Assembly (NCBI GenBank): GCA_035712145.1
Contig: DASTBI010000096.1
Location: 16,513-80,512, forward strand
Direction: 5' to 3'
Length of the DNA: 64,000 nt
Origin: Candidatus Eiseniibacteriota bacterium
GTDB lineage: Bacteria > Eisenbacteria > RBG-16-71-46
In this document: positions 1 through 64,000 of the stretch, one piece after another
How positions within the stretch are numbered: the first letter of the stretch is position 1
Layout of the letters: the number at the start of each line of letters is the position of its first letter
Translations under genes and position numbers: made by a program
Notes under the pieces: generated by a model
Told to the model about the DNA's origin: nothing
Seen by the model: the letters and a program-made list of their open reading frames with translations, nothing else
Database searches by the model: none

Positions 1-120
1 ATTGGGCTCCACCTGGTCGATCGGGATCTCTCTGACGCCAACACGCGGCGCTTCCATCGTGCTTGCGCCACTCGAAGGAATGAGCGCTTCCAATCCCTTT
101 CCGAGCGCTTTTCTATGCAT
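1..120 (-). CDS. parB: Chromosome partitioning protein ParB, N-terminal fragment (runs off the window start)
   Basis: The reverse complement of 1..120 translates to [40 protein letters not shown], the conserved ParB N-terminal motif. It lies just downstream of parA on the same strand and overlaps the parA stop by 8 nt. Confidence 0.6.
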
Positions 121-874
121 GCTCAATCACCTCCCGCGCCAATTCTCGATAGCTTTCGGCGCCTGAACTGTGTGGGTCGTAGAGAACGATCGGCTTCCCA
201 AACGAAGGCGCCTCGCTCAACCGGACGTTCCGGGGGATCATCGTCTTGTAGACCCTCTCCGCGAAAAACTTGCGTGCCTCGTCGGCGACCTGCGACGAGA
301 GGTTGAGACGTGCGTCGTACATCGTGAGCAGAACGCCCTCGATCCTGAGGCCAGGATTCAGGTGGTCCTGGACCAGACGGATGGCGGAGAGGAGCGACGT
401 CAGCCCCTCGAGCGCGAGGTATTCGCACTGAAGTGGGATCAACACGGAATCCGCCGCAGTGAGCGCATTGACGGTGAGGATTCCAAGCGAAGGCTGACAA
501 TCGAGGATGATGTAATCGTACTTCTCGCGCAGTGGGGCGAGAGCCGTCTTGAGGCGGCTTTCCCTCGCCATCATTCCGACGAGCTCGATCTCGGCGCCCG
601 ACAGGCGCTGGGCGGAGGGCAGAAGATCCAGGCTCGATAACGCGGTCGGCACCACGCAGTCGGTCGCCTCCGCCGTGCCGATCATCAGCTCGTAGATCGA
701 CCGTCCCTGGGAGTTGCCGTTGATCCCAAGCCCGCTGGTTCCGTTGGCCTGCGGGTCCAGATCGATCAGGAGAACGTGCCGGCTTTCCTGCGCCAGGCAC
801 GCGCTGAGATTGATCGCCGTCGTCGTCTTGCCTACGCCACCCTTCTGGCTGGCGATCGCGATAACTCGAGCCAT
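113..874 (-). CDS. parA: ParA/Soj chromosome partitioning ATPase
   Basis: [25 protein letters not shown] is the deviant Walker A motif, and DLDPQ is present. The start is taken at the internal Met of the 265-aa ORF. Confidence 0.9.
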
Positions 875-1013
875 TCCCTTGCTCGGGGGGGCGGACTTCC
901 TGCCCACCATGATGGAGAGGACTGAGGCTGCGGCTTGGGTCGCAACCTAGCAGGATGACTCGCGGCTTACAACCCCAAGAGTTTCACGTGGAACAGCGTC
1001 GGGCGAACTCATT

Positions 1014-1832
1014 TTATTCTTTGTTACGAAGAAACTTGAGGACCTCGACATTGGGGTCGGCAAGCGCTCGATTCTCGACAAACGTCCAATGCTGCTCCCA
1101 AGATCGGTCCTTTTCGATCTCGGACCGCCAACGGCTGCCCTTCCACAGGAACGCGGATCCACCCCCGATGAGCAGACTGGAAGCGTGATCAAGGGTTTCG
1201 GTCAAATTGCCAGCTGCTCTGGCGGTGAATCCGTCGAATCGTCCACCCTCCCGGGCAATCGATTCCAGGCGGGCGTTCAAGACCGCCATTTCCATCCCTA
1301 TCGTCATGGACTCGAGCGTCTTCCGAAGAAACAGGGTCTTGATCCTCCGACTTTCCACCAGCGTCCACCGCGCTCCGACTCCGACGATGGCCAAAGGAAT
1401 CGCTGGAAACCCCGCTCCAGAGCCAAAATCAACCCAGTCCCTCGATCCGCTCTCGTGGAGCCAATCCACGTGCTCGATGGATTCGACCAGATGTCGCTCC
1501 ACGATCCTGCCTTCGTCGTTCTTCGACATCAGGTTGGAAACGCTACGGTTCCAGGCGATGACGCGCGCGCAGAACTCGCGCAGCGACGGAAGGCATCGCC
1601 CGGCGTCGAGTTCCTTTCGGGTCAGCAGGTCCCGCACGCGGTTCCAGTCCTGACGGTCGAGCAGTCGCTGGATGGCGGCCGGCGACGCGTCACGCGGACG
1701 CTTGCGCGGGAACGACGGGCGGCGCGCCGTGGGCGCCGAGGGACGGGCGCCGGGCGCTCCGCTTCGTGATCGCTTCGCGCCGGAAGCCTTCCCGGAGCGA
1801 GGACCAAAGCGTTTCTTTCGCGGAGCGCGCAC
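1014..1832 (-). CDS. rsmG: 16S rRNA (guanine527-N7)-methyltransferase RsmG (GidB)
   Basis: The core VERHLVESI...DFGSGAGFPAIPLAIV...RWTLVESRRIKTLFLR aligns to RsmG and the gene has the usual position next to mnmG. The 45-aa Arg-rich N-terminal extension of the ORF may not be translated, so the start is uncertain. Confidence 0.8.
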   Translation of the reverse strand: MRAPRKKRFGPRSGKASGAKRSRSGAPGARPSAPTARRPSFPRKRPRDASPAAIQRLLDRQDWNRVRDLLTRKELDAGRCLPSLREFCARVIAWNRSVSNLMSKNDEGRIVERHLVESIEHVDWLHESGSRDWVDFGSGAGFPAIPLAIVGVGARWTLVESRRIKTLFLRKTLESMTIGMEMAVLNARLESIAREGGRFDGFTARAAGNLTETLDHASSLLIGGGSAFLWKGSRWRSEIEKDRSWEQHWTFVENRALADPNVEVLKFLRNKE

Positions 1833-1951
1833 CGCGGCACTCTAGCAGGAAGCTTCAAGCGTGCCCGGAGCGACAGGGTCTGCGGTGAAGGACCGTCCGC
1901 AGGCGGCCCTTCGAACACGATTGCAGCGAGGGCCGCGACGAGCGCGATCGA

Positions 1952-3691
1952 CTAGGGCACAGTAGCCATCGCTCGACGCACCAGCACCATCAGCACCGCG
2001 ACATCGGCCGGGGAGACGCCGGCGATCCGCCCGGCCTGCCCGATCGTCGCGGGGCGCCAGCGACGCAGCTTCTCGATGGCCTCGTGCGAGATCCCCGCGA
2101 GCGTGCCGTCCCAGAGCCGCTCGGGGATCTGCTTCTGCTCGAGCAACGCCGTGCGCTCGGCAAGCCGCGCCTGGCGCTCGATGTAACCGCGATAGCGCGC
2201 GCGGGTCTCGAGACATTCGCTCCATTCGCTCGGCATGTCGACCGACACGCTCACCGCACGCCTGCGACGCTCGGCGGCCTCGATCGCCGCGTACTTCGCG
2301 CGCACCTGGTCCACCTGCTCGCGATCGAGCAGCCCCAGCTCGAAGCCCAGTTCGGCCAGACGCTCGTCGGCGTTGTCGGTGCGCAGCAGCAACCGATGCT
2401 CCGCCGCGGACGTGAACATCCGGTAGGGCTCGCGGTGCTCGCGCGTCACCAGGTCGTCGATCAGGACTCCCATGTACGCCTGGTCGCGGCGCAGGACGAC
2501 GGGATCCTCGTGGCGCACCTGCCGCGCGGCGTTGATGCCCGCGACCCAGCCTTGCGCGGCGGCCTCTTCGTATCCCGACGTGCCGCAGATCTGTCCGGCG
2601 AGGAAGAGCCCGGGTGTCGATTTCACCTCGAGCGTCGGGCGGAGCTGATGCGGCAGCACGAAGTCGTACTCCACCGCGTAACCCGGCCGGATCATCTCCG
2701 CGGACTCGAGCCCGAGCATGGTGCGCACGAACTCGAGCTGCACCTCGGCCGGCATGCTCGACGAAACACCGTTGACGTAGATCTCGGGAACCTCGCGACC
2801 TTCCGGCTCCAGGAAGACGTGATGCGAGAGCCGCTCGGGAAACTTCACCACCTTGTCCTCGAGCGACGGGCAGTAGCGCGGACCCTGGCCTTTGATCTCA
2901 CCGGAATAGAGCGGGGAGCGGTGAAGGTTGCGCCGGATGACCTCGTGCGTGCGCTCGTTGGTGCGCGTGAGATGACAATTCACCTGCTCGACGTCCAGAG
3001 CGCAGGTCCAGTGAGAGAAGGGAACCGGTGGATCGTCACCCGCCTGAGGCTCCAGCGCGCTCCAGTCGATCGAGTCGCGATGAAGGCGTGGCGGCGTCCC
3101 GGTCTTCAGCCGGCCGCGCTCCAGACCGAGCTCGGCGAGGCACTCGCTCAGGGCCCGCGCCGCATGCTCGCCGATGCGACCGCCTTCGATCTTCTGTTCT
3201 CCGATGTGAATGAGTCCGTTGAGAAACGTGCCGGGAGTGATCACGGCCGACGCGCAGCCGAGCGTGCGCCCGTCGTCGAGCTCGATCGCCGCCACGCGAC
3301 CACGCTCGAGGCGCACGTGGTTCGCCACGCCCGCCACGCGATCGATCCCGGCCACGCGCATCAGCAGGTCCGCCATCTCGTCGCTGTAGGCGGCCTTGTC
3401 GCACTGGGCCCGGGGCGAGCGCACGGCCGGTCCCCGCCCGCGGTTCAGGATCTTGAACTGGATTCCAGCCCGGTCCGTCACCCGGCCCATCACGCCGCCG
3501 AGCGCGTCCAGCTCGCGCACCATGTGGCCTTTCGCGATTCCGCCCACGGCCGGGTTGCACGACATCTTCGCCGTGTCCTCGAGCTTCACGGTGACCAGCG
3601 CGGTCGAGAGCCCCAGCCGCGCGCACACGACCGCGGCCTCGCAGCCGGCGTGTCCCGCGCCGACCACCACGACGTCGTAATCGCGCGTCAC
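1952..3691 (-). CDS. mnmG: tRNA uridine 5-carboxymethylaminomethyl modification enzyme MnmG (GidA)
   Basis: DYDVVVVGAGHAGCEAA is the FAD-binding motif. The protein is about 580 aa from a likely GTG start at VTRDYD and abuts the mnmE stop. Confidence 0.9.
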   Translation of the reverse strand: MTRDYDVVVVGAGHAGCEAAVVCARLGLSTALVTVKLEDTAKMSCNPAVGGIAKGHMVRELDALGGVMGRVTDRAGIQFKILNRGRGPAVRSPRAQCDKAAYSDEMADLLMRVAGIDRVAGVANHVRLERGRVAAIELDDGRTLGCASAVITPGTFLNGLIHIGEQKIEGGRIGEHAARALSECLAELGLERGRLKTGTPPRLHRDSIDWSALEPQAGDDPPVPFSHWTCALDVEQVNCHLTRTNERTHEVIRRNLHRSPLYSGEIKGQGPRYCPSLEDKVVKFPERLSHHVFLEPEGREVPEIYVNGVSSSMPAEVQLEFVRTMLGLESAEMIRPGYAVEYDFVLPHQLRPTLEVKSTPGLFLAGQICGTSGYEEAAAQGWVAGINAARQVRHEDPVVLRRDQAYMGVLIDDLVTREHREPYRMFTSAAEHRLLLRTDNADERLAELGFELGLLDREQVDQVRAKYAAIEAAERRRRAVSVSVDMPSEWSECLETRARYRGYIERQARLAERTALLEQKQIPERLWDGTLAGISHEAIEKLRRWRPATIGQAGRIAGVSPADVAVLMVLVRRAMATVP

Positions 3692-3692
3692 G

Positions 3693-5090
3693 TCACTTTC
3701 CCACGCAGAAGCGGCTGAAGATCCGATCCAGCAGGTCTTCGCCGACGCCCTTGCCCGTGACTTCGCCGATCGCGGCCAGCGCTTCGTGGAGCTCGAGCGC
3801 GACGATCTCTCCCGGCTCTTCCGCGGCCGCGGCGGTCGCCGCGCGGCGCAACGACGCCTGAGCGCGCTCCAGCGCTTCGGCATGCCGTGGGTGCGTGACC
3901 GGAGCGTCGACCTCCGAAGCAGGAGCCCCGAGGCGTGAGGCCAGCGCGGAGCGAAGCTGCTCGAGTCCATCGCCTCGCGTCGCGGAGACCGGGACGATCG
4001 GCGACTCGTCCATGAGCAGCGCGGACATCTCGGCCACCGCCACTCGCGTCTCCTGGTCCGACTTGTTGAGCGCCGTGATCACCTTGCGGCCGCGGAGTCG
4101 CTCGGCCATCTGCCGGTCGGCCGCCTCGAGCGTCCGCGAGCCATCCACCACCCACATCACCACCTGGCCTTCGTCGAGCGCGCGCTCGGCGAGGCCCACG
4201 CCGATCGCCTCCACCGGGTCGCTGGTCTCGCGAAGGCCGGCGGTGTCGGACAGCGTCACGCGGACGCCCGCGAGCTCGATGGCCTCGCTGACCCGGTCGC
4301 GCGTGGTGCCGGGGACGGACGTGACGATCGCGCGTTCCTCGCCGAGCAGCGCGTTGAAGAGCGAGGACTTGCCGACGTTCGGCCGGCCCACCAGCGGCAC
4401 CCGGGCGCCTTCGCGGATCGCCCGTCCATAAGGCGCGCTCGAGAGCAACGCGGTCAGATCGCGATCGACCTCCGCGATGGCAAGGACGACGTGGCCCGGG
4501 ACCTCGATTCCGCCCACGTCTTCTGCGAAATCCACGCGCGCTTCCACTTCAGCCACCGCGTCGGCGAGTCGCTCGGCCAGCCGTTCGAGACGCTCGCGCA
4601 GATCGCCCGCGAGCTGCATCAACGCCAGATCGTGCGCGCGCTCGCTGGCGGCGTGAATGAGATCAGCGACCGCCTCGGCCTGCGTGAGGTCGATGCGGCC
4701 GTGAAGGAACGCGCGCAGCGTGAACTCGCCGGGCGCCGCCAGCCGCGCGCCCGCGGCGATCAGCGCGCCGAGGATGCGCCGCGCCGACCGGTCACCGCCA
4801 TGGCACGAGAGCTCCACCACGTCCTCGCGCGTGTACGAGCGCGGCGCGCGGAACAATGAGGCCACGACTTCATCCAGCCTTCGGGGCTTCGCGGGCGGTG
4901 GATCGTGCTCCGGCCATACCGCCCAGCCATGATGCAGCGTGTGCGTGGCCGCTCCCGACAGCCTGCCGCGCCCGCGGAAGACGCGGTCGGCGACCGCCAC
5001 AGCGCCGCGCCCGCTCACGCGCACCACGGCCAGCCCCGAAGCACCCGCGGCGGTCGCGATCGCGGCGATCGTATCGTCGGTGGAAAGCAT
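3693..5090 (-). CDS. mnmE: tRNA modification GTPase MnmE (TrmE)
   Basis: The N-terminus MLSTDDTIAAIATAAGASGLAVVRVSG is present, followed by a G-domain LVGRPNVGKSSLFNALLG and the C-terminal CVGK. The start is taken at M69 of the ORF. Confidence 0.9.
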   Translation of the reverse strand: MLSTDDTIAAIATAAGASGLAVVRVSGRGAVAVADRVFRGRGRLSGAATHTLHHGWAVWPEHDPPPAKPRRLDEVVASLFRAPRSYTREDVVELSCHGGDRSARRILGALIAAGARLAAPGEFTLRAFLHGRIDLTQAEAVADLIHAASERAHDLALMQLAGDLRERLERLAERLADAVAEVEARVDFAEDVGGIEVPGHVVLAIAEVDRDLTALLSSAPYGRAIREGARVPLVGRPNVGKSSLFNALLGEERAIVTSVPGTTRDRVSEAIELAGVRVTLSDTAGLRETSDPVEAIGVGLAERALDEGQVVMWVVDGSRTLEAADRQMAERLRGRKVITALNKSDQETRVAVAEMSALLMDESPIVPVSATRGDGLEQLRSALASRLGAPASEVDAPVTHPRHAEALERAQASLRRAATAAAAEEPGEIVALELHEALAAIGEVTGKGVGEDLLDRIFSRFCVGK

Positions 5091-5154
5091 GAGCCTCAAA
5101 CGAAGCGCCGGCCCCCGGAAGCGAGGCCGGCGCGTGCACCGCAACCCGCCGGGC

Positions 5155-6312
5155 CTATTCCTCCGGTTTCTGTCCTTCGCCGGGGCCCGCCGGTGAGATC
5201 GCGACTTTCTTGATGAGCCCGTCCCCGAGACCGAACGTCCTGACACGGGTGTCGTCACGCAGCGCCACGTGCACCACGCGCCGCTCCTGGGCATTGAGAT
5301 ACTCGGTGAGCTTCTCTGCGTCTTCCGCCACGGCCTCGTCGGCCAGCCGGCGCGCCATGTCGCGCAGCTCGTTCTCCCGCTGAGCCCAGAAGTCGTTGAT
5401 CTCGAGCTGTAAGTGATAGCGAGAAGTTCCGCCGCGATTCAGCATCCGGTTGAGCAGGTGCTGGATCGACTGGCGAACTTCGCCCTTCTCGCCGGTGATG
5501 AGCTCGCTGTCCTGGCCGATCTCCGCCTTCACTTCGACTGAATCGCCTTCCGCCTGGGCGGTGACCTGGGCCTCGAACCCCATGGCGCGGAATAGATCCT
5601 CGGCCAGACGCTTGCCCGTGGCCGCCAGCTCCTCGGCCGGCAGCATGGAGCCGTTGCCGGTGTTCGCACGGTTGCCGTCGCCCTGGCTCACCTCGACTCC
5701 CTGCGCATGCGGAGCGCGCGGGGCGCCCTCACGCGGACGGTCGTCGCCATTCCGGCGAGGGCGGCGTCTGCGCCGGCGTCCACCAGGACCGCCGGCGTCG
5801 TCGCGCCGCATTTCGTCGGCCGCCGCCGGCTCTTCGCGACGTCCGCCGCCTTGCGCGACCCGCTCGACCTGTGGCTCGCGAGAGCGCTCGCCTCCGCTAC
5901 GGCCGCCGCGCTCGGATCTTCCCCCGCGCTCGCTTCGGGCCCCGCTGCGGCCTTCGCGCTCACCACGAGGTCTGCGATCTCCGCGATCGCCGCCGCGCTC
6001 ACCGCGCTCCGAGCGCTCGCCGCGATCTCCACGCTCGCCACGGTCGCGACCGCCCCGCTCCGAGCTTCGACCCCCGCGACCACGATCCCGGTCGCCGCCA
6101 CCCCGCCGCTCCGGCCGCTCCACCAGCTCGCGGCGCGGGCGCGGCATCATGCGCACTCTGTAAGGGCGAGAGCCGATTCCGAGGAATCCGCTCGAGCCTT
6201 CCTCCATCACCTGAATCATCACCTCGGCACGCGAGAGTCCGAGGGCTTCGAGCCCTTTCCTCACCGCGTCATCGAGGGTCTTGCCTTCGAAGATGACCCC
6301 CTTCGATTCCAT
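5155..6312 (-). CDS. jag: Jag/KhpB R3H-domain RNA-binding protein with an expanded Arg/Gly/Asp/Glu-rich linker
   Basis: It has the Jag N-terminal domain (MESKGVIFEGKTLDDAVRKGLEALGL), then C-terminal KH and R3H domains (GQDSELITGEKGEVRQSIQHLLN ... RRVVHVAL). It holds the conserved position between mnmE and yidC. Confidence 0.75.
   Translation of the reverse strand: MESKGVIFEGKTLDDAVRKGLEALGLSRAEVMIQVMEEGSSGFLGIGSRPYRVRMMPRPRRELVERPERRGGGDRDRGRGGRSSERGGRDRGERGDRGERSERGERGGDRGDRRPRGEREGRSGARSERGGRSERGGRSGGERSREPQVERVAQGGGRREEPAAADEMRRDDAGGPGGRRRRRRPRRNGDDRPREGAPRAPHAQGVEVSQGDGNRANTGNGSMLPAEELAATGKRLAEDLFRAMGFEAQVTAQAEGDSVEVKAEIGQDSELITGEKGEVRQSIQHLLNRMLNRGGTSRYHLQLEINDFWAQRENELRDMARRLADEAVAEDAEKLTEYLNAQERRVVHVALRDDTRVRTFGLGDGLIKKVAISPAGPGEGQKPEE
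5860..6130. repeat. Imperfect GC-rich tandem repeat that encodes the (R/G/D/E)n low-complexity linker of Jag
   Basis: Reiterated cgcgctc..ccgcg units are visible in the DNA. The encoded protein is ERGGRDRGERGDRGERSERGERGGDRGDRR... Confidence 0.5.
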
Positions 6313-6452
6313 CGAAACCTCTTCCTCCAATCGTTGCGCACCCGGAAGCGACAATCGTAGGCGTGTCCGCGATGCGCGCTGGCGACCTGTGGTTCGGGCC
6401 CCATCCCGGCGGCTTCACGCCGGCCGCCGTGGCCCTGGCTTGGCGAACTAGC

Positions 6453-8216
6453 TTACTTCGAGCCGCCGCGAGCGGCCACCGGAGAGACCGCGGCTTCGGC
6501 CTTGTGACCTCCGTCCTCCCGCAGGGCGAGCCACTGCTGCAGGGCCGTGAGCAGGTTCATCACGGTCCAGTACAGCACCAGCCCCGAGGGCAGGTGGTAG
6601 AAGAACACCAGCATCAGCACGTTCATGAAGTACATCGATGCGGCCTGGCGTGGATCCGTGGGGGTCAGCTTCTGCTGGAGAAGACCCGAAAGCATCATCA
6701 GGATCGGCAGGACTCGGAAGCTCTCGACGTAGGGGATTCCCAGAGGGAAGAGGGAATCGGGCGCCGAGAGATCGTCGACCCAGGCGACGAACGGCGCCTG
6801 ACGCAGCTCGATGGCGTTGAACAGCACGGAATAGAGCGCGATGAACAGCGGCATCTGCACCAGCATCGGAAGGCAGCCGCCGGCGGGATTGATCTTGTGC
6901 TCCTTGTAGAGCGCCATCATGGCGGCGTTCATCGCCTGCGCATCGTTCTTGTACTTCTGCCGGATGCGCTCGACCTCGGGCTGCACCTTCTGCATCTCGC
7001 GCATGCTCTTCATGCTCATCATCGACAGCGGATGGAGCAGCACGCGCACCAGCGTGGCGAGCACGATGATGGCCAGCCCGTAGTTGTGGATCACGCCGTA
7101 GAGCCAGAGCAGCATCTGCAGCAGCAGCTTGCTGAAGGGACGGATCCAGGACCATCCGAGATCCACGAGGTTCTCGAGCCCGTGGCCGAGCTTTCCCAGA
7201 GGGAAGTACTCGTTGGGGCCGAAATAGACCAGGAAACGGTCGGGTGAATCGGACTCTCCCGGCACGCTGACGATCAGCGTGTTGGTGACCAGCTCCTGCA
7301 CGGGCTTGGCCTGCGGACCGAGCCGCGCCCGCTCTTCCGCGGTCAGGTTCCGTGACTCGAGACCCGCGGTGGTGCCGCGCGCGGTGCCGCGGGTGATGGC
7401 CACCACGCCGCCGAAATAACGCGTCTGGACGGCGGCCCAGGAGGCATTGCCTTCGAAGCTCTTCGGCCCTTTGCGAAGTCCGCCCGTGCCCTCGCGGTGA
7501 AGGTTGGAGCCTACCTGGCTCGTGGCGCGGAGCGAGCGCTCCTCTTCGGCCTGATTGTGCTCGTGCGCGAGAGGCCAGGAACGGGCGGTGAGCCTGTACT
7601 CCGTCAGGTTCGATCCGCGCATCGCGACCTCGAGGCCGATCGCGTAGGTGTTCGGCTCGAGGCGATAGGTCTGGCGGATCTCCGCGCCTGACGGATCACG
7701 TCCCGTGAAGGTGAGCACGCGGATCTGCCCCGCGGCGTCGAGGCTCTCCGAGACCTGGTACGTGATCTCCGGACCACGACCGGCCGCGCCGGTTTCGAGC
7801 CGAAGCGCGGGCTCGCCCCGCAGCTGGACGCGATCCTCGTCGGGAAGGACCTCCCCTTCCTTCAACCGCCGGTGCCGCGACTCTGCGGCCGCGCCGGCGG
7901 TCGCGTAGCGCTTGAGCTCCACGCCCAGGAGACGCGCGCCGCGGGTGGAGAACCACGCGCGGTAGAGATCGTTCTCCACCGTGACCACCTGCTCGGAACG
8001 CGCCGTGGCGGTGTCGGCCGGCGAGATCGCTGGAGCCGCTGCGGGAGCGGCGCTGGGCGCCGGCGTCGTGTCGGGAACGGCGACCAGGGTGGTGTCGGTC
8101 GATTGCCTGGGCGGCGGACCCAGGTACTGTCCGAGCCCGAAGAAGCGAAGGATGAAGGGGTAGCCCAGGAACAGCACCAGGCACAGGGCGACCAGAACGA
8201 TGGTCCTACGGTCCAA
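6453..8216 (-). CDS. yidC: Membrane protein insertase YidC
   Basis: It has an N-terminal TM segment, a large periplasmic domain and a C-terminal multi-TM core (WGLAIIVLATLVRVLLHPL...CLPMLVQMPLFIALY). It sits between jag and yidD. Confidence 0.9.
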   Translation of the reverse strand: MDRRTIVLVALCLVLFLGYPFILRFFGLGQYLGPPPRQSTDTTLVAVPDTTPAPSAAPAAAPAISPADTATARSEQVVTVENDLYRAWFSTRGARLLGVELKRYATAGAAAESRHRRLKEGEVLPDEDRVQLRGEPALRLETGAAGRGPEITYQVSESLDAAGQIRVLTFTGRDPSGAEIRQTYRLEPNTYAIGLEVAMRGSNLTEYRLTARSWPLAHEHNQAEEERSLRATSQVGSNLHREGTGGLRKGPKSFEGNASWAAVQTRYFGGVVAITRGTARGTTAGLESRNLTAEERARLGPQAKPVQELVTNTLIVSVPGESDSPDRFLVYFGPNEYFPLGKLGHGLENLVDLGWSWIRPFSKLLLQMLLWLYGVIHNYGLAIIVLATLVRVLLHPLSMMSMKSMREMQKVQPEVERIRQKYKNDAQAMNAAMMALYKEHKINPAGGCLPMLVQMPLFIALYSVLFNAIELRQAPFVAWVDDLSAPDSLFPLGIPYVESFRVLPILMMLSGLLQQKLTPTDPRQAASMYFMNVLMLVFFYHLPSGLVLYWTVMNLLTALQQWLALREDGGHKAEAAVSPVAARGGSK

Positions 8217-8228
8217 GCGCGTTCCTCT

Positions 8229-8441
8229 CTATGGAACCGGGTCCACGCCGTGCCCGCCGAGCGGATGACAGCGCAGCAGGCGGCGGGCGGCGAGCCACGA
8301 TCCGCGCGCCACTCCGTGGCGAACGATCGCCTCTTCGGCGTAATGGGAGCACGAGGGCCAATACCGGCAAACGGGGCCGAGCCACGCCGAGAGCGATCGG
8401 CGATAGAGACGGATGAGCCCGATCAGCAGCTGGCGGGTCAC
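8229..8441 (-). CDS. yidD: Membrane protein insertion efficiency factor YidD
   Basis: The 70-aa product [31 protein letters not shown] matches the YidD signature. Confidence 0.85.
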
Positions 8442-8821
8442 GAGGTGAGGCTCTCCGCGGTCATCGCCCCGGCCTCGACCAGCAGGCGCTCGATGTCCTC
8501 GACCAGGTCGGCGTGAGCCGCGCGCGGCAAGCTGCGGAAGGCGACGAACATCATGCGCACGCCGAATGGCGCCACGCGGGGCCAGCGCCGGCGCACGATC
8601 TCACGCATGCGCCGCCGCGCGCGGTTCCGTTCCACCGCGCCGCCCACGCCTTTCCGGCTGGCGACGAAGGCCACCTGGGTGGGTTCGCCGGGACGCGCTT
8701 CGAAGACCACGAGGCAGTGCCGGCCACGGGCCGGCCGGCCATGGGCCTTGAGCTGCGTGAACTCGGCCTTCGACCGCAGTCGGGACTCCGAAGGGATCCG
8801 TTCGGCGGACTTCGAGATCAT
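8438..8821 (-). CDS. rnpA: Ribonuclease P protein component RnpA
   Basis: [11 protein letters not shown]...[25 protein letters not shown] is the RnpA basic motif. It overlaps the yidD start by 4 nt. Confidence 0.85.
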
Positions 8822-8944
8822 GTGGAGACCGGACCGCGCGAAGTCGGCTCGGCCGGCGGATACAGCCCAGACCATATCGGGTCTTGATCGAGTGGGCTCT
8901 GCAGGCGGCCAGCCCTCCGAGACGGAGAAGACCGCTCCGGAACC

Positions 8945-9088
8945 TCAGGGGGTGGAAACCGTCAGTCGCTTCCGGCCCTGCTTGCGGCGCGCCGCGAGCA
9001 CCTTGCGCCCGCCTTTGGTCTTCATGCGCGCGCGGAAGCCGTGCGTCTTCTTGCGATGGCGATTGCGCGGCCGGTACGTCCGTTTCAT
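8945..9088 (-). CDS. rpmH: 50S ribosomal protein L34
   Basis: I translated the reverse strand by hand to [47 protein letters not shown], which is canonical L34. It is absent from the ORF track because it is shorter than 60 aa. Confidence 0.85.
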
Positions 9089-9334
9089 GGCGTTCTATGG
9101 CCTCTTCAGGAGCTGGGGGTGCCGGGCAGACGGCGCAGAGTACGGAACGGCACCCAGGCCGTCAAGCTCTGGATCGACAGTCGGTTCCGCTGGAAGCGCT
9201 CCGGCGGTTTTCCTCAACGTCGTAGAGCTCGCGGCCGATAACCCGGTGGAACTTCAGAGAATGCCCCGCCCGGGACGCGCGGGGAGAAGACCGCCGTTCC
9301 AGGCTCCGGCGGTCGTCATTGGCACGGAGCGGAC

Positions 9335-11098
9335 ATGTCGCCAGGGGCCCAACTCAAGTATCCGGAGCTGCGCTATCTCTCGCCGGAGGCGCAGGCCATG
9401 GCGCGCTGGTTCCAGCAGCTGGCCCGCGGGATGCGAGTCTGCCGGCTCTATCCGCGCGACAACCCGACCGTGGTTCAGATCCAGGACCAGCTGCTCACCC
9501 AGCTCAACAAGAACCTCGGGGACCACGGCGCGGCTCGACTGAGGATCACGCCCACCGAGATTTGGCTGGTCGACGAGCCCATCGTTCATCAGCCGCTCAA
9601 TCCCGAGAACGTCGACCCGCTGTCCGCCAAGGCCGACCGGCTCTCGTTCATCTTCTATCGCGACGGTCTGCGCGGCCTGGTCTTCAAGCCCGACATTCCG
9701 GCCGCGGAGTTCGACGCCTTCTTCCATGCGATGGTCGCGGCCGATCGCGGCCCGATGCTCCACGACGATCTCGTGACGCTCCTGTGGCAGGCTCATGCCA
9801 CTCGCATCGAGATCGATGCCGTGCCGATCTCGCAGACCATCTACCTCTCCACCAAACGCATTCACGCGGGAGGACGGAGGAGGCTTCACGGCCTCGCTTT
9901 CAGCCTCGATCCGACCGGGGAAGAGATCCACGCCGAGATCGGTCAGATCGCCGGCGCGGCCCAGGGGCTCCATCGCGACACCTTCGATGACTGGCCGCTC
10001 CCCAAGACCTACGTCGACGTGCCGGCGGCGTACGAGATCCTGACCAAAGGCATGCAGTTCGTGCGCTCCATCCTGCTCACCGAGTGGTCGGCCGAGCGGG
10101 GCGTGGAATGGACGACCGAGGTGCCGGGCCTGTTCCGGAGGGTCCTCGCGCTGGACCCGAGCGTGGACACCCGAGCCGCGCTATCCCAATCGGTGGTCAC
10201 CTGGCTGGCGTCCGCGGTCCAGCGCTTCTCGTGGGACGAGGCGCGTGACGCGCTTTCGCTGCTGCGCGAGTTCGACCCCGATGGATCGCTGTCCACCGAA
10301 GATCTGGCCGACGCTTTCGCCGGACTCGATGGCGAAGCGATCGCCGAGCACCTCGACGAATCTCCGGCGGAGGATCTGGCCAAGTTCCTCGCGCTGGCCG
10401 TCGCGCAAGGGGCCACGGCGATCGATCTCGGCACCACCGTGATGGCGCGCGCGGCCAAGGCGCGCACGAGGGCGGCGGCGACCACGATGCTGTGCTACCT
10501 CTGCTCCGACAAGCCGGAGCTCCTCTCGCCCTACCTTGCGGACGAGCGCTGGTACGTGGTTCGCAACACGGTGTTCATCCTGGGACAGATCGGCGGCGAA
10601 GAAGTGCTGGAGCACTTGCGGTTCGCTTCCGGCCACCCCGACGCTCGCGTGCGCCGGCAAGTCGTGACCTCGCTCGCCAACGTGCCGCCGGAGGCGCGGC
10701 TGCCGATCCTGACGACGTATCTCAGCACGCCGGATCTGCGGCTGCTCTCGACCACGCTCAACGTGATGGCGCGGCACCGCGCTCCAGAGACGTTGCGCAC
10801 GCTGGTGCGGCAGATCATGGCCCCGAACTTCGAATCCCGCGGCGACGCGCATCAGCGGCTGATCTTCAACGCCATCTCCGAGATGGGAGACGACAGCGCG
10901 GTCTCCGCGCTGGCGACGCTGGTCAACAAAGGAGGATGGTTCGCGCGCGTGACCCCGCAGCGCCAGGCCGCCGCGCAGGCGCTCTTCAAGATCGGCACCG
11001 AAAAAGCCCTGGCCGTGCTCGAAGAAGGCATTCGCTCGAGCCACGAGGCGATCCGCCAGGTCTGTCTCGAGGCCATGGCCAGCAAGAGTGCTCCATGA
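9335..11098 (+). CDS. HEAT/PBS-lyase repeat protein of unknown function
   Basis: The C-terminal half carries HEAT-like repeats (ERWYVVRNTVFILGQIGGEEVLEHL; HPDARVRRQVVTSLANVP). An AGGAG-like RBS precedes the ATG. The stop overlaps the next gene's ATG (ATGA). Confidence 0.6.
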   Translation: MSPGAQLKYPELRYLSPEAQAMARWFQQLARGMRVCRLYPRDNPTVVQIQDQLLTQLNKNLGDHGAARLRITPTEIWLVDEPIVHQPLNPENVDPLSAKADRLSFIFYRDGLRGLVFKPDIPAAEFDAFFHAMVAADRGPMLHDDLVTLLWQAHATRIEIDAVPISQTIYLSTKRIHAGGRRRLHGLAFSLDPTGEEIHAEIGQIAGAAQGLHRDTFDDWPLPKTYVDVPAAYEILTKGMQFVRSILLTEWSAERGVEWTTEVPGLFRRVLALDPSVDTRAALSQSVVTWLASAVQRFSWDEARDALSLLREFDPDGSLSTEDLADAFAGLDGEAIAEHLDESPAEDLAKFLALAVAQGATAIDLGTTVMARAAKARTRAAATTMLCYLCSDKPELLSPYLADERWYVVRNTVFILGQIGGEEVLEHLRFASGHPDARVRRQVVTSLANVPPEARLPILTTYLSTPDLRLLSTTLNVMARHRAPETLRTLVRQIMAPNFESRGDAHQRLIFNAISEMGDDSAVSALATLVNKGGWFARVTPQRQAAAQALFKIGTEKALAVLEEGIRSSHEAIRQVCLEAMASKSAP

Positions 11099-12651
11099 GC
11101 GAGCGCCCGTACGAGAACCCGGAACGGCCGGTCGGAGCTTCGGCACGAGACCTCGGCGTGCCGGTGTTGAGCCGCCTCTCCGCGCTGATCCGCATTGGCC
11201 GCTCCTATCAGACGGACAACCAGGTGTTCGAGGGCCAGCTCCAGGGCTTCATGAGCGCGCTCCAGCCGGTGCTCGACGCCGACGGCGAAGCGGTCCTGGT
11301 GGAGGTCGACGGCGACGTATTCCTCAATGGCACGCGCGTCCCGATCAAGGGCATGAACGTGCGCTTTCATCGGCACGTGATGGACGAGATGCGCGCCCGC
11401 CAGATCGCCGGCTTCCGCGCGGTGCAGGGCGTCACGAACGAGGACATGAAGAAGTTCTTCCGCTACTTCATGCAGCCCGACCTCTACACCGGCGCGGACC
11501 TGCTCAGCGCCTGCATCGCCGAAGGCCTCGACAAGGTGCTGCCCGCCGTTCATGCCTCGACGACGTCGCCGGACGAGATCTTCGACATCGGGGCGGCCCT
11601 CGAGCATCTCGACGACTCTGCGCCCGAGGTCGCGTCGCGTCCCAGGAACAGCGACGCCGACGCGGGATTCTCCAACGACTTTCCGGGAGCGGGCGTCGTG
11701 ACCCAGGGTGGCTCGGGCGCCCCCGAAGGCGCGGTGCGGAAGAACTTCTCCGCCGCGATCGCCGGGGCGAAGTCGCTGCTCACCACGACCTCGCTGCAGC
11801 GCGGCATGGAGATGCGTCACGCCAAGCGCGTGGTGCAGCCGCTCGTCGACGGCGCCTTCGCGGACGAGCCCGTGGTGCTCGGCCTTTCGTCGCTGACGCA
11901 CCGCGACGAGTTCACTTACGCCCACGCCGTGAATGTCACGCTGGTCGCGGTGACGATGGGCCACCTCCTCGAGATGGACCGCCGTGCGCTCGCGGACCTC
12001 GGGGTGGCCGCCCTGCTGCACGACGTCGGCAAGGACGCGGTCGGCCGTCAGATCAGCAACCCGCTCGAGGCCTTCACCGACGAAGAGAAGGCGCTCGCCG
12101 AGCGCCATCCCGTGGAAGGCGTCAAGGAAATGGCGCGCTCGACCACGCTCAACGCCACCTCACTGCGCTGCATGAAGGTCTCGCTCGAGCATCACGCGGG
12201 TCCGGACGGCGTGGGCTATCCGGCGCTGGGTCCCGAGTGGCACACCAGCATGCTGTCGCGCATCGTGGCGGTGGCGGATTGCTACGTGAGCCTGCAGATG
12301 CACCGCAGCGTGCGCGGCGCCTTCGTGACCCCGTTCGAAGCTCTGGGCATGATGCTCGGCCCGCTCAAGAGCCGCTTCCATCCCGCCATGCTCTGGGCGC
12401 TGGTCCAGACCGTCGGCTTCTATCCGCCCGGGCAAATGGTCGAGCTCGACGACGGCACGATCGCCATCGTGCTGGCGCCGAACGCGAAGGACCTGGCTCG
12501 TCCCAACGTGAGGCCGATCATCGCCCCCGGCGGCCGGCGACTCGCGCCCTCGGAGATGCTGGACCTCACTCCGATTCCCCAGGACCGGAAGGTCAGGCGC
12601 GCGCTGCGTGGAGCGGAGTACCCCGGCGAGGAACCGAGCGCGGCCGCCTGA
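11095..12651 (+). CDS. HD-GYP domain c-di-GMP phosphodiesterase with an uncharacterised ~300-aa N-terminal domain
   Basis: LLHDVGK (the HD motif) and HHAGPDGVGYPA (the HHExxDGxGYP motif) are present. The start is the ATG at 11095, overlapping the upstream stop and in frame within the longer 719-aa ORF. Confidence 0.8.
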   Translation: MSERPYENPERPVGASARDLGVPVLSRLSALIRIGRSYQTDNQVFEGQLQGFMSALQPVLDADGEAVLVEVDGDVFLNGTRVPIKGMNVRFHRHVMDEMRARQIAGFRAVQGVTNEDMKKFFRYFMQPDLYTGADLLSACIAEGLDKVLPAVHASTTSPDEIFDIGAALEHLDDSAPEVASRPRNSDADAGFSNDFPGAGVVTQGGSGAPEGAVRKNFSAAIAGAKSLLTTTSLQRGMEMRHAKRVVQPLVDGAFADEPVVLGLSSLTHRDEFTYAHAVNVTLVAVTMGHLLEMDRRALADLGVAALLHDVGKDAVGRQISNPLEAFTDEEKALAERHPVEGVKEMARSTTLNATSLRCMKVSLEHHAGPDGVGYPALGPEWHTSMLSRIVAVADCYVSLQMHRSVRGAFVTPFEALGMMLGPLKSRFHPAMLWALVQTVGFYPPGQMVELDDGTIAIVLAPNAKDLARPNVRPIIAPGGRRLAPSEMLDLTPIPQDRKVRRALRGAEYPGEEPSAAA

Positions 12652-12687
12652 TCGCGACAGCACGATGGGTCGGTGCTGGAAGCGCGA

Positions 12688-14355
12688 CTAGGCCGCGGCT
12701 TGATCGGGAAGCGCGCTCTCGTTGAAGAGCGGAAGGCGGATCCAGAACAGGCTTCCTCCGCCGTTCGGATGCTCGACGCCGACGCTTCCTCCGTGGAGCT
12801 CGACGATGCGGCGCACCAGATGGAGACCGATCCCCAGCCCGCTCTTCTGGTTCGCGCCCTTTTGCTCGCCCTGCCCGAAGAGCTCGAAGATCCTGGCGCG
12901 ATCCTCGGGGCGCACGCCGGGACCCTGGTCCCGTACCTCGACGACCAGCGTGGAGGGCTCCGAACGGCTCACGACCTCGACCGTGGCTCCGCGCGGCGAG
13001 AACTTGATCGCGTTCGAGAGCAGATTCACCAGCGCCTGCCGCACCTTGAGATCGTCGACGAAGAGCTGGGCGAGGCCGGGCGCGAGGCTCGCGTGGAGAC
13101 GCACGCCGTGCTTCTCGCCGATCGGCGTGACCGTGGCGATCGCGGCGCGCACCAAGTCGTTCAGGTCCCGGGACTTCTTGTCGAGCACGAGCTTGCCGGT
13201 CTCGAGGCGGGTGAGGTCCAGGATGTCGTCGATCAGTCCGAGCAGCATCCCCGCTTCGCTCGACATGCGGCGCAGGAACTCCCGGCGCTGGGCGCTCGAC
13301 AACCTGCCTTCGCTTTCCTCCAGCACTTCCGCGTAGCCGATCACCGAGGTCAGCGGCGTGCGCAGCTCGTGGCTGGCGGTGGAGAGGAAGCTGTCCTTGA
13401 ACCGGTTGAGCTCGCTCAGTTGGAGGTTCGACGCCTCGAGCACCTGCGTGCGCGCGTTCAACCGCTCCACGACCTCGGCTCGCTCCACCACGGAGCCGAC
13501 GTGCTCGGCGAACATCCTCAGCACGTCGCGGTGGTGCTCACGGAACGGCTGGGGGTGGTTGATGCGATTGACGTTGAGCACGCCGATCAGACGATCGGCG
13601 ACACGGATCGGCAGCGACAAGGCCGAGGTGATGTTCCGGTTGGGCTTGTAGTGCTGTCCCATCGGCCCCGGGTCCTCGGCGCCGAGCAGGAGCGGCTGCT
13701 GGTGCTCGGCCACCCAGCCGGCGATGCCTTCACCGATCTTCCGCTTTCCGTGGCGCGCGTATTCGGACTCGAGACCGTAGGATGCGCGCGTCTCGAGGAT
13801 GCCGCTGTCGGCGTCGTACACCATGACCGACGCCTGTTGCGCGCCGAGCGTGGAAACGACACGTCGCACGATGATCTCGAGGATGACGTCGAGCGGAAGC
13901 TGAAGGTTGAGCGACGTCGAGACCCGGAACATTTCCGAGATCTCGGATAATCTGGTGCCCATGTCCTTCAGATCCGACTGCTCGCGGCCCATGTTCGAGC
14001 GCAGGCGGTTGAGTTGGTATTGCTTCACCCCGATCAGCAGGCAGAATGCGCCGACCAGGCCGGCCAGACTGAAGCCGGCGACCCGGCTATCGGACAGAGG
14101 AAGGCGGCCTTCGAGGAGCTGGACCGCGATGGTGAGCGCCCCGATGACGACGAAGGTGACCGACCAGAGCCACCAGCCCCGAAGGTCGACGTGGTCGTTC
14201 TTCGACTTGCGAAACAGGCTCACGAGCCGTTCCCCTGGAGAGGACGTGCGGACCTCCTGGTTATCGGCGAGCGCGGCCAAGGCCTTAGGCCGGAATGGCT
14301 CGTAATTGAACGACCGGCTGGCCTCCCTGATCCGGCGTCCCGGCGTATGGCTCAC
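12688..14355 (-). CDS. Sensor histidine kinase with two TM helices and GAF, HisKA and HATPase domains
   Basis: It has two hydrophobic segments, a GAF-like region, an H-box FLSTASHELRTPLTSVIGYAEVL, and N/G boxes LLSNAIKFSP...GLGIGLHLVRRIVELHGG. The start is uncertain (GTG at 14355 or an internal start). Confidence 0.8.
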   Translation of the reverse strand: MSHTPGRRIREASRSFNYEPFRPKALAALADNQEVRTSSPGERLVSLFRKSKNDHVDLRGWWLWSVTFVVIGALTIAVQLLEGRLPLSDSRVAGFSLAGLVGAFCLLIGVKQYQLNRLRSNMGREQSDLKDMGTRLSEISEMFRVSTSLNLQLPLDVILEIIVRRVVSTLGAQQASVMVYDADSGILETRASYGLESEYARHGKRKIGEGIAGWVAEHQQPLLLGAEDPGPMGQHYKPNRNITSALSLPIRVADRLIGVLNVNRINHPQPFREHHRDVLRMFAEHVGSVVERAEVVERLNARTQVLEASNLQLSELNRFKDSFLSTASHELRTPLTSVIGYAEVLEESEGRLSSAQRREFLRRMSSEAGMLLGLIDDILDLTRLETGKLVLDKKSRDLNDLVRAAIATVTPIGEKHGVRLHASLAPGLAQLFVDDLKVRQALVNLLSNAIKFSPRGATVEVVSRSEPSTLVVEVRDQGPGVRPEDRARIFELFGQGEQKGANQKSGLGIGLHLVRRIVELHGGSVGVEHPNGGGSLFWIRLPLFNESALPDQAAA

Positions 14356-16336
14356 CCTGTTCGCGGCCGGGCTCGCGATCTTCTACCTCGAGGCGCTGCG
14401 GACCGGGTTCCTCAATGACGACTACTTCTTCCTCGAGCAGGCGAAGCGCGCGACGCTGACTCACTCGATCACGCCGCTCGATCCGCTCGGCAACTACTTT
14501 CGCCCGCTATCGAGGCAGATCTACTTCGCCCTCATCACGCCGCTGGCGGGCGATCATCCTCTGGTCTTCCATGCCGTCAACTTCGTGATCTTCGTCCTGG
14601 GTCTGGCGCTGGTCGCGGATCTCCTGCGCGCGTTCCTGCCGCTTCCGGCGGTGCTGGCGGGCACGCTCTATTTCGCCACCCTTCCCTTCCAGCAGGTGAA
14701 CCTCACCTGGGTCTCCTGCTCGCAGGATCTGCTGGCGCTCTTCTTCTCGCTCGGATCGTTCGCGTTATTTCGACGAGGAAGAACCATCCTGGCCGCGCTG
14801 GCCTATCTTCTCGCCGTCTTCAGCAAGGAATCCGCGCTGCCGCTTCCTCTCGCGTTGGCGGCATGGATGTTCTGGTTCGAGCCGGCGCCCGATCGAGCGG
14901 CTGCACAGCGGCGCCTAGTCCCGTTCCTGATCGTCCTCGCACTCTGGGGTGGAGTCACGTTGTGGGTACGAAGCCAGGCAGCGGCCCAGCCGTTGCACTT
15001 CGGTCCCCAACACTTCGTGGCCGGCTACGTCCATGGCTTGCAGAGCCTGCTCGGTCTCGAGCATCCGTCCGGCTTCCTGAGAGGCCTGCTCCATCCCGGC
15101 AGCGCCTCGTGGGTGTGGGTCACCCTGGTGCCGGCGCTGCTGCTCCTGATCCCGGCGGGTCTGGCGATGCGGGACGCACCGGCCCATACGGGGAGCCGGC
15201 GGCGGAACGTCGTCCTCTTCGCCGGAGCATGGCTGCTGGCATTCGGGATCGTGACGGGACCGGTCGCCGCTGGGTGGAGCAGCTACTACTACACGCTGTT
15301 CGCCGTCGGCGGATCGATTCTGGTTGGGCTCGCCTGCATCCGCATTCGTCCGGCGGATTGGCTGCTCCTCTGCGCAGGGCTCTTGTGGTGGCACGCCGGG
15401 GCGACGAGCGCGCGCGCATTCGCCACCGCGGAGAACCCCTGGGTGTGGACGTCTCACCTCACGTCCTTCTACTTCCAGCGCGCCGCGGCGAACACTGACA
15501 CCCTGGGACGCCAGCTGCTTCGCCTCGTGCCGAATCCCGAGCACGAGTCGCGTTTCTTCTTCTCGAACTTCCCCTATTGGGCGGGATTCCAGATGGGCAA
15601 CGGGCCTCAGGTGCGAGCCCTCTACAAGGACCTGTCGCTCCAGTCTCACTTCTTCTCGCAGTTCTCCGAGAGCACCGCGGCCGACCGGCCCTGCATCTTC
15701 ATCACGTGGGACGGACAATCGCTGAGGCCTCTCTATCCGAGCCCGCGCGACCGCTTCTTCCAGGTGGGCTCCGATCTGCTCGCCCTTGGGCACCTCGAGG
15801 GCGCGCGACACGCGTTCCGTCGTGGCCTCGCCTCGAACGAGCTCGCCGCCGACCACCTCTACTGGCTGGGGTGGACCGAGCTCTGGCTGCTGCGGCGCGA
15901 CGCCGCGGAAGCCGCCTGGCGTGCGTTCGGCGCAAAGGACGACTCCGTCGCGTGGTGGATGCAGATGCGACGAGCCCGGCAGGCCTTGAACGACACGCGC
16001 GACACGCTGGCCGCTCGACGCGCGCTGGCCGAGGCGATCCGTTCCGGCATCGGCCGCCCCGAGGCGCATGCGGTGCTCGGCAGTCTCCTGCTCGAATCGC
16101 ACCCCAAGTACGGCGTCCTCGAGCTCAAGGTGGCCTCCTATCTGAAGCCGGACGACTGGCTGGCGCGCCGCGACCTGGTGCTCGGGCTCTACCGCTCCGG
16201 ACTCGACGACGACGCGCGGCTCCAGATGGCGCAGATCGCGACGCTCGGGTTCGACTGGCGAAGCGATTCGCTGCTGGTGGCCGCAGCCCGTACGATGGAG
16301 CGACGGTCGCAATCGGGCGCGGTGGTCGAGTTCTGA
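14306..16336 (+). CDS. GT-C fold (PMT/ArnT-like) integral membrane glycosyltransferase with a C-terminal TPR region
   Basis: The N-terminus has 10 or more TM segments and a DDYFFLEQ-like motif. The C-terminus has TPR-like helices. The start is a non-ATG (TTG) codon at 14306 and overlaps the histidine-kinase 5' end. Confidence 0.6.
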   Translation: MNDRLASLIRRPGVWLTLFAAGLAIFYLEALRTGFLNDDYFFLEQAKRATLTHSITPLDPLGNYFRPLSRQIYFALITPLAGDHPLVFHAVNFVIFVLGLALVADLLRAFLPLPAVLAGTLYFATLPFQQVNLTWVSCSQDLLALFFSLGSFALFRRGRTILAALAYLLAVFSKESALPLPLALAAWMFWFEPAPDRAAAQRRLVPFLIVLALWGGVTLWVRSQAAAQPLHFGPQHFVAGYVHGLQSLLGLEHPSGFLRGLLHPGSASWVWVTLVPALLLLIPAGLAMRDAPAHTGSRRRNVVLFAGAWLLAFGIVTGPVAAGWSSYYYTLFAVGGSILVGLACIRIRPADWLLLCAGLLWWHAGATSARAFATAENPWVWTSHLTSFYFQRAAANTDTLGRQLLRLVPNPEHESRFFFSNFPYWAGFQMGNGPQVRALYKDLSLQSHFFSQFSESTAADRPCIFITWDGQSLRPLYPSPRDRFFQVGSDLLALGHLEGARHAFRRGLASNELAADHLYWLGWTELWLLRRDAAEAAWRAFGAKDDSVAWWMQMRRARQALNDTRDTLAARRALAEAIRSGIGRPEAHAVLGSLLLESHPKYGVLELKVASYLKPDDWLARRDLVLGLYRSGLDDDARLQMAQIATLGFDWRSDSLLVAAARTMERRSQSGAVVEF

Positions 16337-16348
16337 GGAGAGAACGCG

Positions 16349-17359
16349 ATGCGGCGAGGGCGAGTGGTTCTCGAGGAAATCGACAGCCTGGTCCTGCGCG
16401 GCAACCCGCTCGGCGATTCCCACCGGCGCAGAGTGCCGGTCTACTTGCCGCCGTCGTACGACGAATCTCCCGATGCGCGTTATCCCAGCGTATACGTGCT
16501 CGCCGGATTCACGGGTCGCGGCCGCACGCTGCTCAACGACTCGCCCTGGTCACCGCCGCTCGACGAGCGCATGGACGGACTCATCGCATCCAGGCGATGC
16601 GGCGAGATGATCCTGGTGATGCCGGACTGCTTCACGCGCCTCGGCGGATCGCAGTACATCGACTCCACCGCCACCGGACGGTACGGCGAGCACCTGGCTC
16701 GCGAGCTCGTGGGCTGGATCGACGCGCGCTACCGGACGCTGGACGACCGCGATCACCGCGCGGTGGCGGGCAAGTCCTCGGGGGGATATGGCGCGCTGGT
16801 CCATGGCCTGAAGAACCCCGACGTCTTCGGCGTCGTCGCATGCCACAGCGGAGACATGTACTTCGACTACTGCTATCGCGGCGACGTCCCCAAGTTCTGC
16901 TCTGCCCTGCAGCAGGAGGGAGGAGTCGAGGCCTGGCTCCGGGCATTCGAGGCCAAGCCGCAGAAGAAGCACGACGATCACGTGGCGCTCAACATCCTGG
17001 CGATGGCTTCCGCCTACTCGCCGAATCCAGCCTCGCCCCTCGGCATCGATCTGCCCTGCGACCTCGAGACCGGGGCGTTCCGGGACGACGTCTGGGAGCG
17101 ATGGCTCGCGCACGATCCGATCCGCCTGCTCGAGCGTCACGCGGACGCGCTGCGCTCCATGCATCTCCTCTACCTGGATTGCGGGACTCGCGACGAGTGG
17201 AGCCTGCATCTCGGCGCCCGGCTGATGTCCAGGCGGCTGCTTGCGCTTGGCATCGCTCACGAGCACGAGGAGTTCGACGACGGCCACATGAACGTGAGCT
17301 ACCGCTACGACGTGAGCTTTCCGAAGATCGCCGCGGCTCTCGGGGCCAAGCCCGCTTGA
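16349..17359 (+). CDS. Esterase (alpha/beta-hydrolase, enterochelin-esterase-like family)
   Basis: AGKSSGGYGAL is the GxSxG nucleophile motif, preceded by PSVYVLAGF. An AGGAGA RBS is present. Confidence 0.7.
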   Translation: MRRGRVVLEEIDSLVLRGNPLGDSHRRRVPVYLPPSYDESPDARYPSVYVLAGFTGRGRTLLNDSPWSPPLDERMDGLIASRRCGEMILVMPDCFTRLGGSQYIDSTATGRYGEHLARELVGWIDARYRTLDDRDHRAVAGKSSGGYGALVHGLKNPDVFGVVACHSGDMYFDYCYRGDVPKFCSALQQEGGVEAWLRAFEAKPQKKHDDHVALNILAMASAYSPNPASPLGIDLPCDLETGAFRDDVWERWLAHDPIRLLERHADALRSMHLLYLDCGTRDEWSLHLGARLMSRRLLALGIAHEHEEFDDGHMNVSYRYDVSFPKIAAALGAKPA

Positions 17360-18105
17360 CCGGCCTGGAGCGAACTCTGGTCCCGCTCGAGATCCGCGGT
17401 CTGACCCGCCGCTACGGCTCGCTGGTCGCGGTCGATCATCTCGACCTCGAGGTGCGTGCCGGGGAGATCCTCGGCTTCCTCGGACCCAACGGCGCGGGGA
17501 AGACGACGACGCTGCGCTGCATCTCGGGCCTGCTTCGTCCTCACGCCGGGACCATCCGCGTGGCCGGCTTCGATCTCGAGCGCGAGGCTCTGCGCGCCCG
17601 GGCCTCGATGGGTTTCGTGCCGGACCGGCCCTTTCTGTATCCGCGCCTCACCGCCCGCGAGTTCCTCGATCTGGTCGGCGCGCTCTACGACGTGCCAGGA
17701 CCGAGGGCGCGGGAGCGTGGTGATGAGCTGCTGACGCGCCTCGACCTGGGCCGTGAGCGCGATGACCTGATCGAGACCTTCTCGCTGGGCATGCGTCAGA
17801 AGGTGGCGGTGGCCGCGGGGCTCCTCCACGACCCGCCGCTCCTGCTGCTCGACGAGCCGCTCGGAGGCCTCGATCCACAGAGCGCCCGCGCTCTCAAGGA
17901 TCTGCTTCGCGAGCGCGCCAGCGCGGGCTTCGGAGTGCTGGTGTCCACGCACCTGCTCGATGTGGCGGAGCGCCTCTGCGACCGGGTGGCGATCGTGAGC
18001 CACGGGCGGCTGCGCGCCTCGGGAACGCTCGAGGAGCTGCGACGCGGAAGCGGGGCGACGACGCTGGAGGACGTGTTCCTCGAGCGGGTGAAGGAGGCCC
18101 CGTGA
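17356..18105 (+). CDS. ABC transporter ATP-binding protein
   Basis: It has the Walker A GPNGAGKTTT, the signature LSLGMRQKVAVAAGL, and the Walker B LLLLDEP. There is no in-frame ATG; a TTG at 17356 overlaps the esterase stop. Confidence 0.8.
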   Translation: MTGLERTLVPLEIRGLTRRYGSLVAVDHLDLEVRAGEILGFLGPNGAGKTTTLRCISGLLRPHAGTIRVAGFDLEREALRARASMGFVPDRPFLYPRLTAREFLDLVGALYDVPGPRARERGDELLTRLDLGRERDDLIETFSLGMRQKVAVAAGLLHDPPLLLLDEPLGGLDPQSARALKDLLRERASAGFGVLVSTHLLDVAERLCDRVAIVSHGRLRASGTLEELRRGSGATTLEDVFLERVKEAP

Positions 18106-19694
18106 TCTGGGGCGGAGTGCTCACGAGCCGGCGCCGTCTCCTGCGCAATCAGCTGCGGCCCGGACGCGGACGCTGGGCGACGATCCTCGGTCTCGGCCTG
18201 TTCGCCTGGTTCTTCACCCTCGTGCTCACCTCGCTCGGCGTGACGTTCGCCTCGCTCGATCCGCTCGGCTTCGGGCCGGCCCAGGGAGCCGCCGTGCTCG
18301 CCGCCGTGATCCTCGCCGCGCTGGTCGCGGCGCTGGTCTTCGACCTGCAGCACGCGGTATCGGCCACGCTGCTCGATTCGGACCTCGAGCTGCTGCACAG
18401 AGCACCCATCACTCCGCGCGAGCTGCTGACCATCAAGCTGCTGGATTCGATCCCGCGCACGGGAGCGATGATCCTGGCGGTCGCCCTTCCCGCCTGTCTC
18501 GCGTTCTCGATCGTGATGCGCGCGCCATGGTGGGGTTGGATCCTCCTCCCGGTCTTGCTCGCCAGCCTCTGGGCCGCGCCACTCGGGGCCGGCCTGGCCA
18601 CGGCTCTGCTGATCCTGCGCGCCGTGCCGGCCTCCCGCGTGCGTGAGGTGCTGGCCGTGCTCTCCACGCTCATCATGCTGGCGCTCTGGCTGCTCAACTC
18701 GTTCGCGATGCCCCGGCTGCTCACCGACGACACCGAGCTGGCGCCGCGCCTGATCGAGAGCGTCACGCCGGCGCGCTGGTTCGTGAGCATTTCGCCTCCC
18801 CACTGGGCCGCGAACGCGCTGCTGGCCGCGCACGAGACGCGCCTGGTCGAGGCGCTGCTGTGGACGCTCCGTCTGACGCTTCTCGCCGTGGCCTCGCTGG
18901 GGCTCGCGGCCTTTGCGGGCAAGGGCCTGCTCGACGATGTGCTGGCGCGAGTCGCGAGCGGCGACACACCCAAGCGCCGTCATCCTGCGGCCGCGGTGCC
19001 GATGGGGAGTCTGAGAGCGCTGCTCCTCAAGGACGCGCGCATCTTCACCCGCGACTGGTCGGTCCTCGGCGACGTCCTCACCGCCGCGCTGCTGTGGACC
19101 CTGCTCCCGCTCCTCGCCGGTCCGGTCCAGCCGCTCCCCGATGCGCAACTCGCGCGCTTCATGCTCGTGGCGCTCGCCATCGGACTCGGATACGAGGTGG
19201 GCGCGCGCACCATTCCTTATGAAGGGCCGGCGCTGGCGTGGACCCGTCTCGCCCCGCTGGCCGCCTGGCGATGGAACGGAGCCAAGTGGCTCGGAGGGGC
19301 GCTCATCGCGCTGCCGCTGATGGCGGTCGCCGCGATCGTCGCGAAGCTCGCGCTCCGCATCGGTTTTCTGGATTGGATGGAAGCGATCGCCGCGGGAGTC
19401 GGCGCGCTCGCGTTCTCACTGGCGCTCGGGCTCTGGACCGGATGGACGTTCGGCGATCCCCACTGGACGCAGCCGCGCGCGATGCTGACTTTTTCGGGAA
19501 GGCTCATCGCTTCGGGCCTGCTCCTGCTGCAGGCGGTGGCGTGGGTGGCGGCGCTGTCGGTGGCCGAGCCGATGCGCGACGCGTGGCTGCCCGGCGCGAT
19601 GCTCTGGGGACCGTTGCTTCTTGGGCTCGGCCTCACGCTTCCCATGATGTGGGGGGTGCAGCGCGCCGCGCGGCGTTACGAGTGGAGCGCATGA
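18102..19694 (+). CDS. Large polytopic membrane protein, putative ABC exporter permease
   Basis: The 530-aa product has 10 or more hydrophobic helices. Its start overlaps the ATPase stop (GTGATCTGG). Confidence 0.6.
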   Translation: MIWGGVLTSRRRLLRNQLRPGRGRWATILGLGLFAWFFTLVLTSLGVTFASLDPLGFGPAQGAAVLAAVILAALVAALVFDLQHAVSATLLDSDLELLHRAPITPRELLTIKLLDSIPRTGAMILAVALPACLAFSIVMRAPWWGWILLPVLLASLWAAPLGAGLATALLILRAVPASRVREVLAVLSTLIMLALWLLNSFAMPRLLTDDTELAPRLIESVTPARWFVSISPPHWAANALLAAHETRLVEALLWTLRLTLLAVASLGLAAFAGKGLLDDVLARVASGDTPKRRHPAAAVPMGSLRALLLKDARIFTRDWSVLGDVLTAALLWTLLPLLAGPVQPLPDAQLARFMLVALAIGLGYEVGARTIPYEGPALAWTRLAPLAAWRWNGAKWLGGALIALPLMAVAAIVAKLALRIGFLDWMEAIAAGVGALAFSLALGLWTGWTFGDPHWTQPRAMLTFSGRLIASGLLLLQAVAWVAALSVAEPMRDAWLPGAMLWGPLLLGLGLTLPMMWGVQRAARRYEWSA

Positions 19695-19730
19695 AAAAAA
19701 GCGACGGTGGGAAGCCCACCGTCGCTTTCA
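19695..19730 (+). terminator. Rho-independent terminator (perfect 11-bp stem, AAGC loop, A-run before and T-run after)
   Basis: The sequence is aaaaaaa GCGACGGTGGG aagc CCCACCGTCGC ttt, starting directly after the permease stop. Confidence 0.75.
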
Positions 19731-19792
19731 TCACCGGAACGCGCACCCTTGCGCCCGCGCGTTCCGCGATCATCTGACTCGGGTTTGTCGCG

Positions 19793-19865
19793 ACCGAGTT
19801 CGCCGGTCGGGGGAGCCGAGCCACGATCTGATCCCCGTCCGGTATTGACGCAACCGAGTTCGCCG
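19793..19865. repeat. Direct repeat ACCGAGTTCGCCG x2, exactly 60 bp apart, in the leader of the receiver-like gene
   Basis: The arms are ggtttgtcgcgACCGAGTTCGCCGgtc and ggtattgacgcaACCGAGTTCGCCGcga. The second copy carries a TTGACG -35-like hexamer. Confidence 0.5.
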
Positions 19866-19927
19866 CGAGCCAGACAACTTCCTATGGGCAGTTTTTTCCC
19901 GGCCTCGCGACCTGTCAAGATCTAGCT

Positions 19928-20395
19928 TTGTCAGGAATGATCGAGCGCGATCCAGGGGCTCACGAATCGCTCCAGAATCCCGAAGCCGGACGACTTCGAT
20001 TGGAGGACGACTCTTTGTCTCGACCCAGGACGATCATCTCGATCGTTCCCGATCTGCTCACCTCGACCCGGATCGCCGCGACCGCGAAGCAGGTAGGGGT
20101 GGCCCACGTGAGCGCCCGCGCCCAGGATGCGGTGGAGATCTGCCGCAGAACTCCGGCCGACCTGGTCATCGTGGATCTGGAAGCCAAAGGCGACCCACCG
20201 CCCGAGGCGATCGTGATGGCGCTCAAGCAGGATCCCGAGACGCGCGCTCTTCCCGTGCTGGCCTTCTATGCTCATGTCCACAACGCATTGCGGGAATCGG
20301 CTCTGAAAGCCGGCGCCGATCGAGTCCTGGCGCGCTCGGCGTTCAGTCGCCAGCTGCCCCGGCTGCTCGCGGGCGACTCTGGGTCGGCCGATTGA
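19928..20395 (+). CDS. Single-domain receiver (REC)-like protein, possibly a pseudo-receiver
   Basis: The pattern TIISIVPDLL...ADLVIVDLEA...ALPVLAFYAH...ALKAGAD matches a receiver fold, but the acidic pair is degenerate. The start is uncertain. Confidence 0.45.
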   Translation: MSGMIERDPGAHESLQNPEAGRLRLEDDSLSRPRTIISIVPDLLTSTRIAATAKQVGVAHVSARAQDAVEICRRTPADLVIVDLEAKGDPPPEAIVMALKQDPETRALPVLAFYAHVHNALRESALKAGADRVLARSAFSRQLPRLLAGDSGSAD

Positions 20396-20449
20396 CCGCG
20401 GTTGTAGACTGACTGCCGTTTCGTCCCTGACCACTCACGGGGAATTCCC

Positions 20450-20635
20450 ATGACTTCCGAAGCCCAGGACACACGACCCGAGAATCCCGCGGCCGAGTTC
20501 GAGCGGGTCCACATCTCTTGCCCCGGCTGCGGCCGGCACGACTGGGTGCGCTGGCCGGTCGGGCAGGAGGCCTACCACTGGAAGTGCTTCAACTGCGGGA
20601 AGGAGTTCGACCTGACCCGCGACCGAGGGCACTGA
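20450..20635 (+). CDS. Small 4-Cys zinc-ribbon protein (61 aa)
   Basis: It has CPGC...(22 aa)...CFNC. A GGGGAA RBS lies 8 nt upstream. Its stop is 10 nt before the queE start. Confidence 0.5.
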   Translation: MTSEAQDTRPENPAAEFERVHISCPGCGRHDWVRWPVGQEAYHWKCFNCGKEFDLTRDRGH

Positions 20636-20644
20636 GCGCCTCTC

Positions 20645-21310
20645 TTGCCCAGGCCTTACCGCATCGCCGAGCTGTTTCTCTCGCTCCAGGGCGAAGGTCC
20701 CTCCGCCGGAACACCGGCGTGCTTCCTTCGTCTCCAGGGGTGCGACGTGGGCTGTCGGTGGTGCGATACGAAGTACTCCTGGGAGGCGCAAGGTGGACGG
20801 TCGATCTCGGCCGGGGAGCTCTGGACCGAGCTCGCGGCCCTCGGCGACGCGCCGCTCCTCGTGGTGACCGGCGGCGAGCCTCTTCAGCAAGCGCAGATCG
20901 GCGAGCTGCTCGACCAGGCGGTCGCGCGATGGCCGCGCGTCGAGGTGGAGACCAGCGGCATCGGACCGCCGCCGCGCTCTCATCCCCGCCTGCACTACAA
21001 CGTCAGCCCCAAGCTCTCGACCGCGACGCCTCGCTGGGAGGCCACCTGGGAGCACATCGCCGCGTGGATCGCCGAGCCGCGCGCGACCTTCAAGCTGGTC
21101 GTCGCGAGCCCTGAAGACTACGACGAAGCCCGGGCGATGATCATTCGATACGCCATTCCCGGAGAGCGCGTGATGCTGATGCCCGAGGGCATGACCGAGC
21201 CGGTGCTGCGCGCGCGATCGGAGTGGCTCGCGGACCGCTGCAAGCGCGAAGGCTTCAGGCTCTCACCGCGCCTCCATGTCTGGCTGTGGGGCATGAGGCG
21301 CGGCACGTGA
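20645..21310 (+). CDS. queE: 7-carboxy-7-deazaguanine synthase QueE (radical SAM)
   Basis: [10 protein letters not shown] and the cluster C-x3-C-x2-C ([10 protein letters not shown]) are present. The start is TTG. Confidence 0.85.
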
Positions 21311-22020
21311 GCCGGTCCGGCGCGCAGGCGGTGGCGCTCCTGTCGGGCGGGCTCGACTCGGCCACGGCGCTCGCCTGGGGCAAAGCCGAAGGCTTCGTCT
21401 GCCACGCCCTCACGGTCGACTATGGCCAGCGGCACCGGGTCGAGATCGACGCCGCGCGGCGCGTGGCGGTCTCGCTCGGCATCGACGATCACCGCGTCGT
21501 CACCGCCGATCTCCGGGCGTTCGGTGGCTCGGCGCTGACCGCGGCGATCGACGTGCCGAAGGAGCGGCCGCTGGCCGAGATGGCTACGGGGATTCCGGTC
21601 TCGTACGTCCCGGCGCGCAACACCGTGCTGCTCGCGCTGGCATTGGCGCATGCCGAGACGCTCAGGGCGTGCGACCTGATCGCAGGCATGAACGCTCTGG
21701 ATTACTCGGGCTATCCGGACTGCCGGCCTGAATTCCTGCGCGCTTTCGAGCAGGTGGCATCGCTCGGCACCAAGGCCGGTGCCGAGGGCGCTCGCTTCAC
21801 CGTGCACGCTCCGCTCATGAGCCTCGACAAGGCCGGCATCGTGAGGCTCGGGGGCCGGCTCGGCGTGGACTTCTCGCTGACCCATTCGTGCTATGACCCC
21901 GACCAGGAGGGCGTGGCGTGCGGCGCTTGCGACGCCTGCCAGCTCCGGCTCAAGGGTTTTCGCGAAGCGGGCATCACCGACCCCGTGCGCTACCGCATGA
22001 AGGTCGCGGAGCGAGGCTGA
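21307..22020 (+). CDS. queC: 7-cyano-7-deazaguanine synthase QueC
   Basis: LLSGGLDS is the PP-loop, and the C-terminal zinc motif is [14 protein letters not shown] start overlaps the queE stop. Confidence 0.85.
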
Positions 22021-22022
22021 TC

Positions 22023-22388
22023 GTGCGGGTGGAGCTCTCGAAGACGTTTCGTTTCGAGGCCGCGCATCGCTTGCCGCGCGTCCCCGCCGACCACAAGTGC
22101 CATCGCATGCACGGACACTCGTTTGCGGTCGACGTGGTGGTGGAAGGCGAGCTCGACCAGCACATGGGCTGGCTCGTCGACTACGCGGACATCACTTCGG
22201 TGGTCGAGCCAATCCTGCTGAATGAGCTCGACCATCGGACGCTCAACGATGTTCCAGGACTGGACAATCCCACGTCCGAGCGACTTTGCGAATGGTTGTG
22301 GAAACGTTTCGCACCCCGCCTGCCCGGACTGGCAGCGATCACCGTCCACGAGACCTGCGCCGCCCGGTGCACTTATCGCGGCCGCTGA
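22023..22388 (+). CDS. queD: 6-carboxy-5,6,7,8-tetrahydropterin synthase QueD
   Basis: ELSKTFRFEAAHRL...CHRMHGHSF is the QueD/PTPS signature. A GTG start lies 3 nt after the queC stop. Confidence 0.85.
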   Translation: MRVELSKTFRFEAAHRLPRVPADHKCHRMHGHSFAVDVVVEGELDQHMGWLVDYADITSVVEPILLNELDHRTLNDVPGLDNPTSERLCEWLWKRFAPRLPGLAAITVHETCAARCTYRGR

Positions 22389-22545
22389 ACCTTAGGCGCC
22401 GCGTTCCATTTCGCTCGTCCGACCCGGATTTTCAGGGAATCCGTTACCTACGTCCCATGTTCGGATCGCATGGGCCCGACCTTGTATCTAATGAGCCGGC
22501 CCGTACTGGTCGATGCATAGATCGGATCGTGGAGGGAACTGTTCA

Positions 22546-23454
22546 ATGAAGGTCTTCGTCACCGGCGCGACGGGGTATCTGGGTTCAGCGATCGCCTGTC
22601 GACTGGTCAAGGCCGGGCTTCGTGTTCATGGCCTCGCGCGCAGCGCGGCGCGATCGGAATCGCTTGGTTCGATCGGCGTCACCCCGGTGCTCGGCTCGCT
22701 GGAGCAGCCGGAGAGTTATCTCGCGGATCTGAAGAACTGTGACGCGGTGGTTCATGTCGCCCGAGCGTCGAGCGATCCGATCATCATCGACCAGAAGGTT
22801 CTCGAAGCCATCCGGATCGGCGCCCTGGATGGCCGCGTGCGACACGTGCTGTACACCAGCGGAGCCCACGTGCACGGCCCGGCGAGTGATGAGCCTCAGG
22901 ACGAGACCGCGACCCTGACGCCTGCGCCCACGGTGATCTGGCGTCCCGCTCATGAGGAAGTCGCGCTCGATCTGGTCGAGCACGACGTCCACGTCTCCGT
23001 GATGCGCCCGGGCAAGGTGTACGGCGGTCACGGTGGATACTTCGGCGGCTGGTTCCGCGAGGGAGTGCAGCGGAAGACCGTGTCCTATCCCGGCGACGGC
23101 GATCAGCACTGGCACCTGGTTCATCGCGAAGACGTCGCCGAAGCCTACCGCCTGGCCCTCGAGCACGCGCGCGGCGGGCAGAAATTCCTTCTCCTCGACG
23201 GCTCTCGCCACCCAGCACGCGAGCTGGCCGAAGCTGCGGCGCGCGCCACCGGCGCCGAGACCCGCTCGATTCCTCGCGAGCAGGTGCTGGAGCAGCTCGG
23301 CGACGTGGGTGCGGCCCTGCTGATGGACCAGCGACTGAGCGCGGCCAAGGCGCGCCGCGAGCTGGGATGGGTGCCGCGACACGCGTCGTTCATCACCGAG
23401 GCCGAGGCGCTCTACCGCGAGTGGATGGACGGTCGCCGCGCGACCGTCTCCTAG
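22546..23454 (+). CDS. NAD(P)-dependent epimerase/dehydratase (SDR family)
   Basis: MKVFVTGATGYLGSAIACRL is a Rossmann motif, with a GGAGGGA RBS. The start is taken at an internal Met of the ORF. Confidence 0.75.
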   Translation: MKVFVTGATGYLGSAIACRLVKAGLRVHGLARSAARSESLGSIGVTPVLGSLEQPESYLADLKNCDAVVHVARASSDPIIIDQKVLEAIRIGALDGRVRHVLYTSGAHVHGPASDEPQDETATLTPAPTVIWRPAHEEVALDLVEHDVHVSVMRPGKVYGGHGGYFGGWFREGVQRKTVSYPGDGDQHWHLVHREDVAEAYRLALEHARGGQKFLLLDGSRHPARELAEAAARATGAETRSIPREQVLEQLGDVGAALLMDQRLSAAKARRELGWVPRHASFITEAEALYREWMDGRRATVS

Positions 23455-23523
23455 ACCGCGCAGGGGCGCCCGCGTTCCCGGGCCTCGCTTGCTCCCGAGG
23501 CCCGCTCCCGCGTAGATAAGCGT

Positions 23524-25344
23524 GTGAGACGAGCCCTCGTCATCGCGGGCATCCTGGTCGCGATGGTTCTTGCCGTGGCGTTGACCGCCCCGGCCATCGT
23601 GAGCCGCATGGCCGCCGGCCGGATTCAGCGGGAAGCTCGGGCGCGCGACCTTCGCGTGCACTGGGATCATCTCCAGGCCGGATGGGACGGCCGTGTCGCG
23701 TTCCGGCGGCTGACGTTGTCGAGCCGGGAGGGCGGCGACACGCTGCTCGTCGCTGACTCGCTGGCCATCGGCCTTTCACCCATGGCGCTCCTCGGTCTTC
23801 GCGTCAGGGTCGCGGCGATCGGAGCGGCTCGAGCGACGGTTCGCCTGCCGCGCACCCGCTCGGTGGACGCCGACACGCTGCCGCCGGCCGGGGAACGCCG
23901 TGGACGGCGCGACGATCCCGAGCGAGCCGCGCGGCTCAGGCGCTCCGCGGAATCCCTGGTGCGGCTGCTCTTCACCAGGACGCGCGAGCTGCCAGCGCTC
24001 ACGCTGCGGGATGTCTCGCTTCAGGCGCCTCCGGGCGCCGAGGCGTTCTGGAGCGGCTTGTGGCTGTCCTGGATGGAGTCACGCCCCGAGGGCGGAGGCA
24101 TGCGCGCGGCCGCGGTCGGGGCGATTCGCGGAGAGAACGAGCTGCCGTTCGAAGCCTCGCTCAGCCACGGCGCGAACGATCGCATTCGTGGCGGCATCAA
24201 GGTGGGCTTCCCCGCCACGGACGCCGCCGGCCCCGAAGAGATCCTGCTCGTCCTCGACGGAGCGCTGAAGCAGGATTCCCGTCGGGGAATCGTGACGGTG
24301 CACGACTCCACGCATCTCACGCTCGGCAAGATCGCGCTGCGTCTCGGCGCGGAGGTGAAGCGCGAAGGCCCTGCCGTGCGGCTGCGCCTCGAGGCATTGG
24401 ACGTTTCCCAGGATCAAGTGAGAGCCAGCCTGCCGGCTGCCGTGCTCGGGCCGTTGCTCGACGTGAGCGTGGAAGGGACCTGGGACTACCGGCTCGCGCT
24501 CGATCTGGATCTCGCCCGTCCCGATTCGGTGGAATTCGTCGCCGACGTGATCCCTCACGGCCTCGCGCTCGATCCCGAGCGCACCCGTCTGCGGCTTCTC
24601 GGGCTCGAGTCGCCGTTCGTGGCGACGATTCATCTCCCTCGCGGCCGGCGAGTGAGCCGGGATCTCTCCGAGGCCAATCCGTTCTACCGGCCGCTCACCG
24701 CGATCTCCCCGTGGCTTACGAGCGGCGTGGTGACCAACGAGGACGGGGGGTTCTTCCGGCACCGCGGATTCAACACGGAGGCGGTCAAGGACGCGATCGC
24801 CGAGAACCTGAAGGCGGGCGCGTTCCGCCGCGGCGCGGGCACCATCACCATGCAGCTCGCGCGCAACCTCTATCTCGGTCACGACCGCACGCTGTCGCGA
24901 AAATTCCAGGAGGTCGTGCTGGCGTGGATCCTCGAGCACCTGACCGGCGTGTCGAAGGAGCGACTGCTCGAGATCTACCTCAACATCATCGAGTGGGGCC
25001 CTGACGTCCACGGCGCGGGCGAGGCCGCTCGCTATTACTTCGATCGGGATCCCGCCGATCTCACCGTGAGCGAAGCGTTGTTCCTCACCACGCTGGTGCC
25101 TTCTCCGCTACGATGGCGCTCACGCGTGGATGCGAAGGGGACATTGCGTCCCTGGGAAAGAGCTCAGATGCACTTCATCGGCCGGGCGATGGTTGCCAAA
25201 GGCTGGCTTCCCCTCGAGGCACTGCCTCCCACCGATTCGCTGCACATCGAGCTGCGCGGACTGGCGCGCAGCGCCGTATTTCCGGTCGATACGCTCCCGC
25301 CGCTCGACTTGCTTCAAATTCCCGCCGGGCCGGCGCCGCGATAG
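23524..25344 (+). CDS. Monofunctional peptidoglycan glycosyltransferase (GT51 transglycosylase domain) fused to a ~400-aa N-terminal anchored domain
   Basis: The C-terminus NEDGGFFRHRGFN...GAGTITMQLARNLYL...RKFQEVVLAWILE is the GT51 motif set. The N-terminus has a single TM segment. No transpeptidase domain is present. Confidence 0.75.
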   Translation: MRRALVIAGILVAMVLAVALTAPAIVSRMAAGRIQREARARDLRVHWDHLQAGWDGRVAFRRLTLSSREGGDTLLVADSLAIGLSPMALLGLRVRVAAIGAARATVRLPRTRSVDADTLPPAGERRGRRDDPERAARLRRSAESLVRLLFTRTRELPALTLRDVSLQAPPGAEAFWSGLWLSWMESRPEGGGMRAAAVGAIRGENELPFEASLSHGANDRIRGGIKVGFPATDAAGPEEILLVLDGALKQDSRRGIVTVHDSTHLTLGKIALRLGAEVKREGPAVRLRLEALDVSQDQVRASLPAAVLGPLLDVSVEGTWDYRLALDLDLARPDSVEFVADVIPHGLALDPERTRLRLLGLESPFVATIHLPRGRRVSRDLSEANPFYRPLTAISPWLTSGVVTNEDGGFFRHRGFNTEAVKDAIAENLKAGAFRRGAGTITMQLARNLYLGHDRTLSRKFQEVVLAWILEHLTGVSKERLLEIYLNIIEWGPDVHGAGEAARYYFDRDPADLTVSEALFLTTLVPSPLRWRSRVDAKGTLRPWERAQMHFIGRAMVAKGWLPLEALPPTDSLHIELRGLARSAVFPVDTLPPLDLLQIPAGPAPR

Positions 25345-25411
25345 ACCGGTCGGTTTCCAAGATGTAGACTCCCGCGCGCTCGATCCCGGTGAGGCCTCCG
25401 GGCTGCGAATC

Positions 25412-26233
25412 GTGTCAGTGGAGGTCGGATTGGCAGGCCTGATCTCGGTTTTCCCGCACACATCCGACTCGTCCCTTCAGTTCCTCGTTCTTGGGTTCCT
25501 GATCCTCGCCATCGGGCTGGTCTCGCTCACCCATCGGCGGCCGCAGCTTCCCATGGCGTCGGCTTCCGGCTCACGGCGCGCGCTGCTCTACATCCTGGTC
25601 TATACCCTTTGCGTCACCTGCTTTTGGCGGGTGCTGAGCCCGGCCCTCCTCGGCCGTGAGCACAGCGCCTGGCTGCTCGCCCTCGGCGACGTCGTCTTCA
25701 TCACGCTCGGCATGTTCGCCTGGGTCATGGCGATCGCGGAGCCCCACAGCTGGCGAGAGTATGGCTTCCATATGGATGGAGCGCCGCGCGTTGCGCTCAC
25801 GCTGGCATTGGGGGCGGCTGCAGCATTTCTGATCACCCAGCACCCCTACGGGGTAATTGGCTCCGGGAGGGTTCACCTGACCGCCGACAGCATGGTGTTC
25901 GCGTTCCTGGCGGCCACCGTGGGGTCTGCGCTGCCCGAGGAGCTGCTGTTCCGCGGCTACTTGCAGGGATCCTTGCAGGGGCGAGCCAACCGCTGGGCAC
26001 GCCTGATGTTGCCGGCAGTCGCGTTCGCCCTGTATCGCTCGGCCCGGTTCCTCCCCGGGGTCGACATCACCTTTGGCGAGTGGATGAAATACGTTCTGGG
26101 CGTTGCCTTGCCTCTTGGCATGTGGTGGGGGCTGATGCGAGACTTGGCCGGCGGCTCTCTTTGGCCCTCTCTTGCATCCCATTTCGTGACCGAGTTCGGA
26201 ACCGCGCTCGCCAGCGCTTCGCCTCCCAATTGA
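25412..26233 (+). CDS. CPBP family intramembrane metalloprotease (CAAX protease/Abi)
   Basis: The motifs EELLFRGYLQ ... ASHFVTEF and a multi-TM topology are present. The GTG start is inferred. Confidence 0.7.
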   Translation: MSVEVGLAGLISVFPHTSDSSLQFLVLGFLILAIGLVSLTHRRPQLPMASASGSRRALLYILVYTLCVTCFWRVLSPALLGREHSAWLLALGDVVFITLGMFAWVMAIAEPHSWREYGFHMDGAPRVALTLALGAAAAFLITQHPYGVIGSGRVHLTADSMVFAFLAATVGSALPEELLFRGYLQGSLQGRANRWARLMLPAVAFALYRSARFLPGVDITFGEWMKYVLGVALPLGMWWGLMRDLAGGSLWPSLASHFVTEFGTALASASPPN

Positions 26234-26280
26234 CCTCTCGCCCAACCGACCCGGCTTCCCTACCCCGAAAGGACGCCTTC

Positions 26281-28962
26281 ATGCCTCGCTGGTTCCATCG
26301 CCATGCCCTCTCTCTGGCCCTCGTGATTCTCATGACCGGGGGGGCATCGGCCGAAGTCGATGAGAACCAGCTCCAGCAGTACAAGCGGCTGCAGCGGCAC
26401 ATTCTTCTGAGCGAGCCCGCCGAGAAGGTGGAGAAGATCGAGCGACGCCGGGAGCAATACCGCGAGATGAAGCGCCAGGCGAAGAAAGGCGGCAAGGCGA
26501 ATCGGAAGGCCGCGGCCGAGCGCTCGGAGAACGCCACGGCAGGTCAGCGTGGCAAGCCCTTCCGGCCGCCGACCGATCTCCAGCTGGGCTCGCGTCTCGC
26601 CCCCAAGAGTGGCGAGTCCACGCGCTCCCGGTTGTCCGCGATCACGGCGCCGCCCAACCGGCTGATGAACGACCGCAACGGCGAGCCGGTCGGCTCCTGC
26701 CAGTCGGAAGTCTCGATCGCCGCGCACGACAGCAATATCGTCGCCGCCTGGAACGACGGCATCGGCATCTATCCCATACCCGCCGAAGACACTCAGGGGT
26801 TCGGCTATTCGACCGACGGCGGACTGACGTGGATCGACGGCGGAGCCGTGCCGAATGACGGCAGCTTCCTTTGGAGCAGCGACCCGGTCGTCGTGGTGAA
26901 CGAGAAGACCGGTGTCTTCCATTACTGCGGACTCATCGACAACCCGAACACCAACGTGAACGGCATCGCGATCGTGCGCGGCACCTTCTCGGGCTCGACC
27001 TTCACCTGGGATCCGCCGGTGGTGGTGCGCACGTTCCCCAACGGCTCGAATCTCATCGACAAGCAATGGCTGGCGGTCGATTCGCTGAGCGGCAATCTGT
27101 ACATGACGTACTCGAACTTCGTATTGACGGGCGGTGTCCCGACGTCCAACTCGATCCAGTTCACTCGCTCGACCAACGGCGGCGCGACCTGGAGCAATCC
27201 CGTCACGCTCTCGGCGGGCGTCGACGCGAGCCTGGTGCAGGGCTCGCGACCGTGCGTGGGGCCTGATGGGGAGCTCTACACGGTGTGGCACGCGATCGGG
27301 CAGCCCATCAATAGTCCCTTTGGCCGCGATTTCTTCCGCGTCCGCAAGTCGACGGATGGCGGCGCTTCGTTCGGCGCCCAGGTGACCGCCGACAGCATCT
27401 TCTCCAACTTCTCGAACGGCGCTCCAGGATTCAACCGAGGAATCGGCATCACCTTCCCGGCGATCGCGGTGGATCGCACCAACGGCCCGGATCGCGGGCG
27501 CGTGTACCTCAGCTGGAACGAGTCGCTCAATTTCTTCAACGATCCGCTGCCGGCCCCCGGTCAGGACCCGGCGCGTCGCGAGGTCGAGCCCAACGACGCG
27601 GAGCCCTTCATCACCGGATCCTCTCCCACGCCGTTCACCCCCGGCGAGATCCTCCGTGGCGTGATCTCACGCCCCAGCTCGGGCGGCACGAGCCGTGGCG
27701 ACTGGGATTACTGGCGCTGGAACGGCAATCAGGGGCAGACCGTCATCTTCTATCTCGACTCGCTCTCGGCGAGCCTCGATGCATCCTTCCGGATCTTCTG
27801 CACCGATGGATCGACCAACCTCGCCTTCAGTCAGAACGGAACCGGCGGACCGGCGCTGCTGGTGTTCACCGCCCCCACGACCGGCGTGTATTACATCCGC
27901 GTCGCCTCGTATCAGGGCGCTTCGGTCGGTGGGTACCGGATCCTGACCACCACGAACTTCCCGCAGAACGATCGCGCGCGCGATCATCGCGACATCTTCT
28001 CCAAGTCATCCACCAATGGCGCCACGTGGGGGCCCACGAGGCGCGTCAACGACAGTCCGGGGTATTTCGACGACTGGCTGCCGGAGGTGACGGTCGACGG
28101 GGCCGGACGGGTCTTCATCGCCAACTACGACTGGCGTGACGCCACGAACATCTGCGGCGGCGGATCGAACATCTATCTCTACCGTTCGGACGACGGCGGC
28201 GACAACTGGATCCCCGGCACGCGCATGACCGACGTCACCACCAACTGGACGCTGACCTACAGCACGCTGATGCCGAACCAGGGCGACTACATTGGGCTGA
28301 CGGCGGTGGACTCGGTGATCTTCCTCGCCTGGGCCGACGGCCGGGACGCCGATCCGAACGACCAGCTGGTCGACCCGGATCCCGACGTCTACATGACCTC
28401 GACCACGCTGAGCTGTCAGTCGGCGCCGGTGGCGCTGGTGAGTGCGGTCCAGCTGAGCGACACCGTCGTGGTGACCTGGTCCGCGCCTCAGGGTTTCCAG
28501 GCAACGCTCTCGCGCCGCGTCGACACCGGCGCCTTCGTCGATATCGGGCCAGTCACCGCCGACGCCAACGACCAGATCGTCTACGTCGACAGCGGCATCG
28601 CGCAGGGCCATACCTACACCTACCGGCTCGAGGTCCAGGGCTTCTGCCAGGTCTTCGCGGGAACGGCGTCGGTCCTGGTCCCGGGACCCCCGGCGATGCC
28701 GTTCGGCATCACGCTGATCCGACCGAATCCCAGCCGACACGACGTCATCGTCGAGCTTCAGAGGCGTGGAACGGCGCCGGCCTACCTCGAGCTGCTCGAC
28801 GTCACCGGCCGCCAGATCAACAAGGTCCAGGTCCCCTGTCCGGCGGGTCTCTACTGCGCCGTCAACATCACCCTCGGCCTCACCGTCAAGCCAGGGATGT
28901 ACTTCGTCCGGCTGAGCGAGGGATCCGACGAGTCGGTGAAGCGGGTGAGCATCTTCCCGTGA
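26281..28962 (+). CDS. Secreted BNR/Asp-box repeat (sialidase-like) protein with a PPC-like domain and an FlgD-Ig/T9SS-type C-terminal sorting domain
   Basis: It has a signal peptide. Asp-boxes are STDGGLTW, STNGGATW, STDGGASF and SDDGGDNW. The C-terminal ~80 aa (IRPNPSRHDV...GMYFVRL...KRVSIFP) is the sorting domain. The ATG at 26281 was checked against the sequence. Confidence 0.7.
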   Translation: MPRWFHRHALSLALVILMTGGASAEVDENQLQQYKRLQRHILLSEPAEKVEKIERRREQYREMKRQAKKGGKANRKAAAERSENATAGQRGKPFRPPTDLQLGSRLAPKSGESTRSRLSAITAPPNRLMNDRNGEPVGSCQSEVSIAAHDSNIVAAWNDGIGIYPIPAEDTQGFGYSTDGGLTWIDGGAVPNDGSFLWSSDPVVVVNEKTGVFHYCGLIDNPNTNVNGIAIVRGTFSGSTFTWDPPVVVRTFPNGSNLIDKQWLAVDSLSGNLYMTYSNFVLTGGVPTSNSIQFTRSTNGGATWSNPVTLSAGVDASLVQGSRPCVGPDGELYTVWHAIGQPINSPFGRDFFRVRKSTDGGASFGAQVTADSIFSNFSNGAPGFNRGIGITFPAIAVDRTNGPDRGRVYLSWNESLNFFNDPLPAPGQDPARREVEPNDAEPFITGSSPTPFTPGEILRGVISRPSSGGTSRGDWDYWRWNGNQGQTVIFYLDSLSASLDASFRIFCTDGSTNLAFSQNGTGGPALLVFTAPTTGVYYIRVASYQGASVGGYRILTTTNFPQNDRARDHRDIFSKSSTNGATWGPTRRVNDSPGYFDDWLPEVTVDGAGRVFIANYDWRDATNICGGGSNIYLYRSDDGGDNWIPGTRMTDVTTNWTLTYSTLMPNQGDYIGLTAVDSVIFLAWADGRDADPNDQLVDPDPDVYMTSTTLSCQSAPVALVSAVQLSDTVVVTWSAPQGFQATLSRRVDTGAFVDIGPVTADANDQIVYVDSGIAQGHTYTYRLEVQGFCQVFAGTASVLVPGPPAMPFGITLIRPNPSRHDVIVELQRRGTAPAYLELLDVTGRQINKVQVPCPAGLYCAVNITLGLTVKPGMYFVRLSEGSDESVKRVSIFP

Positions 28963-28975
28963 GGCGCTCCACCGT

Positions 28976-30802
28976 GTGAGCCGGTCGCGATTTCGACTCC
29001 GCCACACCGCAACCGCCACCTTGCTTGCTGCCGCGTGGCTGCTTTCCCCTTCGCCGTCGCGGACGCAGGGCACGAGCGACTGGCAGACGCACGCCGAGCG
29101 CACGCAATTCCGCGAGACCGGCGATTATGCCGAGGCGATCGACTTCTGCCGGCGCCTCGAGCGCGCTTCGCCATGGGTGAAGCTCGTCACCTACGGCACG
29201 AGCGGGCAGGGGCGCGCGCTGCCTCTGCTCGTGGTCTCGAAGGATCGCGCCTTCACGCCCGAGGCGGCGCGCCGCGTGGGCAAGCCGATCATCCTCGTGC
29301 AGAACGGCATCCACTCCGGGGAGATCGAGGGCAAGGACGCCAGCCTGGCGCTGATCCGCGACATCGCGGTCACCCGGTCACGGGCCGCCCTGCTCGACCA
29401 TGCCACGCTGCTCGTGCTGCCGATCTTCTCGGTCGATGCCCACGAGCGCCGGAGCCGCTTCAACCGGATCAACCAGAACGGGCCCGAGCAGATGGGATGG
29501 CGCTCGACGCCGATCGGCCTCAACCTGAATCGCGATTACCTCAAGGCCGAGGCGCCGGAGATGAAAGCCATGCTCGGCCAGGTGTTCACCCGGTGGTGGC
29601 CGCACCTGCTGGTCGACAATCACACCACCGACGGCGCCGACTATCGCTACGACCTGACGTACGGCATCGATCGCGGACCCTCGGTGCCGCAGGCGGTGCA
29701 GCGCTGGACGGAAGAGGCGCTGGTCGGCCGCGTGATGCCGAACCTGGAGGCGATGGGGCACGTGGTCGCTCCGTATCTCGGCTTCCGGCGCTGGCACGAT
29801 CCACGGAGCGGCATCGACCTGGGCTCGTCGCCGCCGCGCTTCTCGACGGGCTACGCCAGCATCCAGTGCCGCCCCGGTCTCCTGGTCGAGACGCACATGC
29901 TCAAGTCCTACGAGTCGCGGGTGAAGGCCACCTACGACCTCATGGTGGCGCTGCTCACGGAGGTGAATGCGCACCCGGAAGCATTGAGAAACGCGGTCGC
30001 CACCGCGGAGGCGCAAGTGTTGGCGCGAGGCCGTGAGCTGGATCCCGCGCGGCGCGCCGTGGTGTTGCGCTCGCTGCCGAGCGGCAAGGCCGAAACGATG
30101 CCGTACCGCGGCATCGAGGCCCGGGAGACGTGGAGCGAAATCGCCGCCGCGCCGGTCCCTCGCTTCACGGGGGCGCCCTGGGACACGGTGATTCCGGTCT
30201 ACCGCGAACAGATCCCGGCGCTGTCGATCACCCAGCCCGCCGGTTACCTGGTGCCGCGCGAGTGGACGATCGTCGCCGAGAAGCTCGACCTCCACGGCGT
30301 GCGCTACCGGCGCTTCGCCAAGGCCTGGGTGGACTCGGTGGAGCTGCAGCAGGTCCTCGAGTGGAACGCCGAGCGCCTGAGCGAGGGACATCGTCCGATC
30401 GCCGTCAGCCGGGTCGCGCTGCGAAAGGCGCAGCGGACATTCCGGGAAGGCGATCTCTGGATCCCTCTGAATCAGCGCGGCGCGCTGGTGGCGATGCATC
30501 TGCTCGAAGCCCAGGCGCCGGACGGCCTCATGCGATGGAACGCGTTCGACACGGTCTTCGAGCGCAAGGAGTTCGCCGAGCGCTACGTCATGGAGCCGCT
30601 GGCGCGACGAATGATGGAGAAGGACCCGGCGCTCGCCGATTCCTTCCGCGCGCAGGTGAAGCGGGATTCGGTGTTCGCGCGCGACCCGGATGCGCGGCTC
30701 GACTACTTCTTTCGCCGATCACCGTGGGCCGATCCGGATCAGGACGTCCACCCGGCCTCGCGCGCGCTGCGCACGCCGCCCGAGAGCGTGCTGAAGAAGT
30801 AG
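28976..30802 (+). CDS. Secreted M14 family zinc carboxypeptidase
   Basis: The motifs HSGEIEG (HxxE), NRDY and DNHT, plus a signal peptide, are present. Confidence 0.75.
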   Translation: MSRSRFRLRHTATATLLAAAWLLSPSPSRTQGTSDWQTHAERTQFRETGDYAEAIDFCRRLERASPWVKLVTYGTSGQGRALPLLVVSKDRAFTPEAARRVGKPIILVQNGIHSGEIEGKDASLALIRDIAVTRSRAALLDHATLLVLPIFSVDAHERRSRFNRINQNGPEQMGWRSTPIGLNLNRDYLKAEAPEMKAMLGQVFTRWWPHLLVDNHTTDGADYRYDLTYGIDRGPSVPQAVQRWTEEALVGRVMPNLEAMGHVVAPYLGFRRWHDPRSGIDLGSSPPRFSTGYASIQCRPGLLVETHMLKSYESRVKATYDLMVALLTEVNAHPEALRNAVATAEAQVLARGRELDPARRAVVLRSLPSGKAETMPYRGIEARETWSEIAAAPVPRFTGAPWDTVIPVYREQIPALSITQPAGYLVPREWTIVAEKLDLHGVRYRRFAKAWVDSVELQQVLEWNAERLSEGHRPIAVSRVALRKAQRTFREGDLWIPLNQRGALVAMHLLEAQAPDGLMRWNAFDTVFERKEFAERYVMEPLARRMMEKDPALADSFRAQVKRDSVFARDPDARLDYFFRRSPWADPDQDVHPASRALRTPPESVLKK

Positions 30803-30815
30803 AAGCGCCTTCCGG

Positions 30816-31349
30816 TCAGCGCCCCCGGCGAGCGCGCGACGCCTGCCGGACCTCCTCGGCCTCGCGCGGAAAGCCATTGTCGCCGTAGCGGGACACGGTC
30901 TCGCTCGCCACACCGGCGCGCAGAGCGAGCGCCGAATAGTTTCGGCCGTCGAGAAAGAAGTAGCCGAGCGTTCGACCGTAGCGGTCCAGCGTGGCGGCTC
31001 GCAGGAGCTCCACGTCGCGCGCCATCGCGAAGGCGCCGCGCGCGAACCCGCGAGCCTCGACCCCGGCCACGTTGAAGCCGCGAGGCGCCGCGGGTCTGCG
31101 TGCCCGCGCGCCGCGCACGAACAGCTCGGGCGTGTCGATCCCCAGCACGCGGACCGTCTCCTTCTCGGCCTGGCTCCACGAGATCTCCGCCGTGTCCCCG
31201 TCCATGATCCGAATGCGCCCCTCGTCCACGCGCTGGCGAACGCCATGAGGACGCGAGGCCGCTCGGGCGACCTCTGGAGTCGTCTCGGAACGACCGATGG
31301 GCGCGAACAGCGACGTCGCGCACAGGGCCAGCGCCGTGAAACGGACCAT
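30816..31349 (-). CDS. Secreted thermonuclease (SNase-like)
   Basis: It has a signal peptide, LGIDTPE and DRYGRTL. The start is taken at an internal Met. Confidence 0.7.
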   Translation of the reverse strand: MVRFTALALCATSLFAPIGRSETTPEVARAASRPHGVRQRVDEGRIRIMDGDTAEISWSQAEKETVRVLGIDTPELFVRGARARRPAAPRGFNVAGVEARGFARGAFAMARDVELLRAATLDRYGRTLGYFFLDGRNYSALALRAGVASETVSRYGDNGFPREAEEVRQASRARRGR

Positions 31350-31584
31350 CCGTGCCGCATGAGTGGCGCCGTGACGCGGCGCTGGAGCCCTTTCGAGGGC
31401 CATCTCCCGGTCTCGACGAATCATGGGTCCGTTTGTACACCCGGCCGCGAAGCCGTGGCAAAAGGGGCAGCTCGACCACCGTCACGGCACGTAACCCTTT
31501 ACAGACAAAGCCTCCCCGCCTCGGCACGGCCCTTGTTAGGTAGCACCGGCAACGGATCACTCATAACAGCCACGGAGGTCAGCC

Positions 31585-32157
31585 ATGATGCATCATCGAG
31601 TCGTATTGCGATTGCTGGATCGCGCCCTGATCGGCGCGCTCCTGCTGCTCGCCCTCCTGCTGCTGGGGGTGAATGCCGCCCGCGCCGCGGGCCAGATCGT
31701 GCCTTCGATCGGTCTCACCAAAGCCGTGAACGGCGATGACGAAACCCAAATTTCCGGGGGTCTTGCCGTGCGCGGGACGATCCTGCCGCTCCTCATGGGC
31801 GAGATCGGCGCCTCGTACCGCAACGACGAGTTCTTCGGCGGCGCTCTCGACGTGCGCCAGTGGCCGGTGACCGCGTCGCTCTACGTCACCCCCATTCCTT
31901 CGATCTACGCGGGCGGCGGCGTGGGCTGGTACCACACGACGTTCGACTACGAGGAAGAGACCGGCATTCCGAATTCGACGTCCGAGGAGTTCGGCGTCCA
32001 CCTCGGCGGCGGTCTTCAGATTCCGCTCATGTCCGTGGCCGCGCTCGATCTGGGCGGACGCTACGTCTTCATGCAGGACCAGGAAGCCCGGCTGGTGCCA
32101 GAGACGTTCGATCCGGACTTCTGGACCACCTCGCTCGGTATCGCGATCAAGTTCTAG
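31585..32157 (+). CDS. Outer-membrane beta-barrel protein (OmpW/OmpA-like barrel)
   Basis: It has a signal peptide, alternating amphipathic beta-strand patterning, and a C-terminal GIAIKF ending in Phe. Confidence 0.65.
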   Translation: MMHHRVVLRLLDRALIGALLLLALLLLGVNAARAAGQIVPSIGLTKAVNGDDETQISGGLAVRGTILPLLMGEIGASYRNDEFFGGALDVRQWPVTASLYVTPIPSIYAGGGVGWYHTTFDYEEETGIPNSTSEEFGVHLGGGLQIPLMSVAALDLGGRYVFMQDQEARLVPETFDPDFWTTSLGIAIKF

Positions 32158-32168
32158 AGAGAAGCGGA

Positions 32169-32200
32169 GCGGCGGGGCTTCCAGAGGCCCCGCCGTTCAT
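32169..32200. terminator. Hairpin between convergent genes (putative bidirectional terminator)
   Basis: ggcggggc ttccagag gccccgcc is followed by a T-containing tract. Confidence 0.4.
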
Positions 32201-33267
32201 TTCCAACCTTCGCGCACGGCGCGGCCGTAGGCCGCCCAGTAGGGATCGGATTCGGGAATGCTCAACGGCCTAACACCACCGTCGAACTCCGTCAGCCAGA
32301 GCTTCCCGCCCTTGCCGATCACTTCCCCGATATCGGCGACGACGATCCCCGCTTCCGAGAGCGAAGCCAGCGCATCCGCAACATGCGCCGGCCGCACCGT
32401 CGCCAGAAGCGTTCCTTCCGAGAGCGTCCAGTACGGATCGATGCCGAAGACTTCGCACGCCGCGCGGGCCTCCTGCGACAGCGGAATCTTCGACTTCTCG
32501 ACACGCAGCTCGTTGCCCGAAGCCCTGGCGAGCTCCACGAGACCGCCCAGGACGCCGCCTTCGGTGGCGTCATGAAGGCACGTCACGCCGCGGTCGCGAA
32601 CGCCGACATGGATCAGTGCGCGGCAGTCCTCCACCACGCTGACCTGTTCGAGGAGGCCGCGCGCCCGCTCGAGGCCGGCTTCGTCCAGGACCGCTGCGAG
32701 CCGTTCTGGAAACAGGCGCGCCGCGATCGCCGTAGCCTCGATCGCGCAGCCTTTGGTCACGAGGATGCGATCACCGGTCTGGACGAAGGCCGGCGACAGG
32801 TAGCGGCCCTCGTCACCCAGGCCGATCAGCGTGCCGGCGCCCACGATGGTGAGGCCGCAGCCTTCGTAACGCCCGGTGTGCCCCGCGACCACCGCCACCT
32901 CGAGCCGCCGCCACTCCGCGTGCATGGCCTCGAGATAGGCGCCGATCGTGGGGTCGGGCAGATCAGGCGGGAAGTGAAAGCTGCAGGTCGCGAACGCCGG
33001 GGGAATGCCGCTGGCCCAGGCGTCGGAAGCGAGCAACCGGCAGGCAAGCCGGGCGGAATCCTCGGGTCCCAGCGCGGGCACCAGCGACAGCGGATCGGTG
33101 GTGATCGCCATCACGCGGCCGGCGCCGACACGAACGATGGCGCCGTCGTAGCCGGCGCGGGGACCGACCAGCACTTCGCCGCGCGAAGCTCCGAGATGCG
33201 GCGCGATCCAGCGGTCGAACGCTTCGGGTCCGATCTTGCCGAGCGAGACAGCGGAGCGGTCCGCCAT
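32197..33267 (-). CDS. AIR synthase-related (PurM-like superfamily) protein
   Basis: The N-terminal PurM-like fold is present (VMAITTDPL ... AVVAGHTGRY), with a C-terminal domain. The specific member (HypE, ThiL or SelD) is not assignable. Confidence 0.65.
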   Translation of the reverse strand: MADRSAVSLGKIGPEAFDRWIAPHLGASRGEVLVGPRAGYDGAIVRVGAGRVMAITTDPLSLVPALGPEDSARLACRLLASDAWASGIPPAFATCSFHFPPDLPDPTIGAYLEAMHAEWRRLEVAVVAGHTGRYEGCGLTIVGAGTLIGLGDEGRYLSPAFVQTGDRILVTKGCAIEATAIAARLFPERLAAVLDEAGLERARGLLEQVSVVEDCRALIHVGVRDRGVTCLHDATEGGVLGGLVELARASGNELRVEKSKIPLSQEARAACEVFGIDPYWTLSEGTLLATVRPAHVADALASLSEAGIVVADIGEVIGKGGKLWLTEFDGGVRPLSIPESDPYWAAYGRAVREGWK

Positions 33268-33419
33268 GCGCGCAGTCTCGTCATTCGACCTGTTCCACAC
33301 AAGTGTGCTCGAAACTCTCAGGGTCTCGAGGCAAACGCTCCCTTTTCCTTTTCAAGCCTCTCAGTCGTCGCCGGTCTTCGTGCCGGTTCTCATCCGCCAT
33401 TCGGGAGAGGAGTCCTTCC

Positions 33420-34265
33420 GTGAATACGAAGCGCTTCCTTGCGGTTCTGGCAGCCCTGGTCGCCATGGCCGGGCTTGCCGGTTGTTCGGACAACGATGAT
33501 GACGGCGTCGGGCCGACCACCGGACGCCTGCAAGTCCAGCTCACTGACGCGGCCACGGTGCTCGAGGAGGTCAACATCGTCGTGACCGAGATCGCGGTCC
33601 ACCGATCGGGCTCCGACACCACCTCCTGGGAGGTGATTCGAGACGACAGCACCACGGTCGACGTGCTGACGCTGCAAAACGGCGTCATCCGTCAGCTGGC
33701 GGTGGCGAACGTCCCTTCGGGACGCTATACGCAGATCCGACTGAAGGTCGGAGCCGGCTCCACGGTGGTGGACGATGGCGTGACCCACCCGCTCGTCATT
33801 CCGAGTGGATTCACGAGCGGCATCAAGATCCTCGGCAACTTCGACGTGCCGGCGGGCGGCACCTCCGATCTGACCCTCGACTTCGACGCCCGTCGCTCGG
33901 TGCACATGACGGGGGCCGGCGTCTACATGCTGCGGCCGGTCATCCGGATGGTCGTGAATCGCGCGACGACCGCGGGCACGATCATTGGACGCCTGCAGCC
34001 GGACAGCACCGCCGCCTATGTCTACGCCATCCGCTCCGGGACGGACACCGTTCAGACCGCGCGGGCGGCTCTGAGCGGACAGTTCATCCTGAGCACGCTG
34101 CCGGTCGGGACCTACACGGTCGCCATCGATCCGGACACTGCCTACCGCGACACGGTGCGTACGAGCGTGAACGTCACGGCCGGAGCGACGACCAATGTGG
34201 GAGACATCGTGCTCACGCACGAGCCGGTGGCAGCTCCCGTGGTGGCCACGCGACGCCGGCACTGA
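33420..34265 (+). CDS. Lipoprotein, DUF4382-like
   Basis: The lipobox LAGCS, a GGGAGAGGAG RBS and a GTG start are present. Motifs include TQIRLKVGAGSTVVDDG and LTLDFDARRS. Confidence 0.6.
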   Translation: MNTKRFLAVLAALVAMAGLAGCSDNDDDGVGPTTGRLQVQLTDAATVLEEVNIVVTEIAVHRSGSDTTSWEVIRDDSTTVDVLTLQNGVIRQLAVANVPSGRYTQIRLKVGAGSTVVDDGVTHPLVIPSGFTSGIKILGNFDVPAGGTSDLTLDFDARRSVHMTGAGVYMLRPVIRMVVNRATTAGTIIGRLQPDSTAAYVYAIRSGTDTVQTARAALSGQFILSTLPVGTYTVAIDPDTAYRDTVRTSVNVTAGATTNVGDIVLTHEPVAAPVVATRRRH

Positions 34266-34443
34266 GCGGGTCTGGCTCTGGGAAGCAAGAGGCTCTGGGG
34301 GATTTCCCCCAGGGCCTCTTTGCGCTGCGAAATGTGATGTCGCGCCCCCGTTCCTGTCCTATCATCTTCATCGCCTCTCGACGGGTTGCCGGCAGGATGC
34401 CGGTTTCGCGCATCTGTGCCACCAACATCTCGGGAGATTCATC

Positions 34444-35280
34444 GTGCACATCGAACGCTTCATCCCCCGGCTCGCGGCGCTCTTTCTCCTCCTGGCGCTC
34501 GCGAGTTGCTCCAGCGATCCCACGGCCGGCAAGCTCGGCCACGTCACCGTCCAGCTCACCGACGCCCCGGGCGATTACGAGCAGGTCAATCTCGTCGTGA
34601 CCGGAGTGTCCATTCATCGAGGCGATGAAGAGGACAGCGGCGGCTGGGAGTCTTTGACTCTCGACTCCACCACGGTCTACGACCTGCTCGAGCTGCGAAA
34701 CGGCGTCTTTGCCCAGCTCGCGGAAGGTGACGTTCCCGCCGGGCATTACACGCAGATCCGGCTGCATCTCGGCGCGGGCTCGAACGTGGTGATCGACGGG
34801 ACCACGCATGCGCTCACGGTCCCGAGCGGCATGCAGAGCGGTTACAAGCTGGTCGGCGAGTTCGACGTCCCGGCCGGCGGCGGAGTCGAGCTGACCCTCG
34901 ACTTCGATGCCGCGCGCTCGATCCATCGCACCGGCAATGGCCGCTACATGCTGAGACCCACGGTGCGTGTGATCGTCAATCAGGTCGCCACCACCGGCAA
35001 CATCATCGGTCACCTGCTGCCGGAAGGCGTCGACGCGACCATCTACGCCGTCTCCGGACCCGATACGGTGCAGACCACGGTGGCGGGAGCGGACGGGCGC
35101 TTCGACCTGGCCGCGCTGCTGCCCGGCAGCTACTCGGTGGCCATTCATCCCGAAGCGGCGTACCGCGACACCACGCTCACCGACGTGGCGGTCTCCGCGG
35201 GCGCTACCACGGACGTCGGCGATGTCGAGCTGACCCCGGTCGCCACGGGAACCGCGGGGATGGCCGGCAGTCTGAGATAG
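34444..35280 (+). CDS. Lipoprotein, DUF4382-like (tandem paralog)
   Basis: The lipobox LASCS is present, and it is colinear with the upstream paralog (TQIRLHLGAGSNVVIDG; LTLDFDAARS). The GTG start follows a GGGAGA RBS. Confidence 0.6.
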   Translation: MHIERFIPRLAALFLLLALASCSSDPTAGKLGHVTVQLTDAPGDYEQVNLVVTGVSIHRGDEEDSGGWESLTLDSTTVYDLLELRNGVFAQLAEGDVPAGHYTQIRLHLGAGSNVVIDGTTHALTVPSGMQSGYKLVGEFDVPAGGGVELTLDFDAARSIHRTGNGRYMLRPTVRVIVNQVATTGNIIGHLLPEGVDATIYAVSGPDTVQTTVAGADGRFDLAALLPGSYSVAIHPEAAYRDTTLTDVAVSAGATTDVGDVELTPVATGTAGMAGSLR

Positions 35281-35287
35281 AGCATGC

Positions 35288-35318
35288 GAAAGGCCCCGGG
35301 CGCTCGCCCGGGGCCTTC
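35288..35318. terminator. Strong GC hairpin between convergent genes (bidirectional terminator candidate)
   Basis: The stem-loop is aaaGGCCCCGGGCGctCGCCCGGGGCCtt. Confidence 0.5.
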
Positions 35319-35336
35319 GTGCGTAAGGAAGAGCGG

Positions 35337-36122
35337 CTACTTCTTCTCGGGACCGAAGATCCCGAACGCGGCGCCCTGCACATCCTTGAGGATCGCGAAT
35401 CGGCCCATGTCGGGAATGTTGGTGGGCGGGACCAGGGCCGAAGCGCCCAGCTCCTGCGCCTTCGCGAACTTCGCGTCGGTGTCGTCGACCATGAAGTAGC
35501 TGAGCCAGTGCGGCGGCACCGGTCCCATCTCCGGCTGGATCTGCATCATCCCTCCGGCGCTCGCGTCGCCGCGCTTGAAGATGGTGTAAGGCGGAGAGTC
35601 GGGCATGTTCATCGACTCCGGCTTCCAGGGCAGTAGCTTGCTGTAGAAGTCTCCTGCCTTGGCGGCGTCCTTGGTCATGAGCTCGGTCCAGCACAGCGAG
35701 TTGGGCTCGTCGATCTTGCCGACGCCGATGTTCTTCTTCGGCTCCCAGAGATTGAACACCGCACCGGTGGGATCCTGGAGGATCGCCATCCGCCCGTGCT
35801 CCATGACGTCAAAAGGCTCCATGATGGCGGTGCCGCCGAGCTCCTTGGCCTTGGCGGCGGAGCGGTCCGCGCTCTCCACCGACACGTAGGCGTTCCAGTG
35901 CGGGGGTCCGAGCCCTCTTTCCTCGTCGCGCATCGTGTACAGCGCGGCGACGTCCGCGCCGTCCGACTGGAAGATGGTGTAGACGCCCTGCGGGCCCATG
36001 TCGGTGTCGTTGAATGTCCAGCCGAAGAGTCCGGTGTAGAACTTCTTGGCTGCGCCCTGATCGATCGTCGCCAGCTCGGGCCAGCAGAAGGTCCCCGGAG
36101 CATGCTGTGTCACGGTCGCCAT
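35337..36122 (-). CDS. Tandem VOC (glyoxalase/bleomycin-resistance/dioxygenase) domain protein
   Basis: There are two VOC modules (FCWPELATIDQ..HWNAYVSV; LCWTELMTKDA..HWLSYFMV). The ATG at 36122 was checked. Confidence 0.75.
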   Translation of the reverse strand: MATVTQHAPGTFCWPELATIDQGAAKKFYTGLFGWTFNDTDMGPQGVYTIFQSDGADVAALYTMRDEERGLGPPHWNAYVSVESADRSAAKAKELGGTAIMEPFDVMEHGRMAILQDPTGAVFNLWEPKKNIGVGKIDEPNSLCWTELMTKDAAKAGDFYSKLLPWKPESMNMPDSPPYTIFKRGDASAGGMMQIQPEMGPVPPHWLSYFMVDDTDAKFAKAQELGASALVPPTNIPDMGRFAILKDVQGAAFGIFGPEKK

Positions 36123-36200
36123 GTTTTCAGCTCTCCTTCCCGAAGAGAGCGTCCCTGCAGTCCCAGCCCCCGTTCCCTGGCGGCCGTTCCTCCCGGTCAA

Positions 36201-37550
36201 TCAACGCATCGATGTCGTCTGGCTGGGTTTCGGTCTTGACTTGGCTCCGCGCGGACGCCCGTCGTACTTCTGGAAGAGCCGCGTCTGCCGGTTCTCCATC
36301 GAGACGGCCTTGCCCGCGATATACACCTGCTGGACGCGGGTCGTGACCTCGAGCGGGTCGCCGTCGCCGAGCACCAGGTCCGCGACCTTGCCGGGCTCGA
36401 TCGAGCCGATCCTGTCGGCCACGCCGAAGATCTGCGCGGGATACAGGGTGACCGCCTTGAGCGCTTCCTCGCGAGGCAGACCGTAAGCCGCCGCGTACGC
36501 GGCTTCGTAAGGCAGGTTGCGGACCGCCGAGGCGTTGCCGCTGCCGCCGCCGTCCGAGATGCAATAGCGCACGCCGGCCTGGAAGAGCCGCGCGGCCTGC
36601 GCCATCCCCTGGTCGTAGGGCTCGTAGCTGCGCCGCGGAAGCTCCTGGGACGGCCCCAGCACCACCGCCACGCCGCGCTTCTTGAGCTCGGCCGCGACGC
36701 GCCACGCGTCGTAGCCGTCGGCGATCACCAGGTTCTTGAGCCCCTGCTCGTCCGCGAACTTCAGGGATGCCTGGATCTGGCTGAGCGTGGATGCATGGAA
36801 GACCACCGGGATCTCCCCGCGCAGCGCCTTGCCCATGGCTTCCCACTTCACGTCCTGGTCGTGCCGAGGGACGCCGCTCTTCCCCTGCGCCGAGCGCGCC
36901 TTCCAGTACGCGCGCGCGTCGTCGAACGCGTGCTGGACCGCCTTGATGGCCTGCTCGCGCTCCTTCTTCTGATCCTCTTCCGAGCGGGTCTCGAAGACCG
37001 AGCGGTTGATTCCCATCGCCGGCCAGCGCACGTGGAGCGCCACCGGCGCCTTGATCGTCATGTCCTCGCGCGTCCAACCGTCGAGATGGATGAGCGCCGA
37101 GGCGCCGCTGATGCCGCCTTTGGTCGGATCGGTGCCCGGCACGACCAGCGCGCTGGTCACGCCGTTGAAGCGCGCCACCGGCAGCAGCTCGCTATCGGGG
37201 TTGATCTCGACGTCCGCACGCACGTTGGGATTGATGGAGCCGGTCTCCGTCGCGTCCATGGTGCCGCGCACGCTGCTGATCTCGACCAGGCCGAGCGCCG
37301 TCCAGGGCGCCACGAATCCGGGCCACAGGTGCTTGCCCGCGCAGTCGACGACCGTGGCGCCGGCGGGAACCGCAGCGGCGCCGACCGACGCGATGCGGCC
37401 GTTCTCGACCACCACCGTGGCTTTCTCCATCGCTGGACCATTGGCCGTGTGGACGGTGGCGTTGACGAACGCCGTCGTCTCGGCGCGGGCGGCAGCCGCA
37501 GCGACCACGCCCACGATCATCAGGCTCTTCACGACTCTGGCGCCGCTCAT
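36201..37550 (-). CDS. Secreted amidohydrolase family protein
   Basis: It has a signal peptide and an amidohydrolase N-terminal pattern (NATVHTANG...ENGRIASVG...VVDCAGKHLWPGF). Confidence 0.75.
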   Translation of the reverse strand: MSGARVVKSLMIVGVVAAAAARAETTAFVNATVHTANGPAMEKATVVVENGRIASVGAAAVPAGATVVDCAGKHLWPGFVAPWTALGLVEISSVRGTMDATETGSINPNVRADVEINPDSELLPVARFNGVTSALVVPGTDPTKGGISGASALIHLDGWTREDMTIKAPVALHVRWPAMGINRSVFETRSEEDQKKEREQAIKAVQHAFDDARAYWKARSAQGKSGVPRHDQDVKWEAMGKALRGEIPVVFHASTLSQIQASLKFADEQGLKNLVIADGYDAWRVAAELKKRGVAVVLGPSQELPRRSYEPYDQGMAQAARLFQAGVRYCISDGGGSGNASAVRNLPYEAAYAAAYGLPREEALKAVTLYPAQIFGVADRIGSIEPGKVADLVLGDGDPLEVTTRVQQVYIAGKAVSMENRQTRLFQKYDGRPRGAKSRPKPSQTTSMR

Positions 37551-40500
37551 CGTCCCGCCTCCTGACCTTCGCGGCGCATCCGCGCTTCGGTCTCCGACAT
37601 GAACGGCTGCTCGTTCCCCTGGCAGCCGCTGCCCGAGAGATTGGCGTCATCGAGATAGCGTGGCGGCCAGCGGCGAGCGCTCCCGCCTCCCGCCTCCTTG
37701 TCCGCGCTCCTTGCCATCGCGACCAGCTGCGCGCGCTCCTGGGCCAGCGCTCCGCGGCCGGCGAGATCGGCCTGGCGGTCGAAGTACTTGCGGCCTTCGA
37801 TCCAGGTCTGCTCGCAGGCCGAGTACGGGGAGAGCGGACTGCCGCTCCAGACCGCGAAGTCGGCGTCTTTCCCGACCTCGAGCGAGCCGACCCGCTGGTC
37901 GACCTCGAGCGATTTCGCCGGGTTCAGGGTCACGAACTTGATCGCCTCCTCTTCCGGCACACCGCCGTACTTGACCGCCTTGGCCGCCTCGGTGTTGAGC
38001 CGGCGCGCCAGCTCGGAGTCATCCGAGTTGAAGCCGACATTCACCCCGCGATCCCACAGGAGATAGCCATTCCAGGGAATGCCGTCCATGACCTCGTACT
38101 TGTAGGCCCACCAGTCGGTGAATCCCATCGCTGAAGCCCCGTGGGCGGCGATCTCGTCGGCGACCTTGTAGGCCTCCTGCATGTGCGTGAGCGTGTTGAC
38201 CCGGAAGCCGAAGCTCTCGGCGAGCCGCAGGAGCATCAGCATCTCGTCCTGCCGATACGAGTGGCAGTGGATCAGCCGCTTGCCTTCGATGATCTCCTGC
38301 ACCGCCTCCAGCTGAAGATCCCGGCGCGGCGGAAGCTTCCTCTTGCCCTGCTTGTATTCCGCCATCGCCGAGCGATAGTCCTGCGCGCGCTGGAAGGCTT
38401 CGCGGATCACCTGCTCGACGCCCGCGCGGCTCTGCGGGTAGCGCCCGGTGGCTTCCGACCCCCAGTTCGACTGCTTGGGGTTCTCGCCGAGCGCGAACTT
38501 CACCGTCGGCGGCGCCTCGGCGAACACGAGCTGGTCGGGAGGGCTGCCCCACTTGTTCTTGATCACAGCGCACTGCCCGCCGATCGCGTTACACGATCCG
38601 TGGAGCAGGTGCATGATGGTCGTTCCGCCGGCGAGCTGGCGGTAGATGTTCGCGCTCTCGGAGTTGATCACGTCGCCGATGCGGACTTCGCAGGTGACGC
38701 TGTTGGTGCACTCGTTGACGTTGCCCAGGATCGCCGAATGGCTGTGCTCGTCGATGATGCCAGGCGCCACGTGCTTGCCGGTGCCGTCGATCACCACCGC
38801 GTTCGAAGGTGCGTTCAGGCCTTTGCCGACCGCCGCGATCTTGCCGCCGCGGACCAGCAGATCGGCGCCGCGCAGGATGCCTTGCGGCCCGGCGGTCCAG
38901 ATGGTGGCGTTCTTCACCAGCACCGCCGCCGGCTGGGCGGGCGCCGGCATGCGCCAGGCTTCGGTGTTGCCCATCACCACCGGGGTCGCCACCGCTTCGG
39001 CCTTCTTGTCCTTCTTGCCGGCCTTGTCTTCGGCGCTGCGCACCCCCACCACGCGGTGCCCCTTCCCGGGATGAGACGGGGATGTGAGCGCTCCCTGGAG
39101 CACCTCGGCGCGCAGTCGGAGATCGAAGTCCTCGGAGGGCTGCGAGCCGCGCTGCACGGTGAACACCAGCCGATTGCCCTGGTGGCTCACGTCGCGTCCG
39201 GTGAGCGTGTCGGACCCGGCCACGAGCTTGACCGCGGTGTCGCGATCCGTGCCCACCATCAGCGTGTACCGCTGCTTGTCCACCTGGAGCGTCCAGTTGC
39301 CCTTGATGCTGTCGCTCGAAGCCCCCATGTCGTACGCGCGTCCGTCGACCCAGACCTCGACCACCTTGCTCTTCTTCGAGAACAGGTCGCCTCGAGTCAC
39401 CGTGAGGTTGGCGATCTTGCCCGGCGCGATCGTGCCCGCGCGGTCCGCGAGCCCCAGCAGCTTGGCCGGCATCGTCGTCATCGCGGCCAGCGCGTCGGCG
39501 GGCTTCAAGCCGCGCTCGATCGCGGTCGTCACCTTGCCGCGAAACTTCTTCGGGTCGTCGAGGCCATGGGCGGTGAGCGCGAACGGCACGCCGGCCTTGA
39601 CGAGGGTCGACAAGTTCTCGGGCGCGTAGTGCCAGTGACGCAGCTCCTCCGTGCTCGCCTCCAGCGCCGTGGCGGGATCGCTCACGTCGGGCGCGTCGGG
39701 GAATGACACCGGGACGATCACCGACATGCCGGTGGCCTTGATGTCGCGCACGCGCTTGTACTCATCCCCGCCGCCCAGCGCGATGGCGGTGATGCCGGCT
39801 TCACGCGCGATCGACGAAGCCCGCAGGATCTCGAGCATGTCGCTGGCGATGAAGAGCGCGGGCTGGCGACCGGCAACGAGCGGCTGCAGCGCCGCCCAGG
39901 ACAGATTCTCGTCGGGACGCTCCTTGCCCTGCGGCGACTTGGCGTACAGGCTGCGGCTATCGCCGTACCATTTCGCGTCCATGAGCGTCTGGCGGATGAG
40001 GCTGATCGCTCCCATCAGCGAGCCCGGATAACCGTCGCGCGCGGCCTCGAGCGCCAGCACCTGGGACGCATCGGGCTTGACCACCACGTCGTTCGCGGAC
40101 CCATCGCCCAGCCCGATCACCGCGGTCTGCCCGCGCACGATTCCGGCGCGAGGCGAGAGCTGCACCATGGTGAACCCCGCGGCCCGCAGCGCAGATCGCT
40201 GGTCTTCCGCGAAGGGCAGCAGCTCCACCGCCCGCGCTTCCGCTCGCACCACCGCGAGCTCGTGCGCCGCTCCGCGCGTCTCCGCGGGCGCCGCCTGACG
40301 GCGATTGCCGCTCGCGGCGCGCGGGCTCTCGTCGGGAACCAGGACGAACGGATCGATCAGCCCCGGATAGATCGTGAGGCTGTCGGCCTGCCAGACGCGG
40401 GCATCGGCGGGAACCGCGACGTCGGCGCCGACCGCGGTGATCACGCCGTCTCGCAACACGATGGTTCCGCGCTCGATCGTCTGACCCGGAGCGGTGACGA

Positions 40501-40627
40501 TGCGCGCTCCCACGATCGCGTGGACGCGCGGCGTCGCCGCTCGGGCCGGAGCCATGCCTAGAGCCAGGACCAGGACCGCGAACGCGGTCGTCCAGGGTGC
40601 TCGAGAAAACCAGGGGGTAAGACGCAT
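37547..40627 (-). CDS. Secreted double-domain amidohydrolase (1026 aa)
   Basis: There are two amidohydrolase modules (VGARIVTAPG..RDGVITAVG and VKNATIWTAG..GGKIAAVG..IIDEHSHS). The stop overlaps the downstream gene start by 4 nt. Confidence 0.75.
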   Translation of the reverse strand: MRLTPWFSRAPWTTAFAVLVLALGMAPARAATPRVHAIVGARIVTAPGQTIERGTIVLRDGVITAVGADVAVPADARVWQADSLTIYPGLIDPFVLVPDESPRAASGNRRQAAPAETRGAAHELAVVRAEARAVELLPFAEDQRSALRAAGFTMVQLSPRAGIVRGQTAVIGLGDGSANDVVVKPDASQVLALEAARDGYPGSLMGAISLIRQTLMDAKWYGDSRSLYAKSPQGKERPDENLSWAALQPLVAGRQPALFIASDMLEILRASSIAREAGITAIALGGGDEYKRVRDIKATGMSVIVPVSFPDAPDVSDPATALEASTEELRHWHYAPENLSTLVKAGVPFALTAHGLDDPKKFRGKVTTAIERGLKPADALAAMTTMPAKLLGLADRAGTIAPGKIANLTVTRGDLFSKKSKVVEVWVDGRAYDMGASSDSIKGNWTLQVDKQRYTLMVGTDRDTAVKLVAGSDTLTGRDVSHQGNRLVFTVQRGSQPSEDFDLRLRAEVLQGALTSPSHPGKGHRVVGVRSAEDKAGKKDKKAEAVATPVVMGNTEAWRMPAPAQPAAVLVKNATIWTAGPQGILRGADLLVRGGKIAAVGKGLNAPSNAVVIDGTGKHVAPGIIDEHSHSAILGNVNECTNSVTCEVRIGDVINSESANIYRQLAGGTTIMHLLHGSCNAIGGQCAVIKNKWGSPPDQLVFAEAPPTVKFALGENPKQSNWGSEATGRYPQSRAGVEQVIREAFQRAQDYRSAMAEYKQGKRKLPPRRDLQLEAVQEIIEGKRLIHCHSYRQDEMLMLLRLAESFGFRVNTLTHMQEAYKVADEIAAHGASAMGFTDWWAYKYEVMDGIPWNGYLLWDRGVNVGFNSDDSELARRLNTEAAKAVKYGGVPEEEAIKFVTLNPAKSLEVDQRVGSLEVGKDADFAVWSGSPLSPYSACEQTWIEGRKYFDRQADLAGRGALAQERAQLVAMARSADKEAGGGSARRWPPRYLDDANLSGSGCQGNEQPFMSETEARMRREGQEAGR

Positions 40628-41022
40628 CGGTGACTCCTGTCCGGACAGCGAGTTCGAGTGAAGTGAAGAGCGGCATTATGCGCGCGGATTCCTGCCCCGC
40701 CAACGATTCGATGGACGAGCGCCCACCTCCGAAGGGCCGAATGCGGAGAGCGTTGGACCCCCGCGCGGCGCCACCGCGCCGCCCTCCCGCCGTGCCGAAT
40801 GCAATCCGTCGAGGCGGTGCGCGCCCGCCGAGGTCCGCCCGCCACGCGCGGACCCCGGAATGCAGCCTGCACGGACTCCCTAATACGCTGCCCTGGAACG
40901 GCTTGGGATTGATCGAGAGAGGGACCTGCCGTGGCATGTGGCCTGCAGAAAGAACCGTGGACCGCGAGGACGCGGCCAGCGCGCGGGTCCATTCGCGCGC
41001 CCGAACGAGAAAGGAGATACCT

Positions 41023-41472
41023 GTGAAGCACAAGTATTCGCTTTTCCTGGCGCTCGGGCTGCTGGTCCCGTTCGCGGCGGAGGCCGGCACTTCGGTCGGG
41101 GTGAGCGTGAGCATCGGCAATGCCCCGCCGCCGCCGGTGGTGGTGGTCCGCGAGGAGCCTCGCATCGTGCTGGTCCCGAATACGTCGGTCTACGTGATCA
41201 ACGACCAACGGGTCGGTTACGACAGCTTCCGGTACGGGGTCTACTGGTACGTCTACAACGACGGGTACTGGTACCGCGCTCGTCGCTGGGGCGGGCCCTA
41301 TCGGGCCATCGAGGTTCGCTACGTGCCGCGGGCCATCATGGCGGTTCCGGCTCGGCACTGGCGTCGCCACCCCCACGGCGCCCCTCCGGGGCTCGTGAAG
41401 AAGCACCGCAATCGCCACGACGACCGCCAGGTGGTGGTCGTGAAGGAGAAGCGGGGACGGCACGGCAACTAA
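41023..41472 (+). CDS. Small secreted Tyr/Trp-rich protein
   Basis: It has an AAGGAGA RBS, a GTG start, a signal peptide, and YGVYWYVYNDGYWYRARRWGGPY. Confidence 0.5.
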   Translation: MKHKYSLFLALGLLVPFAAEAGTSVGVSVSIGNAPPPPVVVVREEPRIVLVPNTSVYVINDQRVGYDSFRYGVYWYVYNDGYWYRARRWGGPYRAIEVRYVPRAIMAVPARHWRRHPHGAPPGLVKKHRNRHDDRQVVVVKEKRGRHGN

Positions 41473-41493
41473 GGCGCCTTCCTCGATGAACAC

Positions 41494-41530
41494 GGGCGAC
41501 CGGAGCGATCCGGTCGCCCTTCTCGTTTGT
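41494..41530. terminator. Rho-independent terminator (10-bp perfect stem)
   Basis: GGGCGACCGG agcgat CCGGTCGCCC ttctcgtttg lies between convergent genes. Confidence 0.55.
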
Positions 41531-41538
41531 GATCCGAT

Positions 41539-42099
41539 CTACTTCTTGGTCTCGGCGGTCTTGACCTTGCCGCCCAGATCCGCGGCGTTGACGAACAGCG
41601 CGTGGTAGCCCTTGGTCTCCACTTCCATGCCGTTCAGCGTGACCGTCTTCGCCAGCAGCGGGATGAACACCGACTTGAGCTCGACCTCACCGTCGCGGCG
41701 GGGATGGTGCTCCTCGGCCATCACGATGTAGAGCTTCTCGTCGGAATCGACGATGCCGATCGGCTGATTGTTCTGCAGGCACTTGGTGCCGCACGCGACG
41801 TGCGCTTCCCCGCGCTTGCCGAGCTGCAAGTAGCACGAGACGTCCACCACTTCGCCGGTGACGCGCTTGGGCTTTCCGCTCTCCAGCACTTTCTTGTTGG
41901 CCTCGGCGGTCGCGGCTTCGTACGTCGTGGCCGTCCACTTCACGCTGTCGCTATGGCCGAGCACCGGCACCGTGGCCGGCGCGGTCGCCGCGGCGGGCTG
42001 CGCCTGAGTGGGTTTCTTCACTTGAGTGGTCTGGGCCAAGGCGATGGCCGTGGCGACAGCCAGCGTGGCCACGGCCAGAAGCCCAATTCGAATACGCAT
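41539..42099 (-). CDS. Secreted hypothetical protein (186 aa) with conserved Cys pairs
   Basis: A signal peptide MRIRIGLLAVATLAVATAIALA is present. The start is taken at the internal Met of a 495-aa shadow ORF. Cysteines occur at SCYLQLG...HVACGTKC. Confidence 0.5.
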   Translation of the reverse strand: MRIRIGLLAVATLAVATAIALAQTTQVKKPTQAQPAAATAPATVPVLGHSDSVKWTATTYEAATAEANKKVLESGKPKRVTGEVVDVSCYLQLGKRGEAHVACGTKCLQNNQPIGIVDSDEKLYIVMAEEHHPRRDGEVELKSVFIPLLAKTVTLNGMEVETKGYHALFVNAADLGGKVKTAETKK

Positions 42100-42161
42100 G
42101 ACGTTCTCCTTACGAGTGGGATGGTGCGCGTGCACCGAGGATACAGGGCACTCCGGCGCTT

Positions 42162-43400
42162 TCAAGCGCCGGAGCTGGGCGGCTGGGGAAGCGGCGGCTT
42201 GCCGCGGCTCAGACGCCAGGTCAGCAGCGGCGGAGTCATGAGAGTCGTGAGGGCGACCATCACGACGACCGCCGAGTAGATCGCCTCGTTGATGACTCGC
42301 TCCCCCGCGATGGTCAGCGTGGCGCCGATGCTCGCGAAGATGAGCCCCACTTCGCCGCGTGGAATCATCCCGAGGCCGACCGCCAGTCGATCGGATCCCT
42401 TCTCGAGCACCCCGAGGGAGCAGGCTTGCTTGCCGAGGATCGCCACGAACGTCAGCACGGCCGAGAATCCGAGGATCTCGGCGCGGGCGAAGACGCTCAG
42501 GTCCACGCGCATGCCCATGAGCACGAAGAACACCGGGACCAGGAAGTTCGAGAGCGGAGGCAGCAAGACCTCCAGTCCGCGGCGTTCCGGGTCCTGCTGA
42601 AGCAGACGTTCGTAGTGTGATCTGTCCACGACCAGCCCGGCCGCGAAGGCGCCCACGATCGGCGCCAGGCCCGCCAGCGCGGCGAGATAGGAGAACCCGA
42701 AGCAGATGATCAGCGCGACCGTGAGCAGCAGCCCCTCGCCCCTCAGCTTCGCGGCGAATCGGAAGACGCGTGGCGAGAGCCACTGTCCGATCACCAGAGC
42801 GCCGGCCAGGAAGGCGGTGGCCTTGCCGAGGATCACGAGCACGGTGGTGGGAGCGAACGCCACCCCCCGGTTCACGGCCTCGATGATGCCCGCGACGACC
42901 GCGAGCACGAGCAGTCCCAGGACGTCGTCGATCACCGCGGCGCCGAGGATGATCCGGCCTTCGCGGCTGTCGGTCTGGCGGAGGTCGGCGAGGACGCGCG
43001 CCGTGATGCCGACGCTGGTGGCGCACAGGGTGGCGCCCACGAACCAGTCGGCGAGCAGGTCCTGCTCGGGAAAGAAGGCGCGGGTGACGCCGTAGCCGAG
43101 CACCATCGGGGCGATGACGCCGAGAACCGCGACCAGGGACGCAGACATGCCCACGGCGGCCATCCTGCGGATGTTGCTCTCGAGTCCGACCGCGAACAGC
43201 AGGAAGAGCACGCCGATCTGAGCCAGGATCTCGATCGCGGGCAGATCGCGAAGACGCTCGAAGCCGTGGAAGCCGAGCAGTCCGAGATTTCCGATCACGA
43301 CGCCGGCGAGCAGCTCGCCGAGGACCGCCGACTGCCCGAAGCGGGTGAACAAAGCTCCGCCGAGCTTGGCGCTCACCAGGATCACGACCAATGCCGCCAA
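42162..43400 (-). CDS. Cation:proton antiporter (CPA2/Na+/H+ exchanger family)
   Basis: GQSAVLGELLAGVVIGN and a 12-TM pattern are present. Confidence 0.8.
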   Translation of the reverse strand: MAALVVILVSAKLGGALFTRFGQSAVLGELLAGVVIGNLGLLGFHGFERLRDLPAIEILAQIGVLFLLFAVGLESNIRRMAAVGMSASLVAVLGVIAPMVLGYGVTRAFFPEQDLLADWFVGATLCATSVGITARVLADLRQTDSREGRIILGAAVIDDVLGLLVLAVVAGIIEAVNRGVAFAPTTVLVILGKATAFLAGALVIGQWLSPRVFRFAAKLRGEGLLLTVALIICFGFSYLAALAGLAPIVGAFAAGLVVDRSHYERLLQQDPERRGLEVLLPPLSNFLVPVFFVLMGMRVDLSVFARAEILGFSAVLTFVAILGKQACSLGVLEKGSDRLAVGLGMIPRGEVGLIFASIGATLTIAGERVINEAIYSAVVVMVALTTLMTPPLLTWRLSRGKPPLPQPPSSGA

Positions 43401-43434
43401 TACCGGCAGCAGGTCGACGCCGTGATCGCTCAGA

Positions 43435-44145
43435 TCAGTCTTCCCGGTTGGGGTGGGCGCCCTTCATGCGCAGCGCAGCGTAGTCGAAGCCGGGGCTGAT
43501 GATGGCGGTGTGGCACTGGGTGCAGAGCTTCGCCGAGGGCGCGCGCTGGATGACGGTCTTCTTCATCGAGAAGGGCGCGCTCACGTGGAGGCTCCCTGGA
43601 CCGTGACAGCTCTCGCAGCCGACCGCCGCGAGGCTCGCGTTCGCCGCGCTGTCGGCGCCGGGATAGCCACCGGGGAGTCCCATGCCGGTGACGTGGCAGA
43701 CCACGCAGGCATCGGTCTTCGCGGGCGGCGCCTTGAGCTTCACCTTGAGCTTCGCCGCCATGGCGGCGACCGCGCCGGTGTCGGCGGCCGCGAGGCGGGC
43801 GAGCGCGCTCGCGTGAGCGGTGGCGGACCACGACTGGTGCTCGCGCAGGTGACACGACTGGCATCGCGCGCTGCCCACGTACTCCGCCCGCCGCGCCTCG
43901 GACTCGGCGGGGACCTTCTTCTTCGACAGGAAGGTCTTGCCGCCTTCGGTCAGCTCGGCGCCGCCCGCCGGGTGGGTGTGGCAGGTCACGCATGCGCGCT
44001 GAGTCTTGCGGGCGTGGTCGGGAAACGCCTGGAGGCGGCTCGCCAGCGCCAGCCCGAGCACGAGCACCGCGGGCGCCAGGATGAGCGCGCTCGCCCGCGT
44101 GGCGCGATGGCGCGATCGCCGTGCGGCGCGTTCCCTAGTGCCCAT
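43435..44145 (-). CDS. Pentaheme c-type cytochrome
   Basis: There are five CxxCH motifs (CVTCH, CQSCH, CVVCH, CESCH, CTQCH) and an N-terminal signal/anchor. Confidence 0.8.
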   Translation of the reverse strand: MGTRERAARRSRHRATRASALILAPAVLVLGLALASRLQAFPDHARKTQRACVTCHTHPAGGAELTEGGKTFLSKKKVPAESEARRAEYVGSARCQSCHLREHQSWSATAHASALARLAAADTGAVAAMAAKLKVKLKAPPAKTDACVVCHVTGMGLPGGYPGADSAANASLAAVGCESCHGPGSLHVSAPFSMKKTVIQRAPSAKLCTQCHTAIISPGFDYAALRMKGAHPNRED

Positions 44146-44706
44146 GCGCGACGAGGCCTCCGAAATAGCCGGCGATCGACACCATCACCGCCAGGATCAC
44201 GCCGATCACCCACGCGAATCGCCGGGTGCCGGCCTTGAGGAGAGAAAGAACCCACAGCACCTGAAGTCCGGCGATGGTGATGCCCTGCTTCTCGTGGAGC
44301 TCGACCAGCCACTCCTTCGGCTTGCCTTCGAAATGCTCCTCCGCCGCCTTCCCGGTGAAGTAGGCCGGGATGACCGAGAGCGCGGCCAGCGTCACCAGCC
44401 AGAACGCCACCGGCTCGAACTGGGGCTTCCTGCGCGCCACGATCACCATGACCGCGGCCACCAGCGTGAGCACGATGGGAAAGTGGATCACCTTGTTGTG
44501 CAGATCGTGGAGGAGGCCTTCCATGAGCGGCGGCATCCTGTAAGGACCGCGGCTCGGGCCTCCCGGAGCGCCCGGAGGGGCCTGCTGCGAGATCGTCCCC
44601 GGCGCGCCCGACATCACCGTATCGGGCTCCGTTGGGCTCTGCGCGAATGCGGTCGCCGCGGCGAGCCACAGGGACAGCGTCATGATCCCGGTCAGTTTCT
44701 TCATCC
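44135..44706 (-). CDS. Small 3-TM His-rich membrane protein (DUF2231-like), likely partner of the pentaheme cytochrome
   Basis: It has a signal peptide and three TM helices with His at LHDLHNKVIH, ELHEK and VAHGH. Its stop overlaps the cytochrome start by 11 nt. Confidence 0.6.
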
Positions 44707-45645
44707 TTCGGCCCTCAATCCCCCGCCCACGCGCTCGTGCGCGCGCTCGCTCTCGAGCGCCGGTTCGACGTGGACCACCACGTCGGTGACGCCGGGCCAG
44801 CGATCGCGCAGCCGCTTCTCCACCCGGTGGCCGCGCTCGTGGGCCGCGGCCAGCGGCGTTTCCGGGTCCAGCAGGATGTGCAGATCGAGATGGATGTCGT
44901 CCGCGGGTCCTCTCGAACGCACGTTGTGCACTTCGCGCACCCCCGGCTCCTGGATCGCCACCGATTCGACCTCCCGCGGATCGAGACGGCGCTCGTCCGA
45001 GAGCGTGGACAGCGTGTCCTTCAGAATGCGCACTCCCGCCCTCACGATCAACACCACGATCAATCCGGCCGCGACCACGTCGGCGAAATGGACCTGGAAT
45101 CGGATGGCCACGAAGCTCACGAGCACCAGCAGCGTGGCGAACACGTCGCTGCCGGTGTGGGCCGCGTCCGACGCCAACAGCTCGCTCTGCAGACGCCGCG
45201 CCTCGCGGCGCTCGTAGATCACGACCAGCGCGTTGATCACCAGCGTCAGGCCGAGCACCGCGTAGCCGATCGCGTCGATGCTGGGAAGACGAGGATGACG
45301 CAGCCGCTCGATCGCCGCGGTGACGATCTCGAAGCAGCCGAAGAACAGCATCACGGACACCGCCAGCGCGGCGAAAGTCTCGTACTTGCGGTGGCCGTAC
45401 GGATGGTTGGAGTCGGCGGGACGTCGCGCCACCGAGATGCCGATCAGTCCGATGACGTTGGACGCGGCGTCGAGCAGCGAGTGGATCCCGTCGGCGGTGA
45501 TGGCGATGGCGCCCGAGCGGTAGCCGTAGGCGAGCTTGGCGATCGCCACCACCACGTTGAGACCGAGGATGACCCACATCACCCGGGCGATCCCGGACAG
45601 TCTCTCGGCGGCTCGCGGGCTGAGCGTCATCGCGGTCATGGGCAT
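44701..45645 (-). CDS. Cation diffusion facilitator (CDF) family metal efflux transporter
   Basis: ITADGIHSLLDAASN, HPYGHRKYE, a six-TM pattern and a C-terminal cytoplasmic domain are present. Confidence 0.85.
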   Translation of the reverse strand: MPMTAMTLSPRAAERLSGIARVMWVILGLNVVVAIAKLAYGYRSGAIAITADGIHSLLDAASNVIGLIGISVARRPADSNHPYGHRKYETFAALAVSVMLFFGCFEIVTAAIERLRHPRLPSIDAIGYAVLGLTLVINALVVIYERREARRLQSELLASDAAHTGSDVFATLLVLVSFVAIRFQVHFADVVAAGLIVVLIVRAGVRILKDTLSTLSDERRLDPREVESVAIQEPGVREVHNVRSRGPADDIHLDLHILLDPETPLAAAHERGHRVEKRLRDRWPGVTDVVVHVEPALESERAHERVGGGLRAEG

Positions 45646-45764
45646 CGAGGTTGCTCCTCGGCCCGCCAGGATTGCAAGGTATCCGATGGTCGGGCCGCTG
45701 CACGCGCCGCGGTTGCGGTATGCTGCTCTCCACGCTCCTCGTAGGACGCACTGTGGAGACTGCG

Positions 45765-46244
45765 ATGAAAATATCGTGGTGGCTGATCCCGTTCGCTCTC
45801 GGCGCGCTCTCCTGCTCCTCCGCGCCTCGCCCCGTCTCCGTCTCCGGGACCCCGGTGGACATCCAGTCCCTGGCGGGAGAATGGAGCGGTGAGTACCACG
45901 CCGACGGCGGAGGCCGGCAAGGCACCGTCGTGTTCAAGCTCGCCGCCGGCGCCGATTCCGCCACGGGGGACGTGCTGATGTTCCCGCGCGCTCTGCCCTC
46001 CGCCGAGGAGACGACCGTGCGCCAGCCGCTGCCTCAGTCGCTGGCGATCCGCTTCGTGCGCGCCGACCACGGCAAGGTGAACGGCGTGCTCAGCCCGTAC
46101 ATCGATCCCGATTGCCAGTGCCGGGCGGATACCGTGTTCGAAGGCAAGCTGTCGGGCGATACCATCGAAGGCACCTACACCGTGGCTCGCAGCGGCGGCG
46201 ATCCGATCACGGGCACGTGGAAGGTCAAACGAAAGAAGACCTGA
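45765..46244 (+). CDS. Lipoprotein of unknown function
   Basis: The lipobox LSCSS is present. The ATG at 45765 was checked. Confidence 0.5.
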   Translation: MKISWWLIPFALGALSCSSAPRPVSVSGTPVDIQSLAGEWSGEYHADGGGRQGTVVFKLAAGADSATGDVLMFPRALPSAEETTVRQPLPQSLAIRFVRADHGKVNGVLSPYIDPDCQCRADTVFEGKLSGDTIEGTYTVARSGGDPITGTWKVKRKKT

Positions 46245-46248
46245 GAGC

Positions 46249-47052
46249 ATGAGCTCCACCTGGCCCCAGTTCGTGGGCGGCGTTCCCGCGCACTACGACC
46301 GCTATCTGGTGCCGGTGATCTTCGACCCCTACGCCGTCGATCTCGCCGAGCGTCTTACCCGGGTGAGCGGAGGCGAGGTGCTCGAGATCGCGTGCGGGAC
46401 CGGCGTCGTGACCCAGCGGCTGCGCCAGGTCCTGCCGCGCGAGACCGCGCTGACGGCCACCGATCTCCATGAGGAGATGGTGGAGGAGGCCCGGCGGCGC
46501 AATCCCGGCCCGGGAGTGACGTGGAAGGTCGCCGATGGAACGGCGCTGCCGTTCGAGGACAACCGCTTCGACTCGGTCGTCTGCCAGTTCGGCGTGATGT
46601 TCTTTCCCGACAAGCTCGCCGGAATGCGCGAGGCGCGGCGCGTGCTGCGCTCGAGCGGCCGCTACGTCTTCAACGTCTGGGACAGTCATGCCGTGAACCC
46701 TTTCGGCCGGATCGCGTACGACACCATCACCACGTTGCTGCCCGCGGGCCAGCCACCCTTCTACGACAAGCCGTTCAGCTTCTGCGACGAGCCGGCCATC
46801 CGCTCCCTGTTGCGCGACGCCGGCTTCCGCTCCAGCGCGATCGAGCGGGTTCCGATGCGGACGTCCAGTCCGTCGGCGCGCGAGTTCGCCACCGGTCTCG
46901 TGCGGGGGAACCCCGTGATCCTCACGATCCAGGAGTGCGGTCTCAGCGACGACGAGGTCATCTCTGCGATCGAGCGCGAGCTGATCCGCGAAGGCGGCGA
47001 CCTGCCCTATCGCTCGACGAGCCAGGCCCTGGTGGTGACGGCCAAGGTCTAG
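46249..47052 (+). CDS. Class I SAM-dependent methyltransferase
   Basis: VLEIACGTGVVT is motif I. Confidence 0.75.
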   Translation: MSSTWPQFVGGVPAHYDRYLVPVIFDPYAVDLAERLTRVSGGEVLEIACGTGVVTQRLRQVLPRETALTATDLHEEMVEEARRRNPGPGVTWKVADGTALPFEDNRFDSVVCQFGVMFFPDKLAGMREARRVLRSSGRYVFNVWDSHAVNPFGRIAYDTITTLLPAGQPPFYDKPFSFCDEPAIRSLLRDAGFRSSAIERVPMRTSSPSAREFATGLVRGNPVILTIQECGLSDDEVISAIERELIREGGDLPYRSTSQALVVTAKV

Positions 47053-47053
47053 C

Positions 47054-47782
47054 TCAGGGCTCGGCGGACCCCGTCTCGCCTCCCTCGGCCACGGCTTTCA
47101 GACGCGCCAGCGACGGGATCGTGAAGCTCGACTCGCGGGTGATCACGAGCTCTTCCCGGCCCCAGCGAGACAGCGTCCGGATCGCGGACTCGACCGTGGT
47201 CGAGACCAGCTCCGCCACTTCCTGGCGAGTGAGCTGGATCGGGATCTCCACCCCTTCGCCGGCCGGGCGACCCATCCGCGCAGCCAGCGTCAGGAAAAGG
47301 CGCGCGATCCGCATCTCGACTCTCTGGCCGCGCATGTCGCCGAGCTTGCGCGTGAGCGCGATCGAAAGACGCGTGAGCTCGCGCATGACGGCGCGCGCGA
47401 ACTCCGGATGCTTGTCGAGCAGATGGAAGTATTCGGTGCGCGGGATGCGGATCAACGTCACGGCTTCGATCGCAATCGCGCTCGCGGGATAGGGGATGCC
47501 GTCGTACACCGCGATCGCTCCGACCGGCTCACCCACATCGAAGATCTCGAGGATCACGTCGCCGCCGGCGCCGTGGCGCACGATCTTCACCCGCCCCTTC
47601 ACGATGAGGGTGAAAGCATCGGCCGAGTCCCCCGCGCTCCAGATCGTCTCGCCGCGGGCGTAGTCGCGCAGCGACGCGATGGCTTTCAGCCGCGCCAACT
47701 CGGCGGGTGACAGGCCGCGAAACATCGGAGTCGAGCGGAGCGCCACGCTCAGCCGCTCTTCCCGGATTTCGGATCGAGCCAA
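47054..47782 (-). CDS. Crp/Fnr family transcriptional regulator
   Basis: It has a cNMP-binding-like beta-roll and a C-terminal HTH (RQEVAELVSTTVESAIRTLSRW). It is divergent from the nos operon. Confidence 0.8.
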   Translation of the reverse strand: MARSEIREERLSVALRSTPMFRGLSPAELARLKAIASLRDYARGETIWSAGDSADAFTLIVKGRVKIVRHGAGGDVILEIFDVGEPVGAIAVYDGIPYPASAIAIEAVTLIRIPRTEYFHLLDKHPEFARAVMRELTRLSIALTRKLGDMRGQRVEMRIARLFLTLAARMGRPAGEGVEIPIQLTRQEVAELVSTTVESAIRTLSRWGREELVITRESSFTIPSLARLKAVAEGGETGSAEP

Positions 47783-47881
47783 CGTCGCACCTCACGGGTG
47801 GGTCTCGCGGTCAGGATGGCGGGCTGTCCGCGGGCGCGCAAGTCCCATGAAGCTTGCGACTTGGCGGGAATCGGCCGCGGA

Positions 47882-47897
47882 TATGACGCCGGTCATA
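47882..47897. promoter_or_regulatory. Putative Dnr/NnrR/FNR-type box, TATGAC-N4-GTCATA
   Basis: A perfect-arm palindrome lies 36 bp upstream of the hemerythrin ATG, in the crp-nos divergent intergenic region. Confidence 0.4.
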
Positions 47898-47932
47898 CCG
47901 GGAAAGCGCCGTCGCGACGATCTTCCCGGCGT

Positions 47933-48469
47933 ATGGAGAGCGCACGGTCCAGAGCTCAGAGCCCGTTCGATCGGTTCCGCCGCGATCACCTCCGAGTGCT
48001 CACTCGACTGACCGCGATCGAGGAAGCGACCGGGCGCGGCCGCCCCGTCGACGAGACGCGGCTGCGACGCCACCTCGACGGTCTCGGCCGGCAGTTCGAC
48101 ACGCACATGGCCGCCGAGGAATCGGTCTTCTATCCCGTGCTCGCGCGCACACTGCCGGCGACGGAATCTTCGCTACGCCCGTTGAACGACGAGCACACCG
48201 ACCTGCGCGAGATGCTGGCCGCCCTGCGCGTCACGCTCGGGCGCCCACGAAGCCCTGAGCGCGACGTGCAGATCGGCATCCAGGCACGCGATCTCGTGGA
48301 CCTCCTGCGCGCGCACATCCGCAAGGAGGAAGTGGTCGTCTTCGATGTCTCGGAGCGAGTGCTCCGGCCCGGGGAGCTTCGGGGTCTCCACCGCAGGCTG
48401 AAGTCCTTCCTCCCCGCACGCGCCCGCCTCGCCGAGGCCGGGCGTGAGAAAGGCAAGCACGGGTCATGA
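47933..48469 (+). CDS. Hemerythrin-like (HHE cation-binding) domain protein
   Basis: His and Glu ligand patterns occur at FRRDHLRV, THMAAEESVFYP, NDEHTDLRE and LRAHIRKEE. The stop overlaps the cytochrome c start (ATGA). Confidence 0.7.
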   Translation: MESARSRAQSPFDRFRRDHLRVLTRLTAIEEATGRGRPVDETRLRRHLDGLGRQFDTHMAAEESVFYPVLARTLPATESSLRPLNDEHTDLREMLAALRVTLGRPRSPERDVQIGIQARDLVDLLRAHIRKEEVVVFDVSERVLRPGELRGLHRRLKSFLPARARLAEAGREKGKHGS

Positions 48470-48942
48470 ACGTCCTGGTTCGAGGTCTGCTCCTCGCGGC
48501 CCTCGCAGCCGCGATGGGTTGTGGTGGATCGAAGTCCGCCGACGAGGGGAAGGATGAGGCCCGCGCCTCGACCGGCGGCTCCGGGGCTTCAGCCTCGGCG
48601 TCGAAGTTCGACCAGGGGCCCCGCGCCGGTGAATCGGCTGCGAACGAAGAGCTCGCCGAGCGGGGAGAGAAGCTCTTCCAGGAGAAGGGCTGCTCCGCCT
48701 GCCACGCCTTCGGCAAGCGCAGCGCCGGACCCGATCTCGCCGGCGTGTCGATGCGCCGCACCGCGCGATGGATGGAAAACCAGATCCTTCACCCCGACGT
48801 GATGGTGAAGGAGGACCCGATCTCGCGCGCCATGTTCGGAGAGTTCGCGCTCCAGATGCCGAACCAGGGGCTCACGCCCGAAGAAGCCAAGGCTGTCATC
48901 GAGTACTTCAAGCACCAGGACCAGGAAGCGGACGAGGACTGA
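48466..48942 (+). CDS. Monoheme class I c-type cytochrome, lipoprotein (clade-II nos 'cy-c')
   Basis: The lipobox AAMGCGG, a CSACH heme motif and a downstream Met are present. Confidence 0.8.
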   Translation: MNVLVRGLLLAALAAAMGCGGSKSADEGKDEARASTGGSGASASASKFDQGPRAGESAANEELAERGEKLFQEKGCSACHAFGKRSAGPDLAGVSMRRTARWMENQILHPDVMVKEDPISRAMFGEFALQMPNQGLTPEEAKAVIEYFKHQDQEADED

Positions 48943-48964
48943 CCGCGTAAAGGAGGCGTACGTC

Positions 48965-50866
48965 ATGAAACGCTGGATCGTCACAACTGTGACCGCACTC
49001 GTGCTGGCCGCGGTCGCCCTGTCGCTCGGCTGCGCCGGCTCCGGATCCGCGCGCAAGGGCTCCGCCGCCGAGAAGGTCTACGTGAAGCCGGGTGAGCACG
49101 ACGCGTACTACGCGTTCCTCTCCGGCGGGCATCACGGGAACATCTACGTCTACGGCTTCCCTTCGTCGCGGCACATCACGACCATTCCCGTCTTCACGCC
49201 CGAGCCCGCGGTGGGCTATGGCTACGACGAGGACAGCAAGGCCATGCTGGGCGGACGCACCTGGGGCGACGCGCACCATCCCGGCCTCTCGGAGACCGAC
49301 GGCAACTACGATGGGCGCTGGCTGTTCATCAACGACATGGTCGGGGCACGGATCGCGCGCATCGATCTCAAGGACTTCAAGACCCGCCAGATCTTCGGTC
49401 CGATCCCCAACCTGTCGGCGGCGCACGCCTGTCCCTTCCCCACGCCGAACACCGAATACGTGTTCGCGGCGTCGCGATTCTCCGTGCCGGTTCCGAATCG
49501 CGCCACGCGCATCGAGGACTACGGCAAGGACTTCAACGGCATCATCGCCGGCATCAAGGTGGCGCCTGACGACGGCACCATGTCGCTCGGCTTCGAGATC
49601 CTGACCCCGCCTTTCGACTGGGACCTGGCGGACGCAGGCAAGGGTCCGAGCCACGGCTGGGAGTTCTTCACCTGCTACAACAGCGAGCTGGCCTTCGATT
49701 CGCTGGAGGTGAAGGCGTCGCAGAACGAGATGGACTTCATCGCGGCCGTCGACTGGCGCGCCGCGCAGAAGGCGGTCGACGAGGGCAAGGCCAAGACGAT
49801 CGGCGGCGCCCCGGTGCTGCATCCGCAAGAAGTGAGGGGCATCATCTATCTGATCCCGGTGCCGAAGAGCCCGCACGGCGTGGACGTGAACCCGACCGGG
49901 GAGTACATCTGCGCGAGCGGCAAGCTGCAGGCCGAGGTCAGCGTCTTCAGCTTCGCGAAGTTCCAGGCCGCCATCCAGGCCGAGAAGTTCGACGGCGACC
50001 GCGGCGGCATCCCGGTGCTCAAGTACGAGGACGTGCTCGAGGCCAAGGTCCCGGTGGGCCTGGGCCCGCTGCACACGCAGTTCGACGACAAGGGCTTCGC
50101 CTACACTTCGCTGTTCCTCGACTCCCAGATCGCCAAGTGGAAGGTCGGCCCGCCGTGGAACGTCGACGACAAGATCGACGTCTACTACTCGATCGGGCAC
50201 CTCATGGCGTCGGAAGGCGACACCAAGAACCCGACCGGTGAATACGTCATCGCGCTCGACAAGCTCTCGAAGAGCCGCTACCTCTCGGTCGGACCCACTC
50301 ATCCCGAGGCGGCCCAGCTCATCGACATCCGCGGTCCGAAGATGGAGCTCCTGTACGACTTCCCGACCTATCTCGAGCCCCACTACGCGCAGATGATCCG
50401 CGCCGAGAAGCTCAAGCCCATCACCGTCTACCCGATCGCCGAGAACAAGAACAAGGACGCCATCAAGACCGCCGAGGAAGCTCGGATCGTGCGCAAGGGG
50501 AACCGGGTCGACGTCTACGCTCTGGCGGTGCGGACGCACTTCACGCCCGACAAGGTCAAGGTCAACCAGGGGGACGACGTCTACTTCCACGTCACCAACC
50601 TGGAGCAGGACGACGATATCGCCCACGGGTTCGCGGTGCTGTGGTCCAACGGCAACATGCAGATCGAGCCGGGTGAGACCAAGACCATGCACTGGAAGGC
50701 CGAGCAGGTGGGGATCACGCCGTTCTACTGCTCGAACTTCTGCAGCGCGCTGCATCAGGAGATGCAGGGCCTGATCGAGGTCCAGCCGCGCGGCGCGAAG
50801 GTGGCGGCGGTCCAGCGACCGGATCCGCGCCAGGTGAGCGAGATCGCGGCGCTCCTCCAGCGATAA
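48965..50866 (+). CDS. nosZ: Nitrous-oxide reductase NosZ, clade II (Sec lipoprotein signal)
   Basis: The CuA motif is FYCSNFCSALHQEM. The N-terminal beta-propeller has conserved His (DAHHPG, SAAHACPF). The lipobox LSLGCAG and an AAAGGAGG RBS are present. Confidence 0.9.
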   Translation: MKRWIVTTVTALVLAAVALSLGCAGSGSARKGSAAEKVYVKPGEHDAYYAFLSGGHHGNIYVYGFPSSRHITTIPVFTPEPAVGYGYDEDSKAMLGGRTWGDAHHPGLSETDGNYDGRWLFINDMVGARIARIDLKDFKTRQIFGPIPNLSAAHACPFPTPNTEYVFAASRFSVPVPNRATRIEDYGKDFNGIIAGIKVAPDDGTMSLGFEILTPPFDWDLADAGKGPSHGWEFFTCYNSELAFDSLEVKASQNEMDFIAAVDWRAAQKAVDEGKAKTIGGAPVLHPQEVRGIIYLIPVPKSPHGVDVNPTGEYICASGKLQAEVSVFSFAKFQAAIQAEKFDGDRGGIPVLKYEDVLEAKVPVGLGPLHTQFDDKGFAYTSLFLDSQIAKWKVGPPWNVDDKIDVYYSIGHLMASEGDTKNPTGEYVIALDKLSKSRYLSVGPTHPEAAQLIDIRGPKMELLYDFPTYLEPHYAQMIRAEKLKPITVYPIAENKNKDAIKTAEEARIVRKGNRVDVYALAVRTHFTPDKVKVNQGDDVYFHVTNLEQDDDIAHGFAVLWSNGNMQIEPGETKTMHWKAEQVGITPFYCSNFCSALHQEMQGLIEVQPRGAKVAAVQRPDPRQVSEIAALLQR

Positions 50867-50875
50867 CGGACGGCA

Positions 50876-51502
50876 ATGAACAACTTCTGGAGTGAGCCTT
50901 TCCAGGCCGGGCACCGGCGGCTGATCTTCATCGTGGCCGTGGTGCTGATCCCGGTGTTCTTCATCCCGGTGCTGCCGATCTGGACGATGAGGCTGTGGGC
51001 CCCTCAGTATCCTGAGGGGCTCCGCCTCGTCATCTTCGCGAACACGATCAAGGGCGATCTCGACAAGATCAACATCCTGAACCACTACGTCGGAATGCAC
51101 GCGATCACCGCGAACGACTTCAAGGAGTTCGGCTACATGCCGCTGGCGCTCACGTTGTTCGGGGTCATGGCGCTGATGGCGGCGATCGCGAACCGCCGTG
51201 ACGTCGCGCTGATCGGATGGGCGGCGTTCACGCTCTTCGCGGTCGTGATGTTCAAGGACTACGCCAACTGGCTCTATCACTACGGACACGACCTGGATCC
51301 CCGGGCCGCCATCAAGCTCGATACCTTCACGCCGCCGCTGATCGGCTACAAGAAGATGGCGAACTTCCGCGTTTGGAGCCTGCCCGATCTGGGAGGGATC
51401 CTGCTCGGGATCGCCTGGCTGATGGGTCCGTTGGTCGCGCTGCTGGACGTGCTCGGGCGCCGGAAGCGCCTAGCCGCGGGCCGCTCCACGGTGGCTGCCT
51501 GA
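50876..51502 (+). CDS. NosB-like polytopic membrane protein of clade-II nos clusters
   Basis: The 208-aa product has 4 to 5 TM helices and sits immediately after nosZ, before nosD. This matches the described nosB position. Confidence 0.55.
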   Translation: MNNFWSEPFQAGHRRLIFIVAVVLIPVFFIPVLPIWTMRLWAPQYPEGLRLVIFANTIKGDLDKINILNHYVGMHAITANDFKEFGYMPLALTLFGVMALMAAIANRRDVALIGWAAFTLFAVVMFKDYANWLYHYGHDLDPRAAIKLDTFTPPLIGYKKMANFRVWSLPDLGGILLGIAWLMGPLVALLDVLGRRKRLAAGRSTVAA

Positions 51503-51515
51503 GGCGGGCGAAGTC

Positions 51516-52886
51516 ATGAGCGCGGCACGTCGGGTGCTGCTGGCCCTTGGGTTGACGCCGCTCCTCGCGGCCGGCGCCGCGCAAGCGCGCGTGCTCTTGC
51601 CGCCGGAAGGCTCGATCGCGGTCGCGCTCCAGCAGGCGCGCCCGGGAGACACCCTGGTCGTGCCCAAAGGCGTCCATCGCGAGCGCATCCGCATCCAGGT
51701 CCCGCTCACGCTCCGCGGCGAGCCCGGAGCGGTGCTGGATGGCGGAAGCGAGGGCTCGGTGCTCACGGTCGAGGCCTCGGGCGCGACGATCGAGGATCTC
51801 GAGATTCGAGGCAGCGGCAACCGTGTCATCACGGTGGACAGCGGCGTGCGCGTGCTCGGAGCGTCCGGGGTCCGGCTCCGCCGCTTGATCCTCACCCAAG
51901 TGCTCTACGGCATCTCGGCCGAGCGCTCGGACCAGATCTCGATCGAGGATTGCCGGCTCGCGGGCCGCGTGCCCCCGCGTGAGGAGCGCGGCGACGGCAA
52001 CGGGCTCCACCTCTGGTACTGCCGCGACGCCGTGCTTCGCGGCAACGAGCTGTCCCGGTTCCTCGACGGCATCTACCTGTCGTTCGTGGATCGCGCGCAG
52101 GTCGAGAACAATCGGCTGAGCGACCACGGGCGGTACGGGCTCCACACGATGTACTGCCACAACACACGGCTCGTCGACAACGATTTCACTCGCAATGTCG
52201 CCGGCATCGCCATCATGTTCTCCAACGGTCTTCACGTGGAGCGCAATCGCATGGTCCGGAACCGGGGGCCTCGCACGTACGGCCTGCTGCTACGCGACTG
52301 CAACGGCGGCCGCTTCGAGGCCAACCATCTCGTCGACAACACGGTCGCGATCTTCATGGACAACTCGAATCGCAATCATGTGACCGGCAACCGGCTCTCG
52401 GACAACGGCTGGGGCGTGATCCTGTTCGCGTCGTGCGCCGGCAACGAATTCGCCGGCAACGACTTCATCGACAACGACTATCCGCTGGCGCTCGACATGC
52501 GGCGCACCGACAACCGGTTCGACGACGGGCGGCGAGGCAACTACTGGAGCGGGAGCGCTCCGTACGATCTCGACGCCGACGGCGTCAGCGATGCGCCTCA
52601 CTCGCCGGTGAGCGCATTCGCGTTCGTGTCCAAGCAATATCCTGATCTTTCGATCCTGGCTCGCAGCCCCGCGGTCGTCGCCTTGTCGGTCGCCGAGCGG
52701 GTGTTTCCGTCGCTCCAGCCGAGCGAGGCGGTGGACCGTTTTCCCAGCGTGCGCCCCACGGTGGCGAGCCCATCCGAAGCCGGAGAGCGCCGCGGCGCCC
52801 GCCGCAGCTGGACCGCGGCCTTGGCCTTCTCTCTGTTGCTCGGGATGGGGCTCGCCGGCTTCACCCGGCGCCGGGAGGTCCCGTGA
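51516..52886 (+). CDS. nosD: NosD, periplasmic right-handed beta-helix (CASH) copper-cluster assembly protein
   Basis: Repeated beta-helix rungs (NxxxxN / GIxL patterns) are present, such as NRLSDNGWGVILFASCAGNEFAGNDFIDN. A signal peptide is present. Confidence 0.85.
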   Translation: MSAARRVLLALGLTPLLAAGAAQARVLLPPEGSIAVALQQARPGDTLVVPKGVHRERIRIQVPLTLRGEPGAVLDGGSEGSVLTVEASGATIEDLEIRGSGNRVITVDSGVRVLGASGVRLRRLILTQVLYGISAERSDQISIEDCRLAGRVPPREERGDGNGLHLWYCRDAVLRGNELSRFLDGIYLSFVDRAQVENNRLSDHGRYGLHTMYCHNTRLVDNDFTRNVAGIAIMFSNGLHVERNRMVRNRGPRTYGLLLRDCNGGRFEANHLVDNTVAIFMDNSNRNHVTGNRLSDNGWGVILFASCAGNEFAGNDFIDNDYPLALDMRRTDNRFDDGRRGNYWSGSAPYDLDADGVSDAPHSPVSAFAFVSKQYPDLSILARSPAVVALSVAERVFPSLQPSEAVDRFPSVRPTVASPSEAGERRGARRSWTAALAFSLLLGMGLAGFTRRREVP

Positions 52887-53656
52887 TCCACGCCGCGGGT
52901 CTGGTCAAGCGCTACGGCGCGGTGGTCGCGGTCGACCATCTGTCATTCGACGTGAACGCGGGGGAGACGTTCGCGCTCGTCGGACCCAATGGCGCCGGGA
53001 AGACCACGACGCTCCGCCTGCTCCTCGGTCTCTCGCTTCCCGACCAGGGGACGATCACCATCGGCGCCCGGCGTCTTCCGCCCAACCACCCCGAGGCTCG
53101 CGCCGCGCTCGGTTACGTGCCGCAGAAGGTCGAGTTCCCCCGCGGCCGCACGGTGACCGAGGTGCTGCGGTTCTTCGCCCGTCTGCGCGGACTCGATGCG
53201 CGCGCGGTGGACCGAGCTCTCGAGCGGGTGGGCCTTTCCGAATTCGCGTCGCGCCGGGCGACCGAGCTCTCCGGTGGATACACGCAGCGGCTCTCGCTCG
53301 GCCAGGCGCTGCTGGCCGATCCTTCCCTGCTCGTTCTCGACGAGCCCACGGCCAGCCTCGATCCGGAAGCGACCTGGGAGTTTCGATCGCTGGTCGAGCA
53401 GCTGAGAGCCGAGGGCAAGACGATCCTCCTGTGCTCCCACCTGCTGTCCGAAGTGGAGCGCGTCGCCGACCGCGTGCTGATCCTGGTGGAAGGCCGTGAG
53501 GCCGCGCTCGAGCGGATGGACGAGCTGCGCACGCGCCAGGAAGCCGCGGCGCGGCGCGCCCTCGAAGGCCACGCCCGCAACGACGGAGCGATGTCCCTCC
53601 CCACGCTCGAGGAGGTCTTCCTCTCGGTGGTGCGCAAGGAGAGGGCCGATGCGTGA
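52883..53656 (+). CDS. nosF: NosF ABC transporter ATP-binding protein
   Basis: Walker A GPNGAGKTTT, signature LSGGYTQRLSLGQAL, and Walker B LLVLDEP are present. The GTG start overlaps the nosD stop. Confidence 0.85.
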   Translation: MIHAAGLVKRYGAVVAVDHLSFDVNAGETFALVGPNGAGKTTTLRLLLGLSLPDQGTITIGARRLPPNHPEARAALGYVPQKVEFPRGRTVTEVLRFFARLRGLDARAVDRALERVGLSEFASRRATELSGGYTQRLSLGQALLADPSLLVLDEPTASLDPEATWEFRSLVEQLRAEGKTILLCSHLLSEVERVADRVLILVEGREAALERMDELRTRQEAAARRALEGHARNDGAMSLPTLEEVFLSVVRKERADA

Positions 53657-54059
53657 CGTGGCGCGTGTCGCATGGAACGCGCTCATGCTCGCGGCGCTGG
53701 CTTCGTGCGCCGCTCGCGGGCCCAAGCCGATCGCGGTCGGCGCCGAATGCGCCGCTTGCGGCATGTCGATCGGCGATCTTCGCTTCGCCTGCGAGAGACA
53801 AGCCGGCGGCTGGTCCCAGTACGACTCGATCGAGTGCCTGCTCGACGACAAGAAGCCGGGCCCGATCTGGCTCGCCGACTACGACACGCAGACGCTCGCC
53901 CCGGCCGAGTCCTTGTGGGTGGTGAAGGGTGACTTTCCCTCACCGATGGGCGGCGGCCTCGCCGCTTTCCGCTCCCGCGCGGCCGCCGATCGAGTCGCCT
54001 CGGAGACGGGCGGCCGGGTGTCGCGACTCCCCGATGTGAAGCGGGAACCGGCGCCATGA
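53649..54059 (+). CDS. nosL: NosL copper-binding lipoprotein
   Basis: The lipobox LASCAA is present, and ECAACGMSI matches the NosL CxxCGM motif. Confidence 0.7.
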   Translation: MRDVARVAWNALMLAALASCAARGPKPIAVGAECAACGMSIGDLRFACERQAGGWSQYDSIECLLDDKKPGPIWLADYDTQTLAPAESLWVVKGDFPSPMGGGLAAFRSRAAADRVASETGGRVSRLPDVKREPAP

Positions 54060-54463
54060 AGCGCTATCTCACGCTGTTCGCCATCAGCCTGGCGATCGCG
54101 GTGGCGCTGGCGATCGTGGCCAGGAGGCCGCGGAGCCGTCCGGCCGCGCCCGTGGCGCTGGCGGTTCCCGAGGCGGCGCTCGAGCTGGCGATCGAGCACG
54201 GCGCCATGGTGCCGAGCCGCGCGGCGGTGCCCAAGGAGCACCGGGTGCGGCTCGCGGTCGAGAACCGCGACGACGAGACGGCGACGCTCTCGCTCGCCGG
54301 CTACGAGGACCGGCTCGCGCCCCGCGCGATCGCGCCGGGTGCGCGCTGGGACACCACGTTCGTCGCCGACCGGCCGGGCGAAGGCTTCGCCTGGCTCGTG
54401 GACGGCAAGCTCGCCGGCCAGTTGACGGTTTCGGGGTCTCACCTGGTGGAAGGACACCGGTAA
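54056..54463 (+). CDS. Uncharacterised 135-aa membrane-anchored periplasmic protein inside the nos operon
   Basis: It has an N-terminal TM anchor and ATGA overlaps with both nosL (upstream) and nosY (downstream). I recognised no known motif. Confidence 0.45.
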   Translation: MKRYLTLFAISLAIAVALAIVARRPRSRPAAPVALAVPEAALELAIEHGAMVPSRAAVPKEHRVRLAVENRDDETATLSLAGYEDRLAPRAIAPGARWDTTFVADRPGEGFAWLVDGKLAGQLTVSGSHLVEGHR

Positions 54464-55299
54464 TGCGTGGCGTCGACATGCGCCGCGTGCGGGTGATCGC
54501 AGGCGACGAGTTCCGGCAGGCGCTCGAGAGCCGCTGGCTGTTCGGCTTCACGGCCGTGCTCGCGGGCCTCGTGCTCGGGCTCTCCTTCTTCGGCCTGGCG
54601 CAGAGCCGCGAAGTCGGCTTCCAGGGCTTCGCGCGGGTCACGCTGAGCCTGATGAACCTGGTGCTCTTCATCGTCCCGCTCACCGGTCTCGTGCTCGGCG
54701 TCACCAGCACCTCGAGTGCTCACGGCGCGCTGTCGCTGCTGCTCGCGCAGCCGGTGAGCCGGACCGAGGTGCTGCTCGGCAAGTTCCTCGGTCTCGCGGC
54801 CGCGCTCACGGTGGCGCAGGCGGTGGGATTCGGCGCCGGCGGTCTCGTGGTCGCCTTCTACGCCGGATCCGAGCAATCGCTCGGATTCCTCGTGCTCACC
54901 GGCCTGTCCATGGCGCTCGGCTGGCTGACGGTTTCCACGGCGCTCTTCATCGCCGTGCTCTGGCCGGACCGGCTCAAGGCCATGTCCGCCGCACTGTTGC
55001 TATGGCTCCTCATGGTGGTGGCGTACGACCTCGTCGTGCTCGGGGCCACGACGCTGCTCCAGGGCGTGCCGCTCCAGAGCGTGCTGTTTCCGGCTCTGCT
55101 GCTCAATCCCGTCGACCTGGCCCGGGTGCTCACCATGCTGGCGATCGGATCGGGAGCCCTGTTCGGGCCGACCTCGGCGGTTCTCATGAAGAGCTTCGGC
55201 AGCACGGGCGGCATTGCGCTCGGGCTGCTGGTGCTCACGCTCGAGAGCGTGATCCCGCTCGTGATCGCGGCTCAGGTGTTCCGAAGAAGGGATGGGTAG
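54463..55299 (+). CDS. nosY: NosY ABC-2 type permease
   Basis: It has six TM segments and follows nosF/nosL. Its stop overlaps the nnrS start. Confidence 0.75.
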   Translation: MRGVDMRRVRVIAGDEFRQALESRWLFGFTAVLAGLVLGLSFFGLAQSREVGFQGFARVTLSLMNLVLFIVPLTGLVLGVTSTSSAHGALSLLLAQPVSRTEVLLGKFLGLAAALTVAQAVGFGAGGLVVAFYAGSEQSLGFLVLTGLSMALGWLTVSTALFIAVLWPDRLKAMSAALLLWLLMVVAYDLVVLGATTLLQGVPLQSVLFPALLLNPVDLARVLTMLAIGSGALFGPTSAVLMKSFGSTGGIALGLLVLTLESVIPLVIAAQVFRRRDG

Positions 55300-56449
55300 A
55301 GCGCCTCAGCCGTACCAGGTCCTCTTTCCGATCGGAGTCGTGTTCGCTCTGATCGGCCTCGGCGCATGGCCCGCGCACGTCTTCGGGCTCTTGCCTTATC
55401 CGGGCGCGCTGCACCGGAGCCTGATGATCCAGGGCTTCGAGACCAGCTTCATCCTCGGCTTCCTCCTCACCGCGATGCCGGCCTTCACGCACGGGCCCCG
55501 CTGCCATCCGCTCGAGCTGGCATGGGGCGTGTTCTCGATGGTGGGCTTCGGCGTCGCCGCCTTCTTCGCCGACGAGACCGCGGCGCAAGAGTTCTTCCTC
55601 TTCGCTCTCACGCTGCCACTCTTCGCCGGTGGCCGGCGCGTCCTCGGGAATCCGCAGAAGCCGCCGGAAGAGTTCGCCTTCGTCGCGTTCGGACTGGCGC
55701 TCGGGCTCCTGGGCGGCGCGCTGCGGCTCGCCGAGTCGCTGGGCGTCGTGTTTTCGCTGCCGGCGCGCTTGCCGGAGCGCCTGCTCTCGCTCGGCATGGT
55801 CCTGTCTCTGGTGGTGGGCGTGGGAAGCCTCCTCGTCCCCACCTTTGCGGGAATGCGCGATCCACTGGTGATTCCCGGTGTGGCGAAGGCCCACGAGCGC
55901 GCCGGGCGCCGTGCGTTGTACGCGGTGATGATGGCGGTGCTCGCGCTGGCCTTCGTCCTGGAGAGCGCCCATCGGCCGACCCTCGGCATGGCCATGCGGG
56001 CCACGGCAGTCACCGTGATGGTGACCTGGGTGTGGAAGCTCTACCGGCTGCCGCGACGGGATGCCGCCGGATTCGTGCTTTGGGGCGCGGGGTGGTTCCT
56101 GCCGCTGGGGCTCCTGGGCGCGACGCTCGATCCGCTGCACGCCGTCGCCCTGCTCCACTTCACCTACATGGGAGGCTTCGCGCTGCTCACGATCGGGATC
56201 GGGACACGCGTCATCGTCTCGCACGGAGGACACGCGCTCGAGCTCGAGCGCCGCGTGCTCGATGTGCGGTGGCTGAGTCTGTTCCTCATCGCGCTGGCGC
56301 TTCGCGTCATCGCCGATTTCGCCACGGCGCACGTGGCCAGGGCATGGGCCGCGAGCGCGGTGCTGCTGATCGCCGCCTGCGGATGGTGGGCCTGGAGAGT
56401 CCTCTCGCTGCGATCGCAGCGACGCGAGGTCGGGCCGAAGACGGTCTAG
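55292..56449 (+). CDS. nnrS: NnrS family heme-copper membrane protein (NO-stress associated)
   Basis: The ~385-aa product has 12 TM segments with conserved His (HRSLMIQGFETSFILGFL, HGP..H) and sits in the denitrification context. Confidence 0.65.
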   Translation: MGRAPQPYQVLFPIGVVFALIGLGAWPAHVFGLLPYPGALHRSLMIQGFETSFILGFLLTAMPAFTHGPRCHPLELAWGVFSMVGFGVAAFFADETAAQEFFLFALTLPLFAGGRRVLGNPQKPPEEFAFVAFGLALGLLGGALRLAESLGVVFSLPARLPERLLSLGMVLSLVVGVGSLLVPTFAGMRDPLVIPGVAKAHERAGRRALYAVMMAVLALAFVLESAHRPTLGMAMRATAVTVMVTWVWKLYRLPRRDAAGFVLWGAGWFLPLGLLGATLDPLHAVALLHFTYMGGFALLTIGIGTRVIVSHGGHALELERRVLDVRWLSLFLIALALRVIADFATAHVARAWAASAVLLIAACGWWAWRVLSLRSQRREVGPKTV

Positions 56450-59064
56450 CGGATCTTCACCACCCTCGAGCTTCTGCTCTCGCCGCCGCTCACGGCCCGC
56501 ACGAAGTAGATCCCCGGGCTCGCGTCGCGACCTTCGCTCGAGCGGCCTTCCCAGGTGAGCACGCGCGTGCCGGCCTCGGCCCGGCCTTCGAAGACGCGGG
56601 CCACGTGCCGCCCCTGCAGGTCGAGCACGTCGACCACCGCGTGCCCCGCGTTCGACATCTCGAGCACGAAGCTCACCCGGCCGGAAGCGGGGTTTGGCCA
56701 CGGCGAGCGGAGCCCCAGCCGAGCCGGAAGCTCACCGGGGAATGGCGCAGCGCCGAGCGCCTGCTGGGTCGCGTCGTAGAGCGTGAGATCGTCGATGGCC
56801 GCTTCCACGACCGAATACGCGCTCTTCTCGGAGGCCACGAAGCGCACCTTGACCTGCGCGGTGGGCGCCACGTGATCGGCGATGCGGACCGCGCCTTCCT
56901 GCCAGTGGGCGTGCATGCCGGTGATGCGCTTCGCCAGCGTCCAGCTGCCGCCGTTGTTGCCGCTCATCAGCACGTCGAGGTAGTCGCCGGCATCGTTGGT
57001 GTTGGTGAAGAACCAGAACCAGAAGCCGATCGTGGGCATGGCCATGCCGGTCGCGTCCAACGCCGGGCTGGTCAGCGTCGTGAGGCCGTCGAGATCGTGA
57101 CCTTCGATGTCGGTGGACAGCGTGCCCTGGCCGGTCACGAAGCAGCGCGTGCCATTGGGCGTGCGATCGTTCTCCGGCTGCACCGGGCCGGGATACAGGC
57201 CCTCCGCCTCGCGATGTCCCTCGTGCGCCAGCGGGACCCCGGGACGCGTGAACGCGCCGGTCACGGGAGGCGACGTCATCGACACGGGCCCCTGATCCGC
57301 GACCTGGGTGCCGAGCGGATCGACCCACTGCCATTGCCCCGAGATGTTGTCGTTCGCGTCGTCTCCCGGCGCTCCCACCGTCCAGCCGGCCGACGATTCG
57401 ATCGGATTCCAGAGCGCGACGGGCGGCAGCGTGAATGACAGATCCGTCGGTCCCGGGCCGATCGTGCGCACGAAGCGGAGCGGGATGTACCCGGGAGCGG
57501 TGACGTTGACGCCATACGGGCCGACCGGGACGTCGCTCAGCTCGAAGTGCCCGCTGGCATCGGTGTGCGTGTGCAGGTTCGTGTCGTCGAGCGAGATCCC
57601 CGCCTCCTCCAGCGGGCCTTGTCCCCCCTGCACCATGCCGGTGAAGTCGGCCCTGGCGAGCGGCGCCAGCGTCACGGTCACGGTCTCGCGCACGGCGATG
57701 ACGGCGTTGCGCGTGATCTGCGCGTTCGCGTACCCGAAGCGCTTGGCGGTGATGGTGTGCGAGCCCGGGTCGAGCGCGAACACCGCGACTCCAAAGGCGG
57801 TGGTGGTGAGCGACTCCTGCGCGGCGCCGCGATAGAGCGTTGCGCCCGCGATCGGCTGCCCGTTGCTCGAGTCCACCACTTTGACCCGCAGCAGGCCGTA
57901 GTCGCGGCGCGGGCGATACACCCAGAGTCCGGTCTGCATGTCGCTCGCGATCACGGTGCCGGAAGGAAAGTACGGGCACACCGCCCATACGCCGTCGTAG
58001 TTGCCCGAGGGACCGGCGTAGGAATCCGCGAAGCCGAACTCCGCCGGATGACCGGGATCGCTGGCGTCGAGCACGCGGATCCCCTCGGTGTAGTTCGACA
58101 CGTAGATCTCGTCGTCCTTCACGTGGACGTTGTGGACGATGGCCGCGGGATTGGAGGTGTAGCGGTTGAAGAGAACCGGGGCCGAGAGGTTGGAGATGTC
58201 GAAGATCTTGAGCGGCTCGCCGTTCTTCTCGTCGGTGATGTAGAGCCAGTTGCCGGTCTTGTCGGGCCAGGAGTTGTGGGTGAAGCCGCCGGGATAGTGC
58301 CAGGCCGCGATCTGGACGGGTGCTCCGGGATTCGTGAAGTCGAAGATGCGGTGGATCCCGTAGTAGATCGACGAGGCGTAGAGGCGGTTGCCGATCGGCA
58401 CGCTGTCGTGCACGTACACCGAATCGTCGTTGCTCGGACCGATCGGTGTGCTGGGCCAGGTCGCGAGCGGCGCGGGCGCTTCGGGACTGGCGAGCGAGAG
58501 GATCCGCATGCCCGAAGAGGGATAGGCGCCCAGCCCGGCGTTGTAGCGGGTGCCGTTGCAGACCAGGATCGCGCGCGTGGTATCCACCGACACGGTGTGG
58601 GACCGGGCGAAGCCGGTCGCATACGTCGACGCGAGCACCGGATGCTCGGGATCGGTCATGCGGATGATCTGGATGCCCTCGCCGGCCCCGAAGCCCTCGG
58701 TGACCACGTACATCCAGCTCCGGTACTGCTTCATCTCCCGCCATTTCGAGGCCGGACCGGGGATGAAGCCCACCTGGTAAGCGGCCGCTGGGTCGGTCAC
58801 GTTGTAGAAAGCGGTTCCCGTACCGGTGCCGATCACGGCGTATTCCCTGCCGTCGTGGTGTATGTAGGACCAGCACGACGAGTAGTTCCAGTTCCCGGGA
58901 GACGGGTTGGCCGGAGGGTAGTTGTCGAAGTGCGCCTTGAGCTCGAAGTTACGCAGGGTCAAGGCTCGGCCCGGGACCGGAGCGAGCAAGGCGGCCAGGG
59001 CCGCGGCGCAGGTCAGGATACGGAGATGGGCGGCGCCTGGTGGTGACTTGATCCCAGGGGTCAT
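56446..59064 (-). CDS. Large secreted cell-surface protein with carboxypeptidase-regulatory-like domains and an FlgD-Ig/T9SS-type C-terminal sorting domain
   Basis: It has a signal peptide and CarbopepD_reg-like segments (LLRVKVVDSSNGQPIAGATLY; GHFELSDVPVGPYGVNVTAPGY). The C-terminus is WPNPASGRVSFVLE...GIYFVRAVSGG...VVKIR. Confidence 0.7.
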   Translation of the reverse strand: MTPGIKSPPGAAHLRILTCAAALAALLAPVPGRALTLRNFELKAHFDNYPPANPSPGNWNYSSCWSYIHHDGREYAVIGTGTGTAFYNVTDPAAAYQVGFIPGPASKWREMKQYRSWMYVVTEGFGAGEGIQIIRMTDPEHPVLASTYATGFARSHTVSVDTTRAILVCNGTRYNAGLGAYPSSGMRILSLASPEAPAPLATWPSTPIGPSNDDSVYVHDSVPIGNRLYASSIYYGIHRIFDFTNPGAPVQIAAWHYPGGFTHNSWPDKTGNWLYITDEKNGEPLKIFDISNLSAPVLFNRYTSNPAAIVHNVHVKDDEIYVSNYTEGIRVLDASDPGHPAEFGFADSYAGPSGNYDGVWAVCPYFPSGTVIASDMQTGLWVYRPRRDYGLLRVKVVDSSNGQPIAGATLYRGAAQESLTTTAFGVAVFALDPGSHTITAKRFGYANAQITRNAVIAVRETVTVTLAPLARADFTGMVQGGQGPLEEAGISLDDTNLHTHTDASGHFELSDVPVGPYGVNVTAPGYIPLRFVRTIGPGPTDLSFTLPPVALWNPIESSAGWTVGAPGDDANDNISGQWQWVDPLGTQVADQGPVSMTSPPVTGAFTRPGVPLAHEGHREAEGLYPGPVQPENDRTPNGTRCFVTGQGTLSTDIEGHDLDGLTTLTSPALDATGMAMPTIGFWFWFFTNTNDAGDYLDVLMSGNNGGSWTLAKRITGMHAHWQEGAVRIADHVAPTAQVKVRFVASEKSAYSVVEAAIDDLTLYDATQQALGAAPFPGELPARLGLRSPWPNPASGRVSFVLEMSNAGHAVVDVLDLQGRHVARVFEGRAEAGTRVLTWEGRSSEGRDASPGIYFVRAVSGGESRSSRVVKIR

Positions 59065-59149
59065 GTGCGGGACGAATGATAGGGCCTCCCGTCCCCGCTC
59101 TGCTAGAGTCGGCAGCCCAGGAATACGGCCGTGGAGGGCGTTGCCTCAC

Positions 59150-60097
59150 TTGAAGCGTTCGATCCTGCTGTGCGTCAGCGTCTTGGCTCTGGTCACCGGC
59201 TGCGGGGAAGAGACCTTCGAGGCACCACCGGACTGCACCGGCCGTTTTCTCGTGGCCTACGCGCGGATGCCGGCCCCCGATCAGGGTGACCTCTACCTCT
59301 TCGACCACGACGGCCTGGGGTTCCATCTGCTGCCCGGCATCAACAGCACCTCGCAGCAGGAGCTGAACCCCACGCTGAGCCGCAACGTGCGGTTCATCGC
59401 CTTCGAGCGCGTGCTGACGGTCTCGGACCACGACATCCTGGTCTACGACCGATGCCAGGCATCACTCGTGAACCCGCCCAACCTCAATACCACCGGCATC
59501 GAGCGCGACCCGGCATTCAGCGGCGACGGCAACAAGCTGGCGTTCGTGCGCGACACGCTCTCGCGGCGTGAAATTCGCCTCTACGACGGGGTCACCGACC
59601 GTCTGGTGCCGCTGCCCGGCATCGAAGGGAGCGGCAGCTACCTGGACTCGAGCCCCGTCATCAACCAGAACGCGACCCTGATCGTCTTTTCGCGGTTCCA
59701 GGCCGACGATGACGTGCTCGTCTACGACGCGGTGAACGACAGCCTGATCGACCTTCCGGATCTGGCATCGGCGGGGAGCGACGTGGATCCATCGATCACG
59801 CCGGACGGCCGCTACCTCGTGTTCGCCTCGGACCGCTCGAGCCCGGGGGACTACGATCTCTACCTCTACGATCTCCAGCTGCGCAGCTTCCTCACGCTGC
59901 CCGCCGCCGCCAACACGGCCATGACCGAGCGACACCCGAGCGTCAACTACAACACGGACCGCATCGTCTTCGAGTCGAACCGCACCGGGACCCAGGGAAG
60001 CATGGACATCTACCTGCTCACCCGCAGCTCGGGGAACGTCACTTCTTCAGGTTCATCGCCCACCACCGACGCCCAGCCATGGATCGCATGGCAATAG
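59150..60097 (+). CDS. TolB-like PD40 beta-propeller repeat lipoprotein
   Basis: The lipobox LVTGCG is present. PD40 repeats follow the pattern DxxPxxSxDGxxLxFxSxR (PAFSGDGNKLAFVRD; PSITPDGRYLVFASDR). A TTG start follows a GGAGGG RBS. Confidence 0.65.
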   Translation: MKRSILLCVSVLALVTGCGEETFEAPPDCTGRFLVAYARMPAPDQGDLYLFDHDGLGFHLLPGINSTSQQELNPTLSRNVRFIAFERVLTVSDHDILVYDRCQASLVNPPNLNTTGIERDPAFSGDGNKLAFVRDTLSRREIRLYDGVTDRLVPLPGIEGSGSYLDSSPVINQNATLIVFSRFQADDDVLVYDAVNDSLIDLPDLASAGSDVDPSITPDGRYLVFASDRSSPGDYDLYLYDLQLRSFLTLPAAANTAMTERHPSVNYNTDRIVFESNRTGTQGSMDIYLLTRSSGNVTSSGSSPTTDAQPWIAWQ

Positions 60098-60104
60098 GCC
60101 GCGC

Positions 60105-61100
60105 GTGATCCGAAGCTTCGGCCGCGCGCTCGGAATCGTCATCGCAGTCATCTTCGCGCCAGGCTGTGCCTCGAATTCCGATCCCAACCAGCCGGGCGAC
60201 GGCGACCGGCCACCGATTCGGATCGCCTTCCTCAGCGAGCGACCGCCGAGCCCCGCGTTCGCGAGCGACATCTACCTCTACGACGCGTCGACCGGAGGCC
60301 CCGCGTTTTCACCACCCAACCTGAATACCGCCAGCGTCGAGGGGCCGTGCGCGATCTCGGGCGATGGCCGCCATCTGGCCTTCTGGACCAACCGCCAGCC
60401 CACGGGCTCGCTCGCCGTCATGCTCCTCTACGACATCCAGACCGGCGCCATCACGCTGCCTCACTGGGCCACCACGCTCCAGCAGGTCAACAACCCCGCG
60501 CTCACCCGTGATGGCCGCTATCTCGCGTTCCAGTACCAGGTCGGCGGATCCGATCTGTTCATCGGGATGGAGGACCTGGTCGGGGACTCGCTGCTCCCGC
60601 TGCCCAGCCTGAACCAGCCCGGAGTCCTCAGCTTCGATCCATCGCTGAGCGCCGACGGCAAGCTCATGGCTTTCGCGTCCGTTCGATCCGGCGGCGGCGG
60701 CGGCGGCTTCGATCTCTTCCTCTACTCGGTGCCGGGAGACAGCCTGATCCCGCTGCCCGGGATCAATTCGCCGGCCAGCGATCTCGCCCCGTCCCTGAGC
60801 GGAGACGGTCGCTACCTCGCGTTTCAGTCGGGCCGCGTGGGGCAGAATGGCGGCGTGCTCGATGTGTTCCTCTACGACCGGCAAACGCAGAGCCTGGTGT
60901 CGCTTCCGGGCGCCAACACGGCGCTCGCCGACTATCTCCCTTCGCTCTCGCCCGACGGCCGTTACCTGGTGTACACCACGGACTCCTTTGGCGGGCGCGA
61001 CATCCGCGTCTACGACATCGGCGCCAGGCGGCTCCTGAACCTTCCGAAACTCAATGATCCCTACTTCTACGATTACTTTCCGTCGGTCGCCAATCCCTGA
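60105..61100 (+). CDS. TolB-like PD40 beta-propeller repeat lipoprotein (tandem paralog)
   Basis: The lipobox FAPGCAS is present. Repeats include PALTRDGRYLAFQ, PSLSADGKLMAFAS, PSLSGDGRYLAFQS and PSLSPDGRYLVYTTD. Confidence 0.7.
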   Translation: MIRSFGRALGIVIAVIFAPGCASNSDPNQPGDGDRPPIRIAFLSERPPSPAFASDIYLYDASTGGPAFSPPNLNTASVEGPCAISGDGRHLAFWTNRQPTGSLAVMLLYDIQTGAITLPHWATTLQQVNNPALTRDGRYLAFQYQVGGSDLFIGMEDLVGDSLLPLPSLNQPGVLSFDPSLSADGKLMAFASVRSGGGGGGFDLFLYSVPGDSLIPLPGINSPASDLAPSLSGDGRYLAFQSGRVGQNGGVLDVFLYDRQTQSLVSLPGANTALADYLPSLSPDGRYLVYTTDSFGGRDIRVYDIGARRLLNLPKLNDPYFYDYFPSVANP

Positions 61101-61112
61101 CCGGAGTCGGGC

Positions 61113-62585
61113 ATGACGACTCGTCGCGATTTCCTGCGCCGTATCTCGCTGGCCACCGCCGCCGCCATGGCGCCGACCGGTCTCGAGGCGCTCTGCGCCC
61201 GGATGGCCTCGGGGAAGAGCATCCAGTCTTCGGGCTTCGGCCGGCTCGTCGCCGATCCTTCGGGATTGCTCGATCTGCCCGAAGGCTTCCGTTACCGCTC
61301 CTTCTCGAGCGCGCGCCTCGGCACCACTTCGGACATGCAGTTCAGTCAGACGCTCTCGAACCGCGAGCCGGTTCCGGCGCTCCATGACGGCATGGCGGTC
61401 TTTACCGGCCGCGACGGAATGATGGTGCTCGTGCGCAATCACGAGATGGATCCCGGCCAGATCCCCGCCGTGGCGCCTGGCCGCACGCCGCGCTGGGACC
61501 GCCTCGGCACGGGCGGCACGACGACCCTGTGGGTGAACGCGAACGGCGAGCTGGTGCGGAGCTTCGCGAGCCTCGCCGGCACCTTCCGGAATTGCGCCGG
61601 AGGCGCCACGCCGTGGGGCTCGTGGCTCACGGCGGAGGAGTGCGTCTACACGCCGGGCCCTGTGGATCCCCACGTGCACCATCAGCGCCCCGACGTGGCC
61701 GAGGCTCACGGGTACATCTTCGAAGTCGATTCGCGCGCCGAGGACCTGGTGCCGCCGAGGCCCATTCGCGGCATGGGCCGCTTCTATCACGAGGCGCTGG
61801 TGGTCGACCCGGTGACGGGATTCGTGTACCTCACCGAGGACCGCACCGACGGCCTCTTCTACCGCTATCGGCCGCACCTGATCACGTCGCGGCGCAAGAA
61901 ACCGGGCGAGCTGACCACCTTCGATCTCCACGAAGGCGGCGTGCTCGAGGCGCTGCGGCTCCCGGACCATCCCAAAGCACGGACGCAGAACCACGAGGAC
62001 GGTCCGCCGCGGTTCACTCCCGGAAAGTGGATGCGCATCGACTGGGTCGCCATTCCCGATCCGGAGCCCAAGGTCGACATGGAGCGAGATCCCAACGACC
62101 GCGAGCGCGATCCGACGAAGCGGGTGGGGCGCACCGCCTCGGGCTCCACGCGCGCGCAGGGCACGGCGCTCGGCGCCGCGCAGTTCTCGCGCTGCGAAGG
62201 CATCACCCGCATGGGACGGCATCTCTACTTCTGCGCCACCAACGGGGGCAGCGCCGGCGCGGGTCAGGTGTGGAAGCTCGACCTCGGCGGCAACCGCCTG
62301 TCGCTCGTGCTCGAGCCCAACGATCGCAATCTCCTCGACGGTCCCGACAATCTCGCGGTCGCGCCAAACGGCGATCTGCTGGCGTGCGAGGACGGCACCG
62401 GCGAGAACTTCGTGGTCGGCATCACGCCGCGCGGCACCTGCTATCACTTCGCGCGGAACGCCTACAATCGCAGCGAATTCGCCGGCGCCTGCTTCTCGGC
62501 CGACGGGCGCACGCTGTTCCTGAACATCCAGGACCCGGGTGTCACCTTCGCCATCCAGGGTCCCTGGCAGGGCCGCAAGGCCTGA
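61113..62585 (+). CDS. Tat-exported PhoX-family (DUF839) phosphatase
   Basis: It has a twin-arginine signal TTRRDFLRRISLATAAA, and beta-propeller PhoX motifs (NCAGGATPWGSWLTAEE; GLFYRYRP). Confidence 0.75.
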   Translation: MTTRRDFLRRISLATAAAMAPTGLEALCARMASGKSIQSSGFGRLVADPSGLLDLPEGFRYRSFSSARLGTTSDMQFSQTLSNREPVPALHDGMAVFTGRDGMMVLVRNHEMDPGQIPAVAPGRTPRWDRLGTGGTTTLWVNANGELVRSFASLAGTFRNCAGGATPWGSWLTAEECVYTPGPVDPHVHHQRPDVAEAHGYIFEVDSRAEDLVPPRPIRGMGRFYHEALVVDPVTGFVYLTEDRTDGLFYRYRPHLITSRRKKPGELTTFDLHEGGVLEALRLPDHPKARTQNHEDGPPRFTPGKWMRIDWVAIPDPEPKVDMERDPNDRERDPTKRVGRTASGSTRAQGTALGAAQFSRCEGITRMGRHLYFCATNGGSAGAGQVWKLDLGGNRLSLVLEPNDRNLLDGPDNLAVAPNGDLLACEDGTGENFVVGITPRGTCYHFARNAYNRSEFAGACFSADGRTLFLNIQDPGVTFAIQGPWQGRKA

Positions 62586-63178
62586 CCGCAGGCCCACTTA
62601 ACCCATTGCAATTATTTTGCTTGGATCATCGACTGCACCCTTGTGCCCTAGCTTCCTCTTTCTTATGATGGGCGCGTCGAAACGAACCCACGGAAGGCCC
62701 GCCTCGCTCGCCCTCGCGAGCGCCCGGAACGTCGCCAAGGCGCGGCAAGCAGGAGAGATCTCATGGGTGTCCCATCGAAGAACGTCACCAGCGTTTTCGC
62801 TCGAGCTCGCCGGTCCGGCGTCTCTTGCGCCATGCGCCGAAATGTCCGGAGCGCGCAGGAAGACGTGGCGAGCCAAGGATCGACGACTCGGCCTCGCGAT
62901 GCGATGTTTGCTGGACGGAATCGCGGTGCGTGGACCGCAGCCGCATTTCGCGTGAGGAATTTCGGTCTTGATGCGGCAACGCGCATCGGTGGTATAAAGC
63001 TCGGCACCGTTTGCGACGGGATCACTTCTCTCGCGCGCTCGGCGAATCACCTTCCAATCACGCAGACGACAGGTCTTCAGCCAGAGTCGGTGCGGGCGAG
63101 GCCGAGCCTCCTCAATCCCCCTCGGGGGGCACGGCATCGCGAGAACATGGAAGGCAGCACTCGACAGGGAGGTCCGCA

Positions 63179-64000
63179 ATGACTCAAATGCTCGACAAGG
63201 CCATGGCCTCTTCCAGCTCCAGCAGTGGAGCCGCGCCCACCAAGGCAGGCCTCCGCGTGCCCCGTCGCTACACCAGGCCCGGAGTGAATCCTCTCGACGA
63301 GGTCCGGTGGGACAAGCGGCGCACGGTGATCACGAATCCCGACGGCTCCGTGGTGTTCCAGATGGACGACGTCGAGGTGCCCGAGGAGTGGTCACAGCTC
63401 GCCACCGACATCGTGGTGAGCAAGTACTTCCGCAAGGCGGGCGTGCCCCAGACCGGACACGAAGTCAGCGTGCGCCAGGTGGTGCACCGCCTCGCCCACA
63501 CCATTCGCGCATGGGGCGAAGCGCAGCGCGTGTACTTCGTGGGCTCCGAAGACGCGGAGGCGTTCGAGGCCGAGCTGGCCTACATGCTGGTCCACCAGAT
63601 CGGCGCCTTCAATTCGCCGGTGTGGTTCAACTGCGGGCTCCACCACGAGTACGGCATCAGCGGCTCGGGCGGGAACTATTTCTTCGACCCCGACACGCGC
63701 ACCGTCAAGACCACGGCCGACTCCTACTCGAGGCCTCAGGTGTCGGCGTGCTTCATTCAGTCGATCGGCGACGACCTCATGTCGATCTTCGAGCTCGCCC
63801 GCAACGAAGCCCGGGTGTTCAAGTACGGCTCCGGCACCGGCACCAACTTCTCGAAGCTGCGGGGACGCATGGAGAAGCTGTCGGGCGGCGGCACGTCGTC
63901 CGGGCTCATGAGCTTCCTCGAGGTGCTCGACAGGGGCGCCGGCGCCACCAAGTCGGGGGGCACCACGCGCCGCGCGGCCAAGATGGTCGTGCTCGACCTC
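63179..64000 (+). CDS. nrdJ: Adenosylcobalamin-dependent ribonucleotide reductase NrdJ (class II), 5' part, continuing beyond the window
   Basis: I translated it by hand: MTQMLDKA...SACFIQSIGDDLMSIFELARNEARVFKYGSGTGTNFSKLRGR...GGGTSSGLMSFLEVLD. The ACFI and GSGTGxNFS active-site motifs are present. A GGGAGG RBS is present, and there is no stop codon before the window ends. Confidence 0.8.
   Translation, partial: MTQMLDKAMASSSSSSGAAPTKAGLRVPRRYTRPGVNPLDEVRWDKRRTVITNPDGSVVFQMDDVEVPEEWSQLATDIVVSKYFRKAGVPQTGHEVSVRQVVHRLAHTIRAWGEAQRVYFVGSEDAEAFEAELAYMLVHQIGAFNSPVWFNCGLHHEYGISGSGGNYFFDPDTRTVKTTADSYSRPQVSACFIQSIGDDLMSIFELARNEARVFKYGSGTGTNFSKLRGRMEKLSGGGTSSGLMSFLEVLDRGAGATKSGGTTRRAAKMVVLDL

Follow-up and report, generated by a model that had tools for sequence, protein, structure and literature searches.

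A c554-type pentaheme cytochrome and a DUF2231 membrane protein within a probable metal-efflux operon of Candidatus Eiseniibacteriota

The window analysed here, a 64,000-nucleotide stretch of DNA from a Candidatus Eiseniibacteriota bacterium, contains an overlapping gene pair which encodes a pentaheme cytochrome c and a DUF2231 membrane protein. This pair probably constitutes the middle of a metal-efflux operon, in which the DUF2231 protein would serve as an accessory of the exporter with a periplasm-facing histidine site, while the cytochrome would be its optional, c554-type redox partner. The component families are all known, and the operon would be a metal-efflux operon with uncharacterised accessories; no description of an operon composed of a CDF exporter, a DUF2231 protein and a multiheme cytochrome was found in the literature. 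The initial annotation had proposed that the pair connects the quinone pool with nitrous oxide reductase (NosZ), and had named as a fallback that it handles metals together with the CDF exporter next to it. The latter is supported by comparative gene-neighbourhood evidence. The features of the operon and its borders are the following.

45646-45764, unstranded: likely promoter region, from which the CDF gene and a lipoprotein gene diverge (start-codon analysis, alignment)
44701-45645, minus strand: CDF metal exporter, 314 aa, first operon gene (Cation_efflux, E 4.6e-45; ZT_dimer, E 4.7e-18)
44135-44704, minus strand: DUF2231 membrane protein, 189 aa (PF09990, E 3e-8)
43435-44145, minus strand: pentaheme c-type cytochrome of the c554 family, 236 aa (five CxxCH motifs and a PF13435 match)
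42162-43400, minus strand: CPA-type monovalent cation/proton antiporter (Na_H_Exchanger), 412 aa, fourth operon gene (PF00999, E 2e-56)
41539-42099, minus strand: secreted protein with function not assigned by family, 186 aa, fifth operon gene (conserved orthologs)
41494-41519, unstranded: G+C-rich hairpin with an 11-bp stem between convergent gene ends (consensus scan)

The gene order on the minus strand is therefore CDF, DUF2231, cytochrome, antiporter and secreted Cys/His protein. The 11-nt overlap of the DUF2231 and cytochrome genes that had been noted at the outset is exact (44135-44145), and a further one, overlooked at that stage, is the 4-nt ATGA (44701-44704) shared by the CDF stop and the DUF2231 start. 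Together, these overlaps place the pair in the middle of a longer operon, whose genes are predicted to be co-transcribed, and the start-stop overlap suggests that translation of the cytochrome is coupled to that of the DUF2231 protein. The antiporter gene starts 34 nt past the cytochrome stop, and the ATG of the 186-aa secreted protein is preceded by AAGGAG. The latter protein carries the Cys/His motifs VSCYL...HVACGTKCL and EEHHP, with no match in Pfam or NCBIfam. The hairpin is a terminator-like site by consensus scan, which in itself says nothing about function, and it is a likely candidate for the terminator of the operon. The G+C content of the window is 68%.

Upstream of the CDF gene, the lipoprotein and methyltransferase genes are divergently oriented on the plus strand. 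Alignment of the CDF upstream region with those of three related loci (L002, L003 and L006) revealed a conserved CTTGCA(A/T)TC element, as well as the conservation of GCAACCTCG just before the CDF start codon. The TTGCAAT element appears promoter-like, and the region is a likely promoter. No metal-regulator box was recognisable in the aligned upstream regions, and no FNR/Crp box (TTGA-N6-TCAA) that could be common to the operon and nos promoters occurs anywhere in the window.

The exporter belongs to the CDF family, as it possesses both the transmembrane domain (PF01545) and the cytoplasmic dimerisation domain (PF16916), and its closest solved relative is FieF/YiiP of E. coli (E 1.4e-29). In the alignment with YiiP, the transport site reads H-x3-D in TM2, where YiiP has D-x3-D, and H-x3-D in TM5. 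HD-HD sites of CDF proteins usually carry redox-inert Zn2+. If zinc is the substrate, the role of the cytochrome is unexplained, since Zn2+ has no redox chemistry. Two explanations are conceivable: this exporter has a wider substrate range (Co, Cu or Fe), or the DUF2231 protein makes use of the cytochrome in some other way.

Comparison with close Eisenbacteria relatives indicates which part of the operon is constant. In each of the 11 related metagenome loci, a CDF gene lies directly upstream of the DUF2231 gene; identities to the window are 75-82% for the CDF and 60-82% for the DUF2231 protein. The cytochrome gene is present in L006-L011 and absent in L001/L002 and L003/L004; the last two show the order CDF, DUF2231, antiporter, and are otherwise syntenic with the window. 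The antiporter occupies the same position in L003, L004 and L007 (77-79% identity), and orthologs of the 186-aa secreted protein keep theirs in L003, L004, L007 and L019 (74-84% identity). In other words, CDF and DUF2231 form an invariant pair, to which the cytochrome is an optional periplasmic add-on. The DUF2231 protein of the cytochrome-bearing L009 is 60% identical to that of the window, compared with 68% for the cytochrome-less L003, and the CDF/DUF2231-linked operon cytochromes form one clade. Since L009 is more distant than L003 and the cytochromes are a single clade, loss of the cytochrome would be likelier than its repeated gain.

The association of DUF2231 with metal efflux extends to other phyla. 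A genome scan with one genome per species detected 76 loci of the DUF2231 subfamily, mainly in Ignavibacteria/Melioribacter, Kapaibacteria, Kryptonia, Zixibacteria, Acidobacteriota and Eisenbacteria, and 75 of them were analysed by clustering the open reading frames within 5 kb of the DUF2231 genes and annotating the cluster representatives. RND pumps and small HMBD proteins were each found within this distance in 29 of the 75 loci, CusB-type adaptors with HMBD in 28/75, outer-membrane efflux proteins in 19/75, HMBD-bearing P1B ATPases in 17/75, and multicopper oxidases and FtrD-like proteins in 9/75 each. At least one metal-efflux or oxidase gene lies within 5 kb in 51 of the 75 loci, and in 19 such a gene lies immediately next to DUF2231 on the same strand; no metal gene occurs within 5 kb in the remaining 24. 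Met/His-rich secreted proteins recur in these neighbourhoods as well, as does a 269-aa family resembling outer-membrane barrels. Such surroundings presumably indicate a resistance setting of the Cu(I)/Ag(I) type. By co-location, both with the CDF gene in every close relative and with metal genes in most of the 75 genome loci, DUF2231 groups with metal-resistance accessories. Neither a CxxCH protein among the immediate neighbours nor a homolog of the window's cytochrome was found at any of the 75 loci, and the gene contexts of two members of a second DUF2231 subfamily (P0316 and P0328) were uninformative.

The DUF2231 gene begins with an ATG at 44704 and has its stop codon at 44135-44137; thus, the protein consists of 189 aa, which corrects the earlier figure of 190 aa with an end at 44706. 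It belongs to the family by its PF09990 score (34.3 bits against a cut-off of 26.4), and the family motifs H-x4-H-x-P in TM1 and GG-x-L/V...H at the C-terminus are present as HNKVIHFP and GGLVAHGH, both conserved over 249 homologs from two DUF2231 subfamilies. The AlphaFold2 model (pLDDT 76) predicts a signal helix and four transmembrane helices (68-92, 94-124, 131-156 and 158-187), where three had been assumed before, with a low-complexity, disordered linker between the signal peptide and the helices. The conserved histidines had been placed in LHDLHNKVIH and VAHGH; both motifs are present, with H69, H74 and H187 invariant in close homologs, but H66 and H189 are not conserved, and H137, equally invariant in close homologs, was missing from that list. 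Across the two subfamilies, 248 of the 249 homologs have H69, 246 have H74 and 248 have H137, while H187 is kept in 184 of the 206 members of the window's own subfamily and is shifted by two residues in the second. P76, G118, G182 and G183 are essentially invariant in the same 249 homologs.

When the Arg/Lys-rich loops 91-93 and 157-162 are taken as cytoplasmic, all conserved histidines of the model are located at the periplasmic ends of helices, and E135, E138 and N70 lie on the periplasmic face together with them. Three universal histidines and a fourth, subfamily-specific one, all on the periplasmic side, would be more in keeping with a metal site than with a di-heme conduit through the membrane; a single heme on that side may still be compatible with the residue pattern. 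The protein shows no similarity to di-heme b cytochromes, and a Foldseek search of the model against the PDB gave nothing significant, b cytochromes included, with CcmF as the best match (E 0.15) and STEAP2 at E 0.68. NrfD-like, 4Fe-4S and FMN-binding domains were found by Pfam and NCBIfam neither in this protein nor in the cytochrome. The profile of the window's subfamily matches 1,432 representative clusters at E <= 0.001. Among the best 150 of these matches and the 43 matches of the second subfamily, there was no fusion that would reveal a partner, all of the proteins being stand-alone and 79-276 aa long. A full-text literature search by family names found DUF2231 mentioned only in passing. 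The family is effectively uncharacterised, and it is gene neighbourhood together with residue placement that suggests metal binding.

The cytochrome, encoded on the minus strand, indeed contains five CxxCH motifs (CVTCH, CQSCH, CVVCH, CESCH and CTQCH) within its 236 aa, as the initial annotation had stated. All five are kept across its homologs, and the first is missing only in two four-heme relatives. Its N-terminal hydrophobic helix ends at a cleavable-looking LQA|FP and is a predicted signal peptide or anchor. GenBank contains an identical protein under the name 'multiheme c-type cytochrome', which derives from a metagenome-assembled genome of Candidatus Eisenbacteria. It is placed in the c554 family both by its Pfam score (Cytochrome_C554, PF13435: 69.9 bits with a cut-off of 20.8 and E 3.6e-19, the match spanning positions 2-84 of the 84 in the profile) and by its relation to the solved cytochrome c554 of N. 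europaea, which a profile of 40 cytochrome homologs matched in the PDB (1bvb/1ft5) with E 3.1e-24 over chain residues 3-96. The same profile matched the OcwA-like 6I5B at E 3e-23 and, weakly, NrfB at E 6e-5; a Foldseek search with the AlphaFold2 model gave nothing significant in the PDB, with no match below E 7. The protein is not a CycA ortholog according to the NCBIfam equivalog NF043010 (68.4 bits against a cut-off of 400); it has five CxxCH motifs versus the four expected of such orthologs, and no hao gene for the HAO partner of CycA is present in the window. Identity as a NapC/NirT/NrfH quinol dehydrogenase (PF03264) was also rejected, the score of 16.9 bits being below the cut-off of 24.1.

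A possible mode of action can be outlined from gene neighbourhood and residue placement. The DUF2231 protein would be a small inner-membrane protein of four helices, in which H69, H74, H137 and H187, with nearby Glu and Asn residues, may form a metal site at the periplasmic helix ends. This site could receive the cation released by the exporter, or hand it on. The cytochrome, in turn, would connect the electron pool of the periplasm with the DUF2231 site or with the exported metal, and such coupling could alter the redox state of the metal in the manner of the multicopper oxidases of aerobic copper resistance.

Another explanation is that the cytochrome is a general periplasmic shuttle of extracellular electron transfer (EET) or of a respiratory chain, which landed in a CDF operon and does no joint work with DUF2231. 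Homologs of about 50% identity (P0070, P0074, P0075 and P0121) lie between a CbcL-like gene and the gene of a multiheme cytochrome of about 900 aa, with Rieske/cytochrome b genes nearby and no DUF2231 gene. The CbcL-like gene there encodes a multiheme domain fused to Ni_hydr_CYTB, an architecture described for CbcL of Geobacter (PMC6295460). This respiratory, EET-like setting means that the base setting of the cytochrome family is periplasmic electron transfer, which favours the shuttle, as do the occurrence of the CDF-DUF2231 pair without the cytochrome and the presence of MtrB/PioB-type and CbcL-like genes nearby on one related contig. On the other hand, the operon cytochromes constitute a separate clade with 57-80% identity, so that their association with the operon is old and maintained, and the start-stop overlap speaks for coupled translation with DUF2231.

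Moreover, a cytochrome homolog, DUF2231 and metal efflux have come together a second time. P0129, a four-heme homolog with 53% identity found on 22 contigs (the L090-L092 lineage), is encoded by a gene that lies beside a classical DUF2231 gene in divergent orientation and is directly followed by OEP, CusB(HMBD), RND and cupredoxin genes. This lineage is an independent case of the same association, with a Cus-type pump, and it counts against an accidental landing of the cytochrome. A metagenome scan with the cytochrome profile otherwise returned mostly distant c554-family proteins (26-45% identity), near which no DUF2231 gene was detected by subfamily HMM or phmmer. Taken with this evidence, a mere shuttle is unlikely.

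The connection with nitrous oxide respiration, in which DUF2231 would be a heme-b or quinol anchor forming, with the cytochrome, a quinol:cytochrome c oxidoreductase to supply the monoheme cytochrome and clade II NosZ in place of NosGH/NosR, is highly improbable. The relevant features of the window are the following.

47054-56449: nos island of 9.4 kb, comprising the whole nos cluster and absent from collinear relatives
50876-51502: NosB, with motifs LNHYVGM and YGHD

The island includes genes for a Crp/Fnr regulator, a hemerythrin-domain protein, a monoheme cytochrome c, NosZ, NosB, NosD, NosF, a NosL-like ORF, a cupredoxin, NosY and NnrS. Several facts made the connection attractive: the overlapping genes, the periplasmic location of the cytochrome, the conserved DUF2231 histidines in or near transmembrane helices, the weak and non-significant likeness to CcmF and STEAP2, which are heme-handling membrane proteins, and a nos cluster at a distance of 2.9 kb that, as had been stated, has no nosGH or nosR gene by Pfam/NCBIfam annotation. 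Absence of nosR is normal in clade II nos clusters, though, and the island brings its own cytochrome c as well as NosB, whose motifs agree with the published LNHYxGM and YGHx (PMC9697520). NosB is described as a small polytopic, His-bearing membrane protein proposed for electron transfer or copper handling (PMC9697520); DUF2231 is likewise small, polytopic and His-bearing but belongs to a different family.

Apart from the nos block, L006 and the window share one gene order over a collinear stretch that begins with ribonucleotide reductase, continues with PhoX, two PD40/Tricorn-like genes, the LVIVD/CarboxypepD_reg protein, the methyltransferase, the lipoprotein, CDF and DUF2231, and ends with the cytochrome: the gap between the LVIVD and methyltransferase genes is 13 bp in L006, and in the window it holds the 9.4-kb island. 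L003, L007 and L009 agree with L006 in having no such block, and L006, L007 and L009 possess the CDF-DUF2231-cytochrome cassette with no nos genes. A tblastn search with the window's NosZ and NosD against 178 fetched loci found no homolog. The nos cluster is thus an unrelated 9.4-kb insertion, seen only in the window's genome among the relatives compared. The pair is also on the opposite strand from nos, with three genes (two divergent genes and a regulator) in between, the conserved DUF2231 histidines are all on one membrane face, and the 75 genome loci have neither a CxxCH neighbour nor a homolog of the cytochrome. Neither linkage nor domains place the pair with the nos accessory modules (NosGH, NosC1/C2, NosR). 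The pair is unlinked to nosZ in related genomes, an outcome that the initial annotation had itself named as speaking against its proposal, and the missing conserved linkage largely refutes the quinol-to-NosZ route. With it goes a lead on the missing electron route for clade II nitrous oxide reduction.

It is equally improbable that DUF2231 is a heme-handling or cytochrome-maturation helper with the cytochrome as its client: the positions of its histidines would parallel CcmF/CcsBA, CcmF is the best Foldseek match, and CcmF-like genes occur within 5 kb in 6 of the 75 loci (as immediate neighbours in four of them), but the structural likeness is at chance level, the protein has no WWD domain, most DUF2231 loci have no cytochrome c nearby, and their neighbourhood is dominated by metal-efflux genes. 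In the CcmF/CcsBA pattern, one pair of histidines lies at the interface of the membrane and another pair in extensions on the periplasmic side.

For the preferred reading, that of a metal-efflux operon with a DUF2231 accessory, several known systems offer partial parallels. Like cytochrome c554 of N. europaea (CycA; 1BVB/1FT5), the window's cytochrome is a soluble periplasmic multiheme cytochrome c, and both contain the motifs 'GxxKCxxCH' and 'CESCHGPG'. It has five hemes versus four, owing to an extra N-terminal CxxCH module, and, unlike c554, is encoded in a metal-exporter operon with no hydroxylamine oxidoreductase context. The clusters of CbcL-type quinol oxidases in Geobacter (PMC6295460) resemble the surroundings of the nearest non-operon homologs; in contrast to them, neither a Ni_hydr_CYTB nor a CbcL-like gene occurs in the window, where the membrane partner is DUF2231.

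Copper resistance also employs periplasmic redox proteins, and these, as in the window, are encoded alongside metal exporters. Examples are the multicopper oxidases CueO/PcoA and the CopI, CopJ and CopG proteins of Cupriavidus. A multicopper oxidase takes a comparable place in the 9 of 75 distant DUF2231 loci mentioned above. The redox centres in the window differ in being c-type hemes, there is no homology to the copper-resistance proteins, and action on the redox state of a metal is conjectural here. Additionally, CDF exporters are genetically paired with redox proteins, as in the window, in Bacillus subtilis CzcD-CzcO, where the accessory oxidoreductase CzcO is a cytoplasmic flavoprotein, and in magnetosomes, where the MamB/MamM CDFs occur with magnetochrome cytochromes whose c-type hemes act on the transported metal. 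These accessories are unrelated to those of the window: the magnetochrome has a different heme fold, and DUF2231 is not involved.

A more far-reaching version of the preferred reading would make DUF2231 an unrecognised class of membrane protein with a periplasm-facing metal site, which docks on exporters and, with a c554-type cytochrome, forms an oxygen-independent periplasmic metal oxidoreductase; this is quite unlikely. The exporters docked would be CDF proteins, Cus-type RND pumps and P1B ATPases. The cytochrome would be recruited in some anaerobe-leaning lineages, and the substrates would be, for example, Cu(I)/Cu(II) or Fe(II)/Fe(III).

If such an oxidoreductase exists, it would correspond under anaerobic conditions to CueO/PcoA and would be connected to the electron pool of respiration.

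The DUF2231 family is widespread, and gene neighbourhood ties it consistently to metal efflux here. If the cytochrome acts on the exported metal, the operon would show by what means anaerobes deal with redox-active metals in the periplasm when multicopper oxidases, which depend on oxygen, are not an option.

The last of the five minus-strand operon genes (window 41539-42099) encodes a secreted protein of 186 aa for which no family match was obtained. Its orthologs occupy the same position in four homolog-carrying loci (L003, L004, L007 and L019), with 74-84% identity, and its Cys/His motifs VSCYL...HVACGTKCL and EEHHP are conserved. It may represent an additional periplasmic metal-binding component. 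Upstream of the gene for the CDF metal exporter, a 'CTTGCA(A/T)TC' element is located about 30 nt 5' of the start and is kept in four lineages (window 45646-45764 and the upstream regions of L002, L003 and L006). It may act as an operator or as a -35 element; none of the known metal-regulator boxes could be recognised in these CDF upstream regions.

The nos cluster of the window as a whole forms a 9.4-kb island. It is flanked by a methyltransferase gene and an LVIVD gene, arranged tail-to-tail, and the same two genes abut in relatives.

Features of the nos island
47054-56449: whole island, containing Crp/Fnr, a hemerythrin-domain protein, a monoheme cytochrome c, nosZ, NosB, nosD, nosF, a NosL-like ORF, a cupredoxin, nosY and NnrS
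47798-48469: hemerythrin-domain protein, inside the island
53496-54059: NosL-matching ORF with a putative start (E 1e-8, only the C-terminal part aligned)

Gene calls are ambiguous 3' of nosF (52883-54463), where the NosL-matching ORF overlaps two others, nosF (at its end) and an ORF of 90 aa (53653-53925). Elsewhere in the window, at 1952-8944, lie housekeeping genes of the origin-proximal kind, namely mnmG/gidA, mnmE/trmE, yidC and rnpA. These genes show that the stretch belongs to the chromosome, probably close to oriC.

In Ignavibacteria and Melioribacter, the DUF2231 gene has further neighbours. Such loci (L028:4409-4909; L061:5378-5968; L055:878-1687) encode extremely Met/His-rich secreted proteins, as exemplified by QHDQHHGNNGDNMMQNQQTQNMRHMQNMQNMM, and also members of a family of 269 aa that resembles outer-membrane barrels and matches nothing in Pfam. 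This family occurs at 18 loci, mostly directly 5' of DUF2231. In several Melioribacteraceae loci (L058, L069, L077 and L081), DUF2231 is flanked by CcmF-like genes (Cytochrom_C_asm plus CcmF_C; ORFs of about 790-800 aa) together with MacB-type ABC genes. CcmF-like genes lie within 5 kb of DUF2231 in 6 of the 75 genome loci of this subfamily.

Cytochromes related to that of the operon are found in other settings. An independent arrangement of cytochrome, DUF2231 and metal pump is present in L090 (7394-15440), and likewise in L091 and L092. Here a classical DUF2231 gene (161 aa) and the gene for a 4-heme c554-like cytochrome point away from each other; next come an ORF of 137 aa and then OEP, CusB with HMBD, an RND pump of 1109 aa and a cupredoxin. 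A conserved cluster in L012 (3507-13517), L174, L176 and L178 has the appearance of an uncharacterised module for extracellular electron transfer. It comprises Rieske, cytochrome b, multiheme c, a divergent CbcL-like gene, whose product (708-745 aa) joins a multiheme domain to Ni_hydr_CYTB, the pentaheme c554-like cytochrome and a large multiheme cytochrome (876-937 aa). The Eisenbacteria-related contig L001/L002 (2969-6260; 18305-20455) carries CDF-DUF2231 without the operon cytochrome. On the same contig, MtrB/PioB-type porin and multiheme genes are located 4 kb upstream, and 8 kb downstream there is a CbcL-like gene; these organisms appear to possess metal-respiration or metal-oxidation machinery.

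What the first reader, a model, noticed from the sequence alone, without database searches (positions are those of the whole stretch)
47054..56449. Complete clade-II (Sec-dependent) N2O-reductase cluster flanked by hemerythrin, NnrS and a divergent Crp/Fnr regulator
NosZ here has a lipoprotein Sec signal and the CuA motif FYCSNFCSALHQEM. It is preceded by a lipoprotein cytochrome c translationally coupled (ATGA) to a hemerythrin-like protein. It is followed by a NosB-like membrane protein, nosD, nosF, nosL, an unassigned ORF, nosY and an NnrS-family protein, with nearly every junction overlapping. Hemerythrin and NnrS are O2/NO-binding modules, so the operon appears to couple N2O reduction to gas sensing or protection. 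The nosGH or nosR quinol-oxidising modules are absent from the cluster.
Basis: partly seen in the sequence, partly recalled or inferred. Interest (0 to 1): 0.7.

Follow-up and report, generated by a model that had tools for sequence, protein, structure and literature searches.

The report
Eisenbacteria clade II nitrous-oxide reductase operon
This is a real, complete ten-gene operon for reducing the greenhouse gas N2O in an uncultured Eisenbacteria genome; it is largely ordinary for its kind but carries a conserved regulator binding site and a small, undescribed copper-protein-like gene that is fused to the copper chaperone NosL in other bacteria.

Summary
Window 47933-56449 (+) holds ten tightly packed genes with junction gaps of -8 to +22 bp. 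In order they are HHE hemerythrin, lipoprotein monoheme cytochrome c, Sec-type clade II NosZ (TIGR04246, 851 bits; all CuZ and CuA ligands present), NosB, NosD, NosF, NosL, a 135-aa ORF (orfX), NosY and NnrS. A Cys-free Crp/Fnr regulator (47054-47782) is transcribed divergently.

The window comes from a Candidatus Eisenbacteria genome. The same layout recurs in about 30 Eisenbacteria species-level MAGs. No nosR, nosX, nosGH, Rieske/cytochrome b, nir or nor gene lies anywhere in the 64 kb.

- A palindrome ATGAC-N4-GTCAT (47883-47896) is the only match in the window. All 24 strict matches in about 500 kb of related loci lie between crp and the hemerythrin gene, so it is the likely operator.
- orfX is a membrane-anchored cupredoxin fold that has lost the type 1 copper ligands. 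It is present in 18/18 Eisenbacteria clusters, more constant than nosL (12/18). In other lineages it is fused to the C-terminus of NosL in the same nosF-nosY slot.
- Hemerythrin (25/32) and NnrS (8/16) are variable accessories, so gas sensing or protection is plausible but untested.

Verdict: a known kind of system with a modestly new variant. Interest is moderate to low.

The parts
47054..47782 (-). Crp/Fnr-family transcription regulator, 242 aa, no cysteine, transcribed divergently from the operon
   Evidence: Pfam cNMP_binding 62.9 bits and HTH_Crp_2 48.1 bits. It scores far below the cutoff of every named NCBIfam equivalog, including CRP, FixK and Fnr. The sequence contains no Cys. An independent gene call of the same length exists. 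It is conserved upstream of the operon in 19 of 27 Eisenbacteria loci.
47883..47896 (.). Palindrome ATGACGCCGGTCAT (TGA-N6-TCA core), the putative operator of the Crp/Fnr regulator. Its centre lies 43.5 bp upstream of the hemerythrin ATG.
   Evidence: It is the only match to ATGAY-N4-RTCAT in the 64 kb window (0.11 expected). It is present in the crp-hr intergenic region of 21 of 21 related loci, often as two copies about 98 bp apart. All 24 strict matches in about 500 kb of Eisenbacteria loci lie in that intergenic region.
47933..48469 (+). Cytoplasmic hemerythrin-like (HHE) di-iron protein, 178 aa, first gene of the operon
   Evidence: PF01814 67.8 bits. The H / HxxxE / H / HxxxE ligand pattern is conserved in 25 orthologues. 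It has no signal peptide and no hydrophobic segment. It is 100% identical to an NCBI Eisenbacteria 'hemerythrin domain-containing protein'. Its nearest solved relative is the di-iron domain of YtfE, at only E = 0.004.
48466..48942 (+). Lipoprotein monoheme cytochrome c, 158 aa, the presumed electron donor to the CuA site of NosZ
   Evidence: PF00034 48.6 bits. It has the lipobox AMGC, the haem motif CSACH and a conserved LQMPNQGL methionine. Its start overlaps the hemerythrin stop (ATGA). It is present in 32 of 32 related loci.
48965..50866 (+). nosZ, clade II Sec-dependent nitrous-oxide reductase, 633 aa, lipoprotein-type signal, no C-terminal haem domain
   Evidence: TIGR04246 851.2 bits against a cutoff of 625. 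All CuZ histidines and CuA ligands are aligned. The N-terminus MKRW...LSLGC has no twin arginine. It is 80-85% identical to NosZ of Eisenbacteria MAGs.
50876..51502 (+). nosB, polytopic membrane protein, 208 aa, four hydrophobic segments
   Evidence: It is 30% identical over 151 aa (E = 6e-19) to the reference NosB part of Sulfurimonas denitrificans ABB45043.1. It carries the motifs NHYVGM and YGHD. A homologue lies directly after nosZ in 70 other loci.
51516..52886 (+). nosD, periplasmic beta-helix maturation protein, 456 aa
   Evidence: TIGR04247 366.1 bits against a cutoff of 300; Pfam NosD 137 bits.
52883..53656 (+). nosF, ABC ATPase, 257 aa
   Evidence: ABC_tran 114 bits. Its position between nosD and nosL/nosY is conserved in all related loci. 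Its GTG start overlaps the nosD stop.
53649..54059 (+). nosL, lipoprotein copper chaperone, 136 aa
   Evidence: PF05573 35.8 bits against a cutoff of 24. It has the lipobox LASC, and CxxCxM and PMxxGxxAF are conserved in 28 orthologues. It overlaps nosF by 8 bp.
54056..54463 (+). orfX, a 135-aa N-terminal membrane helix (or signal peptide) followed by a degenerate cupredoxin domain that ends in GSHLVEGHR. It is the proposed partner of NosL.
   Evidence: The AlphaFold model has pLDDT 85.6, with a helix at residues 2-22 and a nine-strand sandwich. Foldseek matches FtrB, Cupredoxin_1, the EfeO domain, the NosZ CuA domain and CupA. It has no Cys, and the type 1 ligand loop is replaced. Invariant residues are G82, Y83, P107, G108, F111, W113, G127, H129 and H134. 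It is present in 18 of 18 Eisenbacteria clusters. It is fused C-terminally to NosL in at least eight Pfam-confirmed representative proteins, and sits in the same nosF-nosY slot in loci L082-L085.
54463..55299 (+). nosY, ABC-2 permease, 278 aa, six hydrophobic segments
   Evidence: PF12679 76.7 bits. Hydrophobic segments were counted. Its ATG overlaps the orfX stop by 1 bp.
55292..56449 (+). NnrS-family membrane protein, 385 aa, last gene of the operon
   Evidence: PF05940 104.1 bits, covering model positions 5-366 of 371. Its start overlaps the nosY end by 8 bp. It is present in 8 of 16 related loci that extend far enough, and in one of them (L004) it lies upstream of crp instead.

Best explanation
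Window 47054-56449 is the nitrous-oxide respiration locus of a Candidatus Eisenbacteria bacterium. It consists of one ten-gene operon plus a divergent regulator.

Shown:
- The operon encodes a complete copper enzyme system. NosZ is a Sec-exported, lipid-anchored clade II N2O reductase with all CuZ and CuA ligands.
- A small lipoprotein cytochrome c is encoded immediately upstream of nosZ.
- NosB, the clade II hallmark membrane protein, follows nosZ.
- The NosDFY ABC-type maturation machine and the NosL copper chaperone are present.

Inferred:
- Electrons pass from the quinone pool to the lipoprotein cytochrome c and then to CuA and CuZ. The entry step would be a quinol:cytochrome c oxidoreductase encoded elsewhere, because no nosGH, nosR or Rieske/cytochrome b genes lie in the 64 kb.
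- orfX is a membrane-tethered cupredoxin fold that has lost its type 1 copper site. It works with NosL and NosDFY in copper delivery or docking on the periplasmic side. It is found in every Eisenbacteria nos cluster and is physically fused to NosL in other lineages at the same gene position.
- The Cys-free Crp/Fnr regulator binds the conserved ATGAC-N4-GTCAT box in the 150-bp divergent promoter region and switches the operon on or off.
- The cytoplasmic HHE di-iron protein and NnrS are optional, co-expressed accessories. They most probably deal with O2 or NO, either buffering it or reporting it to the regulator. This would protect or time the synthesis of an enzyme known to be sensitive to both gases.
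For: Gene identities:
- HMM scores are above curated cutoffs for NosZ, NosD, NosL, NnrS, hemerythrin, cytochrome c and the Crp domains.
- NosB is confirmed by direct BLASTP to a literature reference and by its motifs.
- The metal ligands of NosZ align residue by residue with solved NosZ structures.

Operon structure:
- Junctions are -4, 22, 9, 13, -4, -8, -4, -1 and -8 bp. No credible internal terminator was found: one consensus match inside nosY, against 3.2 expected.
- Synteny is conserved across about 30 Eisenbacteria species representatives with 71-85% NosZ identity.

Operator:
- The box is unique in the window and is confined to the crp-hr intergenic region. There it accounts for 24 of 24 strict matches in about 500 kb of related DNA.
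- Its core fits the published Crp/Fnr consensus TTGA-N6-TCAA (PMC11539149).
- A similar box lies between Crp and HHE genes beside nos clusters of Acidobacteriota and Bacteroidota.

orfX:
- It has a confident cupredoxin model.
- It is present in 18 of 18 clusters, against 12 of 18 for nosL.
- NosL-orfX fusions are verified by Pfam and by context: nosF, then the fusion, then nosY.

Missing electron module:
- Pfam scans of all credible ORFs in the window found no such genes.
Against: - No expression, activity or binding data exist. The organism is uncultured.
- Hemerythrin (25/32) and NnrS (8/16) are dispensable in relatives, so their link to N2O reduction may be loose.
- orfX has no cysteine or methionine cluster typical of Cu(I) chaperones. 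Outside Eisenbacteria only one histidine (H129) of its C-terminal motif is conserved.
- orfX membrane topology is only weakly predicted from flank charges (+2.8 against +2.0).
- The regulator's effector is unknown. Its closest solved relatives are generic Crp proteins rather than Dnr or Fnr.
- The box-to-start-codon distance is not constant among relatives: about 43 bp in some and about 80 bp in others.
Confidence: 0.8

Rival explanations
1. The hemerythrin is the sensor half of a two-protein switch. It binds O2 or NO at its di-iron site and modulates the Cys-free Crp/Fnr regulator, much as DnrN/NorA-type di-iron proteins tune NO-responsive regulators. On this reading it does not protect the enzyme.
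For: The regulator has no cysteine, so it cannot be an Fe-S oxygen sensor. It also lacks the Arg of the cAMP pocket (sequence). HHE genes sit next to Crp homologues beside clade II nos clusters in six non-Eisenbacteria loci, with the same type of box between them. The hemerythrin is the first gene downstream of the operator. The NorA/DnrN precedent comes from my own knowledge and was not tested here.
Against: Seven of 32 Eisenbacteria clusters lack the hemerythrin. Whether those seven retain the regulator was not tabulated. There is no fusion or co-variation evidence for a physical contact. The regulator could bind haem or a small ligand on its own.
Confidence: 0.3
2. Hemerythrin and NnrS are general nitrosative or oxidative stress genes. 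They happen to be co-located and co-regulated with nos, and they have no specific role in N2O reduction.
For: Both are variably present (25/32 and 8/16). In L004, nnrS sits upstream of crp instead of after nosY. dnrN and nnrS occur on assorted nos scaffolds and elsewhere in denitrification regulons (PMC6264515).
Against: In the window both are translationally coupled to nos genes (ATGA and 8-bp overlaps). The hemerythrin carries the only operator of the operon.
Confidence: 0.25
3. The cluster is self-sufficient for electron input. NosB and/or NnrS, a haem- and copper-binding membrane protein, would act as the quinol-oxidising module that replaces NosGH, NosR or a bc complex.
For: No other electron-input gene lies in the 64 kb. 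[quoted passage not shown] NnrS is translationally coupled to nosY.
Against: NnrS is absent from half of the related clusters. NosB has no recognisable redox cofactor motif apart from conserved histidines. A bc1 or alternative complex III elsewhere in the genome is the simpler source.
Confidence: 0.12
4. orfX is a blue-copper electron carrier (a small cupredoxin) that shuttles electrons to NosZ.
For: It has a cupredoxin fold and a weak Pfam Cupredoxin_1 match of 22.4 bits.
Against: It has no cysteine at all. The C-x-x-H-x-x-M ligand loop seen in true relatives such as P0196 (ACHEPGHYEKGM) is replaced by WLVDGKLAG. It is fused to the chaperone NosL, not to redox proteins.
Confidence: 0.03

Closest known systems
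Clade II nos clusters of Bacteroidota, Ignavibacteria and Acidobacteriota (loci L038-L080)
   Same: They share a Sec-type NosZ (54-60% identical), nosB directly downstream, and then nosD, nosF, (nosL) and nosY in the same order. A c-type cytochrome gene lies upstream of nosZ. nosR and nosX are absent.
   Different: They have no standalone orfX. The upstream cytochrome ORFs are about 400 aa rather than 158 aa. Hemerythrin occurs only sporadically (10 of 44 loci), and no NnrS was detected.
Wolinella succinogenes and Campylobacterota clade II nos cluster (nosZ-B-D-G-C1-C2-H-F-Y-L; Hein et al. 2017, as cited in PMC11409646 and PMC9697520)
   Same: Both have a Sec-dependent NosZ, NosB, NosDFY and NosL. 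Crp/Fnr-family (Nss) regulators act through TTGA-N6-TCAA boxes.
   Different: The NosGH menaquinol dehydrogenase module and the NosC1/C2 cytochromes are absent here. NosB is not fused to a cytochrome (208 aa here against 432 aa). From my own knowledge, NosZ here lacks the C-terminal haem c domain of the Wolinella enzyme. A separate lipoprotein cytochrome c is encoded upstream instead.
NosL-cupredoxin-like fusion proteins, for example in Candidatus Kryptoniota (P0248, P0261, locus L082)
   Same: The C-terminal roughly 100 residues match the orfX profile, with GY, AD(R/K)PG..F and G-x-H conserved. The fusion occupies the same position between nosF and nosY in a clade II cluster.
   Different: There the domain forms one polypeptide with the NosL lipoprotein. 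Here it is a separate gene with its own N-terminal hydrophobic helix and an extended GSHLxEGH(R/Q) tail.
CupA of Streptococcus pneumoniae and FtrB / Cupredoxin_1 proteins (PDB 4f2e, 8vuk, 4hcf)
   Same: They share the cupredoxin fold without a classical blue-copper site. CupA is a solved Cu(I) chaperone. Its N-terminal membrane anchor is stated from my own knowledge and was not checked here. Foldseek E-values range from 6e-7 to 6e-5.
   Different: Sequence identity is only 12-21%. From my own knowledge, CupA binds Cu(I) through Cys and Met, which orfX lacks.
YtfE/RIC, DnrN and NorA di-iron (HHE) proteins of denitrifiers
   Same: They share a hemerythrin-like four-helix di-iron domain with the H/HxxxE ligand pattern. 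They are genetically associated with NO-responsive regulons.
   Different: The N-terminal ScdA_N domain is absent here. The score is far below the RIC family cutoff (22.6 against 204.7 bits), so this protein is not a member of that family.
NnrS of Rhodobacter sphaeroides and Vibrio cholerae
   Same: The protein gives a full-length PF05940 match and is multi-spanning, with eight hydrophobic segments detected by a simple hydropathy scan.
   Different: Here it is translationally coupled to nosY inside a nos operon rather than sitting in a nir/nor regulon. Haem and copper binding are untested.

Membership tests
Clade II (Sec-dependent) nitrous-oxide reductase NosZ | Score above the curated cutoff of the Sec-dependent NosZ model and higher than for the Tat-type model | tested here: met
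   TIGR04246 scores 851.2 bits against a cutoff of 625. TIGR04244 (Tat type) scores 449.3 and clade III L-NosZ scores 135.9.
Clade II (Sec-dependent) nitrous-oxide reductase NosZ | Seven CuZ histidines and the CuA ligands (His, Cys, Cys, His, Met) | tested here: met
   H104, H105, H154, H304, H370, H412 and H473, and H554, C589, C593, H597 and M600, align with P. stutzeri H129, H130, H178, H326, H382, H433 and H494, and with H583, C618, C622, H626 and M629.
Clade II (Sec-dependent) nitrous-oxide reductase NosZ | Sec rather than twin-arginine signal peptide | tested here: met
   The N-terminus MKRWIVTTVTALVLAAVALSLGC has no RR motif and ends in a lipobox. This was read from the sequence; no dedicated predictor was run.
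Clade II nos gene cluster | nosB immediately downstream of nosZ, and nosR and nosX absent | tested here: met
   nosB starts 9 bp after nosZ and matches the reference NosB at E = 6e-19. No NosR-type (FMN_bind/Fer4) or NosX (ApbE) domain was found in any ORF of the window.
Clade II nos gene cluster | Associated Fe-S or cytochrome b electron-input genes (NosGH, or Rieske/cytochrome b), which are frequent but not universal | tested here: not met
   Only a monoheme cytochrome c is present. No Fer4, Rieske or cytochrome b domain occurs in the 64 kb.
NosB | Polytopic membrane protein with the conserved stretches LNHYxGM and YGH(N/D) | tested here: met
   It has four hydrophobic segments and carries ILNHYVGM and HYGHD. 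The motif definition comes from PMC9697520. It is 30% identical over 151 aa to ABB45043.1.
NosDFY maturation ABC system | A NosD beta-helix protein, an ABC ATPase and an ABC-2 permease encoded together | tested here: met
   NosD scores 366 bits on TIGR04247. NosF scores 114 bits on ABC_tran and NosY 76.7 bits on ABC2_membrane_2. No NosF- or NosY-specific models exist in the libraries searched, so those two rest on domain type and position.
NosL copper chaperone | A lipoprotein with a NosL domain and conserved Cys/Met copper ligands | tested here: met
   PF05573 scores 35.8 bits against a cutoff of 24. The lipobox LASC is present, and CxxCxM is conserved in 28 orthologues. Copper binding itself is not testable here.
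Hemerythrin HHE cation-binding domain | A domain score above cutoff and the H / HxxxE / H / HxxxE di-iron ligands | tested here: met
   PF01814 scores 67.8 bits against a cutoff of 25.3. DH, HMAAEE, EH and HIRKEE are at least 90% conserved in 25 orthologues.
RIC / YtfE / ScdA iron-sulfur repair di-iron proteins | A full-length match including the N-terminal ScdA_N domain | tested here: not met
   TIGR03652 scores 22.6 bits against a cutoff of 204.7 and NF008221 scores 20.3 against 254. Only the di-iron domain aligns weakly to YtfE.
NnrS | A full-length NnrS domain in a multi-spanning membrane protein | tested here: met
   PF05940 scores 104.1 bits over residues 6-373 of 385. Eight or more hydrophobic segments were found. 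Haem and copper content is not testable here.
FNR-type oxygen sensor | An N-terminal cysteine cluster that ligates a [4Fe-4S] cluster | tested here: not met
   The regulator has no cysteine. The Fnr model NF008365 scores 37.6 bits against a cutoff of 228.
CRP (cAMP receptor) | An equivalog-level score and the Arg-Ser/Thr cAMP-phosphate contact | tested here: not met
   NF008732 scores 54.6 bits against a cutoff of 266. The corresponding stretch reads PYPASA, with no Arg (sequence; the residue's role is from my own knowledge).
Type 1 (blue) copper cupredoxin, considered for orfX | His, Cys, His and Met ligand set | tested here: not met
   orfX has no Cys, and the ligand loop is replaced. Pfam Cupredoxin_1 scores 22.4 bits, below its cutoff of 27. 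Only the fold is shared.

The most novel reading that the evidence does not exclude
orfX and the homologous C-terminal domain of NosL fusion proteins define a previously unrecognised accessory factor of clade II N2O reductase maturation. It would be a degenerate cupredoxin, structurally akin to the CuA domain of NosZ itself. It would work with the copper chaperone NosL, or replace it in the one third of Eisenbacteria clusters that lack nosL, to deliver copper or to dock the chaperone onto NosD or NosZ.
Probability: 0.35. Interest if true: 0.55.

Novelty: new variant of a known kind. Interest (0 to 1): 0.4.

Why it matters
Clade II NosZ organisms are regarded as the main biological sink for N2O in soils and sediments. 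Eisenbacteria are a widespread uncultured phylum whose N2O-reducing potential has so far only been listed in surveys.

The locus gives three concrete handles:
- It defines a minimal electron-module-free clade II operon for that phylum.
- It supplies a specific, testable operator sequence for its Cys-free Crp/Fnr regulator. This bears on how clade II nos genes are switched on, which is poorly understood.
- It identifies a candidate extra maturation factor (orfX, the NosL-fused domain). That factor could matter for heterologous production of active clade II NosZ and for interpreting nos clusters that appear to lack nosL.

None of this overturns current views. The core finding is a correctly recognised, ordinary nos cluster.

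Tried and rejected
- I looked for a second, crp-proximal copy of the box in the window, as seen in most relatives. None was found with up to 3 mismatches.
- I tested whether the box-to-ATG spacing is constant, which would suggest class II activation of a leaderless transcript. It is about 43 bp in 7 loci and about 75-92 bp in others, so no conclusion was drawn.
- Sigma-70 promoter and terminator consensus scans of 46900-57000 found nothing useful: 0 promoters, and 1 terminator-like site inside nosY against 3.2 expected.
- I searched the whole window for nosGH, nosR, Rieske/cytochrome b, nir and nor genes. None was found.
- The orfX profile found no orfX in 44 non-Eisenbacteria nos loci. It gave only weak hits to the NosZ CuA domain.
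- The Foldseek AFDB50 library was unavailable.
- Sanford et al. 2012 (PNAS) is not held, so gene orders for Gemmatimonas and Anaeromyxobacter could not be read directly. The comparison used 80 fetched loci instead.
- Two supplement searches for NosB references were unproductive before the sequences were found in part 1 of Text S1.
- Literature searches for hemerythrin in nos clusters and for a cupredoxin-NosL link returned nothing relevant.
- No tRNA, Rfam family or notable tandem repeat occurs in the window.

Full report
**Observation**

The window is high-GC (about 68%). On the + strand, 47933-56449 carries ten consecutive ORFs with high third-position GC. Their junctions are -4, +22, +9, +13, -4, -8, -4, -1 and -8 bp. 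A 242-aa gene lies on the opposite strand at 47054-47782.

- The regulator has Crp/Fnr domains.
- Hemerythrin HHE scores 67.8 bits.
- Cytochrome c with CSACH scores 48.6 bits.
- NosZ scores 851 bits on the Sec-dependent model TIGR04246 (cutoff 625) and 449 bits on the Tat-type model.
- NosD scores 366 bits on TIGR04247.
- NosF is an ABC ATPase, NosL scores 35.8 bits against a cutoff of 24, and NosY is an ABC-2 permease.
- NnrS scores 104 bits over its full length.

The ORF after nosZ has no library model. It aligns to the NosB part of the Sulfurimonas denitrificans reference protein (sequence taken from Text S1 of PMC11409646) at 30% identity over 151 residues, E = 6e-19. It keeps the two published NosB signatures, LNHYxGM and YGH(N/D) (PMC9697520). 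It has four hydrophobic segments.

The alignment to solved NosZ structures places all seven CuZ histidines and the CuA His/Cys/Cys/His/Met set. The quoted motif FYCSNFCSALHQEM is at residues 587-600.

NosZ, the cytochrome c and NosL all begin with lipoprotein-type signal sequences (LSLGC, AMGC, LASC). NosZ has no twin arginine.

- The hemerythrin precedes the cytochrome c.
- The hemerythrin's likely start is ATG 47933. This is the same 178-aa product as an NCBI protein and an independent assembly.
- nosL starts at 53649.

**Origin and conservation**

NosZ is 71-85% identical to NosZ of 30-odd Candidatus Eisenbacteria species-representative MAGs. It is 54-60% identical to NosZ of Bacteroidota, Ignavibacteria and Acidobacteriota. 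The hemerythrin is 100% identical to a protein of an NCBI Eisenbacteria MAG. The source is therefore a public, machine-annotated genome.

tblastn and profile searches of the window's proteins against the 80 fetched loci show one layout throughout the Eisenbacteria group: crp(-) | hr-cytc-nosZ-nosB-nosD-nosF-(nosL)-orfX-nosY-(nnrS). Counting only loci that extend far enough gives the following:

| Gene | Loci with the gene |
|---|---|
| cytochrome c | 32/32 |
| hemerythrin | 25/32 |
| regulator | 19/27 |
| orfX | 18/18 |
| nosL | 12/18 |
| nnrS | 8/16 |

In one locus (L004) nnrS lies upstream of crp instead of after nosY.

Other phyla keep nosZ-nosB-nosD-nosF-(nosL)-nosY but not the standalone orfX or nnrS.

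Pfam scans of all credible ORFs in the 64 kb found only housekeeping and unrelated genes: mnmG, mnmE, yidC, rnpA, a histidine kinase, queC, a transglycosylase, amidohydrolases, a cation antiporter, a CDF transporter, a methyltransferase, PhoX and ribonucleotide reductase. No nosR, nosX, nosGH, Rieske/cytochrome b, nir or nor gene is present. The statement that the quinol-oxidising modules are absent is correct for the cluster and for the whole window.

**Regulation**

The regulator has no cysteine, so it cannot be an FNR-type Fe-S oxygen sensor. It scores far below every named equivalog, and its closest solved relatives are generic Crp proteins.

The 150-bp divergent region contains a perfect palindrome, ATGACGCCGGTCAT, at 47883-47896. 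It is the only match to ATGAY-N4-RTCAT in the window, against 0.11 expected. The same box is present between crp and the hemerythrin gene in 21 of 21 related loci, usually as two copies about 98 bp apart. All 24 strict matches in about 500 kb of Eisenbacteria DNA lie in that region.

Its core, TGA-N6-TCA, fits the Crp/Fnr consensus TTGA-N6-TCAA used for clade II organisms (PMC11539149). I take it to be the operator. This is an inference from conservation and was not tested by binding.

The window has only the hemerythrin-proximal copy. The spacing to the start codon is not uniform among relatives, so I draw no conclusion about promoter class.

**Hemerythrin and NnrS**

The hemerythrin has no signal peptide or hydrophobic segment. 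It conserves the H / HxxxE / H / HxxxE ligands. It resembles only the di-iron domain of YtfE, and weakly (E = 0.004). It fails the RIC family cutoff by a wide margin.

HHE ORFs also occur within 10 kb of clade II nosZ in 10 of 44 non-Eisenbacteria loci. Six of these lie next to a Crp homologue. In four loci a TGAC-N4-(G/A)TCA box sits beside or between these genes, against a background of about 0.1 per kb. This suggests a recurring Crp-HHE module.

Whether the di-iron protein buffers O2 or NO, repairs damage, or reports to the regulator cannot be decided from sequence. I rank these as rivals.

NnrS is translationally coupled to nosY here but is absent from half of the relatives. Genes of this type (dnrN, nnrS) have already been noted on nos-carrying metagenomic scaffolds (PMC6264515). 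It concerns optional parts.

**The unassigned ORF (orfX, 54056-54463)**

This is the most informative extra gene. It has 132 close homologues, all about 135 aa, all unnamed and, where labelled, from Eisenbacteria. Invariant residues are G82, Y83, P107, G108, F111, W113, G127, H129, L130, G133 and H134. The C-terminal motif is GSHLxEGH(R/Q).

The AlphaFold model is confident (pLDDT 85.6). It shows an N-terminal helix and a nine-strand sandwich. Foldseek places the model among cupredoxins: FtrB, B. anthracis Cupredoxin_1, the EfeO cupredoxin domain, the CuA domain of NosZ, and the copper chaperone CupA.

The protein has no cysteine. Where true type 1 relatives carry the C-x-x-H-x-x-M loop (for example ACHEPGHYEKGM in P0196), it carries WLVDGKLAG. 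It is therefore not an electron-carrying blue-copper protein.

A profile search of 1.84 billion representatives found about 80 standalone relatives. It also found at least ten proteins of 184-261 aa in which this domain is C-terminal. Pfam detects an N-terminal NosL domain in eight of those ten. For three of them the genomic context was retrieved:
- L082-L084, with a 64%-identical NCBI protein named NosL from Candidatus Kryptoniota.
- L085.
- L081.

In L082-L085 the fusion occupies the slot between nosF and nosY of a clade II cluster, which is the same place as nosL plus orfX in the window. G-Y, AD(R/K)PG..F and G-x-H are conserved across standalone and fused forms.

Three lines of evidence argue that orfX acts with NosL/NosDFY in NosZ maturation: the gene fusion, the positional conservation, and presence in 18 of 18 clusters, including six without nosL.

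Caveats are the missing thiol or thioether ligands and the weakly predicted topology. Flank charges of +2.8 against +2.0 slightly favour an outward-facing domain. I found no paper describing this domain.

**Comparison with known systems**

The locus satisfies the defining features of a clade II nos cluster: a Sec-type NosZ, nosB directly downstream, and no nosR or nosX (PMC11096178; PMC11409646). It lacks the frequent Fe-S or cytochrome b electron genes.

It differs from the Wolinella type by the absence of NosGH and NosC1/C2 and by an unfused NosB. It differs from its nearest non-Eisenbacteria relatives by the small lipoprotein cytochrome c, orfX, and the more frequent hemerythrin and NnrS.

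**Verdict**

The finding is real and correctly identified. As a nos cluster it is a new member of a known kind in a phylum already listed as carrying nosZ.

The conserved operator, the Crp-HHE pairing and the NosL-associated degenerate cupredoxin make it a modest new variant. They yield testable hypotheses but no surprise for the field's main questions. Interest is 0.4.

Noticed in passing
window 56446-59064 (-): This is an 872-aa secreted protein with an LVIVD repeat, CarboxypepD_reg domains and a FlgD_ig/Por_Secre_tail C-terminal sorting domain. It converges on nnrS, and the two stop codons overlap by 4 bp. A second Por_Secre_tail protein lies at 26080-28962. This suggests type IX-like secretion cargo in this Eisenbacteria genome.
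   Followed up: no
window 1952-8875 (-): mnmG, mnmE, yidC and rnpA lie in a row. This is the gene set usually found next to the replication origin, but no dnaA was seen in the window.
   Followed up: no
window 51516-52886 (nosD), last ~30 codons: NosD ends in a hydrophobic stretch, AALAFSLLLGMGLAGF, flanked by arginines. This may be a C-terminal membrane anchor, which is not a feature I know from clade I NosD.
   Followed up: no
loci L004, L009, L013, L015, L027, L029: Six of 18 Eisenbacteria nos clusters have no nosL between nosF and orfX. The gap is too small for a gene, and there is no profile hit anywhere in the locus. All six keep orfX.
   Followed up: partly
L082 1-16771 (also L083, L084): This is a Kryptoniota-like clade II cluster at 43% GC. 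Its order is cytochrome b, multihaem cytochrome c, nosZ, nosB, a 134-aa ORF, nosD, nosF, the NosL-cupredoxin fusion and nosY. These are followed by two further NosL-domain genes, a thioredoxin-like gene and a TonB-dependent receptor, which may form an extended copper-acquisition set.
   Followed up: partly
loci L078 (2360), L055 (8369), L061 (8272), L041 (3142): A TGAC-N4-(G/A)TCA box like the Eisenbacteria one sits between or next to Crp-family and HHE genes beside clade II nos clusters of Acidobacteriota and Bacteroidota. This hints at a cross-phylum regulatory module.
   Followed up: partly
NosZ C-terminal domains in L038-L078: The orfX profile gives weak but repeated hits (19-27 bits) to the CuA cupredoxin domain of NosZ from other phyla. 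Foldseek also pairs the orfX model with NosZ CuA domains. orfX may therefore derive from, or mimic, that domain.
   Followed up: partly
window 14306-16336 (+), 40630-41472 (+), 45651-46244 (+): Three ORFs with coding-like GC3 (676, 280 and 197 aa) have no Pfam match at E <= 0.001-0.01.
   Followed up: no

Follow-up and report, generated by a model that had tools for sequence, protein, structure and literature searches.

The question raised by this locus is what a small open reading frame, wedged between nosL and nosY of a nitrous oxide reductase cluster, contributes to that cluster, and whether it is a gene at all. N2O reductase is, to our knowledge, the only known biological sink for nitrous oxide, and whether this enzyme receives its 12 copper ions determines if a soil gives off N2O or N2. 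The maturation model, NosL plus NosDFY, comes from proteobacterial systems of clade I; many soils are dominated by clade II organisms, and the Eisenbacteria are uncultured. The window analysed here, a stretch of 64,000 nucleotides, carries one such clade II cluster as a tightly packed array on the + strand, with intergenic gaps of -8 to +22 nt. The frame in question is referred to as ORFX, and the genes of the array are as follows, in order:

47798..48469, + strand: hemerythrin-domain protein, head of the cluster
48466..48942, + strand: mono-haem cytochrome c
48965..50866, + strand: nosZ, Sec-dependent clade II type (TIGR04246, 851 bits)
50876..51502, + strand: 208-aa membrane protein directly 3' of nosZ, without Pfam match
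51516..52886, + strand: nosD (TIGR04247, 366 bits)
52883..53656, + strand: nosF, ABC ATPase
53649..54059, + strand: nosL, 136-aa lipoprotein (LASC lipobox) with CxxCxM and a downstream Met (PF05573, E=4.5e-9)
54056..54463, + strand: ORFX, nos-cluster-specific cupredoxin-like protein, 135 aa plus stop
54463..55299, + strand: nosY, ABC-2 permease (PF12679 ABC2_membrane_2, E=2.4e-21)
55292..56449, + strand: NnrS-family membrane protein, cluster end

The 208-aa membrane protein occupies the nosB slot of clade II clusters and is presumably NosB, an assignment made from position only. Scanning the inside of the nos cluster for promoters and terminators gave nothing meaningful.

A 135-aa frame between nosL (53649-54059) and nosY (54463-55299) had been claimed in the original prediction, and it is present, running on the + strand from an ATG at 54056 to a TAA stop at 54461-54463. 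The prediction had also placed ATGA overlaps at both ends. The 5' overlap is as described, while the 3' junction is TAATG and not an ATGA at 54460-54463, the ATG of nosY being 54463-54465. Similarly, the N-terminus MKRYLTLFAISLAIAVALAIV agrees with the sequence that had been given for the protein, but its end does not: the protein does not stop at ...TVSG, since SHLVEGHR continues after G127. A Cys/Met-rich copper motif had been said to be absent, and ORFX indeed contains 0 Cys and one internal Met. The two junctions are:

54056..54059, + strand: ATGA, nosL stop and ORFX start (a 4-nt overlap between the upstream stop and the ORFX start is kept in 44/49 genome loci)
54461..54465, + strand: TAATG, ORFX stop and nosY start, 1-nt overlap (an overlap of 4 or 1 nt is kept in 40/51 genome loci)

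The region around ORFX is GC-rich and bears long shadow ORFs on both strands, which is the one observation in favour of a non-functional or spurious frame in a GC-rich intergenic stretch. The third-position GC content (GC3) speaks against it: GC3 is 0.926 in the ORFX frame only, compared with 0.53-0.76 for the two alternative frames and 0.83-0.92 for the adjoining genes, and no such signature is found in the minus-strand shadow ORFs. A non-coding frame by GC3, one of the outcomes that would have counted against the prediction, is therefore not what was observed. Together with the homologues, the synteny and the loci selected through NosY that are described below (length, motifs and position being kept in >120 loci), this refutes the spurious-ORF reading, for which we see a negligible chance. 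ORFX is a genuine coding gene, and much more than the kind of frame that arises by chance at high GC.

Among 5.8 billion proteins searched, 132 ORFX homologues were found, nearly all of 135-141 aa and down to approximately 40% identity; the few that carry an organism name are all from Candidatus Eisenbacteria. In an alignment of 117 sequences, 10 columns were found to be invariant (G82, Y83, P107, G108, F111, W113, G127, H129, G133 and H134), and these define the family motifs LAGYEDR, FVADRPGEDFAW and the C-terminal GSHLVEGHR. An exhaustive profile search of 1.84 billion representatives gave about 70 full-length members of the family.

Scanning one genome per species revealed 54 ORFX loci, almost all in metagenome-assembled genomes of Eisenbacteria, and in all 54 the gene lies in the same cluster, directly 5' of nosY and 3' of either nosF or nosL. 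As these loci had been selected via ORFX itself, we therefore set up an unbiased test in which loci were chosen by NosY similarity alone. This sample comprised 80 metagenome loci with 66-92% identity to the NosY of the window, 72 of them with usable upstream sequence. ORFX was found directly upstream of nosY in 72/72 (61 complete, 11 cut by the contig end), and no locus without it was found among these 72. The possibility that the frame is not conserved in related nos loci, raised with the original prediction, can clearly be dismissed on this count, and the proposed co-expression with the nos maturation genes is borne out at the level of synteny by the 54/54 genome loci and the 72/72 NosY-selected loci. 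ORFX is a strictly conserved part of the nos cluster. Its co-occurrence with nosY is documented by both samples and, to judge from the overlapping stop and start codons, so is its translational coupling to that gene.

The protein can be divided into four parts:

54059..54121, + strand: N-terminal hydrophobic helix, residues 2-22 (helix in the AF2 model; hydrophobic in all homologues)
54122..54169, + strand: Arg/Pro/Ala-rich linker, residues 23-38 (pLDDT 56-64; variable in alignments)
54170..54433, + strand: cupredoxin-like beta-sandwich, residues 39-126 (canonical Cu ligands absent)
54434..54460, + strand: C-terminal tail GSHLVEGHR, residues 127-135 (predicted disordered)

The N-terminal helix is predicted to be either a signal anchor or an uncleaved signal. 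The charges around it (KR before, RRPRSR after) are ambiguous, so that the orientation of the window protein is left undecided by charge. A Tat signal was considered, as the consensus 'xRRYL' looked like a twin-arginine motif, and was rejected because the second Arg is variable (KR, RA, RP, RS). More specifically, the n-region of the window protein has KR and those of the homologues KR, RR, RA, RP, RS or GR, such that a twin-arginine is not conserved.

An AF2 model of ORFX built from the 117-sequence alignment reached a mean pLDDT of 79, with values mostly of 86-91 in the sandwich and 43 in the tail. According to this model and Foldseek, the sandwich is a Greek-key fold of eight strands and about 90 residues, and it contains the motifs LAGYEDR (80-86) and FVADRPGEGFAW (102-113). 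The tail, in which G127, H129, G133 and H134 are invariant, is the most conserved motif of the family. The best Foldseek match in the PDB was Brucella FtrB (8vuk, TM 0.81), and further top matches were the B. anthracis Cupredoxin_1 structures 4hcf/4hcg, with Cu or Zn bound, and the cupredoxin domain of EfeO. CupA (4f2e, TM 0.71) and the CuA domains of NosZ and ba3 oxidase also ranked near the top. The Foldseek probability was 1.00 for FtrB, Cupredoxin_1, EfeO, CupA and the CuA domains alike.

At the sequence level the relationship is weaker. The profile search that had been suggested along with the original prediction did produce a match to Pfam Cupredoxin_1 (PF13473, E=1.3e-4), at a score of 22.4 bits that lies below the gathering cut-off of 27; an NCBIfam search with ORFX gave no match. 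Some ORFX homologues carry a precomputed PF13473 match, and with the ORFX profile, true Cupredoxin_1 proteins come up at E values of approximately 1e-10 to 1e-7. PDB sequence searches with the family profiles yielded weak cupredoxin matches, namely the CuA domain of NosZ (E=0.035) and nitrosocyanin (E=0.0025).

The ORFX family was aligned to the small, membrane-anchored and ligand-bearing Cupredoxin_1 proteins from the profile search. The family retains the N-terminal helix together with the G-Y and (D)RPG turns. The first His ligand has no conserved counterpart, the Cys position is occupied by Trp or Leu, a four-residue stretch with the His and Met ligands is deleted, and the last strand is followed by nine new residues that make up the His tail. 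The His...Cys...His...Met ligand set of type 1 or CuA sites is accordingly absent from ORFX. To judge from this alignment, ORFX is a cupredoxin fold with a retired copper site, apparently derived from true Cupredoxin_1 proteins. A new metal site at G-Y-E-D was entertained and dropped, as G-Y is also found in the true Cupredoxin_1 proteins and only E84 and D85 are specific to the family; the G-Y pair is therefore probably structural and not a new ligand.

The same alignment bears on the idea that ORFX is a blue-copper-type electron donor to NosZ, in the manner of pseudoazurin or azurin. A cupredoxin fold encoded in a respiratory gene cluster that includes a cytochrome c gene would be in keeping with such a role, but Cys is absent from the window ORFX and from most homologues, the Cys-His-Met ligand loop is deleted, and the gene is placed among the maturation genes nosDF(L)Y, not beside nosZ or the cytochrome c gene. 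Given the loss of the ligand set, ORFX is not expected to be a blue-copper electron carrier, and we consider this role very improbable.

A link to copper delivery was suggested by a group of long NosL proteins from other lineages, which came up among the remote matches. These fusions, of 238-261 aa, consist of a lipobox and lipoprotein signal, a NosL domain (PF05573) in which the Cys-x-x-Cys-x-Met and Met ligands are intact, and an ORFX-like C-terminal domain with the motifs G-Y-E, A-D-[RK]-P-G-x-x-F and G-[SA]-H-x-x-[ED]-E. Comparison of the ORFX family with the C-terminal domains by hhalign gave a probability of 99.6% and E=9.4e-24 over 97 columns. The core common to stand-alone and fused forms is D-x-P-G-x-x-F and G-[SAGPV]-H-x-x-[ED], the variable position being predominantly Ser or Ala; G-Y is only near-universal across the two. 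A single tail His is universal in free and fused forms, and the second is not conserved in the fused ones. Judged by profile comparison, the ORFX domain is the same domain as the C-terminal half of the long NosL proteins.

In every fusion with a readable contig, the gene occupies the nosF-[fusion]-nosY slot with overlapping boundaries. The surrounding clusters are clade II but of a different type from the ORFX cluster, in the order Rieske/cytochrome b/cytochrome c, nosZ, genes for a membrane protein (about 213 aa) and a further protein (about 135 aa), nosD, nosF, fusion and nosY. A divergent stand-alone form of ORFX was also observed between nosF and a nosY-like permease. Either free with its own helix or fused to NosL, the domain thus recurs at one fixed position in the nosDF(L)Y modules of clade II. 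The homologue search returned 4 proteins with the alignment of the fused domain and 12 with full-length fusions, only one of which was named, and the taxonomic spread of the fusions is for this reason poorly defined. An AF2 model of a NosL fusion (pLDDT 85, pTM 0.73) showed the same sandwich, with a TM of 0.86 to 4hcf. No ordering of the tail against the NosL domain was seen in that model, residues 247-256 having a pLDDT <50, and with the tail at such low confidence there is no sign of it lying against the copper site of NosL.

Of the two flanking genes, nosL is the less constant neighbour of ORFX. The gene directly preceding ORFX is nosF, with no nosL between, in 19/50 genome loci, where the same 4-nt overlap is found, and in 17/42 metagenome loci with >=900 nt of upstream sequence. 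The NosL profile gave no match in the 8-kb flanks of the 19 nosL-less genome loci, nor upstream of nosY in the 17 nosL-less metagenome loci. Overall, nosL is absent from the fetched flanks of approximately 40% of the Eisenbacteria-type clusters, and ORFX is kept. On a neighbour-joining tree of ORFX, which is drawn from a short protein and is indicative only, the presence or absence of nosL changes at least 7 times. No gains of Cys, Met or His were detected in the ORFX proteins of nosL-less clusters, except in a GYEH subgroup. Since ORFX persists without an adjacent nosL, the link to NosL is not obligatory in cis.

Its conservation in the cluster, its copper-protein-like fold, its His tail and its fusion to NosL together suggest that ORFX is probably an undescribed copper-loading helper. 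More specifically, we propose that it may act in the NosL/NosDFY copper route as a module for docking and hand-over during the maturation of clade II N2O reductase, a reading that we hold to have about an even chance of being correct. The ORFX domain would be periplasmic, as suggested by the fusions being lipoproteins, and would sit at the NosY/NosD surface, where it would serve the Cu(I) route from NosL via NosD to NosZ. The beta-sandwich would provide a protein-protein interface, and the flexible tail, in which the universally conserved H129 precedes an acidic residue and, in Eisenbacteria, also a second His (H134), would act as a transient Cu ligand. The tail could thus take up copper from NosL, or from the periplasm if nosL is missing, and pass it on. 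Metal binding by ORFX is what we infer here; the universal potential ligands are one His and acidic residues, which would be uncommon for Cu(I) and speaks against the proposal, as do the unordered tail of the fusion model and the persistence of ORFX where no nosL adjoins it. [quoted passage not shown] The published clade I model places the Cu(I) hand-over from NosL to NosD on the NosDFY complex.

Two other roles have to be weighed against docking and hand-over. ORFX could be an independent metallochaperone that uses H129/E132/H134 together with E84, D85 and D105, parallel to NosL or in its place. This would account for the retention of ORFX where nosL is absent (the 19/50 genome and 17/42 metagenome loci above) and for the at least 7 gains or losses of nosL implied by the rough tree; moreover, both tail His are invariant in the 117-sequence alignment, and the fold neighbours FtrB, CupA and a Cu/Zn-bound Cupredoxin_1 protein are non-classical metal binders. 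NosL of P. denitrificans is also reported to be CuZ-specific (PMC6530538), which would leave room for a second chaperone. One option here is that ORFX serves the CuA site and NosL the CuZ site. However, the second His is not kept in the fused forms, the NosL-less variants have gained neither Cys nor Met, and nosL could sit elsewhere in the genomes of the nosL-less clusters. We rate an independent chaperone as rather unlikely on balance.

ORFX could also be a purely structural or regulatory subunit of NosFY without metal chemistry, tethered in the periplasm, where it would stabilise NosY or position NosD. The tightest and most universal linkage of the gene is to nosY and not to nosL, the classical copper site is lost, and the disordered tail is what might be expected of a docking peptide. 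The repeated covalent fusion to the copper chaperone NosL and the invariant His in a tail otherwise free to vary speak against a subunit of this kind and for involvement in the copper step, and we regard it as unlikely. This was the view taken in the original prediction, whose preference for a structural partner over a chaperone is not established by the present data; the cupredoxin fold, the NosL fusion and the His tail point towards a chaperone step. A bolder form of the hand-over proposal, which we put forward tentatively and hold to be possible but not probable, is that the ORFX module is an essential copper station in a large clade II group, with a swinging His tail that carries Cu(I) from NosL or the periplasm to NosD/NosZ. 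If this were true, the NosL-NosDFY model, which comes from clade I Pseudomonas, would lack a component for clade II, and the NosL-less clusters would be explained.

Several known systems share features with ORFX. Cupredoxin_1 proteins, EfeO and FtrB have the same small eight-strand sandwich (Foldseek TM 0.77-0.81), a likeness at the level of fold. With Cupredoxin_1 there is in addition a weak but specific sequence relation, and the N-terminal membrane helix, G-Y and (D)-x-P/A-G are shared. ORFX departs from Cupredoxin_1 by its sub-cut-off Pfam score, the deleted Cys-His-Met loop and the new C-terminal His tail. Like ORFX, FtrB is without the classical His/His/Cys set, and its sites have been mapped to D118/H121 for Cu2+ and to a Glu cluster of E84/E86/E93 (PMC11966278). 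As the PDB sequence matches are weak, a residue-level transfer from FtrB to ORFX is not warranted. The genetic context also differs, being nosD-nosF-(nosL)-ORFX-nosY at all loci instead of ftrACD or efeUB, so that ORFX is not encoded with an Ftr1/EfeU-type iron permease.

Within the nos system, NosL (PF05573) is encoded in the same operon and belongs to the same maturation step, but ORFX has no PF05573 match and none of the Cys/Met ligands of NosL, and it is made as a polypeptide of its own that brings its own membrane helix. The CuA domain of NosZ and of cytochrome oxidase subunit II has the ORFX fold and a similar sequence near FVAD(R/K)PG. ORFX contains no CuA ligands, however: a hydrophobic residue that varies takes the place of the first His, and there is no Cys-x3-Cys-x3-His-x2-Met loop.

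CupA of Streptococcus pneumoniae is a copper chaperone for a membrane transporter, with a cupredoxin fold held at the membrane by one N-terminal helix. In CupA, Cu(I) is bound by Cys and Met, and the transporter concerned is the CopA efflux pump. ORFX resembles it in fold (4f2e, Foldseek TM 0.71), but has neither the Cys nor the Met ligand type, and would work with a biosynthetic ABC system instead of an efflux pump. PCuAC proteins (DUF461, PF04314), with the motif H(M)x10Mx21HxM, were also considered and set aside, as ORFX gave no Pfam match to them at E<=0.1 and has one internal Met.

NosP and NosQ are, like ORFX, small proteins encoded within nos clusters; they were recognised recently as accessory proteins and are needed for NosZ maturation at low pH (bioRxiv 10.64898/2025.12.16.694761). 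According to the same report, they occur only with clade I nosZ, between nosL and nosR, have no signal peptides and bind NosZ directly. ORFX is set apart from this description by its clade II cluster, its membrane tether and its position between nosF/nosL and nosY, and identity with NosP or NosQ was rejected on the grounds of clade, signal peptide and operon position.

No description of an ORFX-type gene, of a cupredoxin-like nos accessory gene or of a NosL fusion of this kind was found in the searchable literature, although subscription journals may hold one. ORFX would add a new accessory component, made from a known fold, to a maturation system that is already known, and it bears on the copper supply of clade II N2O reductases. 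A component strictly conserved with this NosY clade would be a concrete and testable addition to the maturation model. Lastly, the finding has consequences for annotation: the stand-alone protein is labelled 'hypothetical', and the fused form is hidden in genes annotated 'NosL', one fusion being named 'NosL [Calditrichaceae bacterium]' by NCBI.

The gene nosL was found to be missing between nosF and ORFX, the gene for the 135-aa cupredoxin-like protein, in approximately 40% of the Eisenbacteria-type nos clusters. This arrangement was observed at genome loci L012, L013, L015, L017, L020, L023, L025, L027, L035-L038, L043, L044, L046, L048, L050, L051 and L053, and at 17 of the metagenome loci among L066-L145. 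In these clusters no nosL was detected elsewhere within the fetched flanking sequences. A subgroup of ORFX proteins (L036, L044, L046, L048, L050 and L051), in which the family motif G-Y-E-D is replaced by G-Y-E-H and FVADRPGEDFAW is replaced by LLLDLPGEDFAW, was drawn in its entirety from nosL-less clusters. The additional histidine of the GYEH-type proteins might be relevant, provided that the G-Y-E loop participates in metal binding.

The Calditrichota-type clusters, in which NosL is fused to an ORFX-like domain, were found to encode a second NosL fusion of 257 aa located 3' of nosY (L057 11595-12368; also in L058). Its C-terminal domain showed a weak relation to the ORFX family (E=4e-4) and retains an 'FCSALH' Cys/His motif which resembles a real copper site. 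Further genes in these clusters (L055/L057/L065, 12.1-13.9 kb) code for a thioredoxin-like protein, one or two extra short NosL paralogues and a TonB-dependent receptor.

NosD in the window has at its C-terminus a hydrophobic stretch that resembles a transmembrane segment, with basic residues after it (…WTAALAFSLLLGMGLAGFTRRREVP), and a comparable hydrophobic C-terminal stretch was seen in a Calditrichota-type NosD (L057 7654-9096), two NosD proteins having been compared:

~52800-52865, +, NosD C-terminal hydrophobic segment (NosD residues ~430-449)

Two further genes mark the ends of the nos cluster in the window:

47798-48469, +, hemerythrin-domain gene (PF01814, E=1.6e-18)
55292-56449, +, NnrS-family membrane protein gene (8-nt overlap with the nosY stop)

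The hemerythrin-domain gene, which overlaps the start of the cytochrome c gene by 4 nt, also heads the cluster at most Eisenbacteria loci, and its product may serve to sense O2/NO or to protect. Where translation of this gene truly begins is uncertain, since the PF01814 match starts at residue 56 when the ORF is read from its GTG. The NnrS-family gene is the last of the cluster in the window and in approximately 20 of the 54 genome loci.

Clusters of the Eisenbacteria type were also found in eight MAGs labelled Verrucomicrobiia, Binatia, Saccharimonadaceae, Methylomirabilota, Omnitrophota, Hyphomicrobiales, Bacteroidota and Limnocylindria (loci L005, L008, L010, L013, L020, L022, L038 and L046); these labels are likely to reflect mis-binned contigs. 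Matches to ORFX, nosZ and nosD were fragmented in two long-read MAG contigs (L053 ~8200-8920 and L054 ~8180-8300), and the pattern resembles frameshifts introduced during assembly more than it does pseudogenes.

Downstream of the nos cluster, a gene for a secreted protein converges on the cluster end in the window:

56446-59064, -, 872-aa secreted protein with LVIVD, CarboxypepD_reg and FlgD_ig/Por_Secre_tail (type IX-like sorting) domains
59150-61100, 61113-62585, +, two PD40-repeat proteins and a PhoX alkaline phosphatase, beyond the 872-aa gene
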